A stretch of DNA of 64,000 nt, taken from Patescibacteria group bacterium. GTDB taxonomy: Bacteria > Patescibacteriota > Kazan-3B-28. Numbering within the stretch: the stretch's first letter is position 1; the number at the start of each line of letters is the position of its first letter. Made by a program: the position numbers and the translations under genes. Under the pieces are notes generated by a model. It saw only the letters and a list, made by a program, of their open reading frames with translations, did no database searches and was not told the DNA's origin. Location of the stretch: positions 99,037-163,036 of the forward strand of contig JBAZNQ010000001.1 in the NCBI GenBank assembly GCA_041649135.1. The letters are read 5' to 3'. This document shows positions 1 through 64,000 of this stretch, piece after piece.

Positions 1-940
1 GTCTGCAGTATCGGCTGGCAAAGACGATATTCGTAAGATCGTTGCGAAGCAAACTGACCAGCCCAAGGTTTTATTTTTAGATGAAATTCATCGGTTCAAT
101 AAAGCCCAGCAGGATTTTCTCCTGCCATATGTTGAGCGTGGCGAATTAACACTAATCGGTGCCACCACCGAAAATCCCAGTTTTGAGATCATTCCGGCGC
201 TATTATCACGCTGTCGGGTATTTGTCTTGAACGAATTATCAGAAACAGACATGCAGAAAATTATTCTGCAAACCAATATCAAACTGGATGAAACCGCGCG
301 GGACTGGCTGATCAACATGGCCAATGGCGACGCTAGGCAAGCGATCACCATGTTAGAAAATACTCAAAAGTTATATGGCGAGATCACCCTTGATAATTTA
401 AAGAATGCTCTCCAAAATAAATTTCTGCGGTTTGATAAACAAGGCGATGAACACTACAACACCATTAGCGCGTTTATCAAAAGTATGCGAGCGTCGCAAC
501 CTGACGCGGCGCTGTATTATTTGGCGCGGATGGTGGATGCGGGTGAAGATCCCAAATTTATTGCTCGTCGCATGGTAGTTTTTGCGTCCGAAGATATTGG
601 GATCGCTCAACCCACGGCGCTAGTCGTCGCCAACGAAGTATTCCGGGCAGTCGAAACTATTGGTTATCCGGAATGTGCGATTAATTTAGCGCATGGGGTG
701 GTGTACTTAGCCAAGTGTCCCAAAAATCGGGATTCGTACAACGCCTATTTTGCGGCACTGGAAGATGTGAAAAAACATGGCAACTTGCCGATTCCGCTTC
801 TGGTCAGAAATGCGCCGACAAAACTAATGAAAGAGTTGAACTATGGCGCAGGATATGACCCATACACCCAGACAAGTTTTTTGCCGGAAAAGTTAGTTCA
901 AAGACGATATCTGATACAACAAATTTCCAAGAAGGACTAG
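1..940 (+). CDS. rarA: Recombination factor RarA/MgsA (AAA+ ATPase), C-terminal portion; the 5' end lies outside the window
   Basis: Frame 2 is open from position 2. Translation ...[40 protein letters not shown]... then the MgsA C-terminal helical domain ([28 protein letters not shown]). Stop at 940. Confidence 0.85.
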
Positions 941-1052
941 GCTAGGCGACAGACTATGTTCTCGCTGCCGATCCCAACCACCGAAAGTCGGTTCTGCGAG
1001 CTGGTTTTTGGCTTGTCATTGTGGCCATAGAACCAATAAGCTATGAACCCTC

Positions 1053-1080
1053 TGGGCGAGCTTTCCAGCTCGCCCTTTTG
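1053..1080 (+). terminator. Rho-independent terminator after rarA
   Basis: gggcgagct-ttcc-agctcgccc followed by tttt. Confidence 0.6.
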
Positions 1081-1148
1081 ATTTTGATGATAAACTTACA
1101 GATAGAGAGTGAAACTATTTTTAAAAAATTGCGGTAACAAACAATCAG

Positions 1149-1955
1149 ATGGATACATCCAAACATCGTCCGACTATCGGTTTGGCGCTTGGGAGCGGAG
1201 GCACGCGCGGAATTGCTCACATTGGCGTCATCAAAGTTTTGGAAAAAGCCGGTATCCCGATTGATTACATTGCTGGCTCTAGCATCGGCGCAATGATCGG
1301 CGGACTTTACGCTTTACACAAAGACATTAACATCGTCGAGAATATCGCTCTGTCGGTCGATTGGCAGACCTCGATTTCGCTGATCGATCCCAGTATGAGA
1401 CAGGGATTAGTCAAAGGCGCAAAACTGGAGCAATTTTTACGTGACCAAGTTGGATTTGCCGAAATCGAAAAACTCCAAATCCCGCTCAAAATTATTGCTA
1501 CCGATTTGGCGACTGGTCAGATGGTTTGTTTGGACAAAGGCGACTTGATCGAAGCCATCCGAGCCAGCATTTCTGTTCCTCTAGTTTTTAAGCCGGTTAG
1601 TTATCGCGGTTGGACTTTGGCTGACGGTGGTTTGTCGATGCCGGTGCCGGTAGAAATAGCCAGACAAATGGGTGCCGATATTGTGATTGCCGTAAATATT
1701 GAAGGTGATTTATTTGACTATCGTCGCAGTCTTCGACCGGGGTTAGCGGCGATCGCTCTCACTTCCATCGATGCTCTGCGATATCACTTAGCCGAACAAG
1801 AAACCAACACAGCGGACATCGCTATCACCATTCATAGTCGGGGCGGCAAGCTCCTCGAAGAAGTAACTTGGGACGCGAAAAAATTGATCTCCGCCGGTGA
1901 ACGATATGCCAAACTGGCATTGCCCAATATTCGAGAACGTCTTGGACAAATTTAG
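1149..1955 (+). CDS. Patatin-like phospholipase (RssA/NTE family)
   Basis: GLALGSGGTRGIAHIGV oxyanion motif, GSSIG (GxSxG) nucleophile elbow, DGG catalytic Asp motif. Confidence 0.85.
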   Translation: MDTSKHRPTIGLALGSGGTRGIAHIGVIKVLEKAGIPIDYIAGSSIGAMIGGLYALHKDINIVENIALSVDWQTSISLIDPSMRQGLVKGAKLEQFLRDQVGFAEIEKLQIPLKIIATDLATGQMVCLDKGDLIEAIRASISVPLVFKPVSYRGWTLADGGLSMPVPVEIARQMGADIVIAVNIEGDLFDYRRSLRPGLAAIALTSIDALRYHLAEQETNTADIAITIHSRGGKLLEEVTWDAKKLISAGERYAKLALPNIRERLGQI

Positions 1956-2005
1956 ATTTTTTATCGTGGTTTGGTCGCGACAACTCCAAGGCTTGCTTTT
2001 GCAAA

Positions 2006-2827
2006 CTACACGGCGATATCTCGTCGGTTGAACGCAATTAACCCAGCCATAATTGCCGCTACGATAATCCCAGCGAATACCCACAAATTTACATTATCGA
2101 TACTAGCGGTCGTAATAATCGCATCTGGTGTGCCATAGTAGTAGAATATCGAAAGCCATTTTAGGTTTTCCCAATCGGCGTTCAGTTTGGCAAACAACTC
2201 CACCACGAAAGAAATGATGACAAATAATAGTGGTAGCAAAGTTGCCCGTCCTCGCTCTGCCACCATGGTCGAAAACATCATTGCGAGCGCGAAAATACTC
2301 ACAAAAAACAGGATGGCTACACCAATAAATGTCCAGTATCCCTCAATTGGCGCAGTCGTGATGTCTAGACGATAGGCTTGCCAGAGCATTCCCCCGATAG
2401 TTGCTGTAGTCAACGCCACTATGCCTATTACTCCAACTGCTAGTTTGCTGAAAAAGATTTGTGTTCGGGTTACTGGTTGAGACAACAGCAAGGCAATTGT
2501 GCCTTGTTCCACTTCTCCGGCAATTGCTCGAGAAGCAAACCCAATCATAAACGCACACACTGCAATCACCCAGAAAAACTTCAGATGTTCCAGCGACAAA
2601 AATCCCTCAAAACTCATCCCATTGTCCAAAAAATTTCCTCCCCCCAGTGCCTCGCGAATTTGGACCGGAATTTTATTAAATATTTCAGTATAATTTGTGC
2701 CCAAATCTTGAGCGATGGGGTAGATAAATGTCAAAAGCATACTGTACAGAAACAGGCCACCGCAGTAGAAGAGGATGGTCGACCAGTAGCTTTTTAGGGT
2801 TTGCCAAAAAATCGGCCAGCTCATCAT
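2006..2827 (-). CDS. ABC-2 type transporter permease
   Basis: 273-aa polytopic membrane protein. Its start overlaps by 4 nt the stop of the upstream ABC ATPase gene on the same strand. Confidence 0.6.
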   Translation of the reverse strand: MMSWPIFWQTLKSYWSTILFYCGGLFLYSMLLTFIYPIAQDLGTNYTEIFNKIPVQIREALGGGNFLDNGMSFEGFLSLEHLKFFWVIAVCAFMIGFASRAIAGEVEQGTIALLLSQPVTRTQIFFSKLAVGVIGIVALTTATIGGMLWQAYRLDITTAPIEGYWTFIGVAILFFVSIFALAMMFSTMVAERGRATLLPLLFVIISFVVELFAKLNADWENLKWLSIFYYYGTPDAIITTASIDNVNLWVFAGIIVAAIMAGLIAFNRRDIAV

Positions 2828-3696
2828 CGATACCAGGTTAAAAATATATCTTCAAGAGTTGATTGGGTAATCGCGATATTGGTGATGGGGTACTGGTTAA
2901 TTCGCGCCAACACCGCGTTGATCTCCCCCTGCCGCACTTGAAATTTAACTGACTGGCCATTACGCTCCGTCACCATCAATCCGGCCAGTTCAGCCTCGGT
3001 GGGTACTGTTTGAAAAGTAACCTCGACTATCAGATTGCTTCGGTTGATCAGAGTGCTGACCTCTTCTACCGCCACCACCCGGCCGTCTTTGATGATTGCC
3101 ACCCGATCGCAAACTTTTTGCACTTCAGCCAAATCATGCGAGGAAAAGAAAATTGTTGTACCACCCCGTTTTAAACTCCGCAAAACTGCGTAAAAATTTT
3201 GCTTGACGATTGGATCTAGCCCATTAGTCGGCTCGTCTAAAATTAGCAGTCGCGGCCGATGCATTAACGCTTGAACCAGCGCTAATTTTTTGCGATTGCC
3301 ACTTGAATAATTCTTAACGAAATGATTTGGATTGAATTGCAATATTTCACACAACCGTGTTAACGACAGATCATTACCGCGAGCGCGAAAAGTTCTTAGC
3401 CAGTTCAATAATTCTTGTCCGCGCATAAATGGATACAAAAACGGTTCGCTCGAGACATAACCAATACAGCGATGAATCGCCAGTGCGTCCCGATGAGCAT
3501 CAAACCCAAACAAACTGACACTGCCAGTTTGAGGCCGGATGAAGTCTAGCATCAGGCGGATGGCAGTAGTTTTACCAGCCCCATTGGGGCCCAGAAACCC
3601 AAAAATCTCTCCCTCGTTCACAGAGAAGCTAAGACCTTCTACCCCCCTTACACGCCCATAGTACTTGGTCAGGTTGTTGGCTTCAATTACTCCCAT
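2824..3696 (-). CDS. ABC transporter ATP-binding protein
   Basis: Walker A GPNGAGKTT, signature YSSGNRKKL, Walker B LLILDEP, H-loop. The most plausible start is the ATG at 3696 (MGVIEANNLTKYYG); the ORF extends to 3729. Confidence 0.85.
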   Translation of the reverse strand: MGVIEANNLTKYYGRVRGVEGLSFSVNEGEIFGFLGPNGAGKTTAIRLMLDFIRPQTGSVSLFGFDAHRDALAIHRCIGYVSSEPFLYPFMRGQELLNWLRTFRARGNDLSLTRLCEILQFNPNHFVKNYSSGNRKKLALVQALMHRPRLLILDEPTNGLDPIVKQNFYAVLRSLKRGGTTIFFSSHDLAEVQKVCDRVAIIKDGRVVAVEEVSTLINRSNLIVEVTFQTVPTEAELAGLMVTERNGQSVKFQVRQGEINAVLARINQYPITNIAITQSTLEDIFLTWYR

Positions 3697-3899
3697 AAAG
3701 GTCAATGTACACCCAAAACTCGCCTCCAATCAAGCTTTTTGGCAAAGTGGCCTAGCTTAATATGTTATGAGGCGATACTTCTTGCGGCAGGTTGATTAGA
3801 GATGCCGGAATTTACAATTTTAGTACCCAGACAACTGGACAATTCTTTTTTAACCGTTTTAAGATTGCTGATACACTAGGCTGGTAAAGGATCACATTT

Positions 3900-4382
3900 A
3901 TGGGACAGATTGCTGGAATAACCTTAGCCGGAATTAGTATGTTGGTTGGTCTTGTTGGAACAATCGTACCGATTATTCCGGGTGTTCCATTTATGTTTCT
4001 GGTGGCATTGATTTATGCCTTAATCACAAAATTCGCCATTCTGACGGGAGCCGAGCTTGGTTATCTAGCTATTTTGGTTGTCTCGTCAATTTTTATTGAT
4101 TATTTTGCCGGACTTTTGGGCGCCAAGTTTAGTGGTGCTTCCGGCAAATCGTTATTAGTTGGCACATTCGGATTTCTACTTGGTCTCATTCTATTTCCAC
4201 CGTTTGGTGGTTTTATCGGCATGTTCGTCGGTATTGTTACTGGTGAAATTTATTTTTTCAACAAACCTAAAACTGCCATTCGGGCCGCCAGTGGGGGAGT
4301 CTTGGGCACATTAGCGGGAATGGTGCTCAACTTTCTCCTCGGTCTGACTTTTGTTAGTCTATTTTTAGTCTTTGTGCTTTAG
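3900..4382 (+). CDS. Small polytopic membrane protein (DUF456-like)
   Basis: 160 aa, 4 predicted TM helices, glycine-rich hydrophobic segments. The family assignment is by eye only. Confidence 0.4.
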   Translation: MGQIAGITLAGISMLVGLVGTIVPIIPGVPFMFLVALIYALITKFAILTGAELGYLAILVVSSIFIDYFAGLLGAKFSGASGKSLLVGTFGFLLGLILFPPFGGFIGMFVGIVTGEIYFFNKPKTAIRAASGGVLGTLAGMVLNFLLGLTFVSLFLVFVL

Positions 4383-4489
4383 TTGTCGGTTACTACCGCA
4401 ACAACATCAAAGTTTATTTGTCATATCTCTTTTTGCCGTAACAGATATAATTAAGCAGTAGAGCAATAATTTATTTTAGGTTAATTCTT

Positions 4490-5266
4490 ATGGCCAAGAA
4501 AAAATTTAATATTATTTATGCTGTTATTGGACTCCCAATTTTGTTTGGCTTAATTTGGTATGGTGCTAGTTTGGGTATCGGAGTTGCTCCCCAAACTAAT
4601 GACGGTACCACACCCACTAATCGAACAGAAAACACCGCCGGAGCTAACACAGCTCAAGAGCAGTTAGATGGTTTGCCAAATAAGATCCTGATCGCCAATG
4701 TTCCATTTACCTCTCAAGCGCCTACTGGCCAATGGAGTGATGACCGTCAACAGAATGATTGTGAAGAAGCCGCTGTGTTAATCGGAACAAAGTGGATGAT
4801 CGGCGAATCGATCGGCTCTACGGAAAACGCTCTCGCGCAACTTCTGACACTTTCGAAATTAGCCGAGAGTATGTTTGGCAGTTATGTTGATTCTTCTGCC
4901 GCCGATACTTTAAAACTGTTCCAAAAATATACTGATACAACTCAAGGCCAAGTCAAATATGACGTTACGATGACCGATATCAAAACCGAACTGGCGGCTG
5001 GCCACATCCTGTTATCGCCCATGAATGGCCAAGCCTTAAACAATCCTAATTTTACCGGTGCCGGTCCGGAACGACATTTTTTGGTCATTATTGGCTATGA
5101 CGACAAAACCGGCATGTTTACCACTCAAGACCCAGGGACGCGTAAAGGGCAAAATTATCGCTACAAATACGAGACTCTCTTTGCCGCCATGCGGGATTAT
5201 CCGACCGGAGATCACGAAAAAATTGTCAGCAACCGACGAGCTGTCATCATCGTTAATAAGGTTTAG
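4490..5266 (+). CDS. Membrane-anchored papain-like (C39_2/YvpB-like) peptidase-domain protein
   Basis: N-terminal TM anchor, NDCEEAAVLIG (candidate catalytic Cys), GHILLSP / RHFLVIIGYDD (candidate His). The fold call is by eye. Confidence 0.4.
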   Translation: MAKKKFNIIYAVIGLPILFGLIWYGASLGIGVAPQTNDGTTPTNRTENTAGANTAQEQLDGLPNKILIANVPFTSQAPTGQWSDDRQQNDCEEAAVLIGTKWMIGESIGSTENALAQLLTLSKLAESMFGSYVDSSAADTLKLFQKYTDTTQGQVKYDVTMTDIKTELAAGHILLSPMNGQALNNPNFTGAGPERHFLVIIGYDDKTGMFTTQDPGTRKGQNYRYKYETLFAAMRDYPTGDHEKIVSNRRAVIIVNKV

Positions 5267-5422
5267 ATTTTCTTAACTTATCCGACATTTTAGCCGTCCC
5301 GATATCGCAATGACCGAAAATTGTTTCGGCTAGGTTTCTGGATGGCTTCAGTCCCTCGTTATTGACATAATGAGGTTTTTGTGCTATAATTAGATAGAAA
5401 AGTAAAAATAAACAAATCAGTC

Positions 5423-6376
5423 GTGGAAAACAAAAATCAAATCCCACAAACCATTTTTAGTATTATTCTCACTACCGCCAAGACAGCCGTCTTGGTTTTG
5501 TTAGTATTGTTCACAGTTTCCAGCCCACGTCAGGCCTTGGCTGGTAACGCCTTGCTGGGTCAGGAGTCGGCCATTATTACCCAAACCAACGCCATCCGAG
5601 CGGAAGCTGGTCTGCCAGCTTTGACATTTGAGGCTCGTCTAGCCCGATCAGCTGCTGCCAAAGCCAATGATATGGCTACCAAGGGCTACTTTGATCACGG
5701 TAATCCTGACGGCTATCGGATGTCCTATTGGATTAACAACACCGGCTATACCTATACCTTGGCTGGCGAAAACCTCGCCAAAGGATTTTCTAGTGTTACT
5801 CGACTAATGAATGCTTGGGTAGCCAGCCCTTCTCATTATAAGAATCTAGTTGAGCCACAGTTTACCGATATTGGCATCGGCATGGCTGAAGGTTGGTATG
5901 ACGGTCAATCCACTCTGTTTGTTGTCCAACATTTTGGAGCCGAAGCCGCTCCACTAATAAAGGATGTGAGCCAGTTTGTCTCCGGAGTAACTGCTATGGT
6001 TGCTCCCTTGGTTGAGACCGTAGCTGGCACCACCGAGGGGCAAACGATCGTTAATAATTCCACCCCACTAGTTTCTCCTACTGTTGTCAAACCAGTTCAG
6101 ACGTCGATCGCCAACAGCGCTATAACCAATTCATCTCCAACTCTCCATTTTCTGCCGTCCATCAGTCTTTTACCCCAACCTGCCCAAGCCGGAACCGTGA
6201 CGCCTTGGGTTAATTCCACCGATCAGGCTCCCATTTGTCCGAATATGGCTTGGGCGATCTTGGTGATGTTGATAGTCGCTATCCTTGCTTATTTTGTTGA
6301 TTTCAAGCTGATTGTGCTAATTCGAGACCGGTTGGCAAAAATTGCTTCCAAAACCATTTCCACCCAGCCAAAATAA
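5423..6376 (+). CDS. Secreted CAP-domain (SCP/PR-1/YkwD-like) protein with C-terminal TM anchor
   Basis: Signal peptide, CAP motifs (GYFDHGNPDG, GENLAKGF, HYKNLVEPQFTDIGIG), then a low-complexity linker and a C-terminal hydrophobic helix. Confidence 0.75.
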   Translation: MENKNQIPQTIFSIILTTAKTAVLVLLVLFTVSSPRQALAGNALLGQESAIITQTNAIRAEAGLPALTFEARLARSAAAKANDMATKGYFDHGNPDGYRMSYWINNTGYTYTLAGENLAKGFSSVTRLMNAWVASPSHYKNLVEPQFTDIGIGMAEGWYDGQSTLFVVQHFGAEAAPLIKDVSQFVSGVTAMVAPLVETVAGTTEGQTIVNNSTPLVSPTVVKPVQTSIANSAITNSSPTLHFLPSISLLPQPAQAGTVTPWVNSTDQAPICPNMAWAILVMLIVAILAYFVDFKLIVLIRDRLAKIASKTISTQPK

Positions 6377-6406
6377 ACTAAAATTTGGCATCTTTTGACG
6401 CCCCGA

Positions 6407-6440
6407 TTTGTCTCTCTGCCCCACGCTGGGCAGACTTTTT
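6407..6440 (+). terminator. Terminator after CAP-domain gene
   Basis: tctgcccc-acgc-tgggcaga + cttttt. Confidence 0.55.
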
Positions 6441-6554
6441 GATTTTGCTTGACGGGGACAGGATTTCTGGCTAACCTTAGAAAGACATGAGAGGGGAGGG
6501 TCTTTGGGGTTTGAAAGCAAGATGAACAGTTACACACATCACGGTAGTGGTTTA

Positions 6555-6590
6555 TAAAAGAAACCTGTTGTTTCTTGGTTTTTTGTATAA
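6555..6590 (+). promoter_or_regulatory. Extended -10 promoter (TGTATAAT) for the giant surface protein gene
   Basis: ttcttggt ... tgtataat about 45 nt upstream of the ATG at 6630, in an AT-rich leader. Confidence 0.4.
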
Positions 6591-6629
6591 TGAATTATTA
6601 AATTATAAAAATCTAAAAATTATATTCGT

Positions 6630-9600
6630 TTGCTAAATACACATACAGTCATGAGTAAATTGAAACAGGTAGCCACTCTTTTTTACTGGGTGACAGCTTT
6701 TGGCTTAGCGTTAGCGCCAATGCTAACCGCCACTCCAGCTTGGGCCACATATATTGATCCAACTGGCGGTCAACCAAGTGATATCGGCCCAGTGTGTAGT
6801 CCCGCTGTGGATTTGATCTCTAACGGCAGTTTCGAAGTGCCGGTAGTTGATAATGATTCCAACTGGGACATTTTCCCAAGCGACCCCAACAATGATTTAG
6901 GGAGTAACTTGTGGTGGGGCGCGGAATGGGTAGCCCCCGGCGAAGGTGCACCTAATTTTGCCAATCTTGAATTACAGAAAGCCCCGCTCAACGGCTGGTC
7001 TGCTCAAGCCGGCGATCAATGGGCAGAATTGGATACTGACTATGACGGCCCCGGTGGCAGCATCGGTGGCGAAGCCGCTTCCATCCGTCTGACCCAGAAT
7101 ATTAAAAACACCAAGGGAGGCTGTTATTATAATTTGGAATTTTATACTTTGCCTCGCCCCGGTTACGGTCCAGAAGATAATACTATCGAAGTCAGCTGGA
7201 ACGGTGTCGTAATCGATACAATTACTACAGATGGTTCGTCTCTTACTCAACCAGATTGGGCTTATCACCAATATACTGTTCAGGCCGATGATTTAACCGC
7301 CGATCTTTCCTTTACCGACATTGGCATTCCCAATTCCTTTGGGATGCTACTAGATAATGTTCAAATTCACTGCATCGAAGAAAAAACGACGATCGTTGCT
7401 CACAAAATTGTCTGTGATTCAGAAGAAGATTTGCCTAACTGGGGTATCGGTGGCGAACCAATTACTGCTACTACCGCCCAAGATTTTGTTACTTCCCGCC
7501 AAGGTAGATGTCATTTTCAGGCAGGCTGGCAGTTCCAATGGGCGCCAGAAGGTACTTCAAATCCCGGAGACACCATGATCGGAGAAGCGGGTGGTTGGAA
7601 CACCCTTCCCGCAACTGACGGAGATGGCAAGACAACGATTACTCTTACTGCCACCGACATTGCTGGTAGTAGCTATCTTTGGTTCCGTGAAGCCTTACTG
7701 GAAAACTATGTTCCGTTTAGTAGCTGGCTGTCTGATGGTTCGAACACTCCAAGTGCCGATGATGAATTTTCCGCTGAAGTTTATGCCACTACTGATGTAT
7801 TAAACTATGACAACTACGATCGGATCGAAGATGTTGAAAACGGTGGCATCAAGTTAGGTCAAACTTACTACGCCGTTGCGTTTAATGTTCTGGCCGAGCC
7901 AGAAGAAGATCCGTGTGATTTCGGCGAGCAGACCGGTTGGTTCGGCCAATACTATGATTACACCGCCAACCATCAGGACATGAACTTGCCGACTGGCGTC
8001 TGGCCAGACAAAACTCACGGTGATCCGTTGAGCAAGACTGCTACTTGGACGGCCGATTGGTATGATTCTGACTACTTTGTCAGAAGCCAAGTTGATCCTA
8101 GTCTTAATTTTGGGAACGATTTCTTCCCATTGGATAGTCCTGTACTCGTTGAAGACCCTGCTGGGAGCGGTCACAACTATCACTTCGGTGCGCATTGGAG
8201 CGGAAAGGTTACTGTTGGTACAGAAGGGGATTACAACTTTGCTCTCAAATCGGATGACGATGCTTGGGTTTATCTTGATGGCGAATTAATCAAAGACAAC
8301 TCTGGCATTCATCAGCCACAAGAGAATAATGGTTCGGCGCACATGACGGTCGGCACTCACATTGTCGATATCTTCTTCGCAGAACGGCATACGGTCCAGT
8401 CTTACATGGCATTTGCCTTTGAAAACCAAGACTTGCTGATTGTTCCATACAACGACGAGTGTCCCGTTCCAGTCCCGACCCTTTCGATCGATAAGACTGG
8501 CGTTTACGATCAGGCTGGTCAAATTGATTACACCATTACTTGGAGTGTTGAGGGTGAAGGCACACTCCATAACGTTACTATTACTGATGCTATTCCAGCT
8601 GGTACGACGTATGTGCCTAGTGATCCATCCGGTATCCCTGCCGCTGGAGTAGTAACTTGGATCTTGGGTGATAAAACCGCTCCAGATTCGGGTACCATTC
8701 ATCTAATTGTTTCAATCGATTCTTACGAACCATGGGCGGACAGTCACAGCGACTTTACCCAAGGTTTGCGCAAAGATAATACTCCAGTAGTTGAAGAAAG
8801 AAGCCACCCCGATAAAGCTCTGGGCGTAGCCGAAAACAATGACACAATTAATTTTGTTTCACTCGGCTTCGGCGGTAGTTTGGTGCTTCATTTCAACAAC
8901 TACATCTTAGACGGCGCTGGTGCTGATATCGCCGTTACCGAAACTAGCTATGGCGAGCCATCTGACACCAACTATCCGGAAAAAGTGGAAGTGTTTGCTT
9001 CCCAAACTGGTAATGGCACAGACTGGGTATCGCTTGGTAGGGGGATCCAAGACCAAGACTTCGATCTCAATGGCAGCGGTTTGGCTTGGGCTAGATATCT
9101 GAAATTGGTTGATGTCTCCAACAAGGCTGACGCTCATTTCCCAGCCGATGCCGATGGTTACGACATTGATGGGGTAGCGGCCTTACACTACGCGCCTGCC
9201 GAATGTTCAATTGATAATACCGTTCAAATGAGCGGCGATCCAGCATCAGATGATGTTCCGAAGATCGCTATGGTAGCAGTAGTTGATGACGGTCTAGTCC
9301 ACGCCAGCGATACCACTACTACCACTATTAGTGATATCTGTAATCCTCCCATCCCCGATGACCCAGAGGATACTCACACTCTGATTAGTGGAATGAAGTT
9401 CAACGACCATGATGGTGATGGTGATAAAGATGAAAATGATGGGGGACTGGCCGAATGGAAAATTTATGCCGCCCAATTAGCTGCTAGCTTTGAAGTCGAT
9501 TCACACGGCGATATTACTGGTACGCCAGTTGATTCACCAATTCTTGAGAACGGTGTGGAATATCTGATTCGTGTAAGCGATACCTTTAACGCTGGTGACT

Positions 9601-10658
9601 CCATTACCGCCGATGCTAAATATTCCATTCGCACCGGTAGTGAGTGGACTGATATAGTTGAAAACTACGTTGGATATGGTCCAGCCTTGCTTGATCTGCA
9701 GTTGGATGGCACATCTCCGAACTGGGGTAGTTACAGCCCAGCCCATATTTATTGGTATGCCATGACTGGTACAGGAGCGGCTGTTACATTCCAAATCTAT
9801 GACATTTTTGCTTCCAACAATGTTGGCACACTCGATGTCTCCCTGTATCGTGTCTTGGATTTCACTCTGACTGACGGAACTGGCAATTATTCATTTGATC
9901 TACTCAACGTCGAGGGTGATGTCATTATTGCCGAACAAAATCAAACTGGTTGGACCCAAACCGCTCCCGCTCCGGTTGACTACTATACTGTTCCATCTGG
10001 TGGAGAAGCTAGTAACCAAGATTTTGGTAACTACCAAATTCCAGCAGAGCCACGTCTTGGTTCGATCACTGGTATCAAATTCGAGGATCATGACGGTGAT
10101 GGCGTAAAAGACGGTAGTGATGATCAACCATTAGCCGGTTGGACTATCTACCTTGATGCCAATGACAATGGCAGTCTTGATAGCGGCGAATTGTCTGATG
10201 TAACTGATGATGCTGGTGTCTTTAGCTTCCCCAACCTCTCGGCTGGTACCTACATTGTTCGTGAAGTTTACCAAGATGGTTGGACCAAAACCTTCCCGAG
10301 TGCCTCGGCTTACAGCTTGATCATTGGAGATGGAGAGGGTAACGACTGGGATTGGATCGAGATCGATTTTGGTAACCATGAAGGCGTTGTCGACTCACAG
10401 GGCACAACTCCAACTGGTAGTTCAGGCAGTAGCAGCGGATATTACACTCCAGCGCCAACTCCTGATCCTGACGACGGAGATGTACTGGGCGAGCAAACTG
10501 GGAGCAACGGTAGTGGTAGCGGCGCTAGTGATGAAGCTGTCGGTGGCGAACAAACCCTGCCTGTTACTGGTACATCGCCATGGGTCATACCGGTAATGTT
10601 ACTATTAGCTCTTGCCGTACTACTAGTCGAATCTCGTTGGTCAAAACGTACAAATTAA
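6630..10658 (+). CDS. Giant LPXTG-anchored cell-surface protein (PA14 + DUF11 + SdrD-B/Cna-B-like repeats)
   Basis: Signal peptide. PA14-like segment (GDYNFALKSDDDAWVYLDGELI). DUF11-like (TLSIDKTGVYDQAGQIDYTITWSVEG...VTITDAIPAGTTYV). Two SdrD-B-like repeats (GxKFxDHDGDGxKD...LAGWxIY...G.Y.V.E). The C-terminus is LPVTG + hydrophobic stretch + SRWSKRTN, a classic sortase sorting signal. Confidence 0.85.
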   Translation: MLNTHTVMSKLKQVATLFYWVTAFGLALAPMLTATPAWATYIDPTGGQPSDIGPVCSPAVDLISNGSFEVPVVDNDSNWDIFPSDPNNDLGSNLWWGAEWVAPGEGAPNFANLELQKAPLNGWSAQAGDQWAELDTDYDGPGGSIGGEAASIRLTQNIKNTKGGCYYNLEFYTLPRPGYGPEDNTIEVSWNGVVIDTITTDGSSLTQPDWAYHQYTVQADDLTADLSFTDIGIPNSFGMLLDNVQIHCIEEKTTIVAHKIVCDSEEDLPNWGIGGEPITATTAQDFVTSRQGRCHFQAGWQFQWAPEGTSNPGDTMIGEAGGWNTLPATDGDGKTTITLTATDIAGSSYLWFREALLENYVPFSSWLSDGSNTPSADDEFSAEVYATTDVLNYDNYDRIEDVENGGIKLGQTYYAVAFNVLAEPEEDPCDFGEQTGWFGQYYDYTANHQDMNLPTGVWPDKTHGDPLSKTATWTADWYDSDYFVRSQVDPSLNFGNDFFPLDSPVLVEDPAGSGHNYHFGAHWSGKVTVGTEGDYNFALKSDDDAWVYLDGELIKDNSGIHQPQENNGSAHMTVGTHIVDIFFAERHTVQSYMAFAFENQDLLIVPYNDECPVPVPTLSIDKTGVYDQAGQIDYTITWSVEGEGTLHNVTITDAIPAGTTYVPSDPSGIPAAGVVTWILGDKTAPDSGTIHLIVSIDSYEPWADSHSDFTQGLRKDNTPVVEERSHPDKALGVAENNDTINFVSLGFGGSLVLHFNNYILDGAGADIAVTETSYGEPSDTNYPEKVEVFASQTGNGTDWVSLGRGIQDQDFDLNGSGLAWARYLKLVDVSNKADAHFPADADGYDIDGVAALHYAPAECSIDNTVQMSGDPASDDVPKIAMVAVVDDGLVHASDTTTTTISDICNPPIPDDPEDTHTLISGMKFNDHDGDGDKDENDGGLAEWKIYAAQLAASFEVDSHGDITGTPVDSPILENGVEYLIRVSDTFNAGDSITADAKYSIRTGSEWTDIVENYVGYGPALLDLQLDGTSPNWGSYSPAHIYWYAMTGTGAAVTFQIYDIFASNNVGTLDVSLYRVLDFTLTDGTGNYSFDLLNVEGDVIIAEQNQTGWTQTAPAPVDYYTVPSGGEASNQDFGNYQIPAEPRLGSITGIKFEDHDGDGVKDGSDDQPLAGWTIYLDANDNGSLDSGELSDVTDDAGVFSFPNLSAGTYIVREVYQDGWTKTFPSASAYSLIIGDGEGNDWDWIEIDFGNHEGVVDSQGTTPTGSSGSSSGYYTPAPTPDPDDGDVLGEQTGSNGSGSGASDEAVGGEQTLPVTGTSPWVIPVMLLLALAVLLVESRWSKRTN

Positions 10659-10673
10659 AAAAGTGTCTTATTA

Positions 10674-10712
10674 GTTGATCAATTTGAGCCCCGATACATC
10701 GGGGCTCAAATT
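10674..10712 (+). terminator. Hairpin terminator (copy 1 of a duplicated hairpin)
   Basis: gttgatcaatttgagccccg-atacat-cggggctcaaatt. Confidence 0.55.
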
Positions 10713-10783
10713 ATATTTCACCCTAGGATTATGCTATATTTGGGGTAGTAGTTATATTGGTCTAATCTTTTATCGGAGACATT

Positions 10784-11053
10784 ATGAAAGATAGATTAAA
10801 TGGGCACCACGTCGGTATGGTCTTGGGCGCCTTTGCCGTTGTCGTCCACATCATTTGGACGATCATGATCGCGCTGGGCATTGGCCAGACTTGGATGGAT
10901 TGGATATTTGGGTTGCATATGATCACCAACCCAATTACTGTTATCACCTTTTCTTGGGGAACAGCCGTTCTGCTCTGGATCGTTGTTCTAGTGGTAGGGT
11001 ATATCCTCGGCCATATCTTTGCTTGGGTTCACAATTTGATTCACAAGAAATAA
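10784..11053 (+). CDS. Small membrane protein, hypothetical
   Basis: 89 aa, 2-3 TM helices; bracketed by near-identical hairpins. Confidence 0.4.
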   Translation: MKDRLNGHHVGMVLGAFAVVVHIIWTIMIALGIGQTWMDWIFGLHMITNPITVITFSWGTAVLLWIVVLVVGYILGHIFAWVHNLIHKK

Positions 11054-11068
11054 GTTAGGTTTACGCAT

Positions 11069-11104
11069 CGTTGATCAATGAGCCCCGGTTTTCCGGGGCT
11101 CAAA
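11069..11104 (+). terminator. Hairpin terminator (copy 2 of the duplicated hairpin)
   Basis: gttgatcaatgagccccg-gttttc-cggggctcaaatgg. Confidence 0.55.
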
Positions 11105-11123
11105 TGGTCAGACATGCTAAGAT

Positions 11124-12206
11124 ATGTCTATGGATTTATCACCCAAACGCCGCATCATCACCCTAGATCTCCTGCGCGGTTATTTTCTGTGGGTAATTTT
11201 AGTTGACCACATCTACCGGTTCCCCGGTTTCTTTGAGATTTTCACCGGCAAAGGATTACTTTGGGCGTCGGCCGCCGATGGTTTCTTCTTGGAATCCGGT
11301 GTCTTAGTCGGATATTTGCGGGGGCGGGAAACCCGCACTGGTAATTTTGGATTAGCGTGGAAACGACTTTGGCTTCGGGCGCTCGTGCTATATGCGTGGT
11401 CGATCGGACTGACTTTATTATTTACTTTGCTGGCCTACTGGTTGCCAAATTACGTCGGTATTAAATCTGGTTTCGCTGACGATCTATCGACGTTACAATT
11501 GCTTTGGCAAACTCTGACTTTTCAATATTCCTATGGTTGGACGGACTTTTTGCCTTATTACACGATGTACATGGTTTTTGCTCCACTCGCTCTTTGGTTG
11601 ATGAACAAACGTCAAACTTGGTTGGTGCTATTTACCTCACTTATCATTTGGTTATTTCGAGGACACAATCCATTCTTGGCATGGCAAGCGTTATTTTTTA
11701 TCGGTCTGACTGGCGGTTATTATTTTCCGGAATGGGAACAATTTTGGCATCGGTTATCTCTTACCGCCCAGCGGTGGGTGCGTTGGTCGAGTGTTAGTTT
11801 AGCGTTGGTAATTTTAGTGACCAATTTATGGATTAAACATTTTTACGGTTATGAAGGTGGTTGGTTAACTCACTGGTTTGACAAATGGACGCTTGCTCCC
11901 GGCCACTTGATCGTCGGTATAATTTGGTTCATCGGTTTATATTTGTTGGTTCGAGGCATAGAACCGATCGTTGCCAAAATTACCGGCTGGTTACTTTTAC
12001 CGGCTGGTCGCAATTCGCTGGCGACTTACATTTTTGAAAGCTTTGTAGTGGTGGGTGTCAATTTGTTGCTACCGTATCCCAGCACTAGTTTTTGGGTTAA
12101 TACCGCTATCAATCTCTCTGCTATTACTGTTGTCTGGCTCTTTACTTACTTCTATGATCGCCGGCGAACTGCCCGTCGTCTGACTAGTTCTCCGATCGCT
12201 ACTTAG
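11124..12206 (+). CDS. Polytopic membrane protein, acyltransferase-3/DUF1624-like
   Basis: ITLDLLRGYFLWVILVDH N-terminal motif typical of acyltransferase family 3; about 10 TM helices. Confidence 0.4.
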   Translation: MSMDLSPKRRIITLDLLRGYFLWVILVDHIYRFPGFFEIFTGKGLLWASAADGFFLESGVLVGYLRGRETRTGNFGLAWKRLWLRALVLYAWSIGLTLLFTLLAYWLPNYVGIKSGFADDLSTLQLLWQTLTFQYSYGWTDFLPYYTMYMVFAPLALWLMNKRQTWLVLFTSLIIWLFRGHNPFLAWQALFFIGLTGGYYFPEWEQFWHRLSLTAQRWVRWSSVSLALVILVTNLWIKHFYGYEGGWLTHWFDKWTLAPGHLIVGIIWFIGLYLLVRGIEPIVAKITGWLLLPAGRNSLATYIFESFVVVGVNLLLPYPSTSFWVNTAINLSAITVVWLFTYFYDRRRTARRLTSSPIAT

Positions 12207-12252
12207 CGTCTGATAGTTACTTTTACCAAAGGTAGTTTTTGCCGTATGATGA

Positions 12253-13116
12253 ATGCAGTCACAACCTATGGTAACTGATTGGTGGAGTATTTTTATTAGT
12301 CATCTGACCGGTGGTCTCGTCCAGATGAGTGAAACAGCCGGTTTATTCTGGTCGGGTTTAATTAGTCAATTTTCACTTACCGGATTGCTCGACTTAATTT
12401 TAGTGGCCGCGTTACTCTGGTGGCTTTATCGCCGGTTGCGTCGTAGTGAATTGATCGGTATCTTACCGCGGATTTTCATTTTATTAATTATTATTTTAGT
12501 AGCGCGTATCTTGGGATTTTGGGCGCTCTTTTATGTTGGCGGAGCTTTGTTTATTATCACTCTGTTAGCGCTCTCCGCCTTGTACGCGCCGGAGATCAAG
12601 CAAGTTCTGATTACCGATTTAAAACTTGACCATCATCCACGTGCCACTATCCGTAATGTTAGTACCGCCGATTATCAAACCGCTATCAAGACACTAGTTG
12701 AGGCGCTCGCCGTGCTGACTCGCGCTCACAAGCCGGCTTTAATTGTCATTAAACGAGACAAACCCCTCACTCGGTTAGTTGATAATGGCACCAAGATGAA
12801 TTCGCCTCTACGCGCCGATTTGCTAATTGATTTTTTTGCTAATGGTTCAGTTTTGGGTAAGGGTGCCGCTATCATTGATGGCAACAAAATTATCGGGGCT
12901 GGTTCTACGCTCTTTCGGACCAATGCCCGCATCTTATTTAATCCCACCCATCCCATGATCCAGCGTGCCGCTCGCGAACTTAATGCCGTCATTATCATTG
13001 CCACCAAAACCACTAGCGATATCAACGTTGTGGCAGGGGATAACACTTACAAAAATCTCAATTTGGCCGATCTTTCCAAACTTCTGCAGAACATATTGGT
13101 TTATCGTCGGATTTAA
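12253..13116 (+). CDS. Diadenylate cyclase CdaA-like membrane protein (DAC domain; catalytic motifs appear divergent)
   Basis: Three N-terminal TM helices with LLDLILVAALLWWLYRRLRRSELIG (CdaA-like), then a DAC-like region GKGAAIIDGNKIIGAGSTLF ... IQRAARELNAVIIIATKTTSDINVV. The canonical DGA and RHR appear as DGN and IQR. A ybbR/cdaR-like gene follows immediately. Confidence 0.5.
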   Translation: MQSQPMVTDWWSIFISHLTGGLVQMSETAGLFWSGLISQFSLTGLLDLILVAALLWWLYRRLRRSELIGILPRIFILLIIILVARILGFWALFYVGGALFIITLLALSALYAPEIKQVLITDLKLDHHPRATIRNVSTADYQTAIKTLVEALAVLTRAHKPALIVIKRDKPLTRLVDNGTKMNSPLRADLLIDFFANGSVLGKGAAIIDGNKIIGAGSTLFRTNARILFNPTHPMIQRAARELNAVIIIATKTTSDINVVAGDNTYKNLNLADLSKLLQNILVYRRI

Positions 13117-14313
13117 ATGCGTCTCAATTCTCCCAATATCATGCGCTGGGTAATCCTGATCGCCGCCGTTTTGGTTTGGATCAACATTTACTCATTTCTC
13201 GATCGCACTACGACCATTTCCGCTCCGCTTTTGATCGAAAATCTTCGAAGTGATTTTGCGATTGCCGAACCAATTACGGTTGTTAATGCTACTGTGAGCG
13301 GCGGAATTCGCGATTTTGCCAGTCTGACTGATCAGACTTTTCAATTTACGATCGACGCCTCATCCATTGCCGCTATCGGTCAATACACTCTCGAAATTAA
13401 ACCCAAATTAGTGCCCAAATCGGTCAAAGTGGTTGCGATCGAGCCTCAACAACTGACCGCGACGATCGAATTGGTTGCCAGCAAAATTGTTCCGGTGTCG
13501 GCTCTCTCTCGCGGTATGACTAATGACAAATATAGTGTCTACTCACTAACTGCTGTGCCAAGTCAGGTCCAAGTTTTTGGAGCGCCGTCATTGTTGGCGC
13601 AAATCTCGGAAGCTCGCACTTATGCAGATGTTTCTCGTCGCAAAAATTCCTTCACCGCTCCGGCTTCGGTTGCGGTTGAAGATGCCAATAACCACGTTAT
13701 TCATTCACTCCGAGTTGAACCTAGTAATGTCAAAATCACCGTCGAGATCATCGCTGGGGCTGGGATTCGCAATCTTGGTTTAAAACCATCTTTTATCGGT
13801 GAATTACCGGGTGGTTTTTGGGTCAAAGAAGTAAAATTCGATCCTTCGGTTGTCCAAGTGCGTGGTCCTCAACAGATTTTAGAAGCTCTCTCATCGCTCT
13901 CATCAACGGCTATTAATTTGTCCGACCATCGTAGCGACTTTAACGAACAAGTGGCTGTCGATCTGCCGAGTGGTATCGAAATCGTTGGCGACAACTTGAT
14001 CATGGCACAAATCTTGGTCGGCTCTAGCGAGGGTACTCGTCAATTGGAAATCGTGCCCCAGTATGTTAATGTAACCGAAGGTTTCAGCATTACCGCCACC
14101 AATCCTGCTAGCATCCAAGTTGTGGTTTCTGGCGACCCTAAAGCTGTTAATCAGCTCACTCGCCAAGATATTAAACTAAACCTCGATTTAAAAGGCACTC
14201 TGTCTGGCGCCAATCAAATTGTCCTAACGCCGGCGATGTTCTCCGCCCCTCCCAACATTCAGATCGTTTCCTTCACTCCCGACAAAGTCGAAATCGTCCT
14301 GACGAGACTCTAA
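13117..14313 (+). CDS. YbbR-like (CdaR) domain membrane-anchored protein
   Basis: N-terminal TM, then repeated beta-rich YbbR-like segments; start abuts the cdaA-like stop (TAA-ATG). Confidence 0.55.
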   Translation: MRLNSPNIMRWVILIAAVLVWINIYSFLDRTTTISAPLLIENLRSDFAIAEPITVVNATVSGGIRDFASLTDQTFQFTIDASSIAAIGQYTLEIKPKLVPKSVKVVAIEPQQLTATIELVASKIVPVSALSRGMTNDKYSVYSLTAVPSQVQVFGAPSLLAQISEARTYADVSRRKNSFTAPASVAVEDANNHVIHSLRVEPSNVKITVEIIAGAGIRNLGLKPSFIGELPGGFWVKEVKFDPSVVQVRGPQQILEALSSLSSTAINLSDHRSDFNEQVAVDLPSGIEIVGDNLIMAQILVGSSEGTRQLEIVPQYVNVTEGFSITATNPASIQVVVSGDPKAVNQLTRQDIKLNLDLKGTLSGANQIVLTPAMFSAPPNIQIVSFTPDKVEIVLTRL

Positions 14314-14552
14314 AATAATCTCGCCAATTTCCCCAATTTATTCCAATCTCATCAAGAAAGTTGGTCTTTTCCATTGGTTAGATTGTTAAGATTGGTTAGA
14401 TTCCGTGCAAACCCAAAAGCTTGACCCAAAGCCGCTTTTTCTATATCCTATATCCGTCAGGTGGTTTGCCGATTCTGGCAAAAATCAATCCACCAGCACC
14501 TTAAAGACTAGCCGACACAAGCTGGCCTGCGGGGTGAGAGAAGGAGACTGGG

Positions 14553-15224
14553 ATGAAACTCCTGGCCGCCATTAATGTTGTCCTGGAATTCCTCGGGGCC
14601 TTGATTGTCGCCAAACAAGACAAGGAAGGTCACTTTGCCCGTGTGAGAGAGTTGCTCACACAGCTCAAGACCCTCGACGAGGAAGCTCTTGGTAGACTGC
14701 TTCAACGGATGAACTATGTCCGTGTGATCCTGACCCAGAACACGCTCCTCCCTACCGCAGAAGCCATACAAAGGTTTATTCTGAGCCAAGTCATCCAGAT
14801 CATTGATTGCGATACCGAACTATTTATTCCTGATTACTGGGAGGTGGTCGAGCACCAGAAGGGTGGCAAGCTGGAGTGGAACCCAGAGAAGATTCAGCTC
14901 TATCTCTCGAACGCACAAAATGACAACAGTGACATCGAGGGCCACGAGCTCTGCCGTGAGCTGAAAGGCAAGCGGGTCTTAAACGATTGCGTCCTTGATT
15001 GGCTCATTGCCCATCCCGAGTTCATCCCCGAAGAATGGAAGGGTAAATATATCTTCTTCTGGGGTACCATCTATCGCGACTCGAGTGGCTACTTACGCGT
15101 GCGGTTCCTCTACTGGGACGGTGGCAGGTGGGGCAGGTGGGGCAGGTGGCGCTGGAACTATCGCCGGCTCGACGACAAATTGCACTCCAACGAACCTGCG
15201 GCTGTCCTCGCAGACGCAGCTTAG
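14553..15224 (+). CDS. Hypothetical protein in a higher-GC islet, C-terminal GRW repeats
   Basis: About 52% GC against about 44% flanks. SD aggagactggg before the ATG. C-terminus GGRWGRWGRWRW encoded by 3 perfect ggcaggtgg units. Confidence 0.45.
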   Translation: MKLLAAINVVLEFLGALIVAKQDKEGHFARVRELLTQLKTLDEEALGRLLQRMNYVRVILTQNTLLPTAEAIQRFILSQVIQIIDCDTELFIPDYWEVVEHQKGGKLEWNPEKIQLYLSNAQNDNSDIEGHELCRELKGKRVLNDCVLDWLIAHPEFIPEEWKGKYIFFWGTIYRDSSGYLRVRFLYWDGGRWGRWGRWRWNYRRLDDKLHSNEPAAVLADAA

Positions 15225-15280
15225 CTTTCGGTTCTGAACTCGTGGGGTCAATAGACCTCTGACATCAGAACCATTGTGCG

Positions 15281-15306
15281 CCCGCCCCCTCTGGGGCGGG
15301 CGCTTA
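15281..15306 (+). terminator. GC-rich hairpin terminator
   Basis: gcgcccgcccc-ctct-ggggcgggcgc. Confidence 0.5.
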
Positions 15307-15376
15307 TCGTATAATGTTATGGCGGTATACTTTTTACTCGGTCATTCTAGGCGAAGCGAAGAATCTATAATTAACT

Positions 15377-15562
15377 CGTCATTCTGGCCTGCCTGCCGGT
15401 GGGCAGGTAAGTCCAGCCCCGAAGGTGCCCCGTTGGGGTAGGACGCATCCAGAATCTTCCTCTCGTCATTCCCGCGCCACCTTCTGTCATTCCCGCTCCA
15501 CTCTTCGTCATTCCCATTTCTCTCTTCGTCATTCCCGCGAAGGCGGGAATCCAGAAAAGAAC
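15377..15562. repeat. Composite array of MITE-like palindromic repeats (GTCATTC... family)
   Basis: gtcattctgg...ccagaatc unit, then four tandem tcgtcattccc half-sites ending in the full hairpin gtcattcccgcgaaggcgggaatccagaaaagaaca. Confidence 0.8.
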
Positions 15563-15579
15563 ATAAACTTTTAACTCTT

Positions 15580-15620
15580 CACTCTTCACTCTTCACTCTT
15601 CACTCTTCACTCTTCACTGC
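15580..15620. repeat. Tandem heptamer repeat (ctcttca) x6 directly upstream of the next start codon
   Basis: ctcttcactcttcactcttcactcttcactcttcactcttcact. Confidence 0.8.
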
Positions 15621-15627
15621 CCCCATT

Positions 15628-18045
15628 ATGTCTTACCCCGAATTTATTGTTTTAGATATCGAATCCACCGGCGTCGACTCCAAACACGACGACATTATTG
15701 AATTCTCTGCCGTCAAACTCAATGCTGCAGGTGAAATTATCGATCAACTCGATACTCTAGTTTCCACCAAACTTCTGCCACTTCGCCCACTAGTAGTTGC
15801 TCTGACTGGCATTAAAGATGAAGATTTTGAAGGTCAGCCGAATTTGGAAGCAGTCTTACCCAAAATCGAAGCCTTCTGCGGCGATTTGCCGATAGTGGGT
15901 CATAACATCAGTTTTGATGTTGAATTTTTACATGCCAAAGGGTTGAGCTTGAAAGGCGACTTGCTCGATACGTTGGAACTTGCCCAAACAGTTCTTACCA
16001 AACAACCAGCTTATAGTTTGGAAGGTCTCTGCTGGCGGTTCAATTTTCCCCATCAACCGTCTCATCGCGCTATGGCTGATGTTTTGGCTACTGTTGATTT
16101 AATGAAATTCCTAAGCCAGCAAATTGCCGATCTTAAAGCCGGTACGCGCAAAAAGGTTTTGGATACTCTGCCGGAAAAATCTTGGAACTGGCGTTGGCTG
16201 TTTGCAGAATCTTCTTTTGTCATCCCGAGCGAAGAACGTTCGACGTTCGGAGCGAAGAATCTAGGACAAAGTCCGCACATCACTCCCCACACGAGCAGTC
16301 TGATCGGCAGTCTCAATCAGGCTGAACAATTCTTACCAGACATCAAAACCGCTGAAACCGGCAAAATCAATTTTATTGAAACCCATTTTTCAATTGACCA
16401 ACTGTCCCTTGCCCTAGCTCACGCCATTGCCAAAAAACCGGCTGTATTAGTCGTGCCATTCAACGCTTGGCGAGAAATTGATTGGGAAGCAGTCGGCCAA
16501 GCCCATAACCTTAAACTGGCCGTTCGTGATCGCCAAGAATTTTTCTATCAGGCAGATAGTGAACTGGAATTGGCCAAATCTATGCCGTCCATTTCCGCTA
16601 CCGAAGCAAAATTGATCACCAAAGTTATCTTGTGGCGCAACGAATGGGGGAGCGACCCGTCAAAATTGTATCTGGTAAATGATGAGCTCTATCAATGGGA
16701 ACAAAAATTTGCTCCCATTGAAGTAAAAAAATCTCAACTTCCCGAACATGAAAAAGTTGATCTAATTATTGCCACCACCAGTTCCGTATTAGAGTTGGAA
16801 AATTTGGCAAGATACAATATCATCGTGCTTGATCCATTGAGTGTCGAGGAATCAGCGATGCGTATTAAATCTCGCACTCTGTCGTTAAATTACTTTAGCG
16901 CACTAGTTTCAAGTCGTCGGGATTTTGTACATCTCCAGATTCGTCCCAAAGATGTCAAACTGGCAGATTCATTATTCAAAATTCTTAACGATGTTAGTAG
17001 CAAACTTGCGGCTTTGAGCCCCATGTTGGTGGCGTGGTACGCCGCTAATCCGCCCAGCAATGTCTTTGACCGCAATACCGAACTCTCCGGTGTCAACATG
17101 ACTGATGAATTGCGCAGTCAGCTTGATCTGATCATCGAAGACTTATCGCAATATCTTGGTGTTATCATTGATGCTAAATTGCCCAATTCTAAATCACAGA
17201 TCGAACATACTGAAAAATTGATTATTCATTTAAAGGCTCTCGAAACAACGGATCCTAGCTTTAGATATTTCCTCAACGCGATCGAAAATCGATTCTATTT
17301 GGATATTCTTCCCGCTCATCCAGATTTTTCACTACTAGAGCGAATTTTAACAGATAGCAAATCCTGTACCGTGTTAGGCGCTGGTTTGTCCGTTCAGGGC
17401 AGGTTCAATTATTGGCACCAATCATTTGGTGAATTTAATAGTAAAGTGCTCAAAGACGATACCCCATTGGAATTATTGTTAGTGAAAGACTTGCCGGAAG
17501 GTGATGACTATCTGGAAGCGATCGGTAAATTTTCTAGCCAGATGATCGCCAACAATCCCTATTCACTCGTTTTAACTGGTTCCGCTTATGATACCGAAGA
17601 GCTCTTTGATTGGTTGTTGGCTCCCGTTACGGAAGCTGGGATCGCTCTCTCTAGCGCCAACACAACCAAAGCATTGGAGAAATTACCTGACCTAGTTGGC
17701 GCCAATCGGCATCTGGGAATTGTGGCTTACTATTGGTGGCTGGAACGAGCTCGGTTGTATTTACCAAATTTTGATTTGCTCCTGCTCGGCAAAATTCCTT
17801 TCGATCCCAACAGCCGACCGCAAGCCAAAGTGATGCAAGGGGATAATAACGGTTTCGATAGCTATACGATCCCGCGCACCACAATGAAACTCAAGGAGGT
17901 GCTTCATACTGCTTCTTTAATGAATTTCAAAACTCTAGTTTTAGCCGACAGTCGATTGGTGAAAAAAGATTATGGCGAACGGATCATCGGCTCCCTCGAA
18001 GGCTTCGTCGTCATTCCCCAAACTAGCAAAGAACTTCTCGGATAA
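15628..18045 (+). CDS. DnaQ-like 3'-5' exonuclease domain fused to a large DinG-like C-terminal region (helicase motifs not recognisable)
   Basis: N-terminal DEDDh motifs: VLDIESTGVD (Exo I), GHNISFDVEFL (Exo II), HRAMADV (Exo III). No Walker A seen in the 600-aa C-terminal part. Contains an in-frame MITE-like insert at 16219-16264. Confidence 0.55.
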   Translation: MSYPEFIVLDIESTGVDSKHDDIIEFSAVKLNAAGEIIDQLDTLVSTKLLPLRPLVVALTGIKDEDFEGQPNLEAVLPKIEAFCGDLPIVGHNISFDVEFLHAKGLSLKGDLLDTLELAQTVLTKQPAYSLEGLCWRFNFPHQPSHRAMADVLATVDLMKFLSQQIADLKAGTRKKVLDTLPEKSWNWRWLFAESSFVIPSEERSTFGAKNLGQSPHITPHTSSLIGSLNQAEQFLPDIKTAETGKINFIETHFSIDQLSLALAHAIAKKPAVLVVPFNAWREIDWEAVGQAHNLKLAVRDRQEFFYQADSELELAKSMPSISATEAKLITKVILWRNEWGSDPSKLYLVNDELYQWEQKFAPIEVKKSQLPEHEKVDLIIATTSSVLELENLARYNIIVLDPLSVEESAMRIKSRTLSLNYFSALVSSRRDFVHLQIRPKDVKLADSLFKILNDVSSKLAALSPMLVAWYAANPPSNVFDRNTELSGVNMTDELRSQLDLIIEDLSQYLGVIIDAKLPNSKSQIEHTEKLIIHLKALETTDPSFRYFLNAIENRFYLDILPAHPDFSLLERILTDSKSCTVLGAGLSVQGRFNYWHQSFGEFNSKVLKDDTPLELLLVKDLPEGDDYLEAIGKFSSQMIANNPYSLVLTGSAYDTEELFDWLLAPVTEAGIALSSANTTKALEKLPDLVGANRHLGIVAYYWWLERARLYLPNFDLLLLGKIPFDPNSRPQAKVMQGDNNGFDSYTIPRTTMKLKEVLHTASLMNFKTLVLADSRLVKKDYGERIIGSLEGFVVIPQTSKELLG

Positions 18046-18048
18046 AAT

Positions 18049-18075
18049 AAAGGGTCGCATCATGCGACCCTTTAA
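18049..18075 (+). terminator. Terminator after the DnaQ/DinG-like gene
   Basis: gggtcgcat-cat-gcgaccc + ttt. Confidence 0.55.
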
Positions 18076-18292
18076 AGATCTCTTGGCTATCCGGAAGAAT
18101 AGCAGTCCCAACCATCGCCGTCCAACCCGCCGCTGGAGAAACCCAGCCTGAAGGCGAGTAAGACAAGGAAGCATCCTCCGAAGATGCCCCGCCAAATCCT
18201 TAGCAGCAAGGTACACCTCCACACGATAAAACTGCGATCAATATATCGTTTTTTGCGCTTCTGGTCAACAAAGTCAGGATATAGTGCTTATG

Positions 18293-18321
18293 TTGACAAA
18301 ATGCTCATCCTATGCTACAAT
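18293..18321 (+). promoter_or_regulatory. Consensus sigma70 promoter (TTGACA-17-TACAAT) followed by no ORF
   Basis: ttgacaaaatgctcatcctatgctacaat; perfect -35, near-perfect -10, 17-nt spacer. Downstream is structured noncoding sequence. Confidence 0.6.
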
Positions 18322-19044
18322 GAAATAATTTGGTAACCCCTGCAGTGTGCTTTGCTCTACTGCAGGGCCGACGAATCTTTGAAAATTCACCTGTCCAGCT
18401 CGCATAGCTTCATGACAAGCTTTGTTAGCAGGAAGAGTAGGGGAATGCGAGATATCACTCCCCCCAGTGGTGTCTCGCATTCCCTTACTGTCCCGTATCA
18501 AAACTAAAATAAAATTTAGTGTTTTTGTACCTTAGATGAAACAATATTCCCCGCCATTCCTATAGTGGTTTGGAGAACAAGACAGTCGAAATTGCAAAAT
18601 GGCATCATTGCCGGCTGATCTCTCGAAACTAGCATTGGAATGGAGGGGCGGGACGGGAGGTGAACCCTTCTTGTCCCCCTGACCGTGCCAAAGTTATTTA
18701 ATTTTGGGCCCGCTGATCAGGGGGACTTTTTTGACCCCTCGGGGTCAACCCTCCGTAGCGTTATCTATTTCGAGAAGAGGATAAATATCCTAATTCGAGA
18801 AGAGATGTACGCGTAGGACGGGTAAGTATCATTGATTTATGTCCCCCCGAGGGGATTACCAAATCAACCATCAGGGGGACTTTTTTATGCCCATATATCA
18901 GAATTTCTTGCACTATACTGAACGGCCGTTCAGTATATTGTATTGCACTAGTTTGACCCGATGGAGGATATGGGAAATAATCAAACCAGTAGCGGGGGAC
19001 ATTTTCTCCGCTCGTAACTTATAAATCGGTGCCGGAGGTACACC

Positions 19045-19494
19045 ATGGGTTGCGGTCACGAGCAGACACGCAGGTTTGAAGAGAACACCACGTTGGCTGG
19101 CTTTGGTATGGCAATGTTCACATTTCTTACGCTCATCCAGACCAATGGAATCACGGCCGAGAACTTTGATGAGTTTAAGTCTAACGTGTTGGCTAGGCTT
19201 GCCGAATATGGCAATCAACTCGGTTTCGGTGACCTCTTTAAACCTAGCGCCAAGACGGAGAGTGAAACAGCTGCCCTAAGTCACCAGTTGGGTTTATGTG
19301 GACCCCCTGTACCGCTGTTTCGTTGTCATCTGCAACAGCTCTATCGGCTGCTGAAACGTTCGCAGGAACCACGGACACAACAGGGATACTACGACTTAGG
19401 GTACGAGCTGGCAAAATTACTTCAGGATATCAACAATGAGATTACCGCTCTTCAGCAAGCGCGGGACAAGAGGGAAAGCTCTAGCTGTTCCTGA
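19045..19494 (+). CDS. Hypothetical protein (higher-GC islet)
   Basis: 149 aa; followed by a strong terminator at 19508-19545 (gccgctgacgg...ctatcagcggc + ttttt). Confidence 0.45.
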   Translation: MGCGHEQTRRFEENTTLAGFGMAMFTFLTLIQTNGITAENFDEFKSNVLARLAEYGNQLGFGDLFKPSAKTESETAALSHQLGLCGPPVPLFRCHLQQLYRLLKRSQEPRTQQGYYDLGYELAKLLQDINNEITALQQARDKRESSSCS

Positions 19495-19696
19495 AGTGTG
19501 AACGGGCAGACGCCAAATGCCGCTGACGGTTAAACTATCAGCGGCATTTTTATACCCCAAACCGTTTTTTTGTCATCCTCGGGCTTGACCCGGGGATCCA
19601 GACAAAAACAACAAAAAAGCCCATTTTCAGAAGATTTTTTACTCTCTAAAATCACCTATAAACAGCCAAAAATCGGCTCTGGGAGCAGAAAAAGTG

Positions 19697-19725
19697 TTGA
19701 CAAAAAATTAGGCTTGGAGTATGCT
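19697..19725 (+). promoter_or_regulatory. Sigma70-like promoter (TTGACA-17-TATGCT)
   Basis: ttgacaaaaaattaggcttggagtatgct. Confidence 0.45.
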
Positions 19726-19739
19726 CAAACTGTTGATGC

Positions 19740-19976
19740 GGGGGCGCACACTACAACTCGAAGACACTTTGAGGAGAGAGTCTGTGGCACCCGAAGCTTC
19801 GGGGCACGTTTTGTTTGCCGGCTTAGCCGGTCAGGATGATAGCGGAGGTCTGCTACTGTCATCCGGATAACAACATGGATACTAGTTAGCTTTAAACAAG
19901 CGGCTGGGAGATCTCTGTTCTCAAGGATACTTATATCCTTTCAGAAGAGATATCTCTTGGCCGCTTTTTTGTTTTT
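19740..19976 (+). ncRNA. Candidate small RNA (promoter to terminator, about 235 nt, no credible ORF)
   Basis: Hairpins gcacccgaagcttcggggc and gccggcttagccggt; ends in the long hairpin 19900-19963 + ccgctttttt gtttttt. Confidence 0.3.
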
Positions 19977-20202
19977 TCGCTCCCTGTCATTGCGAGGAGC
20001 GAGAGGGGAATGAGCGACGAAGCAACCTCATCATTTGTCGCAGGAATAGTGGAGAGGAGAGAGTGTTGTTCGGAAGCCGGCTACTAAATAATTATTTTTT
20101 GGCCCCTTGGTCTTCCGAGCTAACTCATCTCCACCATTCCCTCGATAAGCTGATTGGAAACAGTTAGTGAATCGGGAAGCAAATTGAAAAGGGAGGTGGC
20201 GT

Positions 20203-20745
20203 ATGGCCACCAAAACAGAAGAAGAGACAGTAGTAGTGGAGTGGGGGTTGGTGACTGGGTCACCAACCACCATTAAGCCCCGCATATTCGTGCGGGTGGC
20301 GAGCAACGGGAAGTCAGGGTTGTCGTCTCATTTTAGCGACGGAAGTCGTCCGACCCCCCCATCGGATTTGGGGAAGCGCCTCGAGCGCGTCGCGCGCGAG
20401 GTGCGAGGCCTTGGCCTCGGCGCCGAGGTCGTCGACGGCAAGGTTGTTGTCGACGGGCTGGTGTATCACAACACCATCCCCAACGGCCAAACGTTGGGGG
20501 TGGACGCTAGCGGACGACCCTACCTGACCGCCAACTCTCCCATAGTGGGAGAGCTGGCAGGACGGTTACTGCCGCCCTGCTCCGAGTGGGTAGAGCTAGG
20601 GGAAATTAGAGGAGCCTACTACGGCTCCGACGGTATGAGCATTGGCCAGCCCTTGCTACACACGGTCACCCTCTCCAACGGGGAGAGGGTATTGTTGGCT
20701 ATAGGAGGGGATATGGCCGACCTGACCATCTTCCCCCTTCCATAG
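20203..20745 (+). CDS. Hypothetical protein, strongly GC-rich (about 62%)
   Basis: Strong SD gggaggtggcgt-ATG; codon usage and GC differ sharply from the core genes. Confidence 0.5.
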   Translation: MATKTEEETVVVEWGLVTGSPTTIKPRIFVRVASNGKSGLSSHFSDGSRPTPPSDLGKRLERVAREVRGLGLGAEVVDGKVVVDGLVYHNTIPNGQTLGVDASGRPYLTANSPIVGELAGRLLPPCSEWVELGEIRGAYYGSDGMSIGQPLLHTVTLSNGERVLLAIGGDMADLTIFPLP

Positions 20746-21047
20746 CCTTTCCCTTTTCCCCGCGAGCATATGAGCCGCTCGCGCACCAAATCAAGCCGAA
20801 GCCGTGGCGGCCAAGTAGTCCACGGCGCTGGAGAAATCCAATGAAGCTGAACCTTTGGCCCCCTCTGCTCTTTCAAACAGAGGGGGCAGGGCACCTATGC
20901 CCAGAACTTCACCGCTGACAGGAAAAGCGTCAAGTGAAGAATAGGTGGGTGGCTCCCGTAACAGCCATTCCTCGTAAACTGTGTAGTTTGCCTGATGAGT
21001 CCAAAAGGACGAAAGGAATATATATAAAATAATTTAATAAAAATATT

Positions 21048-22094
21048 ATGAGTAATCAAGATTTGAATCCAGAACAAAATCGAGGCGAAATCGGGACTTC
21101 ATCTATTCAGTCAGAAGTTGACGGTACAATGGAAGTTACCCCAGAAGCCAAGGCTAACGATCCCGAAATTCAGCCCAAAATTGAAGGAAGTTTTGTGGTG
21201 CTTGATCCTCGTCCTCAAAGCTTAGACGCCATGATTGCATTAGTGTCTGCTACTCCAACTCTAGGTATCGAACTGACCGTCCCCGAAATTGCTAAACATT
21301 GTGTCGGCAATATTGACCCCCAACATAGTGAAGGGAAAAACATTTCTGCAATTGAAGCAGTCTCCAGCCCAGATTTTGAAATTCCTACTCCCGAAGTCCA
21401 ACTTGCAACAGTTCGGGCCGATAATGATGCTATCGGAGCTATGGCAGTCATTGGTTTGCGTCGAATTGGTGTCGAGCTTTCTGATGAAACTATGGTGCGG
21501 ATTGCCCGCATTGCTACCGGCGATAAAGCCAGAACCGGCAAATGGCAACCCGAAACCCGTTCCTTTGACGATCGTGATTGGGATTATGTCGGATTAGCTC
21601 GAATAGTGGCTGATTTTAAAAAGCCAGTTGCCGAACGTGTCCAACTAATGGCCGATTGGCTAATGACTGGCACTTGCGAAGGTAGTGACACTGCCATCGA
21701 CATCGTCAAACTTGAGTTGGCCGAAGCCATCGCTAAAACCGATGTTTGGGTGGAAGGGAGCGTTGCCCAAGTTAACGGTGAACATCGCGGGGCTATGGCC
21801 ATAGGCTACGAACAGGCTCCCGTTGTCATCGCCGCAAATCCCAACTTTAAAATTGCGGGTGGTGAACCTCATCTGAAATACACAGTCGGTCAGTGGAGTG
21901 CTGGCTATGCCGATCTTAAATCAGTGCTAGTAGAACTTCAGGCCCTAGAACCAGGTTGGGGCGGTAGCGACACCATTATTGGCTCTCCTCAAGGCGAATC
22001 TAGCCAACTCACAATGGAGCAGATTCTAGAAATAGTCGCTAAACACACAACCTTCGACGAATATAGATCAGAAGAAGACCAGATCATACTCTGA
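21048..22094 (+). CDS. Hypothetical protein (348 aa)
   Basis: Long ORF after an AT-rich promoter region; no recognisable motifs by eye. Confidence 0.45.
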   Translation: MSNQDLNPEQNRGEIGTSSIQSEVDGTMEVTPEAKANDPEIQPKIEGSFVVLDPRPQSLDAMIALVSATPTLGIELTVPEIAKHCVGNIDPQHSEGKNISAIEAVSSPDFEIPTPEVQLATVRADNDAIGAMAVIGLRRIGVELSDETMVRIARIATGDKARTGKWQPETRSFDDRDWDYVGLARIVADFKKPVAERVQLMADWLMTGTCEGSDTAIDIVKLELAEAIAKTDVWVEGSVAQVNGEHRGAMAIGYEQAPVVIAANPNFKIAGGEPHLKYTVGQWSAGYADLKSVLVELQALEPGWGGSDTIIGSPQGESSQLTMEQILEIVAKHTTFDEYRSEEDQIIL

Positions 22095-22190
22095 CTAACA
22101 CGCCGTCTCTCCGATCGAGAGGTTCGGGATATTAAAGCTGGGTCAAAGATTCTCGGAGTACGTGGCATCTCATGGAAAGAGCTACATAGG

Positions 22191-22781
22191 TTGCTACTTG
22201 AGGGGAAAGTGAACCGGGATACTGCAGAGTTTGCGGTCATTCAAGAGGAAGAAAAGCTGAAAGATACCCATCCCGAACCACCTGCCGGTACAATTGCTCT
22301 CTTTGATGGTAGTGAATTTGTTGACTGTGATAATGCCGTTTCTCTGCGACATCGGTTGGCAAACCGATTCGGAGAACTGGTAGTAGAATTTATACTTTCA
22401 CCGGACGACATCTCTCGCAGCCAGGGTATATATACCTTCAGGGATAGTTGGGGGCTAGATCCTAAATACACAGAAGTAGAGCCGGAGGTTTATGCGAGAG
22501 AGACGAAAGCAGTCGGAATAAGAGGTATATATGCCAGTTATAACGACATACCCCTTTCACCCGAGACTCTAGTAGAACAGTTGTTAGAATTCGTAGATGT
22601 TGGTCTAGATAAAGAAATATTAAAACATTCTGGTAGAGAAATATTGTCCTTGTTGCACTCGATGTGGTGGAATAAGGACATCACGCCCGAAGAATTCTAT
22701 GACTTATATGAATTCTTATCAGGTAAAGCAGAAGAAATAATTCGGCGTTCGGGTGGCTGCAAGCTAGACGAGCCCAAGTAG
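22191..22781 (+). CDS. Hypothetical protein (196 aa)
   Basis: ORF follows the previous gene on the same strand; the true start may be internal. Confidence 0.4.
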   Translation: MLLEGKVNRDTAEFAVIQEEEKLKDTHPEPPAGTIALFDGSEFVDCDNAVSLRHRLANRFGELVVEFILSPDDISRSQGIYTFRDSWGLDPKYTEVEPEVYARETKAVGIRGIYASYNDIPLSPETLVEQLLEFVDVGLDKEILKHSGREILSLLHSMWWNKDITPEEFYDLYEFLSGKAEEIIRRSGGCKLDEPK

Positions 22782-22816
22782 CTCTTCGACAAAGAACAAT
22801 AATCAACCAACTTTAA

Positions 22817-22948
22817 ATCTCCTCTTTTGTGCCGACAACGGAATGAGATTTGGAATGCGATTTTTATCCGCAAGGATAAAATCTCTCTCCTCGAGATCGC
22901 AAACTAAACCTCTTACTAGACACCAGTTGTCGGCACAAAAGAGGAGAT
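22817..22948. repeat. Perfect 23-bp terminal inverted repeats flanking an 86-bp structured core (tiny MITE or structured RNA)
   Basis: atctcctcttttgtgccgacaac ...(86 nt with nested ttttatcc-gcaa-ggataaaa hairpin)... gttgtcggcacaaaagaggagat. Confidence 0.7.
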
Positions 22949-23109
22949 AGACTGATAAAGCACATTGCCAATTAGTAAAAACGATTCCTTAAAAGCTTTT
23001 GAGGGCGGTATTTTGTGGATTAGCCAAGACTAGCCCACAGTAGTCCGCTCTCAATTGTGAGAGTAGGAGTGTATTCATGACTGCACTCCATAATTTCGGC
23101 TAGAAAGTC

Positions 23110-23499
23110 ATGAGTTCTAGTCGATTTTTCGTGAAGGAGACTAAGATGGTTGAGGCGATGATTAAGCTGGTTCGCCCTCAATTAGAGGGCCATTCAGACC
23201 CACTAGCCCTGTGCCAGTGGGCCGCCTTCAAAGTGGCCGAGGGGGTAGTAGCTACCACCAAAGCCAATTGGGCAACTTTCAAAACATATCCGTCATTGGA
23301 CGGATATACAATGGGGAAGTTACTCTTGCTGGTAGTCGCTGGCAAGGGCGAAGATTTTGCGGAAGAAGCTGGATATCTGTCAGAGTTGGCGATTTATGGC
23401 CCAAAAGGAGGGGAGGGAGCGTGGGTTGCCAGCTACTTGCTAGAATGCTATGAAGCACTCGAACTGATAGCTGACGCTCGCCACCTTTGGGTGGCATAG
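23110..23499 (+). CDS. Hypothetical protein (129 aa)
   Basis: ORF followed by terminator aaggcccgccg-caa-ggcgggcctt at 23519-23548. Confidence 0.45.
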   Translation: MSSSRFFVKETKMVEAMIKLVRPQLEGHSDPLALCQWAAFKVAEGVVATTKANWATFKTYPSLDGYTMGKLLLLVVAGKGEDFAEEAGYLSELAIYGPKGGEGAWVASYLLECYEALELIADARHLWVA

Positions 23500-23751
23500 A
23501 CACACCTGTAACTTTCAGCACAAGGCCCGCCGCAAGGCGGGCCTTTCACTTGTCCAAACGCCCATGGTCATACATAAATAATTTCGCCATTAGATGAACG
23601 ACCGTCCAGTATATTGCGAACATTTTAACCTCTATATGTCAAGTGACCATTCCTCCATTCCCCATTGGTTAGATTGGTGTAATCGGAAAAATTGATTAGA
23701 TTTGTCCCCATCCTCTAGATACTAGATGCTAAATGCTAGATACTAGTAAGT

Positions 23752-24114
23752 ATGGACAACAGCTATTTACCGGGGATAGGAATTGCGACTGGGATGACAC
23801 TAGCGGCGTGGTTGTTAGTGTTATTTTATTTTGATCCAACCACTTCTGGCGTTCCCGGTATCACTTTATTTTTTATCAGTCTAGCGGCTACTTTAATAGG
23901 TATATTGATTTTAATTTTCAATTATCTCCGCTATCGTTTTGCCAAAACGCCCGCCTCATTTGGTGTTACCATCAGGCAGGCTGTCTTGTTAGGGCTGGCC
24001 GTCTCGGGTATCCTACTATTGTTGGCTCTGGACAAGCTAAATTGGTGGAACGGGGTCGCCATCGTAGTGGCTGGTATAGTTATTGAATCCTATGCGCTGA
24101 TCAAACCGGAATAA
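23752..24114 (+). CDS. Small membrane protein (3 TM), hypothetical
   Basis: 120 aa, hydrophobic; preceded by ctagata/ctagatg tandem repeats. Confidence 0.45.
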   Translation: MDNSYLPGIGIATGMTLAAWLLVLFYFDPTTSGVPGITLFFISLAATLIGILILIFNYLRYRFAKTPASFGVTIRQAVLLGLAVSGILLLLALDKLNWWNGVAIVVAGIVIESYALIKPE

Positions 24115-24164
24115 AAGAAATCTAACCAATCTAGCCAACCTTCGCCAATCTAACCAATCAAGCC

Positions 24165-24252
24165 GTCATTCTGGTAAGCGAAGCGCATCCAGAATCGTAT
24201 AAAAAATTAAATAAGATTCTGGTCCCTGGCCGAGCAGGCAAGCCAGAATGAC
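24165..24252. repeat. MITE-like palindromic element (gtcattctgg ... gccagaatgac variant)
   Basis: gtcattctggtaagcgaagcgcatccagaatcgtat...aagattctggtccctggccgagcaggcaagccagaatgac. Confidence 0.75.
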
Positions 24253-24261
24253 CAATACAGC

Positions 24262-25242
24262 ATGAAAGATAAACTCCAAAAAATTCTTGATTCTGCTCGC
24301 AAAGAAATTACTTCAGCTCAACCTGAAGCGTATGAAGATTTGCGAGTAAAGTATCTTGGCCGGAAGGCCGAGTTGAGTTTGCTATTGCGTCAGCTTGCCG
24401 ACCTATCTTTGGAAGAAAAAGTCGAACTGGGTAGTTTTGGCAACCAAGTGAAGACTGAAATTACTGAACTGTTAAAGCAATTAAAACGATCTCCAGCCGA
24501 AGGTAAATTACAAAACTTTGATCCGACTATTCCGGGAATTATTCAACCGCTCGGCCATCTTCATCCAGTTACCCAAACTACGTATGAACTGATAGACATT
24601 TTCAGAGGTCTTGGCTACGACGTTGCGACTGGTCCTGAAGTTGAATTGGAAAAATATAATTTCGACATGCTAAATATCCCTGCCGATCATCCAGCCCGTG
24701 ATCAGTGGGATACTTTTTGGGTCAAGCAAGAAGATGGTGGTAAAGATAATACTCTCCTCCGGACTCATACTTCGCCCGTTCAGATCCGTTATATGCTGGA
24801 ACACAAACCGCCGATCCGCATTATTAGCCCCGGCCGAACTTTTCGTTACGAAGCCGAAGATGCTACTCATAGCTCTGTTTTCTATCAACTTGAAGGACTG
24901 GTGGTTGACGAGGGGATTACGGTCGCCAATCTCAAAGCCACCCTGCAGACCATGATGCAACAGGTGATCGGTTCGGAAGCCAAAATCCGCCTTCGTCCCA
25001 GCTTCTTCCCATTCACCGAACCAAGCTTTGAAATGGATGTCTGGTTTCAGAACAAGTGGTTAGAGCTGATGGGCTGCGGCATGGTCAATCCAATTGTCTT
25101 AAAAAACTGTGGCATTAATCCTGACAAATATTCTGGTTTCGCTTTTGGTGTCGGTATCGACCGACTGGTCATGCTCAAATACAACATCAAAGACATCCGC
25201 TATTTCCTGTCTGGTAATTTAGAATTTTTAGAGCAGTTTTAA
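24262..25242 (+). CDS. pheS: Phenylalanine--tRNA ligase alpha subunit
   Basis: Class II aaRS motifs: FRYEAEDATHSSVFYQLEGL, FFPFTEPSFE, GCGMVNP, GFAFGVGIDRL. Confidence 0.9.
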   Translation: MKDKLQKILDSARKEITSAQPEAYEDLRVKYLGRKAELSLLLRQLADLSLEEKVELGSFGNQVKTEITELLKQLKRSPAEGKLQNFDPTIPGIIQPLGHLHPVTQTTYELIDIFRGLGYDVATGPEVELEKYNFDMLNIPADHPARDQWDTFWVKQEDGGKDNTLLRTHTSPVQIRYMLEHKPPIRIISPGRTFRYEAEDATHSSVFYQLEGLVVDEGITVANLKATLQTMMQQVIGSEAKIRLRPSFFPFTEPSFEMDVWFQNKWLELMGCGMVNPIVLKNCGINPDKYSGFAFGVGIDRLVMLKYNIKDIRYFLSGNLEFLEQF

Positions 25243-25263
25243 ACTGTCACTTCTTGCTTTCTC

Positions 25264-25507
25264 TGTCATTCCCGCTCCACCTTTCGTTGTTCCCACCTCG
25301 CTCTTCGTCATTCCCGCGAAGGCGGGAATCCAGAAAAGAAAAAAGAACAACCCACAAAATGTCTGCTTATGTCTACATTCTTGCCAGCAATAAAAATGGC
25401 ATCGAGCATGGAAAATAAGAATCATTGAAGAGCAGAACCCGCAATGGAAAGATTTATTTCAAGAAATTTTAATTTAATGTCTGGATTCCCGCCTACGCGG
25501 GAATGAC
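25264..25507. mobile_element. Palindromic element carrying an internally deleted GIY-YIG gene remnant (degenerate copy of the 39.4-kb element)
   Basis: Left arm tgtcattcccgc...gtcattcccgcgaaggcgggaatccagaaaag and right arm ctggattcccgcctacgcgggaatgac. Between them, 25359-25477 encodes MSAYVYILASNKNG fused to ...QNPQWKDLFQEILI*. This is the N- and C-termini of the GIY-YIG protein, joined at an AAAAATGG microhomology. Confidence 0.75.
25359..25477 (+). pseudogene. GIY-YIG nuclease gene remnant (internal deletion)
   Basis: The first 14 codons and last about 20 codons are colinear with the CDS at 39515-39802; the middle about 170 nt is missing. Confidence 0.7.
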
Positions 25508-25512
25508 GAGTA

Positions 25513-27786
25513 ATGAAATTTTCCTACAACTACCTCAAAAAAATCCTTAAGTTCAAAAAAACTCCTCAAGAAATTGCGGAGCTGATGGATTTGCATATTA
25601 CCGAAGTTGAATCGGTTTTGGCTAATGCCGCGTTTACCAAAGTGGTGGTAGGGGAGATCTTGGAAATTCGCGATCATCCCAATGCCGACAAACTTCATCT
25701 CACCAAAGTTGATATTGGTACCGAAACCTTGAATGTGGTTTGTGGAGCTGCCAATATTGCCGTTGGTCAAAAAGTGCCGCTAGCACTAGTTGGAGCCGTG
25801 CTTCCTAACGGACTAGAAATAAAGGAGGCTGTCATTCGTGGTGAAAAATCCTTTGGGATGATTTGTAGCGAAACCGAACTTGGTCTGGCGGATAAATCTG
25901 ACGGCATTTTGGTCTTGAGATCATCAGCCATTCCGGGTACACCAGTTGAGGAAATTCTGGACACCAATACTGATACGATCATCGAGCCCAAAATTCTCTC
26001 TAATCGTCCTGACTTTATGTCGTATGTCGGTATGAGCCGGGAACTAGCAGCAGTATTGAATATCGATTATCAACCAACTATCGATACTAAATTTATCGAG
26101 TCCAACGTCAAAACTATGACCGCTCTTGCCGTAAAGGTGGAAGATACCAAGTTGTGTCCTCGTTATCTGGGGCGGGTAGTCAGAAATATTACTGTCAAAT
26201 CTTCACCCAAGTGGATGCAGGATGTCTTAAATGCTTCTGGTCTTCGGCCGATAAATAATATCGTCGATATCGCCAACTTCGTCATGTTGGAACTTGGTAA
26301 TCCCATTCACACTTTTGATTATGCCAAGGTAGGGGATGGGGAAGTCGTTGTGCGCAATGCTCATGATGGTGAGACTCTCGTTTGTTTGGATGGTGTTGAG
26401 CGCAAATTAGATAACAAAACTTTGATTATCGCAGACAGTAAAAACCCAATTGCGATCGCTGGCATCATTGGAGGGGAGGAGAGCGGGGTTTCTGACCAAA
26501 CTCGTGATTTAGTCGTTGAGGTCGCCGCCTTCGAAAAAACCTCAATTCGCCGGACATCAAAAAGATTGGGAATTGCGACTGACGCTGAATTGCATTTTGA
26601 AAGGGGAGTGACTCCCCTTTCGCCAGAAAAAGCAATGGAGCGGGTCCTCAATTTAATTCAGGCCGACTCCCCTGCCTGCGAAATTCTAGCCGGCAATCTG
26701 GATGTTCACGGCAAATTGCCTTCACCGTTTTCGCTTTTACGCGTTTCAGTAGAGGGGATCAATCAATTACTTGGGATTACGATTTCTGCTCAACAAATGG
26801 CGGGGACATTGAATAAACTTGATTTGCCAACCGAAATTCGTCGCAATGATCTAGTGATTAAAGTCCCCGCCTATCGGGCTGATATTGTTGGGATGTCGGA
26901 CATTGCTGAAGAAGTTTTGCGGATTTATGGAGCCGACCAAATCCCCTTCGTTATGCCGCAAATTACTGGTAAGCCGTTTGAAATGCCGGAAATTGAAAAA
27001 GTCAAAATGCAAATTCGCGAACTGATGGTTCGACTTGGTTTTACTGAAGTTTACACTCATCCATTTGATGATCTAAAAAACGACAAACACAAAGTTGCTA
27101 TTAAAAATCCCTTAAGTGAGGGTTGGGTTTATTTAGTCGATAATTTAAGCACCAATTTAGTCGCGTTGGATATCAATCGGCCTAATTATCGGATCTTTGA
27201 GCTCGGGACTACTTTTCATGACTACGGCGAGACCTTGCCTGCCGAAGAGCAACAACTGGCAGTGCTGATCAAAGGGGCTGATGCTTATCGCATTGCTCGA
27301 GGAGTTGTCGATCAATTAATTCGCGAACTTGGTCTCAATTTGCGAATGACCGAATTTATTCACTATTCTGGTTTGCTTTTACAATTACCCAACCAAGACA
27401 TCGTGGTGGGTAGTCTTTCGGCTTTGGATGAACATCGAGCCGCATTCGTATTAGAAATTAGCCGGCTGATGCCTCATATTGCTTCGGCCAAGCACTTTAT
27501 TGAGATCAACAAATTCCCCGCTATTAAAATGGACATGGCGTTTATTATTCGTTCTGAAGTTAGGATCGGGGAGTTACAAACTCTAATTCAAGACATCGAC
27601 AAATTAGTTGATACAGTTGAGTTGTTTGATGTTTTTGAACTACCCAAAGATGGAAATCGTTCCGTGGCATTCCATATTGAACTGCGAGCTAATGATAGAA
27701 CCCTCACTAACACCGAACGTGATGATATTCACGCTAAAATTGTTGAGGCCGCCAAAGTCCGATTCGACGCCAAGCTAAGAGAATAG
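25513..27786 (+). CDS. pheT: Phenylalanine--tRNA ligase beta subunit
   Basis: N-terminal tRNA-binding OB domain (GEILEIRDHPNADKLHLTKVDIG), B3/B4 and B5 regions; 757 aa. Confidence 0.9.
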   Translation: MKFSYNYLKKILKFKKTPQEIAELMDLHITEVESVLANAAFTKVVVGEILEIRDHPNADKLHLTKVDIGTETLNVVCGAANIAVGQKVPLALVGAVLPNGLEIKEAVIRGEKSFGMICSETELGLADKSDGILVLRSSAIPGTPVEEILDTNTDTIIEPKILSNRPDFMSYVGMSRELAAVLNIDYQPTIDTKFIESNVKTMTALAVKVEDTKLCPRYLGRVVRNITVKSSPKWMQDVLNASGLRPINNIVDIANFVMLELGNPIHTFDYAKVGDGEVVVRNAHDGETLVCLDGVERKLDNKTLIIADSKNPIAIAGIIGGEESGVSDQTRDLVVEVAAFEKTSIRRTSKRLGIATDAELHFERGVTPLSPEKAMERVLNLIQADSPACEILAGNLDVHGKLPSPFSLLRVSVEGINQLLGITISAQQMAGTLNKLDLPTEIRRNDLVIKVPAYRADIVGMSDIAEEVLRIYGADQIPFVMPQITGKPFEMPEIEKVKMQIRELMVRLGFTEVYTHPFDDLKNDKHKVAIKNPLSEGWVYLVDNLSTNLVALDINRPNYRIFELGTTFHDYGETLPAEEQQLAVLIKGADAYRIARGVVDQLIRELGLNLRMTEFIHYSGLLLQLPNQDIVVGSLSALDEHRAAFVLEISRLMPHIASAKHFIEINKFPAIKMDMAFIIRSEVRIGELQTLIQDIDKLVDTVELFDVFELPKDGNRSVAFHIELRANDRTLTNTERDDIHAKIVEAAKVRFDAKLRE

Positions 27787-27805
27787 CTCCGATCCAAATT
27801 TGAAA

Positions 27806-27833
27806 AACCCCGAGTCTCTGCTCGGGGTTTAAA
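27806..27833. terminator. Bidirectional terminator between pheT and the convergent gene
   Basis: aaaaaccccgagtctctgctcggggttt. Confidence 0.6.
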
Positions 27834-27852
27834 GTTTCTACTTCCCATTATG

Positions 27853-28473
27853 CTAGTCGCTAGGAAAGTACAAGTCCAACTGCGCCCAAACGCAGTCGCT
27901 GTCCCGAGCAACTAGTGACCAACCATAGTAGAGTTGCAGGTCAGCCTTGGTGCTGAAATGAAAGGTAATGGCCGGCCCCAAATTGCTACTGACTCGACTG
28001 TCGTCGGCAAACTCACCGGAGAACACACCGACAACGGACAAGGTTGCATCTTCTCCGGCCAACGCATCCCATTGTGCTTGCTCATAAAAAGAGGTCTTTT
28101 TGCCGTTGGCGAACCTGATGCTTGTCATGGCCCATCCAAAACGACCATCAACCTTTCCTTGGAGTTTAAGCCCAGTATCCTCGCCATCGCGGAACATCAG
28201 AATGACCCGGGGTTGGACTTTAAAGTCTTCCCCCCAGCTCACTTGTGGCAAACGCCAACCGATATCAACCCCGTCCATGTCGGGGCTCCAGTCGAATTGC
28301 CAAGACGCTTGACCATCTGGCACCACCAGTCGGAGGTTGTGACTTGTTCCTCCGTTCTCTGGCGAGATGTAAGTCAAGTCCTCCACGACAACCGTACCAG
28401 CCATCACCGGGCTGGCAATCGCCATACACAGCACTACTACCGCAACTGCGGCAGCCACTAACCATCGTGGCAT
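27853..28473 (-). CDS. Secreted hypothetical protein (higher GC, about 56%)
   Basis: SD aaggagg 7 nt before ATG (MPRWLVAAAVAVVVLCMAIASPVMAG signal peptide). The ORF extends to 28548, but the internal start is favoured. Confidence 0.5.
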   Translation of the reverse strand: MPRWLVAAAVAVVVLCMAIASPVMAGTVVVEDLTYISPENGGTSHNLRLVVPDGQASWQFDWSPDMDGVDIGWRLPQVSWGEDFKVQPRVILMFRDGEDTGLKLQGKVDGRFGWAMTSIRFANGKKTSFYEQAQWDALAGEDATLSVVGVFSGEFADDSRVSSNLGPAITFHFSTKADLQLYYGWSLVARDSDCVWAQLDLYFPSD

Positions 28474-28678
28474 TTCGCATTCCTCCTTCTTGTACTTCCT
28501 AGTGGTCAAAGGACATCCCCCAACCACCGTCGCATCGTACTCTGACAATCAGCTTCCAGTCAAGCTTTTTGGCTTCTCCCAAAACTTTGCTTTTAACGCC
28601 AAGCTAAGAGAATAATCCTAAAATCTAAATTTGAAAAACCCTCGGTCGATTTCGACCGAGGGTTTCATTGTGGTCGGC

Positions 28679-28774
28679 TCATCTGCAAGCAGCGGAAGCA
28701 AAGATGAGCCATAAAAGAACAATAACGGCAATAATAAAGGCCCAAAAGACCGAAGAGTCCGCGGGTGGTTTCAT
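28679..28774 (-). CDS. Candidate 31-aa hydrophobic micropeptide
   Basis: aggaggaggttacgtt-ATG then MKPPADSSVFWAFIIAVIVLLWLIFASAACR*; the terminator hairpin at 28641-28672 lies immediately downstream on this strand. Confidence 0.3.
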   Translation of the reverse strand: MKPPADSSVFWAFIIAVIVLLWLIFASAACR

Positions 28775-29020
28775 AACGTAACCTCCTCCTTTTTACCACC
28801 GTAGTTAGGAAACCTATTCCAACCACTTGCCATTCTATCTCAACCCCGCTCCCAGTCAATTTTCCACTGTCATTGCGAGGAGCCCAGAGGTGTCGAGGGG
28901 CGACGCGGCAATCTACTTTTTGTCATATCCAAAATCTTGCTCCATAGGATAAAATCAGGTACAATTGAGGTAGCAATTTCGCCCCTAAGGCGACTTTCCG
29001 TATGGTCTTAATTACCTGTC

Positions 29021-29110
29021 ATTCCCGCGGAGGCGGGAATCCAGAAAAGAACAGAAAAATGTTTTTGTTTCTGTCTGGATCCCCAATCAAGTTGGGGATG
29101 ACGACTAAGA
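29021..29110. repeat. Full-length two-hairpin MITE-like element upstream of gyrB
   Basis: gtcattcccgcggaggcgggaatccagaaaagaacagaaaaatg tttttgtttctgtctggatcccc-aatcaagtt-ggggatgac; the right half is an imperfect reverse complement of the left. Confidence 0.8.
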
Positions 29111-29125
29111 AAAGTTTTATTACCA

Positions 29126-31174
29126 ATGCCTGACGACAATAAAAAAACTAGCGGTTCCTACGGTGCAAAAGATATTCAGGTCCTAGAAGGGCTTGAGCCA
29201 GTTCGCAAACGCCCCGGTATGTATATCGGCTCCACCTCGGTGGAGGGTCTTCACCATATGATTTGGGAGGTGGTCGATAACTCTATTGATGAAGCCATGG
29301 CCGGTCACGGCACGATGGTGGAAGTTATTATTCACAAAGACGGCAAGGTAACCGTGATTGATGATGGTCGCGGCATCCCAACCGAGATACATCCTCAAAC
29401 CAAGAAGTCCACCCTTGAAACTGTTTTAACCACTCTTCATGCCGGTGGTAAGTTCGGCGGCGAAGGTTACAAAGTTTCCGGTGGTTTACATGGTGTGGGC
29501 GTGTCAGTTGTCAACGCCCTGTCTGATTTTATGCGGGTAGAAGTAACCCGTGATGGCAAAACTCATGCCCAAGAATATTCCAAAGGTATCGCCACCAGTT
29601 CAGCCAAAGTGATCAACAAAGATGTCAAAGGACATGGTACAAAAATAACTTTTCATGCCGACAAAACCATCTTTGATGACAACGAAGGGTACGAATGGAA
29701 AACCGTTCTCGAACATTTGAAACAGCAAGCTTATCTCACCAAAGGCGTTTTTGTAAAAATTCACGATGAACGTTCGGGCGAATCGCAGGAATTCAAATTT
29801 GAAGGCGGAGTGCAGTCATATGTCGAAGATTTAGATAAAAACAAGACTCCGCTCTTCACTCCACCATTTTATATCGACAAAGAACGCAACAATGTCCAAG
29901 TTGAATTGTCGATTCAATACACGGAAGATTTTAATGAAACGCTCAAAGCTTTTGCTAATAATATTTACAATCCCGAAGGCGGAACTCACGTAATTGGTTT
30001 TCGTACCGCGTTAACTCGCATTTTAAATGCTTACGCTAAAAAAACGGGGATTATCAAAGAAGCGAAAGATGCTTTATCGGGCGACGATGTTCGCGAAGGT
30101 CTGACCGCCGTTATTTCTGTCAAACTGGCGAATCCCCAATTTGAAGGTCAGACTAAAGCCAAGTTGGGTAATGCCAATGTTCGGACTGCCGTCGATGCGG
30201 TAATGTCCGATTATTTCAATAACTACCTTGAGGAGCATCCTTCAGAAGCTCGTCGGATTATCAGTAAGACCATGTTGGCTGCCAGAGCCCGCCTAGCGGC
30301 GCGTCAGGCGCGTGAAACGGTACTGCGCAAAGGTATCCTCGAAGGTATGACCCTGCCGGGGAAACTAGCCGACTGTTCCAACCGAGATCCATCCAAATCA
30401 GAGATCTTCATTGTCGAGGGTGAGTCTGCCGGTGGTTCCGCCAAAAGTGGACGTGATCGTCAGTTCCAAGCTATTTTGCCTTTACGTGGGAAAATTTTGA
30501 ACGTAGAAAAAGCTCGGCTGGATCGCATGTTATCTTCCGAGGAAATTAAAGTTTTGATCATTGCCCTTGGTGCCGGTATTGCTGAACAATTCAATGTTGA
30601 TAAAATTCGTTACCATCGCGTAATTATTATGACTGATGCCGATGTTGATGGTGCGCACATTAGAACTTTGCTTTTGACTTTCTTCTACCGCTACATGCGC
30701 GCCATTATCGACCGCGGCTATCTCTATATTGGCCAGCCGCCACTGTATCAGCTTAAGTCTGGCAAAGATGTGCGCTGGGTTTATTCTGACGAAGAGAAGG
30801 ATAAAGTAATGAAAGACATGCAGGAAGCCGCTGCCAAGAAGAAGGAAGGCAAGAAAGCTAAGATGGAAACCGATGACACCGCCATCGTCATTCCCGCGGA
30901 GGCGGGAATCCAGACCGAAACAGAAACCATCGCCGAAGATTTGTCATCTACTAAAGGTATTGCGATCCAACGTTACAAAGGTCTTGGAGAAATGAATCCA
31001 AGCCAACTTTGGGAAACCACTATGGATCCTGCTAATCGGATTATTCACCGTGTTACTGTTGATGATGCCGAAATCGCTGATGACATCTTTTCCACCCTCA
31101 TGGGAGACGACGTTGCCCCCCGCAAGAAATTCATCGAAGATAACGCCCAATTCGTCCAGAATCTGGACGTGTAA
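29126..31174 (+). CDS. gyrB: DNA gyrase subunit B, carrying an in-frame repeat-derived insertion
   Basis: GHKL ATPase motifs (EVVDNSIDEA, GLHGVGVSVVNALS), TOPRIM (EGESAGGSAK, IMTDADVDGAHI), C-terminal QRYKGLGEMN. Codons VIPAEAGIQ at 30886-30913 are encoded by gtcattcccgcggaggcgggaatccag. Confidence 0.9.
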   Translation: MPDDNKKTSGSYGAKDIQVLEGLEPVRKRPGMYIGSTSVEGLHHMIWEVVDNSIDEAMAGHGTMVEVIIHKDGKVTVIDDGRGIPTEIHPQTKKSTLETVLTTLHAGGKFGGEGYKVSGGLHGVGVSVVNALSDFMRVEVTRDGKTHAQEYSKGIATSSAKVINKDVKGHGTKITFHADKTIFDDNEGYEWKTVLEHLKQQAYLTKGVFVKIHDERSGESQEFKFEGGVQSYVEDLDKNKTPLFTPPFYIDKERNNVQVELSIQYTEDFNETLKAFANNIYNPEGGTHVIGFRTALTRILNAYAKKTGIIKEAKDALSGDDVREGLTAVISVKLANPQFEGQTKAKLGNANVRTAVDAVMSDYFNNYLEEHPSEARRIISKTMLAARARLAARQARETVLRKGILEGMTLPGKLADCSNRDPSKSEIFIVEGESAGGSAKSGRDRQFQAILPLRGKILNVEKARLDRMLSSEEIKVLIIALGAGIAEQFNVDKIRYHRVIIMTDADVDGAHIRTLLLTFFYRYMRAIIDRGYLYIGQPPLYQLKSGKDVRWVYSDEEKDKVMKDMQEAAAKKKEGKKAKMETDDTAIVIPAEAGIQTETETIAEDLSSTKGIAIQRYKGLGEMNPSQLWETTMDPANRIIHRVTVDDAEIADDIFSTLMGDDVAPRKKFIEDNAQFVQNLDV

Positions 31175-31217
31175 CGGGACGGGTGATGAGTTGTGGGTAA
31201 TGAGTTGCGAGCGTTGG

Positions 31218-31245
31218 TAACCGCCTGCGGCGGTTTTTTGTTTAC
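31218..31245 (+). terminator. Terminator after gyrB
   Basis: accgcctgcggcggt + tttttgtttacc. Confidence 0.6.
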
Positions 31246-31618
31246 CAATTAGGAAATGCGATCGCATGATATTTTAGTAAAGATAAGTATGCCGCTTCAG
31301 AAGACGGCCGTCTTCCTAATCGGCAAATTTATCGTACGATTCCTTGGCCGCGACCGCAGGCAGGCTGGATGCGGTCACCACGGCGACCTTACCAGAATGA
31401 CGAGCAGGCGGTAGATTCTGGAGCCTCCTATACTAAGCTGACCTGCTCCTTGCTCTGCCCTAGGTAAGAAAACAAGTTCGCTACTTCCCCTCCTACTTTC
31501 TCTAGTCTAGCCACTGAACGCTAGATGCTAGATGCTGACTTGTAGTACTATGTTAGGGTAGCGCTTGGGGGAGCGCGGAGGTTCTTGGAGGTTTTTTATG
31601 TTGGGTTAATGGGAGGTT

Positions 31619-32770
31619 ATGACTAGTTCACTTGCTTGGATTACAGTTGATCTGAAAGCTATTGATTTTAACATCAAACAATTTCGTCGCCTCATAAAAC
31701 CGGAAACAAAAATTATGGCAGTTGTTAAGTCCAATGCTTACGGGCACGGGCTTTTTGAAGTTGCGCGACAGGCGATTAAATCCGGGGCCGATTATCTTGG
31801 TGTAATTACCGATCAAGAAGCTATGATTCTACGCAAACATGGGATTATCCAACCGATTTTAGTGCTAGGCGTCGTACCCAAAGACAACATTGCTATGTTA
31901 ATTCGCAATAAGATTGCTTTAAGCGTTTATAACGAAGAATCTTATCGCACCATTGCCAGAATTGCCGATATTATTAATCGCAAAGCGATTGTTCACATCA
32001 AGATTGATACCGGTACTAATCGACTTGGTTTTACTAATCTTGATAACGCTCTGCGGATTATTAAATTGATTGTAGCTAAGCGTCGCCAATTTGATTTAGA
32101 GGGTTTATATTCGCATCTCGCTAGTGTGGAAGAATTAAACCAAAGCTACACCAATGATCAGATACTAATGTTTGAGCGGCTATTGGCACGGGTAGACAAA
32201 CTCGGTATTAAAATTCCGATTATTTCTTTAGCCGCTTCTGCCGCCGCTATTATGCTTCCGGAGAGTCGGTTTAATTGTGTTCGTATTGGTATCGCACTCT
32301 ATGGGCTATGGCCTTCCCGAGGAGTGGAGCTGTGGTGTAAACGGAGCAAAAAGACCCGCAATTTTCATCTGAAACCAGCTCTCACCTACAAAACTAAACT
32401 TGTCCACATCAAACGGGTACGGGCCGGCAGTTTTATCGGTTATGGTTGTAATTATCAAGCCAAATCTGCCATGACCATCGGCGTCATCCCAGTTGGCTAT
32501 TTTGAAGGTTTGCCCAGACATTTGAGCAATATGGGTTTTGCTCTGCTTAAGGGCGCAGTCGTGCCATTTGTCGGACGGGTATGTATGAACATGACGATTT
32601 TAGACATCAGTCGTCGTCCCCGTGCCAAAGTTGGTGATGAAGTTGTTTTGATCGGTCGGAGTCAGACTAAAGAAATTACCACTACTGATATTGCTGATTG
32701 GGCCAGCACTATTAATTATGAAATTGTCTCGCGCATGCCAGAACATATTGAAAGAGTATATAAAAATTAA
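31619..32770 (+). CDS. alr: Alanine racemase
   Basis: PLP-binding MAVVKSNAYGHG; TIM-barrel and C-terminal beta domain conserved. Confidence 0.85.
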   Translation: MTSSLAWITVDLKAIDFNIKQFRRLIKPETKIMAVVKSNAYGHGLFEVARQAIKSGADYLGVITDQEAMILRKHGIIQPILVLGVVPKDNIAMLIRNKIALSVYNEESYRTIARIADIINRKAIVHIKIDTGTNRLGFTNLDNALRIIKLIVAKRRQFDLEGLYSHLASVEELNQSYTNDQILMFERLLARVDKLGIKIPIISLAASAAAIMLPESRFNCVRIGIALYGLWPSRGVELWCKRSKKTRNFHLKPALTYKTKLVHIKRVRAGSFIGYGCNYQAKSAMTIGVIPVGYFEGLPRHLSNMGFALLKGAVVPFVGRVCMNMTILDISRRPRAKVGDEVVLIGRSQTKEITTTDIADWASTINYEIVSRMPEHIERVYKN

Positions 32771-32878
32771 TAGTTAACAGTTAATAGTGAACAGTTAAGG
32801 AAAAATTATTTAATAAATTGTCGCTTGCGACACCAAAACTATTCACCCTTCACTTTTAACTTTTCACTGACTTTCGCT

Positions 32879-34537
32879 ATGAATGATACTCACATCAAAT
32901 TTATCTTCGTTACTGGGGGAGTCCTGTCGGGATTGGGCAAAGGCATTGTTGCCGCTAGTATTGGCAATATTATGAAAGCCCGCGGCCACAAAATTTTTAT
33001 GCAAAAACTTGATCAGTACATCAATTATGATGCTGGTACTCTCAACCCCGGCGAGCATGGGGAAGTATTTGTCACCGATGATGGTGCGGAAACTGATTTG
33101 GATTTAGGCCATTACGAAAGATTTATTGATGAGAGTCTGACTCAAGACTCCTCGATCATGACTGGTCGGATTTATAGCGATGTGATCAACCGTGAACGCC
33201 GCGGGGATTATTTGGGCAAAACCGTGCAGGTAATCCCACATCTGACCAACGTCGTCAAAGAATTTATTATTAATGGCGCCCAGAAAGTTGGCGCCGATAT
33301 CGCCATTGTCGAAGTTGGTGGCACGGTGGGAGACCACGAAGGATTTCATTTCTTGGAAGCCATCCGCGAAATACGTTATGACTTAGGTGAAGACAATGTC
33401 ATGTACTGTCATACCGTCTTTTTACCGTATCTTGGGGTTACCAAAGAAGTAAAAACTCGTCCAGCACAATTCAGCATCCGCGAGTTGCAGGGGATTGGCA
33501 TTACTCCAGATGCGATTTTCTGTCGTTCCGACCAACCTATTCCCCAAAGTGGACTGACCAAGATCGCTCGCGCCGCCAACTTACCCGTTACCAATATCGT
33601 CCCCCTTCAGACCGCTAGCACTGTCTATGAAGTACCATTAACTTTGGAAAATTTTGGTATTGGCAAAGTTGTTGAAAACCGTCTGAAATTAGATCCAGTC
33701 GAGCCAAATCTAACTGAATGGCGCGAGCTAGTTGGAAAAATCAAGTCTGATAAAAGAAAAATTAACATCGGTATTGTCGCCAAATATACCACGATGGAAG
33801 ATACCTACATTTGTGTCTTCGAATCTCTCCGTGCCGCCGGTTGGTATCACAATGTTGATGTCAACATAAAATGGATTGATGCCGAAGAGCTTGGTAGTCC
33901 AACTGCCAATGTCGTGGAATTAATGGCTGGTTGTGACGGCTACGTTGTGCCGGGGGGTTTCGGCATTCGTGGAATTGAGGGTAAGATCAAAGCTGCTCAA
34001 TATGCTCGCGAAAATCAAATACCATATTTGGGTTTGTGTTTGGGTATGCAAATCGCCGCGATCGAGTTTGCTCGCAATGTTTTGGGATTGTCTGATGCTA
34101 ATAGCACCGAATTTAATGAAGCCACCCAACATCCAGTCATTCACATTATGGAATATCAAAAAACTATCGTGAACAAAGGTGGCACAATGCGGTTGGGTGC
34201 CTATCCCGCCGTTCTTCAACCCTCTTCTCGCGCCTACAACGCCTATCGTCAGAGTGAAATCTCGGAACGTCATCGCCATCGGTATGAATTTAACAATGCT
34301 TACCGCCAAGCTTTCGAACAGGCCGGCATGATTCTCTCCGGCATTTCACCTAGTAACGAATTAGTTGAAATCATTGAGTTAAGAGACCATCCATGGTTTG
34401 TCGCTTCGCAATTTCATCCCGAATTCAAATCCCGTCCCAACCGACCTCATCCACTTTTCCGCGACTTCATCGGTGCCACTCTCAAGATCACTTCACTATT
34501 GGATGGGATTAGCGAACCACGCGAAGCCCTCATCTAG
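32879..34537 (+). CDS. pyrG: CTP synthase
   Basis: MNDTHIKFIFVTGGVLSGLGKG N-terminus, glutamine amidotransferase GLCLGMQ with HPEF; start taken at the ATG at 32879 rather than the ORF start 32825. Confidence 0.9.
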   Translation: MNDTHIKFIFVTGGVLSGLGKGIVAASIGNIMKARGHKIFMQKLDQYINYDAGTLNPGEHGEVFVTDDGAETDLDLGHYERFIDESLTQDSSIMTGRIYSDVINRERRGDYLGKTVQVIPHLTNVVKEFIINGAQKVGADIAIVEVGGTVGDHEGFHFLEAIREIRYDLGEDNVMYCHTVFLPYLGVTKEVKTRPAQFSIRELQGIGITPDAIFCRSDQPIPQSGLTKIARAANLPVTNIVPLQTASTVYEVPLTLENFGIGKVVENRLKLDPVEPNLTEWRELVGKIKSDKRKINIGIVAKYTTMEDTYICVFESLRAAGWYHNVDVNIKWIDAEELGSPTANVVELMAGCDGYVVPGGFGIRGIEGKIKAAQYARENQIPYLGLCLGMQIAAIEFARNVLGLSDANSTEFNEATQHPVIHIMEYQKTIVNKGGTMRLGAYPAVLQPSSRAYNAYRQSEISERHRHRYEFNNAYRQAFEQAGMILSGISPSNELVEIIELRDHPWFVASQFHPEFKSRPNRPHPLFRDFIGATLKITSLLDGISEPREALI

Positions 34538-34545
34538 TAGAACAC

Positions 34546-34572
34546 AAAAAACCGCCACAGGCGGCTACCAAA
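34546..34572 (-). terminator. Terminator for rpmA (T-run on minus strand), possibly bidirectional
   Basis: Minus-strand reading ggtagccgcctgtggcggttttttgtg. Confidence 0.55.
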
Positions 34573-34607
34573 ATTATTCACTATTCACTTTTAACTATTG
34601 ACCCGTC

Positions 34608-34889
34608 TTACCTTGTCGGCACCACATTAATGTAGGTCGCTGTGGAATGACCAGTACCATTTTGGCGGACTCGCTTCACTTCAAAATTGACCTTCCCCAC
34701 CGCTTTCGCAAAAATCGTGTGATCCTTACCCATCAACGTATTCTCACCAGACCGGTATTTTTGACCCCGCTGACGCACAATAATATCTCCCGCTTTCGCG
34801 TACTGATTTCCATAGATTTTGACCCCGAGCATTTTTGGCTTGGAGTCTTTCAGGTTTTTACTTGTCCCCGCAGCTTTTACATGAGCCAT
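34608..34889 (-). CDS. rpmA: 50S ribosomal protein L27
   Basis: [45 protein letters not shown]...GKDHTIFA, a typical L27. Confidence 0.9.
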
Positions 34890-35084
34890 AAGAAGAAAAT
34901 TAGTTTCTAGTATCTAGGATTTAGTATCTAGAAAGATGGGGACGCACCTCACCTAGTCGCTAGATGCTAGCCCCTAGATACTGATAGTACTCCGCCAGAT
35001 TACCGTATCTGGTGAAATAGGTCAAGGGGTAATAAAAAAGCTTCCCGCAAGGAAAGCTTTTGAGGAGATCTTACGCCGAGAACC

Positions 35085-35447
35085 CTACACTTTCGAACCG
35101 CTGGACGCGAGCTTATCCCGATAGATCTTGCCTACCAAGATAAACAATACCCATGCAGTTACCGGTGGAACCAGTATGGAAATAGCCGGCGGACACTCGA
35201 CAGATACAGGCCAACTTATCCGTGTTACGAATAGGTCGGCTGTAATTTGGCAACATCCCATTCGTTCAAATATCCAAATCAGCCACCAAAAAGCGATTAG
35301 GAATGAACCTAAACCGAACAGGGCTATTGCCGTCCACCACAATCCTCGCTTGAGCATCTCTGCCTCCAAAGAACAAGCATAGATACAAAGTAGCCAGTAA
35401 CAGGGCTCCCAGTCAAGTAGACAAGAAAAAAGCCCCTTGCGGGGCAA
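35085..35447 (-). CDS. Hypothetical small membrane protein
   Basis: 120-aa ORF with 3 hydrophobic segments; weak support. Confidence 0.25.
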   Translation of the reverse strand: MPRKGLFSCLLDWEPCYWLLCIYACSLEAEMLKRGLWWTAIALFGLGSFLIAFWWLIWIFERMGCCQITADLFVTRISWPVSVECPPAISILVPPVTAWVLFILVGKIYRDKLASSGSKV

Positions 35448-35783
35448 TGGGATGGGAGTCGGCTAGCTAAGTCTTGCTCATGTCTTCTTTGTAAGCCACG
35501 CGAGCCGAATTAACTAGTCAAATCATCCCAATAAAGGCAAATACCCAGTCCGAGTTGTTGACCATGACAAGGCAAATTGTCATGACACCGCATAGACAAG
35601 AAGCAATAAGATACACCCACCACATATTTCTACCCTCCTCGAGGTGGATTAAAGTCGATTTTACTATCCGACCAAACCCGCCCCCAGTCAAGCCTTTGAG
35701 CAAGAAAAAGCCCCGAGTAAACTCGGGGCGATGGTGTGCGAAGTTTTGACTCAATCGGCAGTTTTTGCCGATTGTTGCGGTTG

Positions 35784-36434
35784 TTAGTCTGCTGACTTCG
35801 TTGCCGTTATCTCTGGGAACCGAGACGGATCCCGAACAATCAACGACGATAGACACAGACGAGAAATAAGACGCTTTGCAGTATCAGCATTTACCGCTCC
35901 ATCGTGGAAGTCGTAAGTAGCCACCTCCCCTTGTTGTTGAAAACCGTAGATACATGCCCAGCCCTTACCGCTTGAATGGTGCTCGTAGGCATCATATCCC
36001 ATAAAAATGAGATATTTGGCCCCGAACTGTTCGGCAAAAGTTTCTAGCACAGCAAGTTTCTCGCCCTTGGTCCATCCTCCATCCTTCAATAATGTACGGA
36101 TATCAGTCTGACTAATGCGGTACGCATTCAAACCGAGCAGGGCGAACTGCAAGCAAAGCTGGCATTCTGCTTCGGCGAACTGCGTCTCATCTCCGTACAC
36201 ACAGTCAGTCACACACACAGGGATGGGGTTGCCCTTGGTGTGTTTGAGCAGGGCTTTTAACCGAATCTCGAATTGACAGTCCGCTCGGCCATTGGTGTAC
36301 GCATGGTGATGTGCGTTCTTCAGATTATCCTCATAGTTCTTCTCTGATTTTCCCCATGCGGCTCGATGCTTCCGGACTAGTGTCCAGATGATTCCGACAG
36401 CTACGACAATGACTGCCAATAGCCCTATCAACAT
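35784..36434 (-). CDS. Hypothetical membrane-anchored protein
   Basis: N-terminal TM (LIGLLAVIVVAVGIIWTLV), 216 aa, several Cys pairs. Confidence 0.4.
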   Translation of the reverse strand: MLIGLLAVIVVAVGIIWTLVRKHRAAWGKSEKNYEDNLKNAHHHAYTNGRADCQFEIRLKALLKHTKGNPIPVCVTDCVYGDETQFAEAECQLCLQFALLGLNAYRISQTDIRTLLKDGGWTKGEKLAVLETFAEQFGAKYLIFMGYDAYEHHSSGKGWACIYGFQQQGEVATYDFHDGAVNADTAKRLISRLCLSSLIVRDPSRFPEITATKSAD

Positions 36435-36848
36435 GTCAAGCTCCTTTTGTAAGCCTCTCTCTCGAGTAGGCAGGATTTACAATGTGGTCCCGTAGGCCAC
36501 GCCCGCATCCTAGCCCAAAACCTAGCTCCCAGTCAAGATTCTGCCCCGCTCTCCGCCATTAGAGCTTGAACATCCTTATCCACCCCGGCCCTTCAACGGA
36601 GGGTCGTCTTGAAATGAGCTAAATCTCTAGTGGGTGAAGCTGTTGTTTGATCCCGCCAGCTCGCCAAAGGCGAGCTGGGAACCGGTTGCTAAATGCAACC
36701 GGCGGGAGAGTTCAGCGAGAACGCCCAGAGATTTAGCCAATGAATAGACCCATAGTTGCGGGCCACGGCTTTGCCTACTTTCGCCAAGACGAAAGTAGGG
36801 CTGGATCAAACGCCAGCTTGCGTTTGGTCTCTGCTCGATGGCAATCGG

Positions 36849-38135
36849 CTATTTTCTTTCCAATACAAAAATCTCCCTCGACACAAACGCGTCAGGACGG
36901 GAATAGATTAGCCCGCCGCGATGAGTCGCCAAGGCCTCCCTCTTTGATACTTCTGGCGGCAAAAACTGCTTTGGGGTAAATCCGAGCTCTTTTACTTGGT
37001 CAAGAATATTCATGTACAGCAACCCTTCGTTAGTTTTCAGCACTGGCAATACCATTCCGACTTTATCAATTTTGCCATAATTTTTGTGTAAATTCTCAAA
37101 GAAACCCAAATACAATTTCTCTAATTCTTTTGCCAATTCTTTTCCATGATGTAACAGGATCGTCCCTCGTTGCGGCGGGCCAAGATACGGTTCGGTTACG
37201 ATACAAACATCACTCTGGTTCGCTTTAATCCAACGCGAACGAGTGGCATCTGCCAGTCGAATTCGCCCCGTCAGTTTAGATGGTTTAATTTTTTCATGAC
37301 CCAACTTTGGTGCGGCGGCATTGTGAGTTTTAATTAACCATGTCAGATTTTCTTGGGTCGATTTTACCGCGTCTTCATCAATGTCAGATGCCAATACATC
37401 CAATCCCAGCAATAACGATTCTTGTGGAATAATCCCGCTACCGCAAAACGGATCAAAAATCTGTTTGTGGTCAGCATCCCGCGTAATATTCACCATGATT
37501 TGAGCCAGTTTTGGTGGTAGCATTCCCGATTTCGGGTTAGGTGATGGTTTTTCCATATCCCGATGAGCGTAGCTTCGAAAATCCTGTACTGTTCGGGTCC
37601 GTCCGATTTTAAAGTTTTTATCCTGCTTAATGATCACAATCTCTGCGCCAGTTTCTACCAGCTTGTTATTGGCCACCATCACCGAAGACAACTCAAAGTT
37701 TTTCTCATCTACATATCGGATGCTGTAATTCGACTTGAATCGGCGCTTGATTTGATACGCAAAATTGCGTAGCCAGTTGATTTCCGAATACACCAGATGA
37801 GCGGTCGAATAAACGGAAAACCCAAAATTAATTTTGCTGGTCGATTGCGCAAAATATTTTTCCACCAAACTCTCCGGCGTCAAGGCTCGGCTGACTTGAA
37901 AAATCGTCCCGTCAAATTCATCCACAATCTCAATAATCTTAATTGTCCCGCCCAAGGTTTGTTGGAGCTTCTGCAATTTTGCGTCAGTTAGTTTCATCGG
38001 CAAAATCAAAATATCCTCGCCAATCCGGAGGTAACCGCCATGCGGAATTCGCTCCACGTCCAAAACGTTGAGGATTTCGAGGAAGCTCATCAGCGGATGA
38101 GACCCCAGCAAAAATGCGTATTTAGTCATTTCCAT
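36849..38135 (-). CDS. THUMP-type RNA (guanine-N2) methyltransferase (Trm11/Trm14/RlmL family)
   Basis: SAM motif I DPFCGSGII, motif IV-like TEPYLGPP, PPKLAQIMVN region. The ORF extends to 38183; the start at MEMTKY (38135) is preferred but uncertain. Confidence 0.6.
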   Translation of the reverse strand: MEMTKYAFLLGSHPLMSFLEILNVLDVERIPHGGYLRIGEDILILPMKLTDAKLQKLQQTLGGTIKIIEIVDEFDGTIFQVSRALTPESLVEKYFAQSTSKINFGFSVYSTAHLVYSEINWLRNFAYQIKRRFKSNYSIRYVDEKNFELSSVMVANNKLVETGAEIVIIKQDKNFKIGRTRTVQDFRSYAHRDMEKPSPNPKSGMLPPKLAQIMVNITRDADHKQIFDPFCGSGIIPQESLLLGLDVLASDIDEDAVKSTQENLTWLIKTHNAAAPKLGHEKIKPSKLTGRIRLADATRSRWIKANQSDVCIVTEPYLGPPQRGTILLHHGKELAKELEKLYLGFFENLHKNYGKIDKVGMVLPVLKTNEGLLYMNILDQVKELGFTPKQFLPPEVSKREALATHRGGLIYSRPDAFVSREIFVLERK

Positions 38136-38209
38136 AATGGGAAAAGTCAGTCGTAGTATAGCTTTTTTTAAGGTTAACCGCAATCCGTAAAATCAGATAG
38201 AATAAGGAG

Positions 38210-39430
38210 GTGGTGAAAACGATCCAACAACTGATCGAGGCAGAAGCCAAGCGTCAGCAGGAGACCCTGTCTCTGATCGCTTCAGAGAATATTGCCAGCC
38301 GAGCCGTTCGGGAAGCGGTCGGCTCGGTTTTGATGAATAAATACTCCGAAGGCTACCCAAATAAACGTTACTATGGCGGCAATGAGATAGCTGACGAGGT
38401 GGAGGAGCGGGCGATTGAACTAGCCAAAAAACTCTTCCACGCCGAGCATGCTAATGTTCAGCCCTATTCTGGCAGCCCCGCTAATATTGCCACTTACACC
38501 GCACTCGCCAATTTTGGCGACACCATCATGGGCATGAGCCTAGCCCACGGTGGTCATCTCACTCATGGCCATAAAGTCAGTATTAGTGGCAAAGCGTATA
38601 AATTTATCCAATATGGAGTGGATCAAGCTACCGGCTTGCTTAATTACGACGAAATCGAAACGATGGCGAAGATTTTTAAGCCAAAAATTATTGTCTGTGG
38701 CGCGACGGCTTACCCTCGTGAAATTGATTTTGCTCGATTTGCTAAAATCGCCAAACAAGTCGGTGCGTATTTATTGGCCGACATTTCCCATATTGCCGGA
38801 TTAATTGCCGGTGGTGTTCATCCACAGCCTTTCCCACACGCCGATGTCGTAATGACTACGACTCACAAAACTTTGCGCGGCCCCAGAGGTGCTATTATTA
38901 TGTGCAAAAAACCACTTGCCAGTTTAATTGACAAAGCGATTTTCCCCGGCCTTCAGGGTGGTCCGCATGATAATATTACTGCCGCCAAAGCAATCTGTCT
39001 GGAAGAGGCCAGCAAGCCAGAATTCAAAAAGTATGCTCGTCAAATCATCGACAACGCTCACGCTCTTGCCTCTAACTTAACTCAATTCGGCTTCAAGTTA
39101 GTTAGTGGCGGTACTGATACTCATTTAATGTTGGTCGATTTGAACAATAAAAAAATTACCGGCATGGAAGCCGAACAAGCACTAGAGCAAGTGGGGATTA
39201 TCGTTAACAAAAATATGATTCCTGGCGATCTGCGTTCTCCCTTTGACCCTTCTGGCATTAGACTTGGTGTCGCCAACATTACTACTCGTGGTATGACCGA
39301 ACCGGACATGGCGGAGCTGGCATCTATTATCAATGACACTCTTGCCAATCCAACCAGTAAAAGCGTATTATCACAAGCGAAAAAGCGAGTAGTCGAACTG
39401 ACCATAAAATTCCCGATTCCATCGTCATAA
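38210..39430 (+). CDS. glyA: Serine hydroxymethyltransferase
   Basis: PLP-lysine motif TTTHKTLRGPRG, GGPH; SD aaggagg immediately upstream (GTG start at 38210 or 38213). Confidence 0.9.
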   Translation: MVKTIQQLIEAEAKRQQETLSLIASENIASRAVREAVGSVLMNKYSEGYPNKRYYGGNEIADEVEERAIELAKKLFHAEHANVQPYSGSPANIATYTALANFGDTIMGMSLAHGGHLTHGHKVSISGKAYKFIQYGVDQATGLLNYDEIETMAKIFKPKIIVCGATAYPREIDFARFAKIAKQVGAYLLADISHIAGLIAGGVHPQPFPHADVVMTTTHKTLRGPRGAIIMCKKPLASLIDKAIFPGLQGGPHDNITAAKAICLEEASKPEFKKYARQIIDNAHALASNLTQFGFKLVSGGTDTHLMLVDLNNKKITGMEAEQALEQVGIIVNKNMIPGDLRSPFDPSGIRLGVANITTRGMTEPDMAELASIINDTLANPTSKSVLSQAKKRVVELTIKFPIPSS

Positions 39431-39439
39431 GCCTCCCTG

Positions 39440-39833
39440 TTCGTCATTCCCGCTCCACTCTTCGTCATTCCCGCGTAGGCGGGAATCCAGAAAGAAAAAA
39501 TAACAATCTATGAAATGTCTGCTTATGTCTACATCTTAGCCAATGGCAAAAATGGGACCTTATACACCGGCGTGACAGTACCATTGGTCAAGAGGGTGTA
39601 CGAACACAAGAGCAAATTTATTTCTGGATTCGCTGAACAATACAACGCAACCGACCTAGTCTATTACGAAATATTTGACGATATAGAAAACGCTATTCTT
39701 CGCGAAAAACATATCAAAAAATGGCATCGAGAATGGAAAATTAAATTGATCGAGAAAAATAATCCACAATGGAAAGATCTATACCAAGAAATTTTAGTTT
39801 AATGTCTGGATTCCCGCCTTTGCGGGAATGACG
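39440..39833. mobile_element. Full-length palindromic element carrying an intact GIY-YIG nuclease gene; candidate autonomous parent of the MITE family
   Basis: Left arm ttcgtcattcccgctccactcttcgtcattcccgcgtaggcgggaatccagaaag; right arm tctggattcccgcctttgcgggaatgac; 288-nt ORF in between. Confidence 0.7.
39515..39802 (+). CDS. GIY-YIG nuclease superfamily protein (YhbQ/UPF0213-like, 95 aa)
   Basis: MSAYVYILANGKNGTLYTGVTVPLVKRVYEHK (GIY-N10-YTG motif with a conserved R and E); a remnant paralog at 25359-25477. Confidence 0.75.
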   Translation: MSAYVYILANGKNGTLYTGVTVPLVKRVYEHKSKFISGFAEQYNATDLVYYEIFDDIENAILREKHIKKWHREWKIKLIEKNNPQWKDLYQEILV

Positions 39834-39883
39834 AACGTATGGCCAAGTGGTGGAATGGTATAGTGCACCCCATAAAATTTTTT

Positions 39884-39970
39884 GGCTCGGTGGCGGAACT
39901 GGTATACGCGCACGACTCAAAATCGTGTATCCGCAAGGATGTGTGGGTTCGATTCCCACCCGAGCCACCA
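39884..39970 (+). tRNA. tRNA-Leu (anticodon CAA), class II with long variable arm, CCA encoded
   Basis: Acceptor GGCTCGG/CCGAGCC, anticodon stem-loop cacga-CTCAAAA-tcgtg, 16-nt variable arm, T-arm tgggTTCGATTccca, ACCA end. Confidence 0.8.
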
Positions 39971-40039
39971 AAAAATTCAACGGGGCACGCAACGACTTCC
40001 ACCGTCGTTCAATCTCACTCCAACTAGGTCATTTGCCTC

Positions 40040-40112
40040 TTGGAGTATAGATATCACTTTGGCGGACAGGCGCCATCGTGTGGGGCAACCCTTGAGAGTT
40101 CGAGTCTCTCCT
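40040..40112 (+). other. tRNA-like 3' half (T-arm + acceptor 3' strand + CCA) with no recognisable 5' half
   Basis: gagagTTCGAGTctctc ctcggcc a cca. Its last 20 nt are repeated at 40256-40275; the strong hairpin 40113-40162 lies between them. Confidence 0.35.
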
Positions 40113-40335
40113 CGGCCACCAAGAGCGAGAATCCAACTTGTTTGGATCTTGGCTCTTGGTAGATTAAAAAAGACGAGAAGCAAGGTCCGCCACAATGCAA
40201 TCTATATCGCAAGAGACGAATGATCTATTTGCGATGAGATTAAATGACGGCGGAAGTCTCTCCTCGGCCACCAAAATAGAAAGTTAGCTCTCAACATAGG
40301 TTATTCTGCTCATCCCTCTTGACAGAGTGGCTTAG

Positions 40336-40833
40336 TTGTGGTATAAAGAAGAAAGTCGGGTTTTCCCTATACCAATGCTACAATTAATCTATCAATCCAT
40401 GATGCAGAAAAAGATTATCTTAATTCTAATCGGCCTTGTAGCAATCGGCGGCTTAAGTGGCTGCGCAGTTACCAATAATTCAAGCTCAACTACTGATAAT
40501 TCGGTTAAGGGTGAACAAACGGTGGTAGTACCAACCGACTCTAGGTGGGAAAATTTGGCTAAGGCTCTCACGGCCGCTGGCGCCAAAATGTATGGTGCCT
40601 ATTGGTGTAGTCATTGTCAGGCGCAAAAAGCAATGTTCGGTTCAGCTTGGCAATCTGCCCCCTACGTTGAATGTTCGCCTAATAAAAACGATCCTTCCGT
40701 ACAATCACCAGCCTGTGTTACTGCCGGTCTTCAGGGATATCCCACTTGGATTTTCGCCGATGGTACTCGGGTAGAACGTGTGATGAGCTTCGATGAACTC
40801 GCCCAAAAGATTGATTATCAACCGTCAACTTAA
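40336..40833 (+). CDS. Thioredoxin-like lipoprotein of the VKOR-associated type (CxxC)
   Basis: Lipobox LSGC. KMYGAYWCSHCQAQKAMFG ... YVECSPN ... CVTAGLQGYPTWIF resembles the periplasmic Trx-like domain fused to bacterial VKOR homologues. Confidence 0.6.
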   Translation: MWYKEESRVFPIPMLQLIYQSMMQKKIILILIGLVAIGGLSGCAVTNNSSSTTDNSVKGEQTVVVPTDSRWENLAKALTAAGAKMYGAYWCSHCQAQKAMFGSAWQSAPYVECSPNKNDPSVQSPACVTAGLQGYPTWIFADGTRVERVMSFDELAQKIDYQPST

Positions 40834-40919
40834 ATTGTCTTGTTAGAAATTTATAAAACCTATGGTTTGTTCAAAGGTTCAAATTAGTACTTGCTACACC
40901 AACCCAAATTTCTCATAGG

Positions 40920-41255
40920 ATGACAGACAATATTTTATTAACCCCACTCCGTGAATTTGCTAGATTTATTGTTTGGTGGGTGATGACGATGCCGAGCCGG
41001 TTATGGAAAATTGGTTGGGGGTTTTTGTTGACTGCGGAAGATAATCTTCGGCTCTTTAGTAATATCCGACTCTGGTTTGCGTTAGAGCCATTGTTCGGCG
41101 ATTACGGCTGGAAGGGGCGGCTGATTGGTTTTATTTTCCGTGGTATGAGGATTATCGTTACTGCGGCGCTGTATCTTGGTCTGCTCGGACTAGCAATTAG
41201 CTTATTGATTGCTTGGTACCTTCTGCCGATTTTATCATTCAGGTCATTTTTCTAA
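40920..41255 (+). CDS. Small membrane protein, hypothetical
   Basis: 111 aa, 3 TM, no Cys; its stop abuts the start of the Clp-like gene. Confidence 0.4.
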   Translation: MTDNILLTPLREFARFIVWWVMTMPSRLWKIGWGFLLTAEDNLRLFSNIRLWFALEPLFGDYGWKGRLIGFIFRGMRIIVTAALYLGLLGLAISLLIAWYLLPILSFRSFF

Positions 41256-43697
41256 ATGGGAGAATCATTTTCAAACCAGCAAATTAAATTGCCATCCCGT
41301 GGTTGGTTGTTTTGGCTGACTTCCAGCCGATTAGCTTGGCAATGGCTGATGTTGGTGTTGGGGTTATCACTTATTTGGTCGTCAGTTGGCCAATGGTTGG
41401 ATAATTCTGTTGCTACTGATCCGCGACTTGGTATTTTAATTTTGATGTGGATTATCTGGCTGTATTGGAATGACCGACTCAAAGGGGTTAAACCTCATCT
41501 CTATCCCAATTTAGACTTTGGTAATTACTTTAGTTTTTATGGTCGGCAAATCTTTTGGGGTGCTGTTCGCCGGTTTTATGCCAGTCATGCTGCTACGATG
41601 ACATCTCAACATCTATTGGACGCTGTCTTGACCCATCAAGGCACTCGATTGACTTTGATTCGTCTTCAATTAACTACTGACGATATTCACCAAGCTACCG
41701 TTGTAGAATCTCTTCCCCTGACCGACATTTTGGCCAAAGCGACCGAATTTGCCGTAGCGGAACATTCCCATGTCTCGTGGGATGACTTGTTAAAGAGTTT
41801 GCTCACAGTCTCCCCCGGATTAAAACAACTGCTGGCGGACTACAAAATTACTACCGATGAAGCCATCGCCGTTGTGAATTGGAGCCGTGGTGATGTGTAT
41901 CATCATCCTACCAGCGCGGGGCGAACTCTCTTCCGTGATTTATTTGGTCCACGGCGCAATCTCAATAAAACTTGGACTGCCCGTCCCACTCCAGTTTTAG
42001 ATCGCTTCAGCCAAAATTTAACTGACTTGGCTCGGGTTGGTTTATTAACCTCTGCCAAAATCCGTACTCAAGAAGTTGATGAAGCGATTCGGGTGTTGTC
42101 TCGTAGTTCCGGCAATAATTTAATCTTGGTGGGCGAAGCAGGAGTCGGCAAAACTTCCATTGTTGGCGATATCGCTCTAAAAATGATTCAGGGACAAATT
42201 ACCGCACTAGATGATTACAAATTAATTGCGCTGGATATTGGCGCAATGATTGCCTTCGGTACTTTTGATAAAGTTTTCTCCTCCGCTCTCAATGAAGCTA
42301 GTTCGTCGGGCAACACGATTTTATTTATTGGTAATCTTGACCAATTTGGCAAAGCCAGTACTAGCGAAGGTTTTGATGTATCAGCCATTTTGTTAAGCGC
42401 GTTAGACAAACCCGGTCTGCAGATTATTGGTACGTCTGATCCGTTAAATTACAAAAAATATATTGAAAATAACTCTAACCTAGTTCAAAAATTCACTCGG
42501 GTGAATATTCCCGAGCTCGATACCAGTCGGGCGATTTTAGTGTTAGAAGATTTAAGCGACCAAATTGAAAATCGCCAGCGGGTCTTGATTACCCTTGCGG
42601 CAGTTAAAGCGGCAGTTATTCTTTCTCAACGTTTAATTCATCAGGGACAATTGCCAGACAAAGCAGTTGATCTTTTGGACGAAGCCGCCGTTTATACCGC
42701 CCGTCAAGGACGTCAATTGGTCGGTGCCAATGACGTCGAAGCAGTTATCAGTACCAAGACTAACGTGCCAGTTGGCGAGATTGATACTTCCGAACGTGAA
42801 AAGCTGGTGAATTTGTCAGACCAAATTCACACCCGGATGATTGGTCAGGACGAAGCGGTCAATGCTGTTAGTGAAGCCCTCAAACGTGCCCGCTTAAATG
42901 TTTCCGCCAATACCAAACGCCCGATCGGGACATTCCTGTTCCTTGGCCCCACTGGTGTTGGTAAAACCGAATTAGCCAAAAGCTTAGCTTGGGCATATTT
43001 TGGCGACGACACCAAAATGATTCGGTTGGATATGAGCGAATATCAAACTGCGGACTCAATTAATCGGTTATTGGGTGCACCCGCGACATCCGGCGATATT
43101 GCTTTATCCGGCGGCAAATTCACGGAAAGCGTCAAAGCAATGCCATTCGCGGTAGTTTTGTTAGACGAAATTGAAAAAGCTCACCCCGATATTCTAAATG
43201 TTTTCTTGCAGGTTTTAGACGAAGGCCGATTGACTGATAATCTTGGCAATATGGTTGATTTTACGCATACAATTATCATTGCTACCAGCAATGCCCAAGC
43301 CCGATTTATCGAGGAAGCTATTCGCTCCAATCAGCCTTATACTGATATTCAGGAGCAGATGCGAGGGCTGCTGGTCCAAGAAAGTTTTAAACCAGAATTT
43401 ATCAACCGATTTGACGGCGTGATCATCTTTAAACCTCTTACTCCCGAACAGATCTTTGCCATTGCTCAACTTAAACTTAAAAAACTCCAACAATTCTTGT
43501 CTGCCAACAAAGGTTTAGAGTTAATCGTTGATGACGTCGCCCTTCACAAATTGGCCGATCGTGGCTATGATCCGGCATTTGGTGCTCGACCGTTGGAACG
43601 GTTAATCCGTGACCAAATCGAAACCAAAGTTGCCAATGCATTGCTGGCAAATCCGAGCCTAAAAGAACTGACCATCACCCCTGCCGACATTTTATAA
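41256..43697 (+). CDS. ClpA/ClpC-like double-AAA+ ATPase with N-terminal transmembrane segment; D1 Walker B degenerate
   Basis: N-terminal TM helices, two Clp_N-like repeats, D1 Walker A GEAGVGKTS with ILFIGNLDQF in place of DE; D2 intact (GPTGVGKTELAK, VVLLDEIEKAHPD, sensor/arginine finger region). Confidence 0.65.
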   Translation: MGESFSNQQIKLPSRGWLFWLTSSRLAWQWLMLVLGLSLIWSSVGQWLDNSVATDPRLGILILMWIIWLYWNDRLKGVKPHLYPNLDFGNYFSFYGRQIFWGAVRRFYASHAATMTSQHLLDAVLTHQGTRLTLIRLQLTTDDIHQATVVESLPLTDILAKATEFAVAEHSHVSWDDLLKSLLTVSPGLKQLLADYKITTDEAIAVVNWSRGDVYHHPTSAGRTLFRDLFGPRRNLNKTWTARPTPVLDRFSQNLTDLARVGLLTSAKIRTQEVDEAIRVLSRSSGNNLILVGEAGVGKTSIVGDIALKMIQGQITALDDYKLIALDIGAMIAFGTFDKVFSSALNEASSSGNTILFIGNLDQFGKASTSEGFDVSAILLSALDKPGLQIIGTSDPLNYKKYIENNSNLVQKFTRVNIPELDTSRAILVLEDLSDQIENRQRVLITLAAVKAAVILSQRLIHQGQLPDKAVDLLDEAAVYTARQGRQLVGANDVEAVISTKTNVPVGEIDTSEREKLVNLSDQIHTRMIGQDEAVNAVSEALKRARLNVSANTKRPIGTFLFLGPTGVGKTELAKSLAWAYFGDDTKMIRLDMSEYQTADSINRLLGAPATSGDIALSGGKFTESVKAMPFAVVLLDEIEKAHPDILNVFLQVLDEGRLTDNLGNMVDFTHTIIIATSNAQARFIEEAIRSNQPYTDIQEQMRGLLVQESFKPEFINRFDGVIIFKPLTPEQIFAIAQLKLKKLQQFLSANKGLELIVDDVALHKLADRGYDPAFGARPLERLIRDQIETKVANALLANPSLKELTITPADIL

Positions 43698-43784
43698 TCT
43701 CCTTCGTTATTGCTTAATTGCTCAATTGGCGAATTGTCGAATTCCCATCTCTCTCCTCTCTATTCACCATTCACCATTCACCTT

Positions 43785-44582
43785 ATGTACACCTTACCCA
43801 ATCAACCACAACCTAATTGGTTCCAGCCGACTATGCCACCAGTTCGTTACCGCCGGCGAAATTGGTTTATTGAAGTATTGAAATTTTTGGGTTTGTTTAT
43901 TTTCTTTTTTGCTGGTCTCGTGCTGATCGTGATGGGCCCAACCTATTATGCTAAACTGGCGTATCTCTGGACCAAACCAACTAATAACTATTCACAAAAA
44001 TATGAATTGCCAGTTTCAGTAACCGACGATCCAGCGGCAATTGGAGATTTGACCGACCAAGTCAGTAAAAGTAAATCTGCCTTTGGTCAAGATACTATTG
44101 TGATCCCTAAAATCAACGTCGATGCGCCGCTACTTTATTTAGAAACTACGAACAACACAGACATTATCGAAGCCATTCAGAACGGTGTCGGTCATTATCA
44201 GGGGACCGCTCTCCCCGGTCAAAATGGCAATGTTTTCTTAACTGGTCACAGCTCTTATTACTGGTGGTCGGGCGGCAAATACAATCAAGTTTTTGCCTTA
44301 CTCAACAAACTCGAAGCAGGGGATTTGATCTACCTCTACTATCAGGGCAACAAATATATTTATCGAGTTAGCCAGAGCTTTGTTGTTAAACCAGAGCAAG
44401 TCGAAGTCCTGCAGGCCACTACTGAACCAATTTTAACTCTCATGACTTGCACTCCAGTTGGCACCAATCTTAAGCGTCTGATTGTTCGGGCAGACTTAAT
44501 TAGCCAACCACCAGTTAGTGGTAGTGACTTTTCTAACCTATTCAATTTGCCCAAGCCGCCAACCATCCTGCCGCTGTACTAG
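43785..44582 (+). CDS. Sortase (transpeptidase, membrane-anchored)
   Basis: N-terminal TM, LTGHSSYYW (His), LTLMTCTP (TLxTC Cys), RLIVRAD (Arg); start at the ATG 43785 directly after the ttcaccattcaccattcacctt motif (ORF from 43710). Confidence 0.8.
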   Translation: MYTLPNQPQPNWFQPTMPPVRYRRRNWFIEVLKFLGLFIFFFAGLVLIVMGPTYYAKLAYLWTKPTNNYSQKYELPVSVTDDPAAIGDLTDQVSKSKSAFGQDTIVIPKINVDAPLLYLETTNNTDIIEAIQNGVGHYQGTALPGQNGNVFLTGHSSYYWWSGGKYNQVFALLNKLEAGDLIYLYYQGNKYIYRVSQSFVVKPEQVEVLQATTEPILTLMTCTPVGTNLKRLIVRADLISQPPVSGSDFSNLFNLPKPPTILPLY

Positions 44583-44716
44583 GAGAAAAATCTCATCAAT
44601 CTAACCAAAAAGGAAGTGGAGAGGAGGATGGAAATTCGACAATTCGCCAGAATGACGAGCTTTTTATTTTTATCTTTGCCCCTAGCTACTAGCTACTAGC
44701 TACTAGATACTAGATA

Positions 44717-46147
44717 CTAGATACTGACTGTACTAGATACTAGATACTGTCCAAGCCCGCCAAAGATATTGGAATCATTCTGACGCAAAATTAGTTCAAC
44801 CAATTTGTTGGCTTTTAACAGCCAGATTTTTTTCGCATCACTTCCAAGGTAAACTGTAGTTTTGTTAACATCAGCTACTGTATAAACATTTGTTCCGCTA
44901 ACGTCGCTAACGTTAAGTTGATTATTAGTAGTTAAAAACAAGCTTTCATCTTGTTTGCCTAGCAATTCAACTGCGGCGGGGAAATTTTTTAGTGTCATTT
45001 CAGTTTGATTAACGAAATTATGGCTCATTAAATTCCGACCAACCGTATAAAACAATCTTGGTTTCAAATTATGATGTTCGTAGTAAACGTCACCGATATT
45101 GCTAGCTACTTTTGTCCAAATCGGAACTTCGTTTTTTCCAACAACAGTTTTATCCCACAACCACAACCCCGCTGTGCTGTTTTTAGCCGTTACGATAATT
45201 CTCTCGTCATTCACAAAGACGATTTCGTAGCTTTTTCCGACCGGCAAATCGTTAGTTACCGCTTCTCCCGCTTTGTCATCAAACAAATTACTGTCTCGCA
45301 TCAGCGAAATACTTCCGTTACTGTTACGAATAATGTAGTACAACCGACTATTACTATAAGACGCCCCTAAAATATTTTTAGCGTAAAGGTTTATTCGGTT
45401 GAGATTCAGATCAACTGCATATACTGTCGTCCCCATTACTGCCATTAGTCGATCATTGTCTAACCAGCTTAATTTTTCTGCCGTTGCTTGATTCAGGGGG
45501 CTACCAAATAACTGCCCTCGATAACCTTCTTGAAAATCGGCTACCACTAACCATTTTCTTCCCCCTGAAATCACTCCCAACGCCCAAGTATTGCCATCCG
45601 ACTTTTTGGCCAAATACACGTCAGTCGTTGCCTGCAACACACTTTTTACATTGGCTGGTAATCGGCTAAAGTCCAGCGGCGTCGCTGTACCGTTAGCGTA
45701 TTTGATAAATTTTCGGTCTTTCGAAAAATATAATAAATCGTTTCCCACGCTAATTACTCGCTGGGCATCCTCTACCAAAATTTGACTCGGAATATCGGTC
45801 AGCACCAAATCCAAGTTGTGTTCTTCTACCACTTGTCTTGATGCCACGTCTATGGTTTTAAAAAACGGCCGATAATCCTTCAGCTCCAATTTGATATTAT
45901 ATGCCCCCGGCAGAACATTGCGCATTGTAATTGGGGTCAGCCGGGAGGTTTTATGATCATTAATGTATACCGTTGCTCCGCTTGGTTTACTGCTGATTGC
46001 CAACACACCAGTCTTCTGGATCGTCCAAGTCGCCAAATCCAGCCGATAGCCGGTCGCGTATCCTATGGCATAGACTGCCACCACGATGAAAACCAACGTG
46101 GACAGCACATAAGCCAGCAGTGTCGGCCAATTTTTCTGATAGGTCAT
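44717..46147 (-). CDS. Membrane-anchored PEGA-domain protein with beta-rich C-terminal region
   Basis: N-terminal TM; PEGA-like SSKPSGATVYINDHKTSRLTPITMRNVLPGAYNIKLELKDYRPF. Confidence 0.55.
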   Translation of the reverse strand: MTYQKNWPTLLAYVLSTLVFIVVAVYAIGYATGYRLDLATWTIQKTGVLAISSKPSGATVYINDHKTSRLTPITMRNVLPGAYNIKLELKDYRPFFKTIDVASRQVVEEHNLDLVLTDIPSQILVEDAQRVISVGNDLLYFSKDRKFIKYANGTATPLDFSRLPANVKSVLQATTDVYLAKKSDGNTWALGVISGGRKWLVVADFQEGYRGQLFGSPLNQATAEKLSWLDNDRLMAVMGTTVYAVDLNLNRINLYAKNILGASYSNSRLYYIIRNSNGSISLMRDSNLFDDKAGEAVTNDLPVGKSYEIVFVNDERIIVTAKNSTAGLWLWDKTVVGKNEVPIWTKVASNIGDVYYEHHNLKPRLFYTVGRNLMSHNFVNQTEMTLKNFPAAVELLGKQDESLFLTTNNQLNVSDVSGTNVYTVADVNKTTVYLGSDAKKIWLLKANKLVELILRQNDSNIFGGLGQYLVSSTVSI

Positions 46148-46305
46148 ATCGTTTACAATAAGAGGTGCCGGGGGGATGCTGAAGTATCGGTTGCCGCCGG
46201 TCTGTAAATATCATAATCTAACCTGTGAGATTAGCCCAGATTAGACCTCATGCCACAGGCTATCAGGGGAGATTCGTTCCGTTAGAAGTTTAGAAAGAAA
46301 ATAGT

Positions 46306-47430
46306 ATGTCATTTTCAAGCACAAAAACCACATCCGACGATCTTGTCCAACCTTCCAACGGGATGAAGATCGGGATTGATGCTACTGCTCTGACCCACCT
46401 CCAACCAACTGGTGTTGAAGTCGCTACTCGAGAACTGATTCGGGCACTTTTGACGTTAGATCAGACAAACCAGTACTATCTTTACACTCCCACCCCTCTG
46501 GATCGGTCTTGGCAGATGTTCGCCAATGTCTCCAATCGGGTTTTACCACCAACTCGTCGATGGCTCTTATCTCAACTCGGTCCCGCTATTCACCAAGATC
46601 GATTGGATCTTTTTTGGTCACCCAGCAATCTATTGCCTTTTAAACTGCCTGCCAGACGTCTTGCTACTGTCCATGATTTGGCGTTTTTCCACTTTCCCCA
46701 AGCTTATTCGTGGCGCAGTTGGTTAATGTCATGGTTAACGGTTTGGCGAGCGACTAAATTAGCCACCAAAATTATTGCTGTCAGCCATCACACTAAACAG
46801 GATTTAATTCAAAAATTTCATTTGCCAGACCATCGCGTAGTAGTTGTCCCTAATGCCTTGCCGCAATCTCCAACGGTTACTGTCACCCCATTAATTTTAG
46901 ATGACTATATTTTGGTAGTTGGTCGGGTGGAAACACGCAAAAATCCTCTCGCCGCCATCAAAGCTTTTGCCTTAATTGCCGCTGATTATCCCAAACTCCA
47001 ACTAATTTTTGCTGGCGGTGATGGTTTGGGAGCTACGTCAGCCAAACAATTAGCTGACACTCTCGGATTATCGCATCGAATTCAGTTTTTGGGTTTTGTT
47101 GATGGAGAAACCTTGGCCAACTTGTATGCCCATGCTCGCATCGCTCTCTTCCCAACACTTTATGAGGGTTTCGGTCTGCCAGTACTGGAAGCCTTCCAAT
47201 ATGGAGTTCCTTTGGTTGCCTCTGATACTCCAGCCGTTGCTGAAGTGGCTGGTGATGCCGCTCTATTAGTCGAACCAACTGATACTTTGGCGATTGGTCG
47301 TGCTTTGATTAGACTGTTAGAAGAACCAGAATTAAGAACCACCTTAATTGAAAAGGGGACTTTGCGTCTACGCCAATATTCATGGGAACGATCAGCCGAA
47401 GAACTGTTGGCAGTAATTAACTCCTTGTAA
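46306..47430 (+). CDS. Glycosyltransferase family 4 (GT-B)
   Basis: EGFGLPVLEAFQYGVPLVASD EX7E-type motif. Confidence 0.8.
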   Translation: MSFSSTKTTSDDLVQPSNGMKIGIDATALTHLQPTGVEVATRELIRALLTLDQTNQYYLYTPTPLDRSWQMFANVSNRVLPPTRRWLLSQLGPAIHQDRLDLFWSPSNLLPFKLPARRLATVHDLAFFHFPQAYSWRSWLMSWLTVWRATKLATKIIAVSHHTKQDLIQKFHLPDHRVVVVPNALPQSPTVTVTPLILDDYILVVGRVETRKNPLAAIKAFALIAADYPKLQLIFAGGDGLGATSAKQLADTLGLSHRIQFLGFVDGETLANLYAHARIALFPTLYEGFGLPVLEAFQYGVPLVASDTPAVAEVAGDAALLVEPTDTLAIGRALIRLLEEPELRTTLIEKGTLRLRQYSWERSAEELLAVINSL

Positions 47431-47504
47431 TATTTATTTGTCTAGTCATCCGCCAGCTAATGAATCCTTTCTCTCTTCTGCCATCCCACGTCCTTCCTTT
47501 TTGT

Positions 47505-47605
47505 CATCCTGAACTTGATTCAGGATCCAGCCAGAAACAACAAACAAAACTCTTTTTCTTTTCTTGTCTAGATTCCGGGTCAAGCCCGGAATGACAAAAT
47601 AAATA
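47505..47605. repeat. Full-length MITE-like element (gtcatcctgaac...ccggaatgac variant)
   Basis: ttgtcatcctgaacttgattcaggatccagccagaaacaac...cttgtctagattccgggtcaagcccggaatgacaaa. Confidence 0.75.
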
Positions 47606-47658
47606 ACCACGCCGAAGACGCCACCAAAACTGTTCACCTTTAACGATTAACTTGTCTT

Positions 47659-48816
47659 ATGTCTAATCCAAAAATTGCCATCGTTCACGACTTCCTCCAA
47701 TCCTTCGGTGGTGCCGAAAGAGTTACTTTGGCGATCAGCGATCTTTATCCCGATGCGCCGATCTATTCTTTGACTTACGATATCAAGCTCAATCCTTGGT
47801 TCGGTAAAAGAAAAATCCTCACGTCCTATTTGCAAAAATGGAGCTGGGTTCCGGCTAAATTTTTAATCCCGTTTTATGCTCAAGCGATTGAGAGTTTTGA
47901 TTTTAATGATTTTGACGTAGTTATTTCTAGTTCTCATTCATTCGCGAAAAATATTCTTACCAATCCGGACACAATTCACATTTCCTATATTCATTCGCCG
48001 ATGCGTTACGTTTGGGATGCGTGGCACTCTTATTTAGCTGGTCAGCGAGTTAGTCGTTTGAATGGGATTTTAGGAGTAGGGTTAGTCCGCAATACTGTTG
48101 TCAATATTCTGCACCATTTGCGACTTTGGGATCGGCTGGGTGCATCGCGGGTAGACCAATTTGTGGCTAATTCCCACTACGTGGCGGATCGTATCCGCAA
48201 ATTTTATCGTCGGGAATCAATTGTTATTTACCCACCAGTTGATACTGATAAAATTCAAATTTCTCACGAGCATAAAAATTACTTCATCGCCATTGCTCGC
48301 TTAAGCCAGTACAAGCGACTAGATTTAGTCGTCCAAGCTTGTAATGAATTAAATCTGCCATTAATAGTTATCGGTACTGGTGAAATGGAAGCCGAATTAA
48401 AAAAACTAGCTGGGCCGACAGTCACTATTACTGGCTGGATCAGCGACGAACAAAAGATTAAATATATTGAAAGTGCTCGCGCCCTAATTTTCCCTGCCGA
48501 AGAAGATTTTGGAATTGTACCGGTGGAAATTCAAGCGGCTGGTAAACCAGTGATAGCCTTTGGCAAAGGCGGCTGTTTGGAAACTGTAATTGATGGCGAA
48601 ACCGGCATCTTTTTCCCTGAACAGACGGTAGAAAGTCTTAAATTAGCTATCCAAAAATTTATTCAAATCGAGTCGACTTTCGATCCAGCTACCATTTCCC
48701 AGCACGCTCAACAATTTTCTCGTCAACGTTTCCAAACTGAACTTAGAAAACTAGTTGAAGAAAAATTAGCAGAGCATAGTTTTCGTCATCCTCTGGCTTG
48801 CGTCAGTCCTCCGTAG
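47659..48816 (+). CDS. Glycosyltransferase family 4 (GT-B)
   Basis: EEDFGIVPVEIQAAGKPVIAFGKGGCLETV. Confidence 0.8.
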   Translation: MSNPKIAIVHDFLQSFGGAERVTLAISDLYPDAPIYSLTYDIKLNPWFGKRKILTSYLQKWSWVPAKFLIPFYAQAIESFDFNDFDVVISSSHSFAKNILTNPDTIHISYIHSPMRYVWDAWHSYLAGQRVSRLNGILGVGLVRNTVVNILHHLRLWDRLGASRVDQFVANSHYVADRIRKFYRRESIVIYPPVDTDKIQISHEHKNYFIAIARLSQYKRLDLVVQACNELNLPLIVIGTGEMEAELKKLAGPTVTITGWISDEQKIKYIESARALIFPAEEDFGIVPVEIQAAGKPVIAFGKGGCLETVIDGETGIFFPEQTVESLKLAIQKFIQIESTFDPATISQHAQQFSRQRFQTELRKLVEEKLAEHSFRHPLACVSPP

Positions 48817-48867
48817 CTCAACGAGCGAAGGATGGAACCAGAGGATCCAGTCCCACCCTTTGTTATT

Positions 48868-49040
48868 CTCGGACTTGATCCGAGAATCCAGAAAAGAACA
48901 GAAAAAATGTTTTTGTTTCTGGCTGGATTCCCCAATCAAGTTGGGAAATGACAACAGAAACTTAAGAATAACCAAAAGTCCACCGTCATTCTGGTAAGGT
49001 CGACGCAGCGACCGCATCCAGAATCGTATAAGTGACGATG
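48868..49040. repeat. Two adjacent MITE-like elements
   Basis: ctcggacttgatccgagaatccagaaaagaacagaaaaaatgtttttgtttctggctggattcccc...gggaaatgac followed by gtcattctggtaaggtcgacgcagcgaccgcatccagaatcgtat. Confidence 0.75.
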
Positions 49041-49094
49041 TACACCATTCCTCATTTTCTCTGGCTTGTGTCAGTCATGTGTAGCTTGTCAGAG

Positions 49095-49260
49095 CGCAAT
49101 GGTCATCCTCGAGCTGAGTGCCGTAGGCAACTCGACGTCGGGGACCCAGACAGAAACAGCCAACAAAAACTTTTTCTTTTTTGTCTGGATTCCCGCCTAC
49201 CTGCCCGAAGTGCTACACCGTTGCAGGCGGGCGCGGGAATGACGAAGAGGAGGGCTCATA
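49095..49260. repeat. MITE-like element (gtcatcctcgag...gggaatgac variant)
   Basis: cgtcatcctcgagctgagtgccgtaggcaactcgacgtcggggacccagacagaaacag...ttgtctggattcccgcctacc...gcgggaatgacg. Confidence 0.75.
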
Positions 49261-49277
49261 ATGACAAAATATTAACT

Positions 49278-50150
49278 ATGGAAAATCGTAAAACAATTAA
49301 AATTTTAGGTACTAAAGTCGATTGCTTAACTTTGCCACAAGCTTTGCGGCGAATTGTGGATTTGGTGCGAGGGCGAAAAAATTATTATATTGTCACCCCC
49401 AATCCAGAAATGGTGATGTACGCCGATTCTCACCCTTGGTTTAAGGAAGTTCTGAATAACGCCGATCTAGCTCTGGCTGACGGTGTCGGCCTACAATGGG
49501 CGGCTAAATATTTATCTTTTCCGCTAACTAAAATCCCAGTATTAAAGCAGGTTCAAGAATTCTTCCAATTTATCTTTACTCTGCCGTTGGTTGTTTTAGC
49601 ACCCAAATTATTGAACGTAATTCCGGAACGACTAACTGGCGCTGATATGGTGTGGGAAATTGCCAAACTTGCTTCCGAACGCGATTACCGGATTTTTCTG
49701 CTAGGAGCTGGACCGGGGGTTGCCTTAAAAGCGGCCAGAACTATGCAAGCGCTCTACCCTCAACTCAATGTGGTAGAAATTATGGTTGGGCCGCCCTATG
49801 AATCGCAAGAAGAAGTTATCCGGGCAATTCAACAAACTAAACCTCAATTTATTTTTCTAGCTTTTCCGGCCGAAGAACAAATGCGCTGGATGCGTGATGA
49901 ATTACCAAAACTACAAGATGTCATCGCGATCGGTATCGGTGGCGCGTTGGACTTTATCGCCGGAGGCACGGCTATCAATGCCGGTCAGGACAAATCTCCC
50001 GCCAAAAGAGCCCCCGAATGGATGCGAGAAAGGGGATTGGAATGGTTTTATCGTTATATTACTCAACCGTGGCGCAAAAAGCGCATCCAGACCGCTACAA
50101 TTGACTTCGTAAAAAAAGTCAGACAATATAAAGCCGAATCTTGCACCTGA
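49278..50150 (+). CDS. WecB/TagA/CpsF-family glycosyltransferase (GT26)
   Basis: ALADGVGLQWAAKY, IFLLGAGPGVALKAA, RAPEWMRERGLEWFYRYITQPWRKKR; start at ATG 49278 (the ORF from 49032 runs through repeat sequence). Confidence 0.8.
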   Translation: MENRKTIKILGTKVDCLTLPQALRRIVDLVRGRKNYYIVTPNPEMVMYADSHPWFKEVLNNADLALADGVGLQWAAKYLSFPLTKIPVLKQVQEFFQFIFTLPLVVLAPKLLNVIPERLTGADMVWEIAKLASERDYRIFLLGAGPGVALKAARTMQALYPQLNVVEIMVGPPYESQEEVIRAIQQTKPQFIFLAFPAEEQMRWMRDELPKLQDVIAIGIGGALDFIAGGTAINAGQDKSPAKRAPEWMRERGLEWFYRYITQPWRKKRIQTATIDFVKKVRQYKAESCT

Positions 50151-50183
50151 AATTTATTCAGGCAACCAATTTTTGCTCCGGAG

Positions 50184-50528
50184 GTGAGCCAGATGTCGAA
50201 ACTGCATAATAGGCTTGTGTTTGGTAACGCACACACGGGGAATGTGCACCCGGCTGATTTGTGCGAAACGGCCAGAGTGAACTTGTTGTATGGCCACACA
50301 ACATGGGGGCGTATTGCAGAACTCCTCCCACCTTTCGCAGAGTTGATAGACAGTCTGGCCAAGGTGGCGACCAGATATGTAGAACTTGCGAAACAGGTTA
50401 TAGCGCTAGCGGAACAAGACTCTAGCCGTTTAGTTGACTCCGACCCCGAGCTCAGAGATGCACTCAACGAGGATTTGATCAAGCTGGTGACAGCATATAA
50501 CTTTGGCGAAGCGAAACGCCACCACTGA
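50184..50528 (+). CDS. Hypothetical protein (higher-GC islet)
   Basis: SD ggaggtgagccag-ATG; 114 aa; followed by a second small gene and a strong terminator (ccccaccactacgcagtggtgggg + tttttt at 50556-50592). Confidence 0.45.
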   Translation: MSQMSKLHNRLVFGNAHTGNVHPADLCETARVNLLYGHTTWGRIAELLPPFAELIDSLAKVATRYVELAKQVIALAEQDSSRLVDSDPELRDALNEDLIKLVTAYNFGEAKRHH

Positions 50529-50644
50529 CCTTACTATGGGGTGTAGGAGCAATAACACCCCACCACTACGCAGTGGTGGGGTACTTTTTTATCCGTGTTA
50601 AAATAAAGTTGATTAAATTGAACCTAGGGTTGGAGGTGCAGCCC

Positions 50645-50881
50645 ATGCCAGTCATTCTGTGGTGCTTGGATGATTTCTCTGGTCTACGCGCCAAAGAGAT
50701 TCTGCAAGAGTGTGGCATTGAGTTTCGTCACATCATCCCAGTTGAAGGTTTTTGCCCAAGTGGCGGATGTGATGATGGCTATGAGCCCAGACTTGAACTT
50801 GATGACGGACGGATTGTCCATGGAGTATCTGCCATCAAGGGATATGCCCAGAACCACTTAGCTTCAAAGCCCCGTCAGTAA
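50645..50881 (+). CDS. Thioredoxin-fold GST-N/glutaredoxin-like mini-protein lacking CxxC (paralog of 61620-61838)
   Basis: SD ggttggaggtgcagccc-ATG; MPVILWCLDDFSGLRAKEILQECGIEF...EPRLELDDGRIVHGVSAIKGY resembles a GST N-terminal domain (PVLE.DG..L.ES.AI). Confidence 0.5.
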   Translation: MPVILWCLDDFSGLRAKEILQECGIEFRHIIPVEGFCPSGGCDDGYEPRLELDDGRIVHGVSAIKGYAQNHLASKPRQ

Positions 50882-50916
50882 ACGGGGCTTTATCTTATAC
50901 GTGTTAAAATGGGTCT

Positions 50917-52233
50917 ATGAGAGAGAAAGTTAGAGTTAGATTTGCTCCAAGCCCGACTGGACCATTACATATTGGGAGTGCGCGTACCGCGCTCTTCAAT
51001 TATCTGTACGCTAAAAAATTTAACGGTGTTTTTGTCTTACGTTTTGAAGACACGGATACCGCTCGCAGTCAAAAAGTCTTTGAAGAGAACATTTTAGGGG
51101 GTTTAGCGTGGTTGGGGTTTGTGACTGATGAAACTTATCATCAAAGCGAACGCGAAAAAGTGTATCGCTCGTATTTACAAAAATTGACCGATAGGGGACT
51201 TACTTATGAACATGATGGGGGAGTCTATTTCAAATTACCAACCGACAATCGAAAGGTCATTGTTGATGACATTATTCGCGGCCAAGTGGAATTTGAAAGT
51301 AAAGATTTTGACGATCTAGTTTTATTTAAAAAGGATGGCTCACCGACCTTTCATTTTGCCAATGTTGTAGATGATATTGAAATGAAAATTACTCACGTTA
51401 TTCGTGGCGAAGATCATTTGAGCAACACTCCAAAACATATTTTGCTTTATGAGGCACTAGATGCTACACCACCCCAATTTGCCCACATCCCGCTGATCCT
51501 AAATCCAGATCGCACCAAGATGAGTAAACGTGCCGGTAACGTCAATTTGGACGACTACAAACAAGCCGGATATCTACCCGAAGCCTTAATTAACTTTCTT
51601 GTTCAACTTGGCTGGTCTGACCCCTCTTCTTCTGTCATTCCCGCGAAGGCGGGAATCTATTCCCTAGACGAACTAATCAAACTTTTTGATTTGTCTCGCG
51701 TCCAAAAAGCCGGAGCAGTTTTCGACATAAAACATCTCAATCACCTGAACCACTATTACCTGATGCAAAAACCTCTAGACGAATACACCGCACTAGCTAC
51801 TTCTCGTCTCTCGCAACTCGCAACTCGCAACTCGCGACTTCTTCGTTCCGCCCTGCGTCTGGTTCAAGACCGCGCCCAAACTCTGGGTGAAATCCCCTCT
51901 TTAATTGAATTTTTCTTCACCCAACCGGAATATGACTCTCCCCTGCTGGTTTTCAAAAAATCCAGTCCCGAACAAACTATGACAGGGTTGAAAACCGCTT
52001 TGAAGGTTTTAGAAGCCATCAGCGAGACAGAGTGGGCCCAACCAAAGTTACAACAAATCTTAGACGAGGCGACAGCAGCCGAATCACTTCAGCCGGGGGA
52101 TTTGTTCTGGCCGGTAAGAGTAGCTTTATCTGGTCGCGATGCCAGCCCCAGCCCGACTGAATTGTTAGACGCCCTTGGAAAAACCGAATCTATCGCAAGG
52201 ATCAAAACCGCTATTAATAAGTTGGGCAATTAA
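50917..52233 (+). CDS. gltX: Glutamate--tRNA ligase, carrying an in-frame repeat-derived insertion
   Basis: HIGH motif PTGPLHIGSAR, KMSKR. Codons SVIPAKAGIY at 51644-51667 are encoded by gtcattcccgcgaaggcgggaatc. Confidence 0.9.
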   Translation: MREKVRVRFAPSPTGPLHIGSARTALFNYLYAKKFNGVFVLRFEDTDTARSQKVFEENILGGLAWLGFVTDETYHQSEREKVYRSYLQKLTDRGLTYEHDGGVYFKLPTDNRKVIVDDIIRGQVEFESKDFDDLVLFKKDGSPTFHFANVVDDIEMKITHVIRGEDHLSNTPKHILLYEALDATPPQFAHIPLILNPDRTKMSKRAGNVNLDDYKQAGYLPEALINFLVQLGWSDPSSSVIPAKAGIYSLDELIKLFDLSRVQKAGAVFDIKHLNHLNHYYLMQKPLDEYTALATSRLSQLATRNSRLLRSALRLVQDRAQTLGEIPSLIEFFFTQPEYDSPLLVFKKSSPEQTMTGLKTALKVLEAISETEWAQPKLQQILDEATAAESLQPGDLFWPVRVALSGRDASPSPTELLDALGKTESIARIKTAINKLGN

Positions 52234-52242
52234 TTCTGTCGT

Positions 52243-52300
52243 CATCCTCGAGTCGAAAGCGTAGCGCTTCGACATCGGGGACCCAGACAGAAACAAAATA
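52243..52300. repeat. MITE-like element
   Basis: gtcatcctcgagtcgaaagcgtagcgcttcgacatcggggacccagacagaaacaaaa. Confidence 0.75.
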
Positions 52301-52332
52301 ACTAAACATACCAACTAACTTATGGGGCGCAA

Positions 52333-53466
52333 ATGAAACGAACCAAAACAACTCACAGTATCTTCGAGATCATTGCCGATAGTTCTCTCACCGGTGCCCC
52401 TCGTCATTTACTGACGCTTCTTTCTGGTGTCAATCGTCATAAATTTGTTGTCAGCGTTATTTGCCCCCCCGGCCCTTTAGTTGCTGAAGTTAAAAAACTC
52501 AAGTTTCCTGTTTTTCAAGTTCCGATGAGCGGTAAAGCGGATATTAATGCCATCAATGCTGTGGCAAGAATTTTAAAGAAATATGATCCCGATATTGTTC
52601 ACACTCACGGTCAGCGCGCTGGATTGGTCGGCCGGATGGCCGCCAAAAACCTACCTATCAAAAAGATACACACCGAACACACCTATACCCGCGAGTTTCG
52701 TTTGAATAACCCACTTCTGCACTGGAGTCATCTTCGGGGGATGAAAGGACTTGATCGCTGGACCGATCAAATCATTGCGGTCAGCAATGCAGTAAAGAAA
52801 TTTATGTTGGACGCGGGGCTTACCAAGCCAAATAAAATTGTGATGATCTACAACGGTATCAGCCCCAATGCCGCCAGAGTGGCCGAGGCCGACATCGAAA
52901 AATTCCGCGATCAGTTTGGCCTGAAGAAAACAGACATTGTTATCGGCACGGTTGGTTCATTTAATCACGCCAAAGATACTGCCACTCTCATTCACGCATT
53001 CTCTCGGATTGCCGCCAAATGGTCGCAATCAAAGTTAATTTTAATTGGTTCCGGTCCTCTAAAGCGTGATTTAACTAATCTCGCCCAAAGATTGAAGTTG
53101 GAGGACAAAATTATCTTTGCTGGTAATGTTGAAGATATCTTTCCGGCAATGAAGACTTTTAATGTATTTGTTTTGCCTTCTTTATCGGAGGCATTTGGTA
53201 TTACTCTATTAGAAGCAATGCAAGCCGGAGCTCCAATCATTGCCACTCGAGTCGGGGGCATCCCCGAGATTATTACCAACAAACTCAATGGCATTTTAGT
53301 TGAACCGAAACAACCCAAAAAACTAGCCGCCGCAATTTTGAATTTAATCAATGATAAGCGTCTCCAACGCAAATTAGTCGGCAACTATCCCGCTACTCTG
53401 AAAAGGTTTTCCGCTGACGTAATGGTGAAACAAACCGAATCCGTCTACTCCAGCTTATTCCATTAG
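52333..53466 (+). CDS. Glycosyltransferase family 4 (GT-B)
   Basis: SEAFGITLLEAMQAGAPIIATRVGGIPEII. Confidence 0.8.
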   Translation: MKRTKTTHSIFEIIADSSLTGAPRHLLTLLSGVNRHKFVVSVICPPGPLVAEVKKLKFPVFQVPMSGKADINAINAVARILKKYDPDIVHTHGQRAGLVGRMAAKNLPIKKIHTEHTYTREFRLNNPLLHWSHLRGMKGLDRWTDQIIAVSNAVKKFMLDAGLTKPNKIVMIYNGISPNAARVAEADIEKFRDQFGLKKTDIVIGTVGSFNHAKDTATLIHAFSRIAAKWSQSKLILIGSGPLKRDLTNLAQRLKLEDKIIFAGNVEDIFPAMKTFNVFVLPSLSEAFGITLLEAMQAGAPIIATRVGGIPEIITNKLNGILVEPKQPKKLAAAILNLINDKRLQRKLVGNYPATLKRFSADVMVKQTESVYSSLFH

Positions 53467-53469
53467 TTT

Positions 53470-53612
53470 CGTCATCCTCGAGCCGAGTGCCGTAGGCAAC
53501 TCGACATCGGGGATCCAGAAAAAACAAAACATTTGGTTTCCCGACGAACAGAGGGACCACCCATTTCCCTTTCTCGTCATTCTGGCTTGTCCAGAATCTT
53601 ATAAAGCGATAC
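53470..53612. repeat. Two MITE-like elements (one partial)
   Basis: gtcatcctcgagccgagtgccgtaggcaactcgacatcggggatccagaaaaaacaaaac ... cgtcattctggcttgtccagaatcttat. Confidence 0.7.
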
Positions 53613-53630
53613 ACTACCATCCGTTGTTAT

Positions 53631-53704
53631 TGGGGTGTAGCCAAGTGGTAAGGCAACGGGTTCTGGTCCCGTGATCCCTGGTCCGAATCCAGGCACCCCA
53701 GCCA
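53631..53704 (+). tRNA. tRNA-Gln (anticodon CTG)
   Basis: Acceptor TGGGGTG/CACCCCA (U1-A72 as in many Gln tRNAs), D-arm gccAAGTGGTAAggc, anticodon loop TTCTGGT, T-arm cctggTCCGAATccagg, G discriminator + CCA. Confidence 0.8.
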
Positions 53705-53893
53705 AGTAGAATATTACTCAATTATCTCCTTAGAAATTTATAAACCCATTAAGACCCGAGTGGGTTATTTAGTTTTACTCCTTACAACCAACCGAAACCG
53801 TGTTGTCTCACCAGTATAAAAAAATGCCCCACCGAGTGTGATACTCGGCGGGGCTTGGGGCAATTCCTGTGGAATTGCTAGTAAGCATGGAGC

Positions 53894-55375
53894 CTACGGG
53901 AGAGGTACGTCAGGATAACGGAAGAACTGCTCGCCTGAGATGACCATGCCGGCCAATACTTCGCTGGTGACTTCCCAGTTCCATCCACCAGTCGTGCTGG
54001 TAACATTACCACGGAACTGGCTACGAACTGCTCCGGCGTCGCCGTTGCCGTCCAAGTCGATGTCAGTATCGAACAAGATGTCCTTACCGACTCGGCTGTT
54101 GAACCACTCAAGCTGTCCGTCCATGGGGCCGAACAGGGTAGGATCGCTTCCCGAGAAGTCATTCTGATCTGCGAATCCAAGACCAGTCAAACCATAGGCG
54201 CCGTACTGCGAATCGTCATAGAGGCGACCGCCCTCTTCATAACCAAAGTATCCATAGCTACGGTGACGGAAGGAATTATCCTTCATCTCGTCCAGGGCTT
54301 CGGCGTAGAGATTGTCGGCTTCGGTGGTGAGGGTGGCGTAGTTCTGCACTTCTGAGAGACCAGCAGGCAGGAAGCACCAACCCAAATCGGTGTAATCCCA
54401 GGTTCCCAGAGGGATGCCTTCCCATTCTGAGCGACGAGCCACCAGCTCCTGGATCATGCCATCGTCTTCGTCGGTGACAGCATCAAACAGGGCAGTTAGG
54501 CCGACATCGGTACCGGAATCGTAGTCAGCGAATTCGTTGAAGCCAGTGAGTGCCGCCGCCCAGATATAGGCCGTGGAATCCCACAAGGCCAAACTGTTGC
54601 GAGCGTCCACCATGCGGGTGGCATACTCAGCACCAGTGAATTCGTCGGCGATCTCTGCGAACCAGGTCTCCGCCATGTACTGGTAGTTCGAGTTGTTGAA
54701 CACGTTTGCAGACCGGCTTAACAGGATAACATCCCAAGCGTAGGGACGATCAGCACTGGTGCTGGCGTCCGTGTCGCTGGCTGCCATAGAAGTGGCGTAG
54801 GCGTCGCCCAAGAAGCCGGTGGGGCTCAAGAACTCTGCCAGATCGTCCAAAACGTCAGCGTTGATAGGCGTCTTCGTGGAGTCGCTCGGGTCGTAGAGAT
54901 CGTAGAGCTCTACGTACTGAAGTAGCCCCATCCAGATAACAGACTGAACATTGCGCTGTGCAGTCGTGCCACCAGATTCCCATGTGAACACGTGGGGCCA
55001 ACCACCAAAGACGTTCGTACTCTCCTGCAGATATAGCAGGTAAGCGATGCCGTTGGCTGTGGCTTCGATGGCCTCGCGGTCTTCATTCGTCAGGGCCGAC
55101 AGATCCTTGTTGCCACTAGTGAAGTCGTTGAGGTCGATGAGCATCTGGATCTCAGCAATCTGGCCGTCGCCCATCTCGCCGGTCCCATCACGGGTAGGCG
55201 ACGGGTAGTAGTTCGTCACCGTGACAAATCGTGCGTCACCGGTATCAGGCGTGATGTCCGGGATGTCGATGTTCACGTCGGGTGACATCGGATCCGAGGT
55301 TACGCTGTTGCTGCCGCCACAGGAAACTACGAATGCCATCAAGATGGCAATGATAATAAACAAACTATAACGCAT
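53894..55375 (-). CDS. Lipoprotein, hypothetical (GC-rich island gene)
   Basis: Lipobox AFVVSCGGS, 493 aa acidic Asp/Thr/Gly-rich protein; about 56% GC; located just downstream of tRNA-Gln. Confidence 0.55.
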   Translation of the reverse strand: MRYSLFIIIAILMAFVVSCGGSNSVTSDPMSPDVNIDIPDITPDTGDARFVTVTNYYPSPTRDGTGEMGDGQIAEIQMLIDLNDFTSGNKDLSALTNEDREAIEATANGIAYLLYLQESTNVFGGWPHVFTWESGGTTAQRNVQSVIWMGLLQYVELYDLYDPSDSTKTPINADVLDDLAEFLSPTGFLGDAYATSMAASDTDASTSADRPYAWDVILLSRSANVFNNSNYQYMAETWFAEIADEFTGAEYATRMVDARNSLALWDSTAYIWAAALTGFNEFADYDSGTDVGLTALFDAVTDEDDGMIQELVARRSEWEGIPLGTWDYTDLGWCFLPAGLSEVQNYATLTTEADNLYAEALDEMKDNSFRHRSYGYFGYEEGGRLYDDSQYGAYGLTGLGFADQNDFSGSDPTLFGPMDGQLEWFNSRVGKDILFDTDIDLDGNGDAGAVRSQFRGNVTSTTGGWNWEVTSEVLAGMVISGEQFFRYPDVPLP

Positions 55376-55407
55376 GGTATCCTCCTAAGGATACGAACAA
55401 TGTAGTG

Positions 55408-55917
55408 TTATCGCGTCGAGACACGATAGTATAGTTTGAATGGGAAGGCATTACCTTCCACGTCCAACGCTTGCCATTCGATTTTAAGAACCGACGGCAA
55501 ACTGGTTGCGCTGTCGACCTTCAACTTCCAGAAATTGATATCTGGATGAGAGTAGGTCTGATCCTGCCAAACACTTACCAGCGTGGCTGAAGTGTTGATA
55601 ACCAAACCGCCCGAAGACAATTGTTCTGCATGGTGAATGTAGGCCAAAGGAGTTCCTTCAGCTTTTGGAACAGGTAAAACATAGGTCGTACCTGTCACAA
55701 CCACTGATCCTCCGTCAACCCATGTTTCTGTCGCCCAGAGACTAGTTTCAGCGGGGATAACCCGTGACGAGCCATCGTAACCGAAATAAAGTTCCCTGGC
55801 CACCATGTTGATAGGGTCCGGTGGGTCAGGATTGTTGACAACTGAGTTACTATCACAGCCACTGGCTACTAGCAATATTGTCATTGCTAAAGCCAAAACG
55901 GCTTGTCCAAGTCGCAA
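55408..55917 (-). CDS. Lipoprotein, hypothetical (GC-rich island gene)
   Basis: Lipobox LLVASGC; 169 aa; co-directional with and upstream of the 493-aa lipoprotein gene. Confidence 0.5.
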   Translation of the reverse strand: MRLGQAVLALAMTILLVASGCDSNSVVNNPDPPDPINMVARELYFGYDGSSRVIPAETSLWATETWVDGGSVVVTGTTYVLPVPKAEGTPLAYIHHAEQLSSGGLVINTSATLVSVWQDQTYSHPDINFWKLKVDSATSLPSVLKIEWQALDVEGNAFPFKLYYRVSTR

Positions 55918-56347
55918 TATATATCCTCCTAGATTGTCAATTTACGATACAGAGAACGCCATATCTTAATGGCGGATTAGGTATATACAATGCCTACCCA
56001 ACCAAAGCATTGTATAGCAGAGAATCTTTTTGTCAATAGTTTATTGGGATTTCGGTATTTCAAGACTATTTTTCCAATAGTTCGATATGCAAGCGTAGAT
56101 AGAGTCACAAAACTCTCTCAAAATCCATCGTGACTTCTTGCCACTGTCTCATTTGTCTCATTTTCTCCTATAATGACCTATAATTATTCGTAGTGGCGCA
56201 AACAGCTAAAAACCACCCCAATTTTACTCCTTGGGAACCACCGAGACTAAGCTGTTCAGCCAGCAAGGGCACGAGTCAAGCGACCCGTGTGCCCAGTTGA
56301 GTCGTAATTACTCGGCCTAGTAGGGTATGTTAAAATGGGAATAGCTA

Positions 56348-57067
56348 ATGAACTATGTAGCTGTAGTAGAACCAATAGCGCCAAGTGTCGCCAAAATATT
56401 CACTCTCAACAAGGGCGTGGTTTCTGGAACTGGCTCTGGCTTCTTGTTCTCAAAAGCTGGCATCATGGTTACTTGCGATCATGTGGTAGGTGGTAGCGAA
56501 ACTTTAGTCTGTCGGTTTTCGGATGAAGATAAATTCTACACCGCCAAGCTAGTTGTTCGCGACCAAGAACATGATTTGGCTCTCTTGAAGGTAGAAGATG
56601 CAGAAGCTCGTCCAGTTCTCGCTGAAGGAGAACAAGATGAAATAAAGGCCGGTATGTCAGTTCTTTTCTCTGGTTATCCCCTCAACCTCGAAACACTAAC
56701 TACTCATCAGGGAATTCTCTCGTCAATTACTACGGATGCGGTTGGCATAACCACTTATTTAATAGATGGCACAGTTAATTCCGGTAATAGTGGGTGCCCT
56801 TTAATGGATAACAAGGGAAGAGTGATAGGTGTTGTGAACGCTAAGCGTCAAGAGCGCGCTGATCTTCTTAATAAAGTAGAAAGGATGGCCCTTGGCGCCG
56901 TTGCGATTCATGGGGTAGACTTAGTAGAAATCTATCAAGCTCTCATATCAAATGTACAGCTTGGCATTGGATATGCCGTTCCCGCCTCGTATATTCCCGA
57001 ACATAAAGAGTTAGCTGAAGGGCAGCTCCCTATCATAACTCCCCAGTCAACTGATAAAGATAAGTAG
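56348..57067 (+). CDS. Trypsin-like (S1) serine peptidase, no PDZ
   Basis: Catalytic triad context: MVTCDHVVGG (His), HDLALLKV (Asp), GNSGCPLMDNKGRVIGV (Ser). Confidence 0.7.
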   Translation: MNYVAVVEPIAPSVAKIFTLNKGVVSGTGSGFLFSKAGIMVTCDHVVGGSETLVCRFSDEDKFYTAKLVVRDQEHDLALLKVEDAEARPVLAEGEQDEIKAGMSVLFSGYPLNLETLTTHQGILSSITTDAVGITTYLIDGTVNSGNSGCPLMDNKGRVIGVVNAKRQERADLLNKVERMALGAVAIHGVDLVEIYQALISNVQLGIGYAVPASYIPEHKELAEGQLPIITPQSTDKDK

Positions 57068-57079
57068 ATTAAGACAACC

Positions 57080-57370
57080 ATGAACCCAATTTTTAAATCC
57101 AACGGTATATACATAGGCTTTATTATTAGCAATCTTCTCTATTCTAGAGACGGAGAGTACTTGGGTTGGGTTGAAGATAATTTTGTGTGGGATTCTCGAG
57201 GACGGTTCAGGGGTAGAATTTGGAATGATAAATACGTCATCTCTAACAAATTTGCGGTTGCGCCAATACCTCGTGTACCTCGCCCTATCCCGCCAGTACC
57301 TACATTACCGACTCCACCAGCCAATATCACACCCGTACTACTGCCGACTGGTTGGGACGATGCTTTTTAA
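57080..57370 (+). CDS. Hypothetical protein with Pro-rich C-terminus
   Basis: 96 aa; 13 nt after the peptidase stop. Confidence 0.35.
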   Translation: MNPIFKSNGIYIGFIISNLLYSRDGEYLGWVEDNFVWDSRGRFRGRIWNDKYVISNKFAVAPIPRVPRPIPPVPTLPTPPANITPVLLPTGWDDAF

Positions 57371-57462
57371 AGATTTTTTTGATTCTCCAGTAAAATAGTC
57401 AGCTTAATAAAAAGGACATCCACCTAAGATGTCCTTTTAAAGTTGCAAATACTGATTTCAAA

Positions 57463-57828
57463 TCAGTATCCCTTACGAGCTTCTGGAGCGATATGCCAGA
57501 GTAGCCGTAGGCAAGAATAAGTGATCAGCCATGCCCACCACAAAAACCCAACCGGCTCAATTTTGAAAAGACCACAAACCAATGCTCCAATAACCCACGC
57601 CGGTATTATGCTGAACAGACTGATAAACATCTCGCCAATTGCCAACAGTATCGCTCCTAGTCCAGCACCGCGACTTAAGTCTGCGATTAGACCTAGTCCG
57701 GTCACTATACTGAAAATCCACCAGAAGATATCTCCTGGGTTTCCAAAGAGCCAGGTATTATCCATCGGCGCGCCCCTTTTGTTAAAGTCAGCCCAGTATG
57801 GCTCGTTAAATTGTCCTCCGTCAAGCAA
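57463..57828 (-). CDS. Hypothetical membrane protein
   Basis: 121 aa, 3 TM helices. Confidence 0.35.
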   Translation of the reverse strand: MLDGGQFNEPYWADFNKRGAPMDNTWLFGNPGDIFWWIFSIVTGLGLIADLSRGAGLGAILLAIGEMFISLFSIIPAWVIGALVCGLFKIEPVGFLWWAWLITYSCLRLLWHIAPEARKGY

Positions 57829-58111
57829 AGGTTTAATTTTTCATTTCAGTTGGGAAATAGCCTACCAACCTCCTTTTTCCCTTGACACACTCACCAATTT
57901 GTGTCATACTCCCCAAGTACTGATGAAAGGGCATTGCGACCTCTTGAACGGGGTCGTATTTTATTACTCGATCAGATACCTCTGTAATGGTTTAGATGAT
58001 AGAGCTTTGATTGAGTCCTCCTAAGCGTTATCTATATCAGAAGAGACAAATAACCTGTTTCTGATGAGATAAAGCGAAGGATGGACCCACATATTTCAAC
58101 AAAGCAAAATA

Positions 58112-59386
58112 ATGTATCGGAATTCTCACAAATCGATCTCTTCTCGCCACTCTACTTCTCGTAGAAGTTTTGGCGGAACCCACAGCACTGGCTCAAAACC
58201 GCCAGTTTTTAGTAGTGGAGCTCCTCATCGCTCGTCCTACGGGCGTAGCGGTGGTGGCCGTCGGTCATTTCGCTCGGCTGGAAAATCCGAGTTAAATATC
58301 GATACTTTCATCAATAAAGCTACTTCAAGATCAATTGTTACAGAATTTCACCCCCAACATCAGTTTGCTGATTTTGGGCTAGATAAAGCTTTATTTGCAG
58401 CTATCGCGCAAAAAGGCTATGCCGATCCAACTCCTATCCAAGACAAGACAATTCCTTTAATTATGGCGGGCAAAGATTTAGTCGGTTTGGCTAATACTGG
58501 TACCGGTAAAACCGCCGCCTTCCTCTTACCTTTAATTCATAAAATTAATCAGAATCGTAACCAACGAATTTTAATTCTGTCTCCGACTCGTGAATTAGCC
58601 ATCCAGATTAATCAGGAGTTCAAAAGTTTTACTACTAAACTTGGGATGCATTCTGTCGCTTGTGTAGGTGGAATGAACATTAGTTCCCAGATTCGCGAAT
58701 TGCGTTACCATCACCAATTTATTATTGGTACTCCCGGTCGGATTTTGGATTTAATGCAACGGGGTGTTCTAAAACTTGATGACGTCAAAACCATCGTGCT
58801 CGACGAAGCTGATTGTATGTTGGATATGGGTTTCATTAATGATATGCGGTTTGTGATGTCAAAAATGCCGACTTCCCGTCAGACTTTGTTTTTCTCCGCC
58901 ACTATGTCACCAACTATCAGCAAATTGATCGATGAATTTTTAACCGAACCCATAACTGTATCTGTCAGCCACCAAGCCGCCCCCACCAATATTGAACAAA
59001 ATGTGGTGCGCTTGAACGGTCGGAATCGAGTGGACGTCTTACAGGATTTACTCCAAGGTTCTGACTACACCAAAGTTTTAGTCTTTGGTCGAACTAAACA
59101 CGGCGTCGAAAAACTATCTAAAACTTTAATTGAGCGTGGCATCAAAGCTGAATCGATTCACGGCAACAAGAATCATGGCAGTCGTCAACGGTCTTTAAAG
59201 CAATTCAAAGATGGCACTGTTCAAGTGCTAGTGGCTACCGATGTGGCGGCTCGTGGTTTGGATATTAATAATGTCAGCCATGTTATTAATTACGAGCTTC
59301 CCGAATCTCGCGAAGACTATATCCATCGCATCGGTCGGACTGGTCGTGGCATTCATCTCGGTAAAGCCCTGACTTTTATTGGGTAA
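58112..59386 (+). CDS. DEAD-box ATP-dependent RNA helicase with Arg/Ser-rich N-terminal extension
   Basis: Q-motif region ...TPIQ, GTGKTAAF, PTRELA, DEAD (LDEADCMLDMGF), SAT, HRIGRTGR. Confidence 0.85.
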   Translation: MYRNSHKSISSRHSTSRRSFGGTHSTGSKPPVFSSGAPHRSSYGRSGGGRRSFRSAGKSELNIDTFINKATSRSIVTEFHPQHQFADFGLDKALFAAIAQKGYADPTPIQDKTIPLIMAGKDLVGLANTGTGKTAAFLLPLIHKINQNRNQRILILSPTRELAIQINQEFKSFTTKLGMHSVACVGGMNISSQIRELRYHHQFIIGTPGRILDLMQRGVLKLDDVKTIVLDEADCMLDMGFINDMRFVMSKMPTSRQTLFFSATMSPTISKLIDEFLTEPITVSVSHQAAPTNIEQNVVRLNGRNRVDVLQDLLQGSDYTKVLVFGRTKHGVEKLSKTLIERGIKAESIHGNKNHGSRQRSLKQFKDGTVQVLVATDVAARGLDINNVSHVINYELPESREDYIHRIGRTGRGIHLGKALTFIG

Positions 59387-59399
59387 TCAACTATTCCGG

Positions 59400-59510
59400 G
59401 TCATTCTGGCAAGCCCCCTCCGTCATTCTGGTAATTCTGCCGTACGGCAGAAGCGACCAGAATCGTAGAAAATATATTTATAAGATTCTGGCCAAGCCAG
59501 AATGACACAA
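59400..59510. repeat. MITE-like element array (gtcattctgg ... ccagaatgac)
   Basis: gtcattctggcaagccccctccgtcattctggtaattctgccgtacggcagaagcgaccagaatcgtag...aagattctggccaagccagaatgac. Confidence 0.75.
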
Positions 59511-59686
59511 ACAAAAAACAGCGCCGCAGGCACCACCAAAACTTTTTCATCGCAGATCCTTCGACCTGTCCGCCATAGCTTTAGCGACGGAGGAAGCCTT
59601 GGCGGAGGAGGACCATTCACTTTTAACTTTCTGCTATCTCAAATTATTCACTGTTCACTATTCACTTTTAACTTTTCATTATCTCT

Positions 59687-61507
59687 ATGGAAATTAGAAA
59701 CATCGCTATTATTGCTCATGTCGATCATGGGAAAACCGCATTAACTGATGCGATTTTAAAGCAAACCGGTATGGCAGAAGCCGGCATGACGATGGATTCT
59801 AACGCTCTCGAACAAGAGCGAGGAATTACGATCTATTCCAAAAATACTTCAGTTTTCTACAAAGGGACAAAAATTAACATTCTCGACACTCCCGGCCATG
59901 CCGATTTCGGTTCGGAAGTTGAACGAGTTTTGCGCTCCGTTGATTCTGTCTTGCTTGTTGTCGATGCCGCCGAAGGTCCGATGCCCCAGACCAAATTTGT
60001 TTTAAAAAAATCCTTGGAACTAGGTTTAAAGCCAATTTTGATCCTGAATAAAATCGATAAACCTGCCGCCAATGTCGAAACTGCCAGCGAAGCAGTCGCC
60101 GAATTATTTTTAGACTTGGGCGCTACCGACAGTCAGTTCAATTTTGAAACTCTCTACGCCATTGGTCGGGATGGTTTGGCCAAAAAGGACATGAGCCATG
60201 AGGCTGAAGATCTGACCCCAATTTTGGATACAATTCTAGAAACTGTTCCCGCCGCCTCTGGCGACAATCTTGCTGCCAAGCCGTTGAAGATGCAGGTGTT
60301 TAATCTGGCTTACGATAATTATCTTGGTCGGATGGGCATTTGCCGGATTTATGAAGGCACTGTCAAGGATGGTCAAAAATTGATCGTCAAGAATCCCAGT
60401 GGCCAAATGTTTACCGGCAAAATTACCAAATTGTATACTTTTGAAGGTATGGCAAAAAAAGAAACCAGCGAAGCTAGTGCTGGCGATATTGTCATGCTGG
60501 CAGGACTTCCGGAAATTTTTATCGGTCAGACTTTGCTTGATAGTGAAACCGGTGAACCCATGCCAGCGATTGCTATTGATGAACCGATCCTATCGATTTA
60601 TATGTTTGTCAACGATTCACCATTTGCTGGCAAGTCTGGCAAATTCTTAACTTCCCGCAAAATTAAGGAACGGTTAGAAAAAGAGCTTGAGGTAAACGTT
60701 GGATTGAAAGTTGATTTTGGTGATGCTCGCTACAAAGTTCATGGCCGCGGTGAGTTACATCTTGCCGTGTTAATTGAAAATATGCGCCGTGAAGGTTTTG
60801 AGCTAGCCGTTTCCCAGCCGGAAGTTATTTTAAAAAATGCTGACGGTACACCTGATACCAATCCCACCGGCTCCAAGGATGGAAAGCTCGAGCCATTTGA
60901 AGAAGTGTCAGTTCTCGTCCCAGATGACCTCTCTGGTGTTGTCATCGAAAAATTAAGTAGCCGCAAAGGTATCATGACAAGTTTAATTTCCGAAAATGGC
61001 GAGTCAAAAATTACTTTTGATATTCCAACCCGCGGACTTTTGGGTTATCGCAACGAATTTATTATCGACACCAAAGGAAAGGGGATTCTCACTTCGATCT
61101 TTTCCAACTTCAGACCGTATGTCGGCGCAATTAGCAAAACTAAATATGGTTCCATGGTTTCCATGATGACCGGCAAAGCCTTGGGCTATGCCCTGTTTAA
61201 TTTACAGGATCGTGGCACGCTTTACATCAAAGCCAATACGGAAGTTTACGAGGGTATGGTGATTGGCAATATTGCTAAAGGCAACGATGTCTGTGTTAAT
61301 CCGATCAAGGGCAAACAACTTACCAACACTCGTTCCTCTGGTACTGATGAGGCCATTCGATTGACTCCGCCGCTTGAATTAACGCTGGAAAAGGCTATCG
61401 ATATTATGAATGATGATGAATTTATCGAAGTTACCCCCGATGCTGTTAGATTGCGTAAACAGTATCTAACTGAACTCGACCGCAAGAAACATCTCCGCGG
61501 GCAGTAA
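59687..61507 (+). CDS. typA: Translational GTPase TypA/BipA
   Basis: G1 AHVDHGKTAL, DTPGHADF, NKID; EF-G-like domains; 606 aa. Confidence 0.9.
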   Translation: MEIRNIAIIAHVDHGKTALTDAILKQTGMAEAGMTMDSNALEQERGITIYSKNTSVFYKGTKINILDTPGHADFGSEVERVLRSVDSVLLVVDAAEGPMPQTKFVLKKSLELGLKPILILNKIDKPAANVETASEAVAELFLDLGATDSQFNFETLYAIGRDGLAKKDMSHEAEDLTPILDTILETVPAASGDNLAAKPLKMQVFNLAYDNYLGRMGICRIYEGTVKDGQKLIVKNPSGQMFTGKITKLYTFEGMAKKETSEASAGDIVMLAGLPEIFIGQTLLDSETGEPMPAIAIDEPILSIYMFVNDSPFAGKSGKFLTSRKIKERLEKELEVNVGLKVDFGDARYKVHGRGELHLAVLIENMRREGFELAVSQPEVILKNADGTPDTNPTGSKDGKLEPFEEVSVLVPDDLSGVVIEKLSSRKGIMTSLISENGESKITFDIPTRGLLGYRNEFIIDTKGKGILTSIFSNFRPYVGAISKTKYGSMVSMMTGKALGYALFNLQDRGTLYIKANTEVYEGMVIGNIAKGNDVCVNPIKGKQLTNTRSSGTDEAIRLTPPLELTLEKAIDIMNDDEFIEVTPDAVRLRKQYLTELDRKKHLRGQ

Positions 61508-61619
61508 GAACTAGTGGTTTGCCAGTCTCCCTAAATCGTAGCATCAGTTTGACTTGTAACACCTCCCTCAAGTAGAGTGGAGCTATCACTTGTACCTATC
61601 TCAAAATCAGGAGAAACCC

Positions 61620-61838
61620 ATGAAAATGTGGTTACTCGCGGTTCCTAACCGCGCGGCAGAGGTCGCCGAATCGTATCTTCAGCGCGCTGGCCTTGAATAC
61701 ATACGTTATTCCGAGACTGGACCGTATGATACCGAGCCGGTTCTGGAACTGGAAGATGGCAGAATTTTTGAAGGCTTAAGAGCGATCAACGAGTTCTGCA
61801 ATCGTGAAACAGCCATCAAAGGAGCGGAATCACACTAA
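61620..61838 (+). CDS. Thioredoxin-fold GST-N/glutaredoxin-like mini-protein lacking CxxC (paralog of 50645-50881)
   Basis: SD caggag 6 nt before ATG; MKMWLLAVPNRAAEVAESYLQRAGLEY...EPVLELEDGRIFEGLRAINEFC. Confidence 0.5.
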   Translation: MKMWLLAVPNRAAEVAESYLQRAGLEYIRYSETGPYDTEPVLELEDGRIFEGLRAINEFCNRETAIKGAESH

Positions 61839-61883
61839 ACTCGTCGTATCTTGGTGTTAACCCATATGTAGGAGGTGAACGTG

Positions 61884-62210
61884 ATGTTCATGGTCGGCCG
61901 GCATATTGCCAGTACCGCAGAGGAGTTCGATGCGAAGGCCACACTACTCTCTCCAAGCTACTACGCAGAGGTAGCCCGCATCGACTACGGGTTGAGTATT
62001 GGGGATGAGGAGTACTCTGGCCTCAACCTTAATGACTCCGAACCAGCAACCGAGGAGCAGAAGCACCGGCTTACTGAACTGTACGATCAGGTTCAGAACG
62101 CGCAGTTAACCGAGGAGGACTTCAAGGGAGTCGGTGTCAAGTGCGCAGCCGAGCTTATCCTTGATATGGAAAAGAAGCTTGCCTATCGGCAAGCCCATGG
62201 AGGGCAGTAA
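61884..62210 (+). CDS. Hypothetical acidic protein
   Basis: SD aggaggtgaacgtg-ATG; followed by terminator ccgccacctg-aaaccaacc-aggtggcgg + tttttt at 62228-62268. Confidence 0.4.
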   Translation: MFMVGRHIASTAEEFDAKATLLSPSYYAEVARIDYGLSIGDEEYSGLNLNDSEPATEEQKHRLTELYDQVQNAQLTEEDFKGVGVKCAAELILDMEKKLAYRQAHGGQ

Positions 62211-62331
62211 CTGCCTTCAAACAGCTGTACCTGTCGCACCCCGCCACCTGAAACCAACCAGGTGGCGGTTTTTTGTTTCATCATCTGGAAAGAAAAAATG
62301 CCACCAAGCTGGCGGCATTAATCGAATCAGT

Positions 62332-62700
62332 CTAAAACGTCGCGCTGACTCGTTGGAATTTATCAGGTACATCACGAACCTTTCGTACGGTGCGATAGCG
62401 ATAGTCCACCACCCAAGCTGTGTTCGTACCATCTACGTTAGGTACGTACACAACGTTGTGGCCATGTTTGACTACAAAGGCCCAATGAATTTCTGGCAGC
62501 CAGTCGCATTCCGTGCTAAGTATCCTTGCCATATCCCTCACCCTGATCGCGACTAGAGGTTTCACAGCGAACACGGCCAACTTTCTCCAGAAAACTGGCC
62601 AACGGCTGATTGCCACGATTAGCTTGTCAATGAAACGCATTAGTTCGTTTCTTAACTCAACTCCGATCCAGTCAGCAAAGTGCATAGCGCAAACCCCCAA
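62332..62700 (-). CDS. Hypothetical protein
   Basis: 122-aa ORF convergent with the previous gene; start uncertain. Confidence 0.3.
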   Translation of the reverse strand: MGVCAMHFADWIGVELRNELMRFIDKLIVAISRWPVFWRKLAVFAVKPLVAIRVRDMARILSTECDWLPEIHWAFVVKHGHNVVYVPNVDGTNTAWVVDYRYRTVRKVRDVPDKFQRVSATF

Positions 62701-62811
62701 TGAAATTTCTCATTCAGAGCATACTGACAGGCGTACCTGTCAGTCAAGGCTTGACACTATGTTAGAAATGTATAACATAGGACTTGTGATATATTTCTAA
62801 CTCCTATATTT

Positions 62812-63360
62812 ATGACACTCAAACAATTCCAAATCGTTAAACTAACCATTGCGGCGCTAGTGGCGGGGACTATTAGCTACAGCATCACTGTCGACAACTA
62901 TATTGTCCCGATGATCAGTATCGCTTTTTCCATTATTCTGCTTGTGTATTTGCGAAGCCGAGTGAAAGAAGTAATAGCTGATGAACGAGATTATGAGATC
63001 GGTGGTCATGCCGCTCGCTGGGCTATGATGATCTTCAGCTGGACCGCAGTCATTGCGATGTTCCTTCTGTATTACGAAAAAGCGCTTAACCCAACTTTTG
63101 AAGTAGTCGCATATGTCTTGGCCTATGCTGTTTGCGTTCTAATGCTTTTGTATTCGCTCCTCTTTCGTTATTACGATCAGATCAGATTCATGAAACGCCG
63201 AACCTACTACATTATTGCCGGAGTAGTCCTTTTAATTATTGTCGCGATCATGGGCCTTCGGTTTTTCAGCGGTGAAGACACTTGGATGTGCCAAAATGGC
63301 CAATGGGTCGAACATGGCCATCCGTCTGCTTCGATGCCAACTACTAATTGTCAAAAATAA
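62812..63360 (+). CDS. Polytopic membrane protein (DUF2178-like) paired with a downstream HTH regulator
   Basis: 4 TM helices; its stop overlaps the start of the XRE-type regulator gene by 13 nt. Confidence 0.45.
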
Positions 63361-63551
63361 ATATGAAAAACAAGATCAAACAATTTCGCGCTAAACTTGA
63401 TCTCACCCAAGATGAGTTGGCCAAAATGGCAGGAGTGCGTCGGGAGACGATCGTGTTTTTGGAGCAGGGGAAATACAACCCATCACTTCAACTAGCTCAC
63501 AACGTCGCCAAAGCGCTCAAAACCACCATTGGAGAACTTTTTGGTTTGTAA
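63348..63551 (+). CDS. XRE-family helix-turn-helix transcriptional regulator (67 aa)
   Basis: [39 protein letters not shown], a canonical Cro/C1 HTH. Confidence 0.8.
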
Positions 63552-63614
63552 AAGACTTGTTCTATCTCCCAGAGGAGCTTATTCTGTTCATAACTAGTAC
63601 CTCGGGAGTCGGCT

Positions 63615-64000
63615 ATGGCATCAAAGCGATCCGTTTACCGATCAATCTATCGGCACGAATTTCACAAGCTTTGCTCCAAAGCCTATGAGTATCTTTGCGA
63701 GCTGCATCCCAACGCTGTCACCTTCGACCCACCCACTTTTGGTGAATATGATGGGTACGGCCAACGGGGTGATCGGATTTGGTTCAACGGCAACGCTTAC
63801 ATCGGAGGGATCACCCCAAAACGTTACCTATGCGTCGCTGAACTAGTCTTTGACAGCAAAGGTAGGCTTCTTCACATCGATAGCGCCGAATATTCCTTGC
63901 TACCCCACAACGCCTACTTCGACTTCTGGATTAGCAAGGGATTGTTCGAAACACCGGGCGAACTGGAAGATCCTGATCTCTTTCGGAGAGATCGTCCACC
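63615..64000 (+). CDS. Hypothetical protein, 3' end outside the window
   Basis: SD gggag 6 nt before the ATG at 63615; frame open to the window end (128 codons); about 50% GC. Confidence 0.4.
   Translation, partial: MASKRSVYRSIYRHEFHKLCSKAYEYLCELHPNAVTFDPPTFGEYDGYGQRGDRIWFNGNAYIGGITPKRYLCVAELVFDSKGRLLHIDSAEYSLLPHNAYFDFWISKGLFETPGELEDPDLFRRDRP

Follow-up and report, generated by a model that had tools for sequence, protein, structure and literature searches.

What lies between pheS and pheT in this patescibacterium, how did it come to be there, and does it bear on the expression of pheT? The spacer is 270 nt long (25243–25512) and holds a wrecked ssnA gene, still framed by both of its hairpin recognition sites. 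In a first-pass annotation of the window, i.e., the whole 64,000-nt stretch of DNA that was analyzed, the locus was taken to be a decayed second copy of the GIY-YIG element found intact at 39515–39802, with pheT now expressed from the element's promoter. We consider it about 75% probable that the remnant is an NTS-ssnA-NTS cassette killed by an in-place 169-nt microhomology deletion, that its arms are still potential substrates, and that pheT is read through from pheS. The features are as follows.

24262–25242, + strand: pheS, phenylalanyl-tRNA synthetase alpha (Pfam tRNA-synt_2d, 3e-98, and Phe_tRNA-synt_N)
25262–25303, + strand: two half-NTS units in tandem, 21 nt each, lying outside the left arm (repeat families D3 and D4)
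25306–25333, + strand: left NTS/SRM hairpin, CGTCATTCCCGCGAAGGCGGGAATCCAG, an exact fit to the Neisseria NTS consensus (PMC11893778)
25334–25358, + strand: A-rich spacer, the former 5′ leader of ssnA (alignments to the 39515 element and to relatives)
25359–25391, + strand: ssnA 5′ remnant, codons 1–11 (MSAYVYILASN; alignment)
25392–25399, + strand: deletion junction, AAAAATGG, a hybrid of the codons for K12-N13-G14 and K68-K69-W70 (alignment)
25400–25477, + strand: ssnA 3′ remnant, which in the old frame reads KWHRAWKIRIIEEQNPQWKDLFQEILI and then a stop (alignment and translation)
25481–25508, − strand: right NTS/SRM hairpin, CGTCATTCCCGCGTAGGCGGGAATCCAG on that strand (hairpin pattern scan)
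25513–27786, + strand: pheT, phenylalanyl-tRNA synthetase beta (Pfam B3_4, tRNA_bind, B5, and FDX-ACB)
39441–39490, + strand: one half-NTS unit and the left NTS (39463–39490) of the intact cassette
39515–39802, + strand: intact ssnA homologue, 95 aa, GIY-YIG only (Pfam PF01541, 3.3e-15)
39806–39833, − strand: right NTS of the intact cassette (SRM pattern scan)

When 25262–25510 is aligned to the intact element at 39431–39845, both ends align without gaps (repeat families D7 and D12). The left hairpins, 25306–25333 and 39463–39490, are identical at 27 of 28 bases, and the right hairpins, 25481–25508 and 39806–39833 on the − strand, at 26 of 28. The ORF-derived DNA is 79% identical to the 39515 gene (94/119), with 25/33 (76%) in the 5′ part, 25359–25391, and 69/86 (80%), ungapped, in the 3′ part, 25392–25477. 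A single gap of 169 nt separates the two parts. Thus, the earlier description of an internally deleted, non-functional GIY-YIG copy with both arms retained and about 80% identity in the retained segments is borne out. The pairwise alignment that had been suggested as a check, 25359–25477 against 39515–39802, aligns the ORF-derived segments, and the similarity is not limited to the arms.

The remnant keeps only codons 1–14 and 68–95 and is frameshifted; that is, it is a pseudogene, with Y6 present and Y17 and E64 deleted. Its present ORF, 25359–25418, reads MSAYVYILASNKNGIEHGK and then a stop. Outside the left arm, the first of the two half-NTS units reads TCTGTCATTCCCGCTCCACCT and the second is a decayed TTCGTTGTTCCCACCTCGCTC. 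Both arms read CGTC-ATTCCC...GGGAAT-C-CAG, so that the published cleavage and binding bases are all present, and each arm, as ssDNA, is predicted to fold into the expected 8-bp hairpin. Between the last base of the right hairpin, 25508, and the pheT ATG there are 4 nt.

Ssn proteins form a family within the GIY-YIG superfamily and act as endonucleases that cut ssDNA at specific sites (Chenal et al., Nat Commun 2025, PMC11893778). SsnA of N. meningitidis, a 94-aa protein matching cd10448, binds the NTS, consensus CGTCATTCCCGCGMAVGCGGGAATCYRG, solely as ssDNA; ssDNA is cleaved, and dsDNA and RNA are not substrates. The Neisseria and Wolbachia enzymes cut a few nt 5′ of the NTS/SRM hairpin. Alanine mutants of Neisseria SsnA at Y6, Y17, and E64 are inactive, and NTS mutagenesis has shown that the 3 nt 5′ of the palindrome (GTC) are critical for cleavage and the C just 3′ of it for binding. 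An SRM is found near at least one side of 71% of Ssn homologues, and on both sides of 42% (PMC11893778 throughout).

Membership of the Ssn family was judged by published features, i.e., protein size, domain, the residues Y6, Y17, and E64, and flanking inverted hairpins. PF01541 spans residues 3–76 of the protein encoded at 39515–39802, and Pfam finds no second domain. The protein is 100% identical to P0001, from a Patescibacteria MAG, and a database search returned more than 2,500 homologues of 93–135 aa and 55–83% identity, the fetched loci coming from many phyla. Y6, Y17, and E64 are invariant, with the same numbering, in 27 sequences (the window protein and 26 homologues). Most of 80 homologue loci have a ATTCCCGC-N4-GCGGGAAT hairpin at about −35 and about +7 of the gene, and among the flanking stems some carry compensatory variants (CTGC/GCAG, CGGC/GCCG). 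For the hairpin core TTCCCGC-N4-GCGGGAA, the window has 8 matches where 0.01 would be expected; the published degenerate SRM pattern likewise has 8, against 0.11 expected from Markov simulations. Both arms of both copies match the SRM pattern: 25306–25333 (+), 25481–25508 (−), 39463–39490 (+), and 39806–39833 (−). The 64-kb window has only one intact ssnA gene, that at 39515–39802.

An NCBIfam search with the 39515 protein assigned no family, and a PDB sequence search with it found no solved relative. Rfam, run on the whole window at gathering thresholds, gave two tRNAs only; the hairpins fit no RNA family. A remnant of a homing endonuclease or an intron was ruled out, as there is no intron and no disrupted host gene. 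Judged on sequence, the spacer element is no novel type but a dead member of the Ssn/NTS family, which was described in 2025. The first-pass annotation had the GIY-YIG domain (PF01541) right; the identity of the Ssn/NTS cassette was missing from it.

How was the gene lost? AAAAATGG is found twice in the intact gene (39548–39555 and 39717–39724) and once in the remnant, at the junction, 25392–25399, in agreement with the 8-nt direct repeat reported before. The 169-nt loss fuses K12-N13-G14 (AAA AAT GG) to K68-K69-W70 (A AAA AAT GG). The two octamers are in different reading frames, hence the product is a frameshifted 19-codon stub. A role for this 19-codon ORF as an attenuator leader peptide for pheST was considered and rejected, since the ORF is that stub.

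In the old frame, the 3′ part of the remnant is open across 28 codons. The remnant and the local intact gene differ at 17 codons, of which 8 are synonymous changes and 9 are mostly conservative ones, e.g., K/R, L/I, Y/F, and V/I. The predominance of synonymous and conservative changes, together with the open old frame, indicates that most of the 21% divergence arose while both genes coded. The deletion thus appears to be the inactivating event, and the gene to have been broken by it rather than worn down gradually. The identity of about 80% to the 39515 gene reflects mostly coding divergence.

The shared octamer reflects K-N-G and K-K-W being conserved motifs, both so spelled under A/T-rich codon usage. 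The microhomology is thus built into the ssnA family by these two motifs. The K-N-G and K-K-W sites have at least 7 nt in common in 15 of 74 intact homologues, and at least 8 nt in 7 of them. When a degenerate junction pattern was searched for in the window, the fetched loci, and metagenome contigs, it was found in the window's organism and in one unrelated element, the metagenomic L086. This element has the same K-N-G|K-K-W junction in different codons and has longer, different arms, GCGTCATCCTCGAGAGCGCGAAGCGCGAGTCGGGGATCCAG; its 3′ remnant, in the old frame, reads as an Ssn C-terminus. The same junction in an unrelated element points to independent recurrence, and speaks for ssnA having been lost repeatedly through slipped-strand or microhomology-mediated deletion.

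To place the remnant among its kin, the pheS–pheT spacers of relatives were fetched and ordered by PheS identity to the window's PheS. Their contents are as follows.

L092/L093, PheS 86%: arm pair without a gene, other stems
L095, PheS 85%: an Ssn-type gene of another kind, its arms being GTCATTCTGAG...GAAGAATC, and half-NTS units left over
L087, PheS 83%: intact 95-aa ssnA with NTS arms, same orientation
L094, PheS 82%: arm pair without a gene, other stems
L089, PheS 77%: intact 95-aa ssnA with NTS arms, same orientation
L090, PheS 65%: intact 95-aa ssnA with NTS arms, same orientation
L096, PheS 65%: arm pair without a gene, other stems

All relatives examined have an arm pair in the spacer, and in none is it empty. 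Across the 119 ORF bases that are left, the remnant has 79.0% identity with the 39515 gene and 79.8–80.7% with the genes of L087, L089, and L090. The remnant leader and the pheS–pheT copy of L087 have AACCCAC in common. As the remnant is no closer to the 39515 gene, nothing marks it as that gene's duplicate, and the shared position between pheS and pheT argues for its descent from a pheS–pheT copy. The 119 bases are too few to tell a pheS–pheT orthologue from a separate insertion at a favored site. The other Ssn type in L095, and the gene-less pairs in L092, L094, and L096, indicate that turnover and re-insertion occur in this spacer.

These comparisons bear on the earlier proposal that a second copy of the 39515 element inserted in front of pheT, decayed by point mutation to about 80% identity, and lost its middle, leaving pheT to use the element's promoter. 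The two copies do have the same architecture and arms, and that at 39515 is the sole intact copy in the window. The presence of an intact gene at the same site in L087, L089, and L090 nevertheless makes such a duplication improbable, as do the skew of the changes toward synonymous and conservative ones and a remnant equally close to the genes of other species. What stands of the "second copy" is the type of element; what does not is the local duplicate.

Two further observations concern this neighborhood. The Ssn-type GIY-YIG gene of L095 (2482–2918; MNKSWYVYIATNYNNNVLYTG...), with GTCATTCTGAGTGAAGCGAAGAATC arms, is preceded in the spacer by leftovers of two other arm types, which suggests successive insertions beside existing hairpins. 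Upstream of pheS, about 5.7 kb (18046–23751) lie between an RNase_T-domain gene (15628–18045) and a 120-aa ORF (23752–24114). The same two genes are 0.3–0.8 kb apart in L087, L090, L092, and L094–L096, so the window's extra DNA is a lineage-specific insertion; it includes an SRM at 19571–19601.

The promoter proposed for pheT found no support. A scan of 24000–26000 for sigma-70-like promoters and intrinsic terminators found none in 25243–25512, which is weak evidence, as the promoter rules of Patescibacteria are poorly known. pheS, the remnant, and pheT are all co-oriented. In the window, L087, L089, and L090, the right arm stops 3–9 nt short of the pheT ATG, and an arm abutting pheT in relatives as well means that the layout is old and compatible with pheT expression. 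Both the scan and the shared layout also count against the duplication just discussed. The simplest reading, and the most likely one, is that pheT is co-transcribed with pheS by read-through across the remnant.

As RNA, the arms are predicted to form a long-range duplex of about 30 bp that encloses the remnant (MFE −81.1 kcal/mol, z = −5.2). The remnant, or at least its arm pair, could then have acquired a role in regulating pheST at the RNA level, the duplex gating translation or serving as an RNase III site, a role that would be compatible with the in-place deletion. The duplex would end a few bases before the pheT start. Its predicted stability and an arm pair in the spacer of every relative examined speak for such a role, but such pairing is automatic for any inverted repeat. 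Moreover, the arm stems vary between relatives and the published SsnA is inactive on RNA (PMC11893778). We regard the co-option as unlikely.

Was the element already short when it arrived? A non-autonomous, MITE-like element, inserted in its deleted form and mobilized in trans by SsnA, would find parallels in the gene-less two-arm units of the window (29016–29105, 48858–48952, and 49102–49250) and of the relatives' spacers. It is very unlikely here, because only one copy with this junction is found in the window and the fetched loci, and the lone metagenome match, L086, has unrelated arms and sequence. A junction pattern confined to its own organism and one unrelated element is not that of a proliferating MITE, and the coding-like conservation, together with the intact syntenic genes, points to deletion in place. 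That the deletion is an assembly artefact is scarcely credible: the short-read assemblies L084 and L085 do break at this repeat, but assemblers use k-mers much longer than 8 nt, copies 79% identical cannot collapse, and the spacer is identical in a second assembly record of the organism (L083).

The repeats do trouble assembly and annotation. Short-read contigs L084, L085, L088, and L091 terminate within the pheS–pheT hairpins or at their margins, which indicates that hairpin repeats fragment assemblies. One spurious ORF made by the hairpin repeats is at 25228–25425 (− strand; ...WIPAFAGMT...). For annotators, such repeats account for both the contig breaks and the spurious "VIPAKAGI / SFPRRRES / IPAFAGMT" ORFs.

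The preferred history, deletion in place, would run as follows. An NTS-ssnA-NTS cassette sits between pheS and pheT, co-oriented with them, in this Patescibacteria clade. In the window's lineage, its ssnA would have lost 169 nt by slipped-strand or microhomology-mediated deletion, fusing the two AAAAATGG octamers that encode K-N-G and K-K-W. The resulting 19-codon stub, without Y17 and E64, should yield no enzyme. Since the arms retain the critical GTC and C, they are potential ssDNA substrates for the intact SsnA of 39515–39802, which may act on them in trans whenever this DNA is in single-stranded form. If the published cutting geometry applies, cleavage would fall just outside each arm and on opposite strands: near 25302/25303 on the + strand, and 1–2 nt from the pheT ATG on the − strand.

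On its own, the remnant is an ordinary pseudogene, useful as one frame in a decay series of Ssn cassettes. Taken with the relatives, it shows that Ssn cassettes occupy fixed operon spacers in Patescibacteria and turn over there, and that they are repeatedly inactivated at a microhomology made by the family's own conserved motifs.

The window holds other hairpins and repeats of this kind. Half-NTS tandem arrays, made of 19–23-nt units that include the 5′ half only (e.g., TTCGTCATTCCCGCTCCACTC), lie on the outer 5′ side of full hairpins. They are found at 15462–15524, 25262–25303, and 39441–39461, and also in L034, L046, L040, L030, L090, and others. A half-site is present within 70 nt on the 5′ side of 20 of 125 NTS-like sites, and on the 3′ side of 0 of 125; the 5′ side is that of reported SsnA cutting. 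The word "tandem" is absent from the main text of the Ssn paper (PMC11893778). A second hairpin of about 32 nt, CCCGCCTGCAACGACGTAGCATCTCGGGCAGG, is found within the left NTS loop of the intact cassette in L002 (about 2930–2975), which is another assembly of the same organism (JGI 3300037067); the insert is missing from the window and from L001. A closely similar loop insert occurs in the NTS at 49186–49250 of the window, and L089 (2726–2776) is a further site of this kind. The insert has the look of a nested element with NTS loops as its target, carried by some populations and not by others.

More SRM-type hairpins, with GTCAT...ATCCAG flanks and other stems, are located at 29016–29105, 48858–48952, 48984–49025, 49102–49250, 53471–53520, 53574–53600, and 19571–19601, several of them being gene-less two-arm units joined by CCAGAAAAGAACAGAAAAATGTTTTTGTTTCTGTCTGG. 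Short CTCTTCA / TTCACT repeats, tandem or dispersed, lie upstream of several genes (15565–15618, 32832–32867, 34567–34602, 47623–47658, and 59612–59685), one of them directly 3′ of the NTS at 15527–15554.

Do these cassettes move? The NTS-ssnA-NTS arrangement has been likened to the layout of an insertion sequence, with movement not demonstrated (PMC11893778), and our literature search on Ssn mobility, or on Ssn in Patescibacteria, found nothing later than that paper. In the window, the whole cassette lies in the spacer between glyA and tRNA-Leu. The same spacer has just an arm pair, with no gene, in L098 and is empty in L099, where 13 nt separate the glyA stop from the tRNA. L098 is on the same contig as L087, the pheS–pheT copy of which is intact; it follows that the two sites have swapped states between relatives. 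The cassette borders show no direct repeat of the kind left by target-site duplication, and the two window copies are not near-identical, at only 79% in ORF DNA. Occupied and empty sites give comparative support for gain and loss, without proving self-mobilization; they likewise favor, short of proof, the idea that Ssn/NTS units behave like insertion sequences.

We tentatively entertain, at somewhat less than even odds, the idea that NTS-ssnA-NTS units are true mobile elements built on a GIY-YIG ssDNA nuclease, which colonize spacers, decay by a recurrent path, and leave half-site footprints. Cassettes would colonize spacers just 3′ of housekeeping genes in Patescibacteria. An intact gene would first undergo the K-N-G/K-K-W deletion and then be reduced to an arm pair with no gene or to a solo hairpin; some of these would end up in frame inside essential genes. 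The polar 5′ half-site arrays would have been left by cleavage and rejoining. Such mobility fits, but is not proven by, the occupied and empty sites, the swapped locus states, and the strict 5′ polarity of the arrays.

The tRNA gene beside the glyA cassette has a structure of its own. The tRNA-Leu(CAA) gene of the relatives L099 and L097 is split in the window (39841–40273). Its first 22 nt are at 39841–39862 and its last 47 nt, 100% identical, at 40075–40121, with an extra copy of the last 19 nt at 40255–40273 and a complete but divergent tRNA-Leu(CAA) between the split halves, at 39884–39970. The layout resembles integration scars at a tRNA gene, and L098 has a similar arrangement of outer stem and inner tRNA.

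How do these elements compare with known systems? Two complete NTS copies of the window are in frame inside essential genes, at 30886–30913 in gyrB (29126–31174) and 51633–51660 in gltX (50917–52233), whereas only 2% of the NTS copies in N. meningitidis are genic (PMC11893778). The peptides encoded are ...AIVIPAEAGIQTE... in gyrB and ...SSSVIPAKAGIYSL... in gltX. Comparison with solved GluRS structures shows the gltX copy to be a 5–6 aa loop insertion; the gyrB copy falls in a variable linker, which has no aligned counterpart in solved GyrB. Rickettsia palindromic elements are short palindromic repeats inserted in frame in protein-coding genes. The gyrB and gltX copies are like them in placement, a likeness that does not concern the pheS–pheT remnant.

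The REP/BIME elements with their RAYTs, and the REPINs (PMC2817692, PMC3333891, PMC3116915), also have a small nuclease gene between inverted hairpin copies, with the same hairpin dispersed in the genome singly or as inverted pairs. The differences are in the enzyme fold, which is GIY-YIG rather than HUH/Y1, in the hairpin sequence, and in that Ssn is without demonstrated transposition. No HUH Y1 transposase (Y1_Tnp) lies between the window hairpins, where the sole Pfam match is GIY-YIG. The Neisseria dRS3 repeats of the NIMEs (ATTCCC-N8-GGGAAT) have an identical palindrome core, which ATTCCCGCGAAGGCGGGAAT fits; unlike dRS3, defined as a bare 20-bp palindrome, the window copies add the oriented CGTC...CCAG flanks, i.e., those of the NTS.

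The closest match is the Ssn/NTS system itself (PMC11893778). The window gene encodes 95 aa, as compared to 94 aa, with a single GIY-YIG domain and Y6, Y17, and E64. Inverted hairpins lie on both sides, the left arm agrees with the Neisseria NTS consensus at each base, and SRM-type hairpins are dispersed through the genome in both cases. Besides its genic NTS copies, the window departs from the published system in other respects: the pheS–pheT copy is a frameshifted deletion remnant, the cassette is placed within the spacer of a housekeeping operon, and the host is a Patescibacteria MAG, of a phylum absent from the main text of the Ssn paper. The range of the Ssn family is thereby extended to a phylum with tiny genomes.

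Follow-up and report, generated by a model that had tools for sequence, protein, structure and literature searches.

In-frame copies of a known Ssn-target hairpin repeat (NTS/CGTC-1) within gyrB and gltX of a Patescibacteria genome

Short in-frame segments in three genes of a Patescibacteria genome, gyrB and gltX among them, are very probably dispersed copies of the repeat variously described as dRS3, NTS, SRM or CGTC-1, turning over beside an Ssn-type gene, with the intragenic copies carried as tolerated passengers. The window, by which we mean the whole 64-kb stretch of DNA that was analysed (64,000 nt), contains eight copies of a 24–28-nt hairpin unit, (C/T)GTCATTCCCGCG-NAG-GCGGGAATC(CAG), two of which lie inside essential genes. 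The event is of a known type, though the host is new, and it reveals no new kind of system: CGTC REPs lying within genes for replication and for tRNA synthetases were described in 2013 (PMC3733652), and the link to Ssn in 2025 (PMC11893778). What is new is the host phylum, Patescibacteria, the polymorphism of the sites, and the arrival of two apparently independent insertions in the same GluRS loop.

Allowing one mismatch, the window has eight copies of the 24-mer against 0.00 expected (100 shuffles of the window), and a broader hairpin search returned 35 units against 5.1 +/- 1.9 in shuffles. From its sequence the unit is recognizable as one already known, the Neisseria NTS, which contains dRS3 and corresponds to the CGTC-1 REP family, including Rickettsia RPE-6. 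The NTS, or Neisseria Transformation Sequence, is a 28-nt element and the target of the GIY-YIG ssDNA endonuclease SsnA (Chenal et al., Nat Commun 2025, PMC11893778); Ssn proteins of Neisseria and Wolbachia are reported to bind the forward hairpin strand as ssDNA and to cut a few nt upstream (PMC11893778). The published 28-nt consensus, CGTCATTCCCGCGMAVGCGGGAATCYRG, is matched exactly by two window copies (15527 and 25306), with one mismatch by the gyrB copy (loop position 14) and with two by the gltX copy, both at the outermost bases (positions 1 and 28); the dRS3 motif ATTCCC-N8-GGGAAT is found within the exact, gyrB and gltX copies alike. CGTC-1, which Di Nocera, De Gregorio & Rocco (BMC Genomics 2013, PMC3733652) regard as the same family as dRS3 of Neisseria and RPE-6 of R. 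conorii, is defined there by a CGTC (or TGTC) tag, an 8-bp stem starting with AT, a 4-nt loop, a CCA tail and a prevalence of head-to-head dimers. The window units carry the same tag (CGTC or TGTC), stem, loop and tail, in the arrangement CGTC-ATTCCCGC-GAAG-GCGGGAAT-CCA.

We also searched the window with the published, degenerate SRM pattern, HGTCWYN(0-2)YYVSBRHN(0-5)WNVSBRGN(0-2)RNCYNB, which gave eight matches against 0.21 expected, including the gltX copy, five other NTS copies and a probable chance match inside ORF 6630-10658. The pattern is unmatched by the gyrB copy, the copy at 29018 and the unit in the DnaQ-like gene; the first two miss it because their loop begins with G instead of the H of the pattern, which is their sole deviation, and Chenal et al. 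report that loop identity is inessential for Ssn cleavage and that loop extensions are tolerated (PMC11893778). Folded as ssDNA, the gyrB unit forms a hairpin of -9.4 kcal/mol (z -2.9 vs shuffles) and the gltX unit one of -8.9 kcal/mol (z -4.0), and both keep the bases reported as critical, namely GTC before the stem and C after it. Five of the six reading frames through the unit are free of stop codons. A terminator role is unlikely from the sequence, as the 3′ runs on the forward strand are A-rich, not T-rich, and an Rfam search of the window found two tRNAs and nothing else. The DNA string of the unit turns up in published Neisseria and Francisella constructs, and a literature search with the peptide VIPAKAGIQ yielded nothing useful.

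The three host genes and the segments within them are as follows.

29126..31174, + strand: gyrB, intact host gene; ORF of 682 aa with Pfam HATPase_c, DNA_gyraseB, Toprim and DNA_gyraseB_C
30886..30913, + strand: NTS-type hairpin unit CGTCATTCCCGCGGAGGCGGGAATCCAG in gyrB, in frame, (I)VIPAEAGIQ
50917..52233, + strand: gltX, intact host gene; ORF of 438 aa with Pfam tRNA-synt_1c and Anticodon_2
51624..51660, + strand: SRM/NTS unit TGTCATTCCCGCGAAGGCGGGAATCTAT with pyrimidine-rich 5′ flank TCTTCTTCT in gltX, in frame, SSSVIPAKAGIY
15628..18045, + strand: host gene for a DnaQ-family exonuclease with a long C-terminal region; 805 aa, Pfam RNase_T at residues 7-158
16219..16264, + strand: decayed SRM-like unit (VIPSEERSTFGAKNL) in the DnaQ-like ORF, 46 nt, in frame

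The gyrB product is 100% identical to a Patescibacteria MAG protein annotated as DNA topoisomerase subunit B. The 24-nt core of its unit occupies 30887-30910, with the GTC at 30887 forming codon 588, and directly 3′ of the unit lies CAGACCGAAACAGAAAC, which extends to ~30927 (QTETET), resembles the spacer after intergenic units and may be part of the insert. An earlier, sequence-only reading had given the sequence, coordinates and in-frame translation (VIPAEAGIQ) of this unit correctly, but had taken the lysine-rich C-terminal region around it for an insertion: this K/E-rich linker is present in 60/60 aligned Patescibacteria GyrB homologues and is not repeat-derived, the repeat-derived part being only ~9-14 aa (VIPAEAGIQ, possibly with TETET). 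The insert lies in a HMMER-unaligned segment between E. coli GyrB residues 555 and 730, the site at which E. coli has a ~170-aa insertion, and the linker is hypervariable. Among relatives, the unit is nearly intact in P0001, P0002, P0009 and P0010 (83-88% protein identity) and decaying or lost in P0003, P0006, P0004, P0007/8 and P0012; the insert is missing in P0004, P0007, P0008 and P0012 (83-86% identity) and in every relative at or below 75% identity. In a simple NJ tree of GyrB the carriers are interleaved with non-carriers, a distribution that fits either one ancient gain followed by several losses or a series of separate gains.

In gltX the 24-nt core lies at 51634-51657 (VIPAKAGI), with GTC as codon 240; the unit and its in-frame translation had been recognized before, at coordinates (51644-51667) that were off by 10 nt. 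The insert occupies a loop after the LGWS motif, adds a net 6 aa relative to relatives and to solved GluRS structures, and is missing in all 119 other homologues, making it unique to one genome among 120. In an AlphaFold2 model of GluRS (mean pLDDT 95), confidence is 77-81 in residue blocks 231-250, which house the insert, and is otherwise low only in block 201-210 (77), which contains the KMSKR motif; the model thus places the insert in what is predicted to be a permissive, low-confidence surface loop. L125, from another lineage, has a second, different SRM unit in this loop, which has received two independent insertions. Together with the unaligned GyrB linker, the reduced pLDDT of the GluRS loop agrees with the expectation that the inserts map to variable loops.

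The third gene is matched by the NCBIfam dinG_rel and DEDD exonuclease models in its N-terminal domain only, with scores below their cut-offs, and its orthologues in three syntenic relatives (L001-L003) are 793-794 aa long. The insert, a net 11 aa (33 nt), is missing in all three. Likeness to the repeat family is confined to its ends (TGTCATCC... and ...GAATCTAG); its interior has a duplicated GAGCGAAG around a small palindrome, AACGTTCGACGTT, and its closest relative in the window is the unit at 15341-15367. The segment at 16219-16264 is in frame and lineage-specific, as had been proposed, but its fold as ssDNA is no more stable than that of shuffled sequence (z = +0.5), and the palindromic character ascribed to it does not hold; it is best described, from these features, as a different, decayed unit. 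The event in this gene and that in gltX, where 39 nt replace 21 nt, look like insertion with replacement, a pattern open to explanation by recombination or gene conversion as well as by transposition.

All three genes keep their reading frame, with intact ORFs and no frameshift, and GyrB shows all four of its Pfam domains; the hosts do include a topoisomerase and an aminoacyl-tRNA synthetase. Alignment with orthologues showed the inserts to be missing in close relatives of all three proteins, and the equivalent segment is absent from close and distant orthologues, including the solved GluRS and GyrB sequences. Had the segments been native to the proteins and the intergenic repeats merely similar to them, the long low-complexity GyrB linker found across the group would have been a plausible source, as many sequences could arise there; yet the identity to the unit extends over 24–28 nt with 0 chance matches expected, and the identical 27-mer occurs in unrelated phyla. 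Above-chance identity and absence from orthologues effectively refute such a coincidental or ancestral resemblance, to which we attach next to no probability. An origin in metagenome assembly, through chimeric joins or collapse at shared repeats, is very improbable in its turn. It would be favored by the source being a MAG, by the highly repeated nature of the unit and by the fact that the gltX and dnaQ inserts are each found in only one assembly, but the gyrB insert recurs in separately assembled genomes of different samples (P0002, P0005, P0009 and P0010) with variants that differ by lineage (a 30-nt loop expansion in L002, an extra half unit in P0010), and all three inserts keep the frame and have flanks collinear with those of relatives on both sides. 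Moreover, as a 24-nt repeat is far shorter than the reads, no misjoin would be expected to restore the same gene downstream.

Dispersed repeats of this kind have a candidate partner gene nearby, in the following loci.

39443..39833, + strand: complete NTS-ssn-NTS cassette between glyA (SHMT) and tRNA-Leu, made up of a half unit (39443-39462), NTS (39463-39490, +), the ORF (39515-39802) and NTS (39806-39833, -), the flanking NTS being inverted
25265..25508, + strand: decayed cassette between pheS and pheT, with half units, NTS(+) at 25306-25333 and NTS(-) at 25481-25508

The cassette ORF encodes a single-domain protein of 95 aa (Pfam GIY-YIG at residues 3-76, E 3.3e-15) in which Y6, Y17 (GTLY) and E64 (REK) occupy the same positions as the catalytic residues mutated in N. 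meningitidis SsnA and are also kept in four homologues. Published Ssn nucleases are single-domain GIY-YIG proteins of ~94 aa in CDD family cd10448, for which Chenal et al. asked for homology to N. meningitidis SsnA at E < 1e-10. Homologues that adjoin an identical NTS, in Methylotenera and at two more loci, including one in the MAG of an uncultured gammaproteobacterium, share 50-58% identity with it (E 2e-28 to 2e-31); the PDB gave only a weak match, to UPF0213 BH0048 (E 0.012), and no NCBIfam model matched. We regard this protein as the putative cognate Ssn nuclease of the NTS units of the window. The sequence-only reading had missed three points: the identity of the unit with the NTS/SRM that Ssn is known to target, the presence of the cognate gene candidate in the same window, and the decayed, non-palindromic state of the third site.

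Comparison of orthologous junctions shows that the cassette, doublets, solo units and half-unit arrays turn over among close relatives. Between pheS and pheT, L001 is empty (with a TAATG overlap), L002 has an intact 95-aa ssn cassette laid out as in the window, L003 has a different SRM doublet, and the window itself has a deleted cassette, whose ssn remnant bears an internal deletion (MSAYVYILASNKNG|IEHGK*). Between glyA and tRNA-Leu, L001 and L003 are empty, L002 has an SRM doublet and the window has the complete cassette. Such gain, loss and decay of cassettes and gene-less derivatives at orthologous sites indicates mobile or recombinogenic behavior; neither the pheS-pheT nor the glyA-tRNA junction shows a target-site duplication or transposition scar when compared with the empty sites.

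Further units of the window illustrate the range of forms.

15463..15554, + strand: intergenic array of 21-nt half units (TCGTCATTCCCGC + 8 nt) just 5′ of the DnaQ-like gene, ending in the exact-consensus NTS at 15527-15554
29017..29102, + strand: head-to-head doublet just 5′ of gyrB, comprising NTS(+), an A/T-rich palindromic spacer and an SRM unit (-) GTCATCCCCAACTTGATTGGGGATCCAG
48785..48847, + strand: SRM-like unit with a long loop, overlapping the 3′ end of the GT4 glycosyltransferase ORF 47659-48816

The doublet 5′ of gyrB looks like an ‘empty’ cassette, and further head-to-head doublets lie at 24165-24252, 47503-47595 and 59422-59506. The unit at 48785-48847 provides the last ~10 codons of the glycosyltransferase (RHPLACVSPP) and its stop codon, and relatives of this protein end ~8-9 aa earlier with unrelated tails. 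A unit at 49188-49243 might appear intragenic (ORF 49032-50150), but relatives place the TagA-like start ~83 codons downstream, making it intergenic. ORFs make up 78% of the window, yet only 3 of the 23 bona fide units reach into coding sequence (P = 6e-11); the units are strongly depleted from coding DNA, which points to selection against coding insertions.

We propose that units would now and then land in coding DNA and that, in essential genes, only in-frame, stop-free copies in structurally permissive loops would survive selection. With only harmless copies surviving, the inserts would be tolerated passengers, lengthening surface loops by 6-14 residues, and would then decay like the surrounding linker. 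Each intragenic unit would at the same time equip the coding strand of its host gene with a putative Ssn recognition site. We infer a neutral passenger as the default reading, and a benefit may also exist. The intragenic units might, for instance, be kept as useful if Ssn cut incoming ssDNA or the exposed lagging-strand template in gyrB and gltX and so limited allele replacement, or if the units affected mRNA stability, translation or the tuning of the enzymes. A limit on allele replacement by transformation has been proposed for NTS-flanked Neisseria genes, and in N. meningitidis SsnA lowers transformation ~5-fold for NTS-bearing DNA (PMC11893778). The preserved critical bases and stable ssDNA hairpins of the gyrB and gltX units would fit such a role, as would the near-intact gyrB unit of P0001, P0002, P0009 and P0010 and the four independent intragenic events of this clade (n=4), which are all on the coding strand and in one frame. 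However, the gyrB unit is decaying or lost in sister lineages, the hairpin of the dnaQ copy is gone, the gltX insert is confined to its single genome and the units are depleted from coding DNA, all of which argues against usefulness and leaves it a low probability.

The shared strand and frame of these events, all of them behind a TCTTCT-like 5′ flank and two of them in one GluRS loop, also led us to consider that in Patescibacteria units might enter coding DNA in a directed manner, with Ssn sites in single-copy essential genes serving as a self/non-self or anti-replacement device. By analogy with Neisseria this is conceivable, and we think it unlikely; if true, it would carry the model of transformation control in Neisseria over to sites within genes and to the candidate phyla radiation, whose members are presumed to rely on DNA uptake. 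Beyond the clade, 144 exact NTS copies sampled in other phyla include true intragenic ones that are read in different frames or lie on the opposite strand, which rejects a general frame or strand rule and counts against usefulness as well.

The resemblance to the NTS/SRM–Ssn system is close and extends to the same 28-nt sequence (two copies exact, others one or two bases off), the hairpin with directional, non-palindromic flanks, the NTS-ssn-NTS layout with a ~95-aa single-domain GIY-YIG protein retaining Y6, Y17 and E64, and many dispersed gene-less copies, doublets and enlarged-loop variants. The account by Chenal et al. of RefSeq reference genomes makes no mention of the phylum of our Patescibacteria (CPR) MAG, describes NTS inside genes as rare (2% in N. 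meningitidis 8013) and leaves in-frame copies undiscussed (PMC11893778). For dispersal they propose a single-strand process of cut-and-paste or copying, modelled on REP/RAYT and IS200/IS605, with turnover only hypothesized in that account (PMC11893778), whereas empty and occupied sites and a decaying cassette provide direct comparative evidence of it here. With its empty, occupied, decayed and substituted sites, the NTS-ssn-NTS cassette resembles a mobile element in its turnover. As in REP/REPIN–RAYT systems, there are single and inverted-doublet hairpin repeats, a cognate gene between inverted copies (REPtron-like) and ssDNA hairpin recognition, but the tag is CGTC/TGTC rather than GTAG, the flanked gene is of the GIY-YIG type rather than an HUH/Y1 (IS200/IS605-like) transposase, and Ssn is not known to carry out strand transfer. 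Compared with classical MITEs, the doublets have inverted ends and no duplication is visible at the two junctions compared. The units of the Rickettsia palindromic element RPE-1 measure ~100-150 bp, whereas those described here are 24-46 nt long and unrelated in sequence. The likeness to RPE-1 and its relatives (Ogata et al. 2000, cited in PMC3733652) lies in palindromic repeats being in frame within intact ORFs of reduced genomes and adding peptide segments to proteins that presumably stay functional. The parallel with Rickettsia palindromic elements drawn beforehand is in fact closer than analogy, since CGTC-1 includes R. conorii RPE-6, although RPE-6 and RPE-4 are the only RPEs that the CGTC super-family takes in (PMC3733652).

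The 2013 survey reports intragenic in-frame CGTC/GTAG REPs in genes for DNA synthesis, replication and repair, in tRNA synthetases and in TruB, with CGTC repeats in five phyla, mostly Alphaproteobacteria, that ‘apparently lack a dedicated transposase’ (PMC3733652). gyrB and gltX are not among the intragenic examples quoted in its main text (PMC3733652), and relative to that survey the phylum is new and an Ssn gene is associated with the repeats. The view of Di Nocera et al. that inactivating insertions were purged agrees with the window data (PMC3733652). Even a streamlined genome, 78% of the window being ORF, tolerates units inside gyrB and gltX, which mark loops that accept insertions.

At least 120 genome stretches, drawn from many phyla and with many viral contigs among them, contain the exact 27-mer. 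The Ssn/NTS pair of enzyme and repeat is extended here to Patescibacteria and, as the scan suggests, to DPANN archaea. In high-GC genomes, several long open frames that enclose NTS copies (L022, L023, L030, L032, L078, L081 and L089) were set aside, with either no Pfam domain or a domain that starts after the unit. In-frame intragenic copies of the 27-mer are found elsewhere in a DNA methylase (Nanoarchaeota), a class I aaRS (Sphingomonadales) and TruB, and the IleRS of a Rickettsia endosymbiont carries NTS in frame as a doublet. For annotation, these repeats explain the recurrent peptides VIPAKAGIQ, SFPRRRES, HSREGGNP, LDSRLRGND and WIPAFAGMT in ‘hypothetical proteins’ and conserved enzymes.

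The repeat unit of the window (G+C 45.9%) is the Neisseria Transformation Sequence (NTS), whose consensus, CGTCATTCCCGCGMAVGCGGGAATCYRG, includes dRS3 (ATTCCC-N8-GGGAAT). Two window copies are identical to this consensus, whereas the gyrB copy departs from it at one loop base and the gltX copy at both end positions; the published degenerate pattern for Ssn-related motifs (SRMs) fits the gltX copy and fails at a single loop base in the gyrB copy. At ≤1 mismatch, the 24-mer GTCATTCCCGCG-N-AGGCGGGAATC occurs eight times in the window vs 0 expected from 100 dinucleotide shuffles. A broad search for hairpins in which GTC precedes the first arm and C follows its pairing partner downstream found 35 hits vs 5.1 ± 1.9 in shuffles; merging nested hits and removing mismatched hits inside ORFs left 23 bona fide units. 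All 23 start with (C/T)GTCAT(T/C)C and end with (G/A)ATC(C/T)AG, stems and loops differ greatly in between, and head-to-head doublets are frequent (24165/24252, 29018/29102, 47503/47595, 59422/59506). This architecture was classified earlier than the Ssn work as the CGTC-1 REP family, with a CGTC/TGTC tag, an 8-bp stem starting with AT, a 4-nt loop, a CCA tail and head-to-head dimers, and was equated with Neisseria dRS3 and R. conorii RPE-6 (Di Nocera et al. 2013, PMC3733652), which bears out the parallel to Rickettsia palindromic elements drawn in the sequence-only reading. GyrB and GluRS of the window are 100% identical to proteins annotated as ‘candidate division Kazan’-like Patescibacteria.

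In the Ssn/NTS system, ssnA, a gene for a ~94-aa single-domain GIY-YIG protein, is flanked by such motifs, and the NTS-ssnA-NTS arrangement was noted to resemble an insertion sequence (Chenal et al. 2025, PMC11893778). SsnA acts on the NTS as ssDNA, binding its forward strand and cleaving a few nt upstream; the most critical NTS bases are the GTC that precedes the stem and the C that follows it, loop extension is tolerated, intragenic NTS copies are rare (2%), and in N. meningitidis the system reduces transformation by NTS-bearing DNA (PMC11893778). The window holds the same repeat and cassette layout, and an intact, small GIY-YIG gene of the Ssn type co-occurs with the repeat.

Repeat units, ssn cassettes and host genes in the window
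15463-15527, 25263-25305, 39441-39462: tandem half-unit arrays, before 5′ NTS
16219-16264, + strand: DnaQ-like site, in frame in ORF 15628-18045
25306-25333, + strand: NTS, 5′ flank of ssn remnant
25481-25508, − strand: NTS, 3′ flank of ssn remnant, inverted
29126-31174, + strand: gyrB ORF, all four GyrB Pfam domains
30887-30910, + strand: gyrB unit, GTC = codon 588, reads VIPAEAGIQ
39463-39490, + strand: NTS, 5′ flank of intact ssn ORF
39515-39802, + strand: ssn-type ORF, 95 aa, one GIY-YIG domain (E 3e-15)
39806-39833, − strand: NTS, 3′ flank of intact ssn ORF, inverted
48785-48847: long-loop SRM-like unit, overlaps 3′ end of ORF 47659-48816 (GT4 glycosyltransferase)
51634-51657, + strand: gltX unit in ORF 50917-52233, reads VIPAKAGI

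Residues Y6, Y17 and E64 of the 95-aa protein occupy the same positions as residues mutated in N. meningitidis SsnA, and it is 50–58% identical to homologues adjoining identical NTS in Methylotenera and two further loci, one of them in an uncultured gammaproteobacterial MAG. The NTS pair at 25306-25508 encloses a remnant of this gene that has suffered an internal deletion. The 5′ NTS units are preceded by arrays of 21-nt half units, in each of which ~8 pyrimidine-rich nt come after the CGTC tag and left stem arm (TCGTCATTCCCGC); the arrays could reflect recurrent cleavage and repair upstream of the hairpin, and we found no description of them in PMC11893778 or PMC3733652. Between the intact cassette and the intact tRNA-Leu(CAA) gene (39884-39970) is a fragment (39838-39862, ATGGCCAAGTGGTGGAATGGTATA) identical to the 5′ part of relatives’ tRNA-Leu gene. 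Since the tRNA directly follows glyA in two of three syntenic loci from relatives (L001 and L003), this fragment suggests a rearrangement or partial tRNA gene duplication linked to cassette insertion.

These three loci (L001–L003; GyrB 83–85% identical to that of the window) show that repeats and cassettes were gained, lost and decayed at orthologous sites. The pheS-pheT junction is empty in L001, where stop and start codons overlap as TAATG, and holds an intact NTS-ssn-NTS cassette in L002, a deleted one in the window and, in L003, two other SRM-like units arranged as a doublet. The glyA-tRNA-Leu junction is empty in L001 and L003, with an SRM doublet in L002 and the intact cassette in the window. 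No target duplication was seen at the junctions.

Units are depleted from coding DNA of the window: ORFs make up 78% of it, yet coding sequence is touched by just 3 of the 23 (binomial P = 6e-11), namely those in gyrB, in gltX and at the 3′ end of the GT4 glycosyltransferase gene. The last, a fourth coding-sequence contact absent from the sequence-only list, provides the final ~10 codons (RHPLACVSPP) and the stop codon; in relatives the protein ends earlier, with unrelated tails. A unit seemingly within ORF 49032-50150 was rejected as intragenic, as it sits upstream of the true start.

The in-frame insertion proposed from sequence alone is real, and its interpretation is supported: the inserts are lineage-specific and lie in permissive loops. 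The gyrB unit, present as claimed, forms as a single strand an 8-bp-stem hairpin of −9.4 kcal/mol (z −2.9 vs shuffles). It is present in homologues P0001, P0002 and P0009, and in P0010 with an additional half unit; P0003 and P0006 have it in decayed form, and it is absent from P0004, P0007, P0008, P0012 and every homologue at ≤75% identity. Because carriers and non-carriers interleave in the NJ tree inside the ≥83%-identity clade, its history may be either a single old gain followed by decay and losses or repeated gains. The P0010 half-unit duplication is also in frame (SSVIPASSSVIPAEAGIQ). In L002 (P0005), the unit carries a 30-nt loop expansion (L002:10001-12109; GTCATTCCCGCGGA-cctgtcctccatagccttggcgaaggaggg-GGCGGGAATCCAG, translated as VIPADLSSIALAKEGAGIQ) that still folds (−12.2 kcal/mol), suggesting nested hairpin growth within the coding region. 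When the GyrB C-terminal part was aligned to E. coli GyrB with HMMER, query 1-103 matched residues 452-555 and query 150-224 matched 730-804, leaving the insert unaligned precisely at the site of the E. coli large insertion. A K/E-rich linker of varying length occupies this site in 60/60 Patescibacteria GyrBs; what the sequence-only reading called a lysine-rich insertion therefore predates the group's divergence and does not belong to the repeat.

The VIPAKAGI unit of gltX also stands, its position having been placed 10 nt too high. It forms an 8-bp-stem hairpin (−8.9 kcal/mol, z −4.0 vs shuffles, single strand) and is found only in the window among 120 GluRS homologues: GWSDPENREFLT in relatives corresponds to GWSDPSSSVIPAKAGIYS in the window, a net change of +6 aa with 39 nt replacing 21. 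Solved GluRS structures show a 6–7 residue gap facing the insert, directly after the LGWS motif, and the AlphaFold2 model (60 homologues), which averages pLDDT 95, has its lowest blocks at residues 201-210 (77; KMSKR motif) and 231-250 (81 and 77; insert). The same loop was hit independently in a more distant lineage (L125/P0140), by a different unit (TCTGTCATCCGTCAGCTGACGGATCCA, SVIRQLTDP). Other Patescibacteria GluRS (P0146, P0149, P0155, P0158, P0202, P0209, P0213–P0216, L126:6001-7416) have short lineage-specific inserts directly after KMSKR (e.g. RTASAGSPQAGD, RMASAIRQAHGAEQSRSTGLPQAGE) and in the LGWS loop (SGISPQRGGN...); the DNA of the latter, which contains a weak palindrome (CGCCTC-AGA-GAGGCG), may derive from a decayed unit read in another frame. 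The DnaQ-like insert is present and in frame, and 11 aa there are absent from L001–L003, but it is neither the same repeat nor palindromic: its likeness to the family is confined to the ends (TGTCATCC.../...GAATCTAG), and its single-strand fold is no more stable than those of shuffles (z +0.5).

Beyond the window, the exact 27-mer GTCATTCCCGCGNAGGCGGGAATCCAG was found in at least 120 genome stretches, with hosts among the matches listed including Neisseria, a Rickettsia endosymbiont, many Pseudomonadota, Planctomycetota, Chloroflexota, Nitrospirales, Zixiibacteriota, Cloacimonas, Saccharibacteria, another Patescibacteria MAG and a Nanoarchaeota MAG. Among 144 exact copies in the genome matches listed, counting only Pfam-supported genes, the following were intragenic.

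In-frame exact 27-mers in other genomes
L026:965-2716, − strand: DNA methylase, Nanoarchaeota MAG, VIPAQAGIQ
L049:1458-4454, + strand: class I aaRS, Sphingomonadales MAG, HSRAGGNP frame
L069:862-4272, − strand: IleRS, Rickettsia endosymbiont, inverted doublet
L027:1255-2295, − strand: TruB, Pseudomonadota MAG, unit on opposite strand, LDSRLRGND

Frame and strand therefore vary outside the window’s clade. At least 120 IMG/VR contigs, which are putative viruses or host flanks, also carry the exact 27-mer, and phages might carry units, or ssn, between phyla. Some of these viral or prophage contigs (L127–L206) hold five copies.

The units may spread through a single-strand-based process tied to Ssn, or when copies recombine with one another, and selection would filter coding insertions, leaving in-frame, stop-free copies in loops as probably tolerated passengers. 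As genic and intergenic units share a pyrimidine-rich (TCTTCT-like) 5′ flank, we speculate that the mobile unit begins close to where Ssn would be expected to cut. Earlier publications describe the repeat family, its nuclease and in-frame copies within genes; the host phylum, the recurrent hit in one GluRS loop and the comparative evidence of cassette turnover are new, as are gyrB and gltX as host genes relative to the examples quoted in PMC3733652.

Other short intergenic motifs, tandem or dispersed (15575-15616, 23713-23745, 44694-44749, 32832-32867, 34567-34602, 59612-59685), comprise a CTCTTCA heptamer run, ACTAGAT-type runs and TTCACT(T/A)TTAAC-type boxes. They have no relationship to the CGTC units and may belong to promoter or terminator regions in this lineage.

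Follow-up and report, generated by a model that had tools for sequence, protein, structure and literature searches.

A small gene for a GIY-YIG nuclease, set between two hairpin arms of a repeat that recurs throughout the surrounding DNA, raises the question of whether gene and repeat belong together and, if they do, whether they move together. We addressed this question for a locus in the window, by which we mean the whole 64,000-nucleotide stretch of Patescibacteria DNA that was analyzed. The original prediction held that the gene and its arms form a unit that has moved or duplicated as such, with the gene-less copies of the repeat as its derivatives, and that a GIY-YIG nuclease would be an unusual, undescribed partner for a family of palindromic repeats.

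The gene between the hairpin arms is a probable ssnA

The open reading frame bracketed by the arms encodes a 95-aa protein in which a profile search identified a GIY-YIG domain (Pfam PF01541, E = 3.3e-15) spanning residues 3 to 76. This single domain was accompanied by no second significant family in Pfam or NCBIfam, the latter giving sub-threshold matches only (e.g., group I intron endonuclease at E = 0.014), and the gene is the sole open reading frame inside the 371-bp unit that runs from arm to arm. A sequence search of the PDB with the window protein returned no solved relative, and searches of PADLOC and PHROGs returned no matches and hence no support for a catalogued defense or phage family. 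The first database search with the same protein found 2558 relatives, typically 60 to 70% identical, whose hosts comprise Patescibacteria, Alpha-, Beta-, Gamma-, and Deltaproteobacteria, Chloroflexota, Bipolaricaulota, and others.

A gene of this description is known from other bacteria. Chenal et al. (Nat Commun 2025; PMC11893778) took the long-known dRS3 repeat in its oriented form and defined it as the Neisseria Transformation Sequence (NTS), CGTCATTCCCGCGMAVGCGGGAATCYRG. They found that across bacteria the NTS-type repeat is specifically tied to one gene, ssnA, encoding a 94-aa single-domain GIY-YIG protein that belongs to CDD cd10448 (GIY-YIG_unchar_3) (PMC11893778). Purified SsnA from Neisseria meningitidis, Neisseria elongata, Neisseria wadsworthii, and Wolbachia binds the hairpin in ssDNA only and in one orientation only, and it cuts a few nucleotides upstream (5') of the hairpin, whereas dsDNA is not cut (PMC11893778). 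The substitutions Y6A, Y17A, and E64A abolish cutting by the N. meningitidis (Nm) enzyme (PMC11893778). In N. meningitidis, SsnA lowers transformation by NTS-bearing DNA, and it is only in this species that a role in natural transformation was shown (PMC11893778).

We compared the window protein with a 94-aa Neisseria gonorrhoeae sequence (L166:601-885, from a gonococcal chromosome filed as a plasmid in PLSDB), which we took as the orthologue of N. meningitidis SsnA (CAX49033.1) by its length and the positions of Y6, Y17, and E64. BLASTP aligned the two proteins end to end and without gaps, with 49 of 94 residues identical (52%; E = 9e-38), and Y6, Y17, and E64 stand at the same positions in both. 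These three residues, together with R27 and H31, are invariant among 14 diverse homologues (alignment A1). The alignment to the gonococcal orthologue lies within the published homology threshold (E < 1e-10 over >75% of length), and the window protein, at 52% identity to that orthologue, falls below the stricter filter of at least 60% amino acid identity to Nm SsnA, which is an optional conservative filter and not the definition of the Ssn family (PMC11893778). With an identity to the Neisseria enzyme below this filter, its specificity may differ.

We conclude that the window gene is very probably ssnA, a member of the Ssn family bracketed by two inverted copies of its cognate NTS/SRM hairpin and predicted to encode an ssDNA endonuclease acting on canonical NTS. 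The original prediction was right to pair a palindromic repeat family with a GIY-YIG protein, but this idea was not new, having been published in 2025 together with the analogy to insertion sequences. The system is already known, and the locus is an ordinary Ssn member in a further host lineage, not a new kind. It shows the Neisseria-type canonical NTS together with ssnA in a bacterium of the candidate phyla radiation (CPR).

The arms are canonical NTS hairpins of the top repeat family of the window

Two inverted 28-nt arms bracket ssnA as 28-bp terminal inverted repeats, and each arm is itself a hairpin with an 8-bp stem and a 4-nt loop (Table 1), which bears out the predicted placement of a GIY-YIG gene between inverted hairpin arms. 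Folded as ssDNA, the left arm reached -8.9 kcal/mol and the right arm -9.7 kcal/mol, with z-scores of -4.2 and -5.1, respectively, relative to shuffles; overall, hairpin folding as ssDNA gave z-scores of -3 to -5. The right arm begins 3 nt past the ssnA stop codon. Arrays of the hairpin 5' half with a 21-bp period lie outside a left arm only, never outside a right arm (15463-15527, 25263-25305, and 39422-39462). The first half-site of the last of these arrays overlaps the final codons and stop of glyA, and the glyA product ends in FPIPSS* in the window and in L086 and in FPI[L/E/K]* in relatives without the full element.

The same hairpin recurs far beyond the two gene copies. Its core, ATTCCCGC-N4-GCGGGAAT, was found 8 times in the window against 0 expected (none in 100 shuffles). 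The NTS consensus, searched with one mismatch allowed as in PMC11893778, had 6 matches where none was expected, among them the four arms of the two gene copies, and the published SRM pattern had 8 against 0.28 in shuffles. A full repeat unit consists of YTCGTCAT, stem-loop-stem, ATCCAGA, and then an A-rich tail of ~15 nt (CAGAAACAAAAAC-like), and the same tail follows the solo units at 15555, 19602, 29046, 30914, and 53520. The exact TCCCGC stem is present in only 9 units, 4 of which flank the two gene copies. About 15 more units have the GTCAT-hairpin-ATC(C/T)AG frame with other stems whose changes are mutually compensating, and there are ~7 half-sites. In a repeat-family search (D1, D3-D10), this broad GTCAT-hairpin family was the top family of the window. 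The earlier count of more than 20 arms holds for the broad family (9 plus ~15 units) but not for the exact TCCCGC stem. The ~15 units with variant stems count against the Ssn reading in that they may not be substrates of the window enzyme, since Nm SsnA reportedly requires a particular sequence in the stem in addition to the hairpin structure (PMC11893778).

Units occur in four arrangements: solo, as a tail-to-tail inverted pair (MITE-like), in an intergenic mosaic, and in frame within genes. The MITE-like inverted pairs have spacers of 28 to 40 nt (29017-29102, 47503-47595, and 48862-48952). All solo units lie on the + strand, as do nearly all genes of the window; the GC skew of the window was too weak to assign leading and lagging strands, and the orientation of solo units is not relatable to replication on this basis.

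Table 1. Features of the two gene copies, the repeat family, and the glyA|tRNA-Leu site. Positions are those of the window unless a locus is named; percentages in brackets are glyA identities.
Feature	Position or locus	Strand	Remarks
NTS 5' half-site array	39422..39462	+	TCGTCAT..., 21-bp period; outside left arm
Left NTS/SRM arm	about 39463-39491	+	CGTCATTCCCGCGTAGGCGGGAATCCAG / GTCATTCCCGCGTAGGCGGGAATCCAGA; one mismatch to NTS consensus; matches SRM pattern
A-rich tail/leader	39491..39514	+	AAAGAAAAAATAACA...; follows NTS in most units
ssnA	39515..39802	+	95-aa single-domain GIY-YIG nuclease, Ssn family, by sequence
Right NTS/SRM arm	about 39805-39833	-	reverse complement GTCATTCCCGCAAAGGCGGGAATCCAGA; one mismatch to NTS consensus; matches SRM pattern
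Half-site array, decayed copy	25263..25305	+	outside left arm
Left NTS arm, decayed copy	about 25306-25334	+	between pheS and pheT; zero mismatches to NTS consensus
ssnA pseudogene	25359..25477	+	169-bp internal deletion; frameshifted to MSAYVYILASNKNGIEHGK*
Right NTS arm, decayed copy	about 25480-25508	-	NTS consensus match; ends 5 nt before pheT start codon
Solo left end	15463..15554	+	three half-sites and full NTS (15528); no gene, no right arm
Solo variant SRM hairpin	19571..19601	+	
MITE-like pair upstream of gyrB	29017..29102	.	NTS on +, 28-nt A/T-rich spacer, inverted variant hairpin
NTS in gyrB	30886..30913	+	in frame; peptide VIPAEAGIQ
MITE-like pair of variant hairpins	47503..47595	.	
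Intergenic mosaic, six SRM-type hairpins	48785..49243	.	48785+, 48862+, 48923-, 48976+, 49102+, 49185-
NTS in gltX	51633..51660	+	in frame; peptide VIPAKAGIY
Solo long-loop SRM hairpin	53471..53519	+	similar units at 52240-52287, 49102-49150
Empty glyA|tRNA-Leu interval, 30-59 nt	L088 (85%), L090 (75%), L092 (70%)		
Arm-spacer-arm MITE at glyA|tRNA-Leu	L087 (89%), L089 (85%)		
Full element at glyA|tRNA-Leu	L086 (93%), window		

Gene and arms are linked across phyla

The arrangement could in principle reflect a chromosomal housekeeping gene of the yhbQ type with ordinary intergenic MITEs on both sides by coincidence, the case that the original prediction had set against itself. The gene does sit in short intergenic gaps, where the repeats of the window accumulate anyway, and its position between pheS and pheT is syntenic in relatives. 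We examined the flanks of the gene at 80 loci from 80 species genomes of many phyla. A hairpin-based scanner found an arm within 160 bp at 127 of 159 gene flanks (80%), compared with 315 of 3378 control segments (9.3%); arms stood on both sides at 55 of the 80 loci and were oriented inward. A strict arm regular expression with CCAG[AG] found arms at 27 of the 80 loci only and was too strict, and it was replaced by the hairpin scanner and its control. Within 150 bp of the gene, matches to the strict expression reached 1.64 per kb versus 0.057 per kb, a 29-fold enrichment, and 32 of 39 pointed inward. Most loci scored as negative by this expression had CCAT or CCAC tails or other stems. Stems vary by genome (TCCCGC, GCCCGG, TGCTGAA, and others), and GTCAT and ATCCA are constant.

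The published survey, which described ssnA as flanked by the repeat across phyla, found at least one match to the degenerate SRM pattern near 71% of homologues and matches on both sides in 42% (PMC11893778), and at the glyA|tRNA-Leu site described below, presence and absence of the gene go with those of its arms among relatives of the window genome. Given the difference between gene flanks and control segments, and the consistently inward orientation, we therefore regard a housekeeping gene with accidental MITEs as excluded by the cross-phylum association, with barely a trace of probability left to it. The expectation that this ORF family is arm-flanked elsewhere was borne out at 80% of the gene flanks in the 80 species, and the data support gene and arms as one conserved unit rather than two chance MITE insertions.

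A decayed second copy lies between pheS and pheT

As the original prediction had it, a second locus in the window has the same arms around an internally deleted copy of the gene. In an alignment of the two copies (alignment A2), the deleted 169 bp correspond to the interval that a pair of AAAAATGG repeats (39548-39555 and 39717-39724) delimits in the full copy. The deletion is out of frame and left a frameshifted stub. Beyond the outer edge of the right arm, the two window loci are no longer similar.

The neighbors of the decayed copy are pheS (24262-25242) and pheT (25513-27786). In two related Patescibacteria contigs, JAFGPN010000006.1 of GCA_016936175.1 (L083/L167) and Ga0315281_10001306 (L084/L168), precisely this gap is filled by an intact ssnA with both NTS arms, and the window, L167, and L168 have in common the gene order DAC, YbbR, RNase_T-domain protein, pheS, pheT, gyrB, alr, and pyrG. 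The two window copies share ~80% identity. All intact copies are equally far from the remnant, which is 78 to 81% identical to the glyA-site gene and to the relatives' pheS|pheT copies alike; these values do not distinguish an origin as the pheS|pheT orthologue from one as a recent copy of the glyA-site gene.

The arm-bounded unit is gained and lost at the glyA|tRNA-Leu site

In the window, the intact copy sits between glyA and tRNA-Leu(CAA), the latter gene occupying 39884-39970. We compared this site in the closest glyA relatives from metagenomes and found it in three states: empty, filled with an arm-spacer-arm MITE, and filled with the full element (Table 1). L089 and L168 are on the same contig, so that in this genome pheS|pheT harbors the intact gene and glyA a MITE, the opposite of what the window genome shows. 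The positions of SRM hairpins and MITEs also differ among three otherwise syntenic genomes (window, L167, and L168). The three states at an orthologous site and the differing repeat positions therefore support gain and loss of the arm-bounded unit, as a unit, on the timescale of these relatives. This series at an orthologous site among close Patescibacteria relatives goes beyond PMC11893778. The prediction that gene plus arms form a moving unit stands as far as this gain and loss are concerned; its stronger form, catalyzed transposition, does not follow from the filled sites, which bear no target-site duplication, or from copies that are ~80% identical.

One explanation for gain and loss is an active autonomous transposon, in which the GIY-YIG nuclease mobilizes NTS-ssnA-NTS via the ssDNA hairpins, with MITEs and solo arms as non-autonomous derivatives. 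The layout with its 28-bp inverted ends is that of an insertion sequence, the glyA|tRNA-Leu states and shifting SRM/MITE positions would suit such an element, and so would the presence of two loci, one decayed, in a single genome. Homologues are 55 to 65% identical across very distant phyla, suggesting horizontal spread. The same hypothesis was raised by the authors of the 2025 study, who called the NTS-ssnA-NTS architecture identical to that of insertion sequences, compared it with IS200/IS605, REP, and BIME, and proposed domestication (PMC11893778). A literature search for a later paper showing transposition of NTS-ssnA units found only the 2025 paper.

Other observations fit a transposon less well. 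We looked for a target-site duplication, direct repeat, or conserved target in the flanks of filled, MITE, and empty glyA|tRNA-Leu sites and found none. There were also no near-identical copies in the 64-kb window, where one of the two copies is a pseudogene; their ~80% identity, with a remnant equidistant from all intact copies, therefore speaks against a recent burst. The pheS|pheT position is kept in two relatives, so vertical inheritance dominates at this timescale. GIY-YIG enzymes cleave DNA by hydrolysis without a covalent intermediate, and we know of no strand-transfer or joining step among them. Any rejoining would therefore need host functions, and the inverted arms would put the two predicted cuts on different strands, whereas IS200/IS605 elements are excised from one and the same strand. 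Finally, a 22-nt copy of the tRNA-Leu 5' end (39841-39862) lies past the right arm, ahead of the tRNA-Leu gene proper. The L086 tRNA begins with the identical sequence, the fragment is followed by a 'ccccataaaatttt' flank as in the empty L092 site, and L089 has a similar tRNA-Leu fragment. The fragment looks like DNA carried by recombination rather than a product of clean cut-and-paste. Taking both sides together, we consider an active autonomous transposon possible, though on the unlikely side.

The presence/absence polymorphism at glyA|tRNA-Leu, the GIY-YIG fold, and the below-cut-off NCBIfam match to a group I intron endonuclease could also be accommodated by a homing-type selfish gene, whose nuclease cuts empty alleles or targets and which is then copied in by host double-strand-break repair, after the manner of the free-standing GIY-YIG homing endonucleases of phages. 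We rate this as highly improbable: the window protein has no DNA-binding domain beyond its 95-aa catalytic core and no PHROGs or phage-family matches, and the characterized Ssn members recognize the element's own repeat in ssDNA with no dsDNA cutting (PMC11893778).

A further reading, which we hold to be doubtful, is that NTS-ssnA-NTS is a mobile element of a new mechanistic class. The hydrolytic nuclease would nick the end hairpins and host replication or repair would complete the move; MITEs, solo arms, and in-frame copies would be the progeny, and the half-site arrays and the tRNA-Leu fragment would be footprints. The empty/MITE/full series is compatible with a new-class mobile element and is no proof of one. 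Together with the pair of intact and decayed copies, the series bears on whether NTS-ssnA-NTS is, or was, mobile, which PMC11893778 left open, and the orthologous-site series, half-site arrays, in-frame copies, and tRNA fragment together make the mobility question testable.

Predicted activity on NTS-bearing ssDNA

For the Patescibacteria host, we infer enzymatic activity and biological role from the characterized homologues. By homology to the Neisseria and Wolbachia enzymes, the 95-aa protein would bind the hairpin only as ssDNA and in one orientation, and hydrolysis of the strand would follow within the flank that borders the conserved YTCGTCAT on its outer side, a few nucleotides 5' to the hairpin. 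The inverted arms put the predicted top-strand cut beyond the left arm and the predicted bottom-strand cut beyond the right arm. Likely further substrates are the other canonical NTS copies, namely solo units, arm-spacer-arm MITEs, and the in-frame copies in gyrB and gltX. In the cell, the enzyme would probably cut ssDNA that carries an NTS, whether taken up during transformation or arising as a replication/repair intermediate, and such cutting would shape or limit recombination around the repeats.

Comparison with other repeat and nuclease systems

The locus matches the published Ssn/NTS system in its ~94-aa single-domain GIY-YIG protein with the same catalytic residues, its 28-nt hairpin (0-1 mismatch to NTS), its inverted NTS-gene-NTS layout, its further copies in intergenic mosaics, and its cross-phylum distribution. 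It differs in having a Patescibacteria (CPR) MAG as host, in its divergence from the Neisseria enzyme (52% identity), and in an activity that is predicted; half-site arrays outside the left arm, a decayed second copy, and an empty/MITE/full series set it apart as well. In the window, 2 of ~24 units lie in frame in essential genes, whereas in N. meningitidis 2% of NTS lie inside genes (PMC11893778). Like the Neisseria dRS3 repeats and NIMEs, the window has the ATTCCC-N8-GGGAAT core, as 8 exact copies of the core counted above, and its repeats cluster into intergenic mosaics (e.g., 48785-49243). The dRS3 repeat, however, is defined by its palindrome alone, whereas the window units carry the oriented flanks YTCGTCAT ... 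CCAGA and the A-rich tail, defining NTS.

The likeness to IS200/IS605 and to REP/BIME-RAYT systems is one of layout only: a small protein is tied to genome-wide hairpins recognized as ssDNA (in the window, by prediction), its gene is flanked by the repeat, and hairpins stand at the element ends and also occur as dispersed non-autonomous (REPIN- or MITE-like) copies. Unlike the HUH Y1 tyrosine transposases of IS200/IS605 and RAYT, the window enzyme would be a hydrolytic GIY-YIG nuclease, and unlike in IS200/IS605 its arms are inverted, so that the predicted cuts lie on opposite strands. The GIY-YIG catalytic fold is shared with I-TevI-type homing endonucleases and with Escherichia coli YhbQ/UPF0213. 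Homing endonucleases have extra DNA-binding domains and cut dsDNA targets without the element, and we know of no YhbQ-type genes that are repeat-flanked.

gyrB and gltX each tolerate an in-frame copy of the repeat

Rickettsia palindromic elements (RPEs) are in-frame palindromic repeats of ~100-150 bp that are tolerated in essential protein genes, and to our knowledge no cognate nuclease has classically been assigned to them. The in-frame palindromic repeats of the window in gyrB and gltX are alike in this respect and unlike in their unit, a 28-nt NTS with or without the tail. Rickettsia is among the SRM-rich genera (PMC11893778). The gyrB unit is common to the window and L168 and absent from L167; the L168 unit has a 32-nt loop and adds 10 residues. 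L167 has a variable acidic linker of comparable length at this place, and the comparison gave no exact boundary for an NTS insertion. Solved GluRS structures lack the six residues that the gltX copy contributes.

Half-site arrays and tRNA-Leu fragments flanking the ssnA element

The hairpin arms of the 28-nt NTS repeat are accompanied by tandem arrays of the hairpin's own 5' half, in which YTCGTCATTCCCGC plus 9 nt recurs with a period of 21 bp. These half-site arrays were restricted to the outer side of the left arm, and we also saw them in two loci of other genomes (L084 and L086) and in some distant loci. The array beginning at 39422 runs into the 3' end of glyA, so that the encoded C terminus reads FPIPSS* instead of FPI[L/E/K]*. 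We found no mention of such arrays in the sections of the Ssn paper (PMC11893778) consulted.

On the opposite side, the interval that separates the right arm from the functional tRNA-Leu(CAA) (39884-39970) contains a 22-nt duplicate of a tRNA-Leu 5' end (39841-39862). This fragment is identical to the tRNA-Leu start of L086, a relative carrying the full element at the same site, and a similar 11-nt tRNA-Leu fragment was found 3' of the arm-spacer-arm MITE in L089.

Coordinates of repeat features in the window
Feature	Positions	Remark
Arrays of NTS hairpin 5' half	15463-15527, 25263-25305, 39422-39462	
In-frame complete NTS hairpin unit, gyrB	30886-30913	Encodes VIPAEAGIQ
In-frame complete NTS hairpin unit, gltX	51633-51660	Encodes VIPAKAGIY
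Units with ATTCTGG/CCAGAAT stem (sub-family)	15377-15457, 48976-49026, 53575-53598, 59421-59465, 59487-59509 (-)	
TTCACT-rich leaders directly upstream of several gene starts	15578-15618, 32832-32873, 34567-34602, 59612-59685	Repeat families D2, D17
Short CTAGATACTAG-type tandem repeats, three intergenic sites	23696-23753, 34953-34991, 44670-44734	Repeat families D11, D19

NTS units within essential genes and other repeats

Like the Rickettsia palindromic elements, hairpin units also sit in frame within essential genes. Compared with GluRS proteins of solved structure, the gltX copy introduces six extra residues. Of the relatives compared, L168 shares the gyrB unit with the window, in a form that its 32-nt loop lengthens by 10 residues, and L167 lacks the unit. 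The units of the ATTCTGG/CCAGAAT sub-family keep the outer frame of NTS with a different stem, and their loops range from short to 60 nt (CGTCATTCTGG...CCAGAATC). The TTCACT-rich leaders, one of which (15578-15618) comprises six tandem TCACTCT heptamers, may be a motif that this genome uses in promoters or 5' UTRs.

A candidate second family of GIY-YIG cassettes

In L167 (GCA_016936175.1), a different small GIY-YIG gene (2603-2863; 86 aa, MIYTYVIRSAKDGRLYTGST...) separates DAC from YbbR, genes which abut in the window (13116/13117), and it is bracketed by an inverted repeat of its own (ACCCCGTTAGAGTT / AACTCTAACGGGGT). A related ORF in L091, at about 3180-3480, adjoins a tRNA-Leu fragment. These observations suggest that such genomes carry a second family of GIY-YIG cassettes bounded by repeats.

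A 2.17-Mb Neisseria gonorrhoeae chromosome entered in PLSDB as a "plasmid" (NZ_CP119140.1, L166) was the source of the Neisseria ssnA orthologue, together with its NTS surroundings.

Follow-up and report, generated by a model that had tools for sequence, protein, structure and literature searches.

The single intact tRNA-Leu(CAA) gene in the 64-kb stretch of Patescibacteria (CPR) DNA analysed here (the window) is surrounded by pieces of tRNA sequence, raising the question as to whether these are the marks of site-specific integration, parts of a functioning device, or the debris of an older gene. The preliminary description favored the first of these, and all five of the items that it reported are present on the forward strand, at coordinates that are off by 1-9 nt. 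The locus lies in a glyA - tRNA-Leu(CAA) - thioredoxin-like gene synteny that is common to the window and its relatives. Between positions 39800 and 40400 a JGI contig and an ENA contig are identical to the window at every base, and two Logan contigs, which break at window position 40075, are also identical from there to 40400; this identity across four independent assemblies shows that the locus is not an assembly artefact. We conclude that it is an insertion and recombination hotspot that holds decaying tRNA remnants, and that the region probably represents what is left of the tRNA-Leu(CAA) gene that this lineage originally had, together with the gene that replaced it.

The origin of the fragments can be approached by comparison with about ten relatives (referred to as L007, L009 and so on), in which the direction of change, insertion or deletion, was assigned by parsimony over the relatives. 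In L007, L146 and L009, glyA (or the same downstream genes) is followed by one simple tRNA-Leu(CAA) of what we call the X type and then by the thioredoxin-like gene, and from these three genomes the single X-type tRNA appears to be the ancestral state; an X-type tRNA is carried by the six closest relatives. The X gene is found in the window as three collinear pieces of the forward strand:

39841-39862, forward strand: X piece 1, nt 1-22 (GGCCAAGTGGTGGAATGGTATA), 22/22 identical to the intact tRNAs of L009 and L146
39986-39997, forward strand: X piece 2, nt 23-33 (CACGCAACGACT) plus one extra A, collinear with pieces 1 and 3
40075-40121, forward strand: X piece 3, nt 38-84, 47/47 identical to the intact L007 tRNA and 46/47 to that of L146

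Piece 3 contains the last loop base, the 3′ strand of the anticodon stem, the variable arm, the T arm, the 3′ strand of the acceptor stem and ACCA. Compared with functional X genes the three pieces score 22/22, 11/11 with one inserted base, and 47/47, and the tRNA-derived pieces in the window are nearly unmutated (80/81 nt). What is missing is nt 34-37 (CAAA), anticodon included; an uninterrupted X gene would read ...CTCAAAA + ATCGTGTGGGG at the junction near 40075, and when the pieces are joined in silico ARAGORN calls a tRNA-Leu(CAA) only if CAAA is restored by hand. The preliminary description placed a partial copy of the adjacent gene's 5′ half directly after the GIY-YIG element, and a fragment does begin there, 3′ of the GIY-YIG cassette (the 95-aa protein of which is encoded at 39515-39802), with 22 clean nucleotides and a degenerate remainder possibly extending to about 39883; however, it matches the adjacent gene at only 18/23 positions. 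Similarly, piece 3 and the adjacent gene agree at only 35/47 positions. The fragments are therefore a different tRNA-Leu(CAA) allele from the adjoining intact gene, which was not recognized before, and these alignments identify them as the remains of the ancestral resident X gene, not copies of its neighbor. The tRNA-like 3′ half that had been reported at 40040-40112 exists, at 40075-40121, but it does not lack a 5′ half as was thought, since X nt 1-22 and 23-33 precede it in their proper sequence. Piece 2 was absent from the earlier account; its terminal four nucleotides, GACT, overlap the end of a hairpin element, and an equivalent, (ACA)CGCACGACT, is found 5′ of the hairpin insert in L010, L011, L013 and L150.

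X pieces 1 and 2 are separated by a 123-nt insert containing a complete tRNA-Leu(CAA) of a different type, which we call N:

39863-39985, forward strand: 123-nt insertion with the replacement tRNA and its own flanks, not present in L007, L009 or L146, where the X gene is intact
39868-39885 and 39968-39985: 18-nt inverted repeat bracketing the tRNA within this insertion
39884-39970, forward strand: intact N-type tRNA-Leu(CAA), identified by ARAGORN and by Rfam RF00005 (59.6 bits)

This gene, which was already recognized in the preliminary description, is the only tRNA-Leu(CAA) gene in the 64-kb window and is presumably the working one. The N type differs from the X type in the acceptor, D, variable and T arms, and among the relatives compared it occurs only in the window and in L010 and L143, where it is 100% identical. 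Its T arm matches that of the distant L014, and the 5′ flank of the insert, CCCCATAAAATTTT, is the same as the 5′ flank of the native tRNA-Leu(CAA) in distant L015 at 14/14 nt; the flank upstream of the intact tRNA contains TAAAAT, a -10-like box. Taken together, the restricted occurrence, the T arm and the 5′ flank suggest that the intact N gene is of foreign origin.

X pieces 2 and 3 are separated by a 74-nt copy of a dispersed hairpin repeat, with the anticodon removed. This copy (copy A) and a linker at 40068-40074 occupy the place of X nt 34-37, and copy A forms, with a second copy further downstream (copy B), a previously unreported 74-nt ungapped inverted repeat with 57 Watson-Crick and five G-T pairs (score 23, compared with a maximum of 11 in 300 shuffles). 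The arms belong to a structured repeat that occurs at least five times in the window:

39994-40067, reverse strand: copy A, in the former anticodon loop, covariance model 99.1 bits
40185-40258, forward strand: copy B, inverted relative to copy A, covariance model 98.6 bits
58015-58088, forward strand: copy 24 nt upstream of a DEAD-box helicase gene (Pfam), covariance models 59.7 and 86.7 bits
18748-18825, forward strand: diverged copy in a gene-free 1-kb stretch, covariance models 23.4 and 63.1 bits, the latter from model R2, whose building included this copy
59568-59598, forward strand: short 31-nt ends-only copy between the DEAD-box helicase and BipA genes, covariance model 20.1 bits, basal stem only

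Copy B matches the reverse complement of copy A at 57/74 positions, and copy A folds at -28.0 kcal/mol on the reverse strand compared with -20.8 kcal/mol on the other. Short forms of the element occupy the same anticodon-loop site in L010, L011, L013 and L150, the L010 palindrome agreeing in reverse complement with the short copy at 59568 at about 25/31 positions as judged by eye, and L150 also has a degenerate orthologous copy B at the equivalent place. Plain BLAST returned no hairpin repeat copies elsewhere in the window, and these were revealed by the covariance model only. All five copies lie outside of ORFs with Pfam hits, and an imperfect-palindrome hairpin is maintained among them, with 24 pairs and 93% of cells paired; compensatory changes occur at 12 of the 24 pairs, a level reached in 0/500 shuffles, and controls with slid pairings give at most two. 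We find no target-site duplication flanking the copies, both tRNA-embedded members sharing a 4-nt GACT overlap with their target, and no transposase for the repeat among the ORFs from 19 to 56 kb. An Rfam scan of another hairpin copy gave no family match, and we regard the repeat as an undescribed, covariation-supported family in Patescibacteria that is absent from Rfam. We also considered whether the segment between the two arms is invertible and rejected it, because the Logan contigs cross the inner boundary at 40184 unbroken, with no sign of inversion.

The third disruption is at the 3′ end of piece 3, 20 nt of which recur as a direct repeat on either side of a 132-nt insert:

40103-40122, forward strand: direct repeat copy 1 (AGTCTCTCCTCGGCCACCAA), spanning the T loop to CCA+1
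40118-40160, forward strand: 43-nt hairpin with 17 predicted bp, starting inside ACCA, -23.2 kcal/mol, z = -4.4
40123-40274, forward strand: 152-nt insertion at the T-loop/3′ end, one repeat copy counted, with 132 nt between copies
40255-40274, forward strand: direct repeat copy 2, the right border of the 152-nt insertion

The sequence AGTCTCTCCTCGGCCACCA is exact at 40103 and 40255 and the repeat extends to 20 nt (BLAST E = 2.4e-5 in the 64-kb window), with the first four nucleotides of copy 2, AGTC, overlapping the end of copy B. The second copy of the last 20 nt had been correctly noted, although the start-to-start spacing is 152 nt and not 160 nt. The proposal that the piece between the copies is the residue of a decayed insert stands in part. 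In L010 and L143 the same X 3′ half has a single repeat copy followed by AAT, and AAT also lies 3′ of copy 2 in the window, indicating that L010 represents an empty site for the 152-nt insert; but the 132 nt between the copies are largely a member of the dispersed hairpin repeat, copy B, which lies at the insert's end. The strong hairpin described earlier is likewise real, with bounds of 40118-40160 instead of 40113-40162, and 0/200 shuffles are as stable. No T run follows it, a search for terminator-like sites was negative, and BLAST detects no further copies of this hairpin within the window; in L150 this hairpin is missing and the equivalent of repeat copy 2 is degenerate.

The comparison across strains that was proposed at the outset bears out the claim that this is a hotspot, as the architecture of the locus differs among syntenic relatives, with at least six distinct versions. 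Differing insertions are present in L009, L012, L014, L138 and L150, several of them flanked by 20-27-nt direct repeats, and in three lineages unrelated foreign sequences adjoin fragments that run from the T loop to CCA, as predicted for a preferred integration point. The features of the relatives conflict with a simple tree, which counts against the parsimony assignment of insertions and deletions: the window resembles L010 in its N gene, L009 in its GIY-YIG cassette, and L150 in its T-loop insert. The X 3′ half is lost in L013 and L150 and there is a T-stem mismatch in L011, which together with the degenerate copy 2 in L150 we take as support for decay where sequence is unconstrained. No integrase, recombinase or transposase Pfam families are found among the ORFs from 19 to 56 kb, about 15-20 kb around the locus, and no alternative alleles of the thioredoxin-like protein were retrieved.

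Because three in-order pieces of the original tRNA-Leu(CAA) gene are broken by small insertions, the region of tRNA fragments most probably represents a scar at a hotspot of insertion and not a functioning device. A plausible history is that arrival of the imported N copy made the resident X gene dispensable, and that its remains, by now non-functional and decaying, took their present form through successive insertions and through recombination between related lineages for which tRNA sequence would have been the only conserved homology. The break in the X gene at nt 22 is the point where the GIY-YIG cassette sits in a relative's tRNA, and nuclease-induced breaks may therefore seed disruption of the X gene there. 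The hairpin copies may have come by the spread of a small palindromic repeat of the REP/MITE type, the repeat end GACTTCC meeting the tRNA at GACT in both tRNA-embedded copies, and the long hairpin that copies A and B can form would be a by-product. The 20-nt duplication would most simply be the border pair of a T-loop/3′-end integration, the interior of which was either lost or always small; no enzyme behind any of the insertions was identified among the ORFs from 19 to 56 kb.

There are nonetheless observations that count against this reading. The interrupted pseudo-tRNA module (motif CGCACGACTTCCRCCG ... TTTGGCGGACAGGCGCCATCGTG) also occurs in a lineage whose GlyA is just 75% identical, and the module's non-tRNA flanks agree at about 26/28 nt in an alignment read by eye; with the near absence of mutations in the pieces, selection or recent horizontal spread fits better than plain decay. 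A 20-nt duplication with no integrase is also compatible with a tRNA-linked repeat of the type seen in E. coli. A further alternative, which seems to us distinctly unlikely, is that the complete tRNA-Leu(CAA) and the 5′-truncated pseudo-tRNA with its anticodon-loop hairpin form a compact mobile cassette for gene replacement, or else a conserved landing pad. Such a cassette would disable the resident single-copy essential tRNA, supply its own, become indispensable, and spread between Patescibacteria lineages. If so, it would explain the nearly unmutated pieces and the conserved module flanks, and also the swapping of full-gene and pseudogene types (N with an X remnant in the window and L010, X with an N′-type remnant in L011) and the nesting in L012, where a full gene of a third type lies between the 5′ and 3′ scraps of another gene.

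Of the other explanations that we weighed against a wrecked and replaced X gene, the one closest to the preliminary description is that all of the fragments are attL/attR scars of tyrosine-integrase elements that entered the anticodon loop and T loop and were later excised or deleted. The direct repeat is indeed a 3′ tRNA segment reaching the gene end, its copies bracket an insert for which L010 and L143 provide the empty site, T-loop-to-CCA fragments lie beside unrelated sequences in three lineages, and the piece boundaries fall in the anticodon loop and T loop, which Williams in 2002 reportedly identified as classical sublocations of tRNA-targeting integrases. We nevertheless consider it unlikely that scars of this kind account for everything, as there is no repeat copy within the intact tRNA, the 3′ end of which matches the 20-nt repeat at only 15/19 positions, copy 1 being in the disrupted piece; the 5′ and 3′ halves of the intact gene are both foreign and self-consistent and it is therefore not a host/element hybrid; and the anticodon-loop insert is a dispersed repeat member and not an element end. 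No recombinase gene is found in or next to the 132-nt insert or elsewhere among the ORFs from 19 to 56 kb. Viral contigs, phages and plasmids provide no matches either: when viral contigs were scanned for exact occurrences of the module motif and the hairpin core, no genuine candidate for a viral attP emerged, all 49 matches to a 14-base pattern being without the second motif, and BLAST matches in phages and plasmids are to tRNA-Leu T arms only. In favor of scars, the borders of integrated elements commonly carry partial copies of a tRNA (PMC9897764). We consider it very unlikely that the 152-nt unit at 40123-40274 is equivalent to the tRNA-linked repeats of E. coli, co-transcribed and processed by means of its tRNA-like 3′ end to yield a hairpin small RNA. 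The unit does lie directly 3′ of a tRNA sequence and ends in the 3′ end of that sequence (20 identical nt), there is no terminator between it and the intact tRNA, and it contains two stable hairpins; however, the tRNA sequence upstream is part of a pseudogene, a repeat present elsewhere makes up half of the unit, L010 has no such unit, and L150 has a degenerate tRNA-like end and lacks the 43-nt hairpin.

It is highly improbable that 39994-40274 is one functional structured RNA, in which a dsRNA stem of about 74 bp capped by a T arm and CCA would be a substrate for processing, would regulate as an antisense RNA or dsRNA, or would mimic a tRNA in the manner of a primer. Both strands fold very stably (z = -8.2 and -9.6), the 3′ half resembles a tRNA perfectly and the sequence is invariant in four assemblies; but the arms are autonomous hairpins of a dispersed family that covary within copies and not arm-to-arm, L150 has one arm only, L010, L011 and L013 have only short palindromes, the acceptor 5′ strand is not found nearby, and there is no Rfam match. 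Folding of the short versions is no more stable than that of shuffled sequences (z = -0.76 and +0.29), and a conserved short module RNA was rejected on the same grounds. Rfam searches of the window region and six relatives, at gathering and permissive thresholds, recover tRNA as the only known RNA family. A one- or two-piece tmRNA was also discarded: ARAGORN finds none by default, there is no GGYYGRG acceptor 5′ strand nearby on the forward strand, the G3-U70 pair is absent (the 3′ strand has G instead of U at position 70), and Rfam tmRNA_permuted reaches no more than 13.6 bits, on the intact tRNA's T arm; a tmRNAp* prediction made by ARAGORN at a low threshold on the reverse strand was disregarded because it runs beyond the region. 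That the interrupted X gene still works, as an intervening-sequence, split or permuted tRNA processed to maturity, is barely credible. Its three pieces are ordered, on a single strand and nearly unmutated, but not all parts of the cloverleaf are present, nt 34-37 with the anticodon being missing; one "intron" would hold a complete tRNA gene; no group I intron or other Rfam family was found in a permissive scan, and there is no recognised intron type; and the 3′ part is lost in L013 and L150. The archaeal splicing endonuclease is, to our knowledge, absent from bacteria. The preliminary description had named two findings that would speak against an integration hotspot and neither is observed: there is no complete or intron-bearing canonical tRNA at the 3′ half, ARAGORN intron modes detecting nothing there and finding the intact gene only, and every assembly contains the second repeat copy.

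The genomes of Patescibacteria are tiny, and with only one tRNA-Leu(CAA) in the 64-kb window the locus illustrates how an essential tRNA may be swapped for an import and then decay. It suggests that tRNA sequence can serve both as a recurrent breakpoint and as a recombination anchor between diverged lineages, and it carries a warning for annotation, in that the tRNA halves and CCA-ended fragments at this locus are better treated as debris than as split or tRNA-like genes. The hairpin repeat family can now be searched for genome-wide.

Several known systems resemble parts of this structure. Partial tRNA gene copies remain at the borders of integrated mobile elements as attL/attR duplications (PMC9897764), and the window shares with these a 3′ tRNA direct repeat that brackets foreign DNA, breakpoints that lie in the anticodon loop and T loop, an empty site in a relative, and repeated use of the locus; it differs in that the insert is 132 nt with no integrase, the intact gene has no repeat copy, and the presumed working tRNA comes from its own complete, imported gene lying inside the old one. 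In E. coli, the tRNA-linked repeats (TLRs) found in tRNA and rRNA operons end in 18-20 nt that repeat the tRNA 3′ end (PMC8144298), and the window unit similarly lies directly downstream of a tRNA sequence whose 3′ end it repeats; unlike TLRs it lacks conservation among relatives, comes after part of a pseudogene, and contains one copy of the dispersed hairpin repeat. This 74-nt element is like REP/BIME and MITE sequences (PMC3184786, PMC2817692, PMC10969869) in being a multi-copy, intergenic, imperfect palindrome whose hairpin is kept, in having long and ends-only forms, and in the presence of two opposed copies close together, as in BIMEs; it is unlike them in that its copies show no target-site duplication and the ORFs from 19 to 56 kb include no transposase that could belong to it, and the family is unrelated in sequence, absent from Rfam, and located inside tRNA-derived sequence. 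Another parallel is in Caldiarchaeum, for which disruption of a tRNA gene by a mobile element together with recombination has been modelled (PMC3293823). Both cases show lineage or population heterogeneity at one tRNA locus and a 5′ fragment upstream of a full gene with foreign DNA between them, and both integration and homologous recombination are invoked; but the Caldiarchaeum example is archaeal, with a 1.8-kb recombinase-bearing insert and functional intron-bearing tRNAs as products, whereas the window is bacterial, has no recombinase from 19 to 56 kb, and contains a disrupted gene that is probably dead.

The tRNA-Leu(CAA) locus of the window comprises the following features, in which X denotes the tRNA-Leu(CAA) gene type originally resident in this clade and N the intact, imported type:

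from 39841, + strand: tRNA-like 5′ fragment, directly after the GIY-YIG cassette
39863-39985: insertion 1, 123 nt, carrying the intact N-type gene
39884-39970, + strand: intact tRNA-Leu(CAA) (ARAGORN; Rfam tRNA, 59.6 bits)
39986-39997, + strand: CACGCAACGACT, X nt 23-33 plus one extra A, between the other two X pieces and in the correct order
40075-40121, + strand: tRNA 3′ half ending in ACCA, seen in the sequence
40118-40160, + strand: stable hairpin (-23.2 kcal/mol, z = -4.4)
40103-40122 and 40255-40274, + strand: exact 20-nt direct repeat, copies 152 nt apart (E = 2.4e-5 within the window)

The 5′ fragment, intact tRNA, 3′ half, hairpin and second repeat copy of the preliminary description are all present in the sequence; its 3′ half had been placed at 40040-40112, about 9 nt off the position at 40075-40121, and its second copy of the last 20 nt is exact, at a distance of 152 nt (40255-40274) rather than 160 nt. 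That inventory was incomplete, as a 74-nt ungapped inverted repeat (39994-40067 / 40185-40258; 57 Watson-Crick and 5 G-T pairs, far above shuffles) had gone unnoticed, and it is because of this repeat that the whole region has a very stable fold on either strand (z = -8.2 and -9.6). A JGI contig and an ENA contig agree with 39800-40400 at every base, and two Logan contigs likewise with 40075-40400, so that the 20-nt duplication is no assembly artefact.

When one genome per species was scanned with the T-arm/acceptor segment of the 3′ half, a related 560-kb genome, L007, was found; here a single simple tRNA-Leu(CAA) of 84 nt lies between glyA and the thioredoxin-like gene, which follows the tRNA directly. 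Metagenome loci retrieved via GlyA form a gradient of relatives that keep this gene order, with GlyA identities to the window of 93% (L009 and L150), 89% (L010), 85% (L007, L011 and L012), 75-76% (L013 and L014) and 70% (L015); retrieval via the thioredoxin-like protein added L143 (89%) and loci off the GlyA scale, such as L146. X-type genes are found in the six closest lineages (L007, L009, L011, L013, L146 and L150). The window's 3′ half matches the L007 X gene at 47 of 47 positions and the adjacent intact gene at 35 of 47, and nt 1-22 of the 5′ fragment agree in full with the X-type tRNAs in L009 and L146 (22/22, versus 18/23 for the adjacent gene). The fragments thus derive from the X allele, and the 5′ fragment is not a degenerate copy of its intact neighbour as had been proposed. 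Nor is the 3′ half without any 5′ half, since X nt 1-22 and 23-33 lie upstream of it in order; the latter piece is also found ahead of an insert of the same kind in L010, L011, L013 and L150. With nt 38-84 included, the window lacks only X nt 34-37 (CAAA, including the anticodon), and when the pieces are joined in silico and CAAA is restored ARAGORN calls a tRNA-Leu(CAA). A complete tRNA with an unrecognised intron was also considered; on the region in place, the intron-aware and low-threshold modes of ARAGORN find only the intact gene.

The N-type gene of insertion 1 is identical in L010 and L143. Elsewhere in the clade the X genes do not resemble it; it shares its T arm with the distant L014, and its immediate 5′ flank, CCCCATAAAATTTT, which includes a TAAAAT -10-like box, is identical to the one preceding the native tRNA-Leu(CAA) in L015, likewise a distant relative. 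N is therefore an imported and self-sufficient gene that sits within the old one. An 18-nt inverted repeat (39868-39885 / 39968-39985, 83% complementary) brackets the intact tRNA, whose leader and trailer could pair through it as a processing stem; the TAAAAT box lies in its 5′ arm, which is common to the native L015 locus.

The left arm of the 74-nt inverted repeat forms insertion 2, within the anticodon loop, and the 20-nt direct repeat delimits insertion 3 (152 nt counting one repeat copy) at the T-loop/3′ end. In L010 the same 3′ half carries a single repeat copy, with AAT behind it just as behind the second copy in the window; this locus therefore represents an empty site for insertion 3, in agreement with the suggestion of an insert between the 20-nt copies. 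Degenerate versions of the right arm and of the second repeat copy are present in L150, so that insertion 3 is older than the split between the window and L150. Both tRNA-embedded hairpin copies meet tRNA sequence through a 4-nt overlap, GACT (CACGACT/C in the anticodon loop; GAGAGACT/C, on the other strand, in the T loop), which hints at a target preference or microhomology.

Each arm of the 74-nt inverted repeat folds on itself, and a covariance model built from both arms and the L150 copy identified further members in the window:

58015-58088, + strand: hairpin repeat copy, upstream of a DEAD-box helicase gene
18748-18825, + strand: hairpin repeat copy
59568-59598, + strand: ends-only 31-nt form of the hairpin repeat

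Across five copies the 24 pairs are 93% paired, with compensatory changes in 12, a covariation reached by none of 500 column shuffles and compared with no more than 2 in shifted controls; one U-G pair is invariant, and the better fold is in the orientation 5′-GUCCGCC...GGCGGAAGUC. The short palindromes at the anticodon-loop position in L010, L011, L013 and L150 have the same ends. Because the arms are self-folding, have more members in the window and share their ends with the relatives' palindromes, the apparent long hairpin is two oppositely oriented copies of a dispersed, structured palindromic repeat rather than a dedicated stem. Rfam contains no matching family, and the repeat (about 74 nt, with a 31-nt ends-only form) is undescribed. 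Four of the five copies are on the + strand, the strand of 83% of the coding sequence. The 1-kb stretch at 18045-19045, without an ORF of at least 70 aa, holds one copy together with several repeats, for example GGGGGACTTTTTT twice.

Comparison of the locus across lineages shows differing events at the same gene in L009, L012, L014, L138 and L150, in agreement with the integration hotspot proposed earlier. In L014 a GIY-YIG cassette follows tRNA nt 24 and is flanked by a direct repeat of 24 nt from the 5′ part of the tRNA (L014 3163-3585); L012 has a full tRNA of a third type, preceded by a 12-nt 5′ remnant and followed by a 19-nt remnant from T loop to CCA, both of another type; and in L138 a different foreign sequence abuts GTCTCTCCTCGGCCACCA. 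In L009 (3700-4200) and L150 (2000-2510) a 91-aa ORF cassette, another insertion bounded by a long direct repeat, lies between repeats of about 27 nt (ATGCTACAATTAAC...ACACCAA) that cover the promoter region and start of the thioredoxin-like gene. A conserved extended -10-like TGCTACAAT is found 6-14 nt upstream of that gene's start codon (window 40374-40385; L007 4904-4912, minus strand, directly after the tRNA CCA; L009 4178-4190), which suggests a very short leader or perhaps a leaderless mRNA.

Breakpoints coincide at tRNA nt 22 in the window (39862/39863), where the old gene is broken next to the GIY-YIG cassette, at about nt 22 (~39986) where the interrupted pseudo-tRNA begins, and at nt 24 beside the L014 cassette; this recurrence next to GIY-YIG cassettes suggests that small GIY-YIG nucleases may cut the tRNA-Leu(CAA) gene. 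Of the window's features, N recurs in L010, the GIY-YIG cassette in L009 and the T-loop insert in L150, a mosaic that implies recombination between lineages. Other repeats also occur here. Hairpins of a second family, ATTCCCGC(N4)GCGGGAAT (GTCATTCCCGC...GCGGGAATGAC), flank the GIY-YIG ORF (window 39437-39498 and 39798-39836) and are present without an ORF at the same place upstream of the L009, L010 and L012 tRNAs and at window ~25483. The elements GGGGGAG..CCCCGCAT..GACGCTAC..ATAACAGG (L012 3985-4075, L013 3898-3960) and GGCCCCACAGCAGTGGGGAAACA (L009 3538-3565, L138 8-30) lie beside tRNA fragments.

Taken as a whole, the region is probably a replaced and shattered tRNA gene at an insertion/recombination hotspot where a new hairpin repeat occurs twice. 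The reading of the tRNA fragments as att scars is supported in part: the 20-nt copies do bracket an insert, as the empty site in L010 indicates, but the stretch from 19 to 56 kb of the window, where the genes are housekeeping, encodes neither a recombinase nor a transposase. Some room is left for a mobile 'replacement cassette', although we regard this as improbable. The module (the interrupted pseudo-tRNA with its anticodon-loop hairpin element) is common to lineages down to 75% GlyA identity, with non-tRNA flanks alike at about 26 of 28 nt in an alignment read by eye; the window's tRNA-derived pieces are nearly unmutated (80/81 identical to working genes); the full and the remnant gene have exchanged types in L011 relative to L010 and the window; and the two independent Logan assemblies (L002 and L003, position 1) both begin their contig precisely at 40075, where the 3′ half starts. 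This break implies a branch in the assembly graph, and one possible explanation is that an allele with an unbroken X gene coexists and continues into identical downstream sequence. Neither module nor hairpin is shared with phages, plasmids or viral contigs.

Nothing supports a present function for the replaced gene's region. No acceptor 5′ strand was found for the 3′ half, ARAGORN and Rfam give no match in the region to a tmRNA, intron or other RNA family, and the folds of the short module forms are no better than expected by chance. L013 and L150 have lost the 3′ half, and in L011 it has a mismatch in the T stem.

Partial tRNA copies are common at the borders of integrated elements (PMC9897764), and there is an archaeal precedent in the integration and recombination model for tRNA fragments at one locus (PMC3293823). 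The 152-nt unit falls within the formal definition of the E. coli tRNA-linked repeats, in which the final 18-19 bp are a copy of the 3′ end of the preceding gene and whose function is mostly unknown (PMC8144298), and the arms of the 74-nt inverted repeat resemble REP/BIME or MITE-type repeats (PMC3184786, PMC2817692). The locus differs from these systems in the absence of a recombinase (19-56 kb), in an undescribed hairpin family without a match in Rfam, and in a complete replacement tRNA nested inside the old gene.
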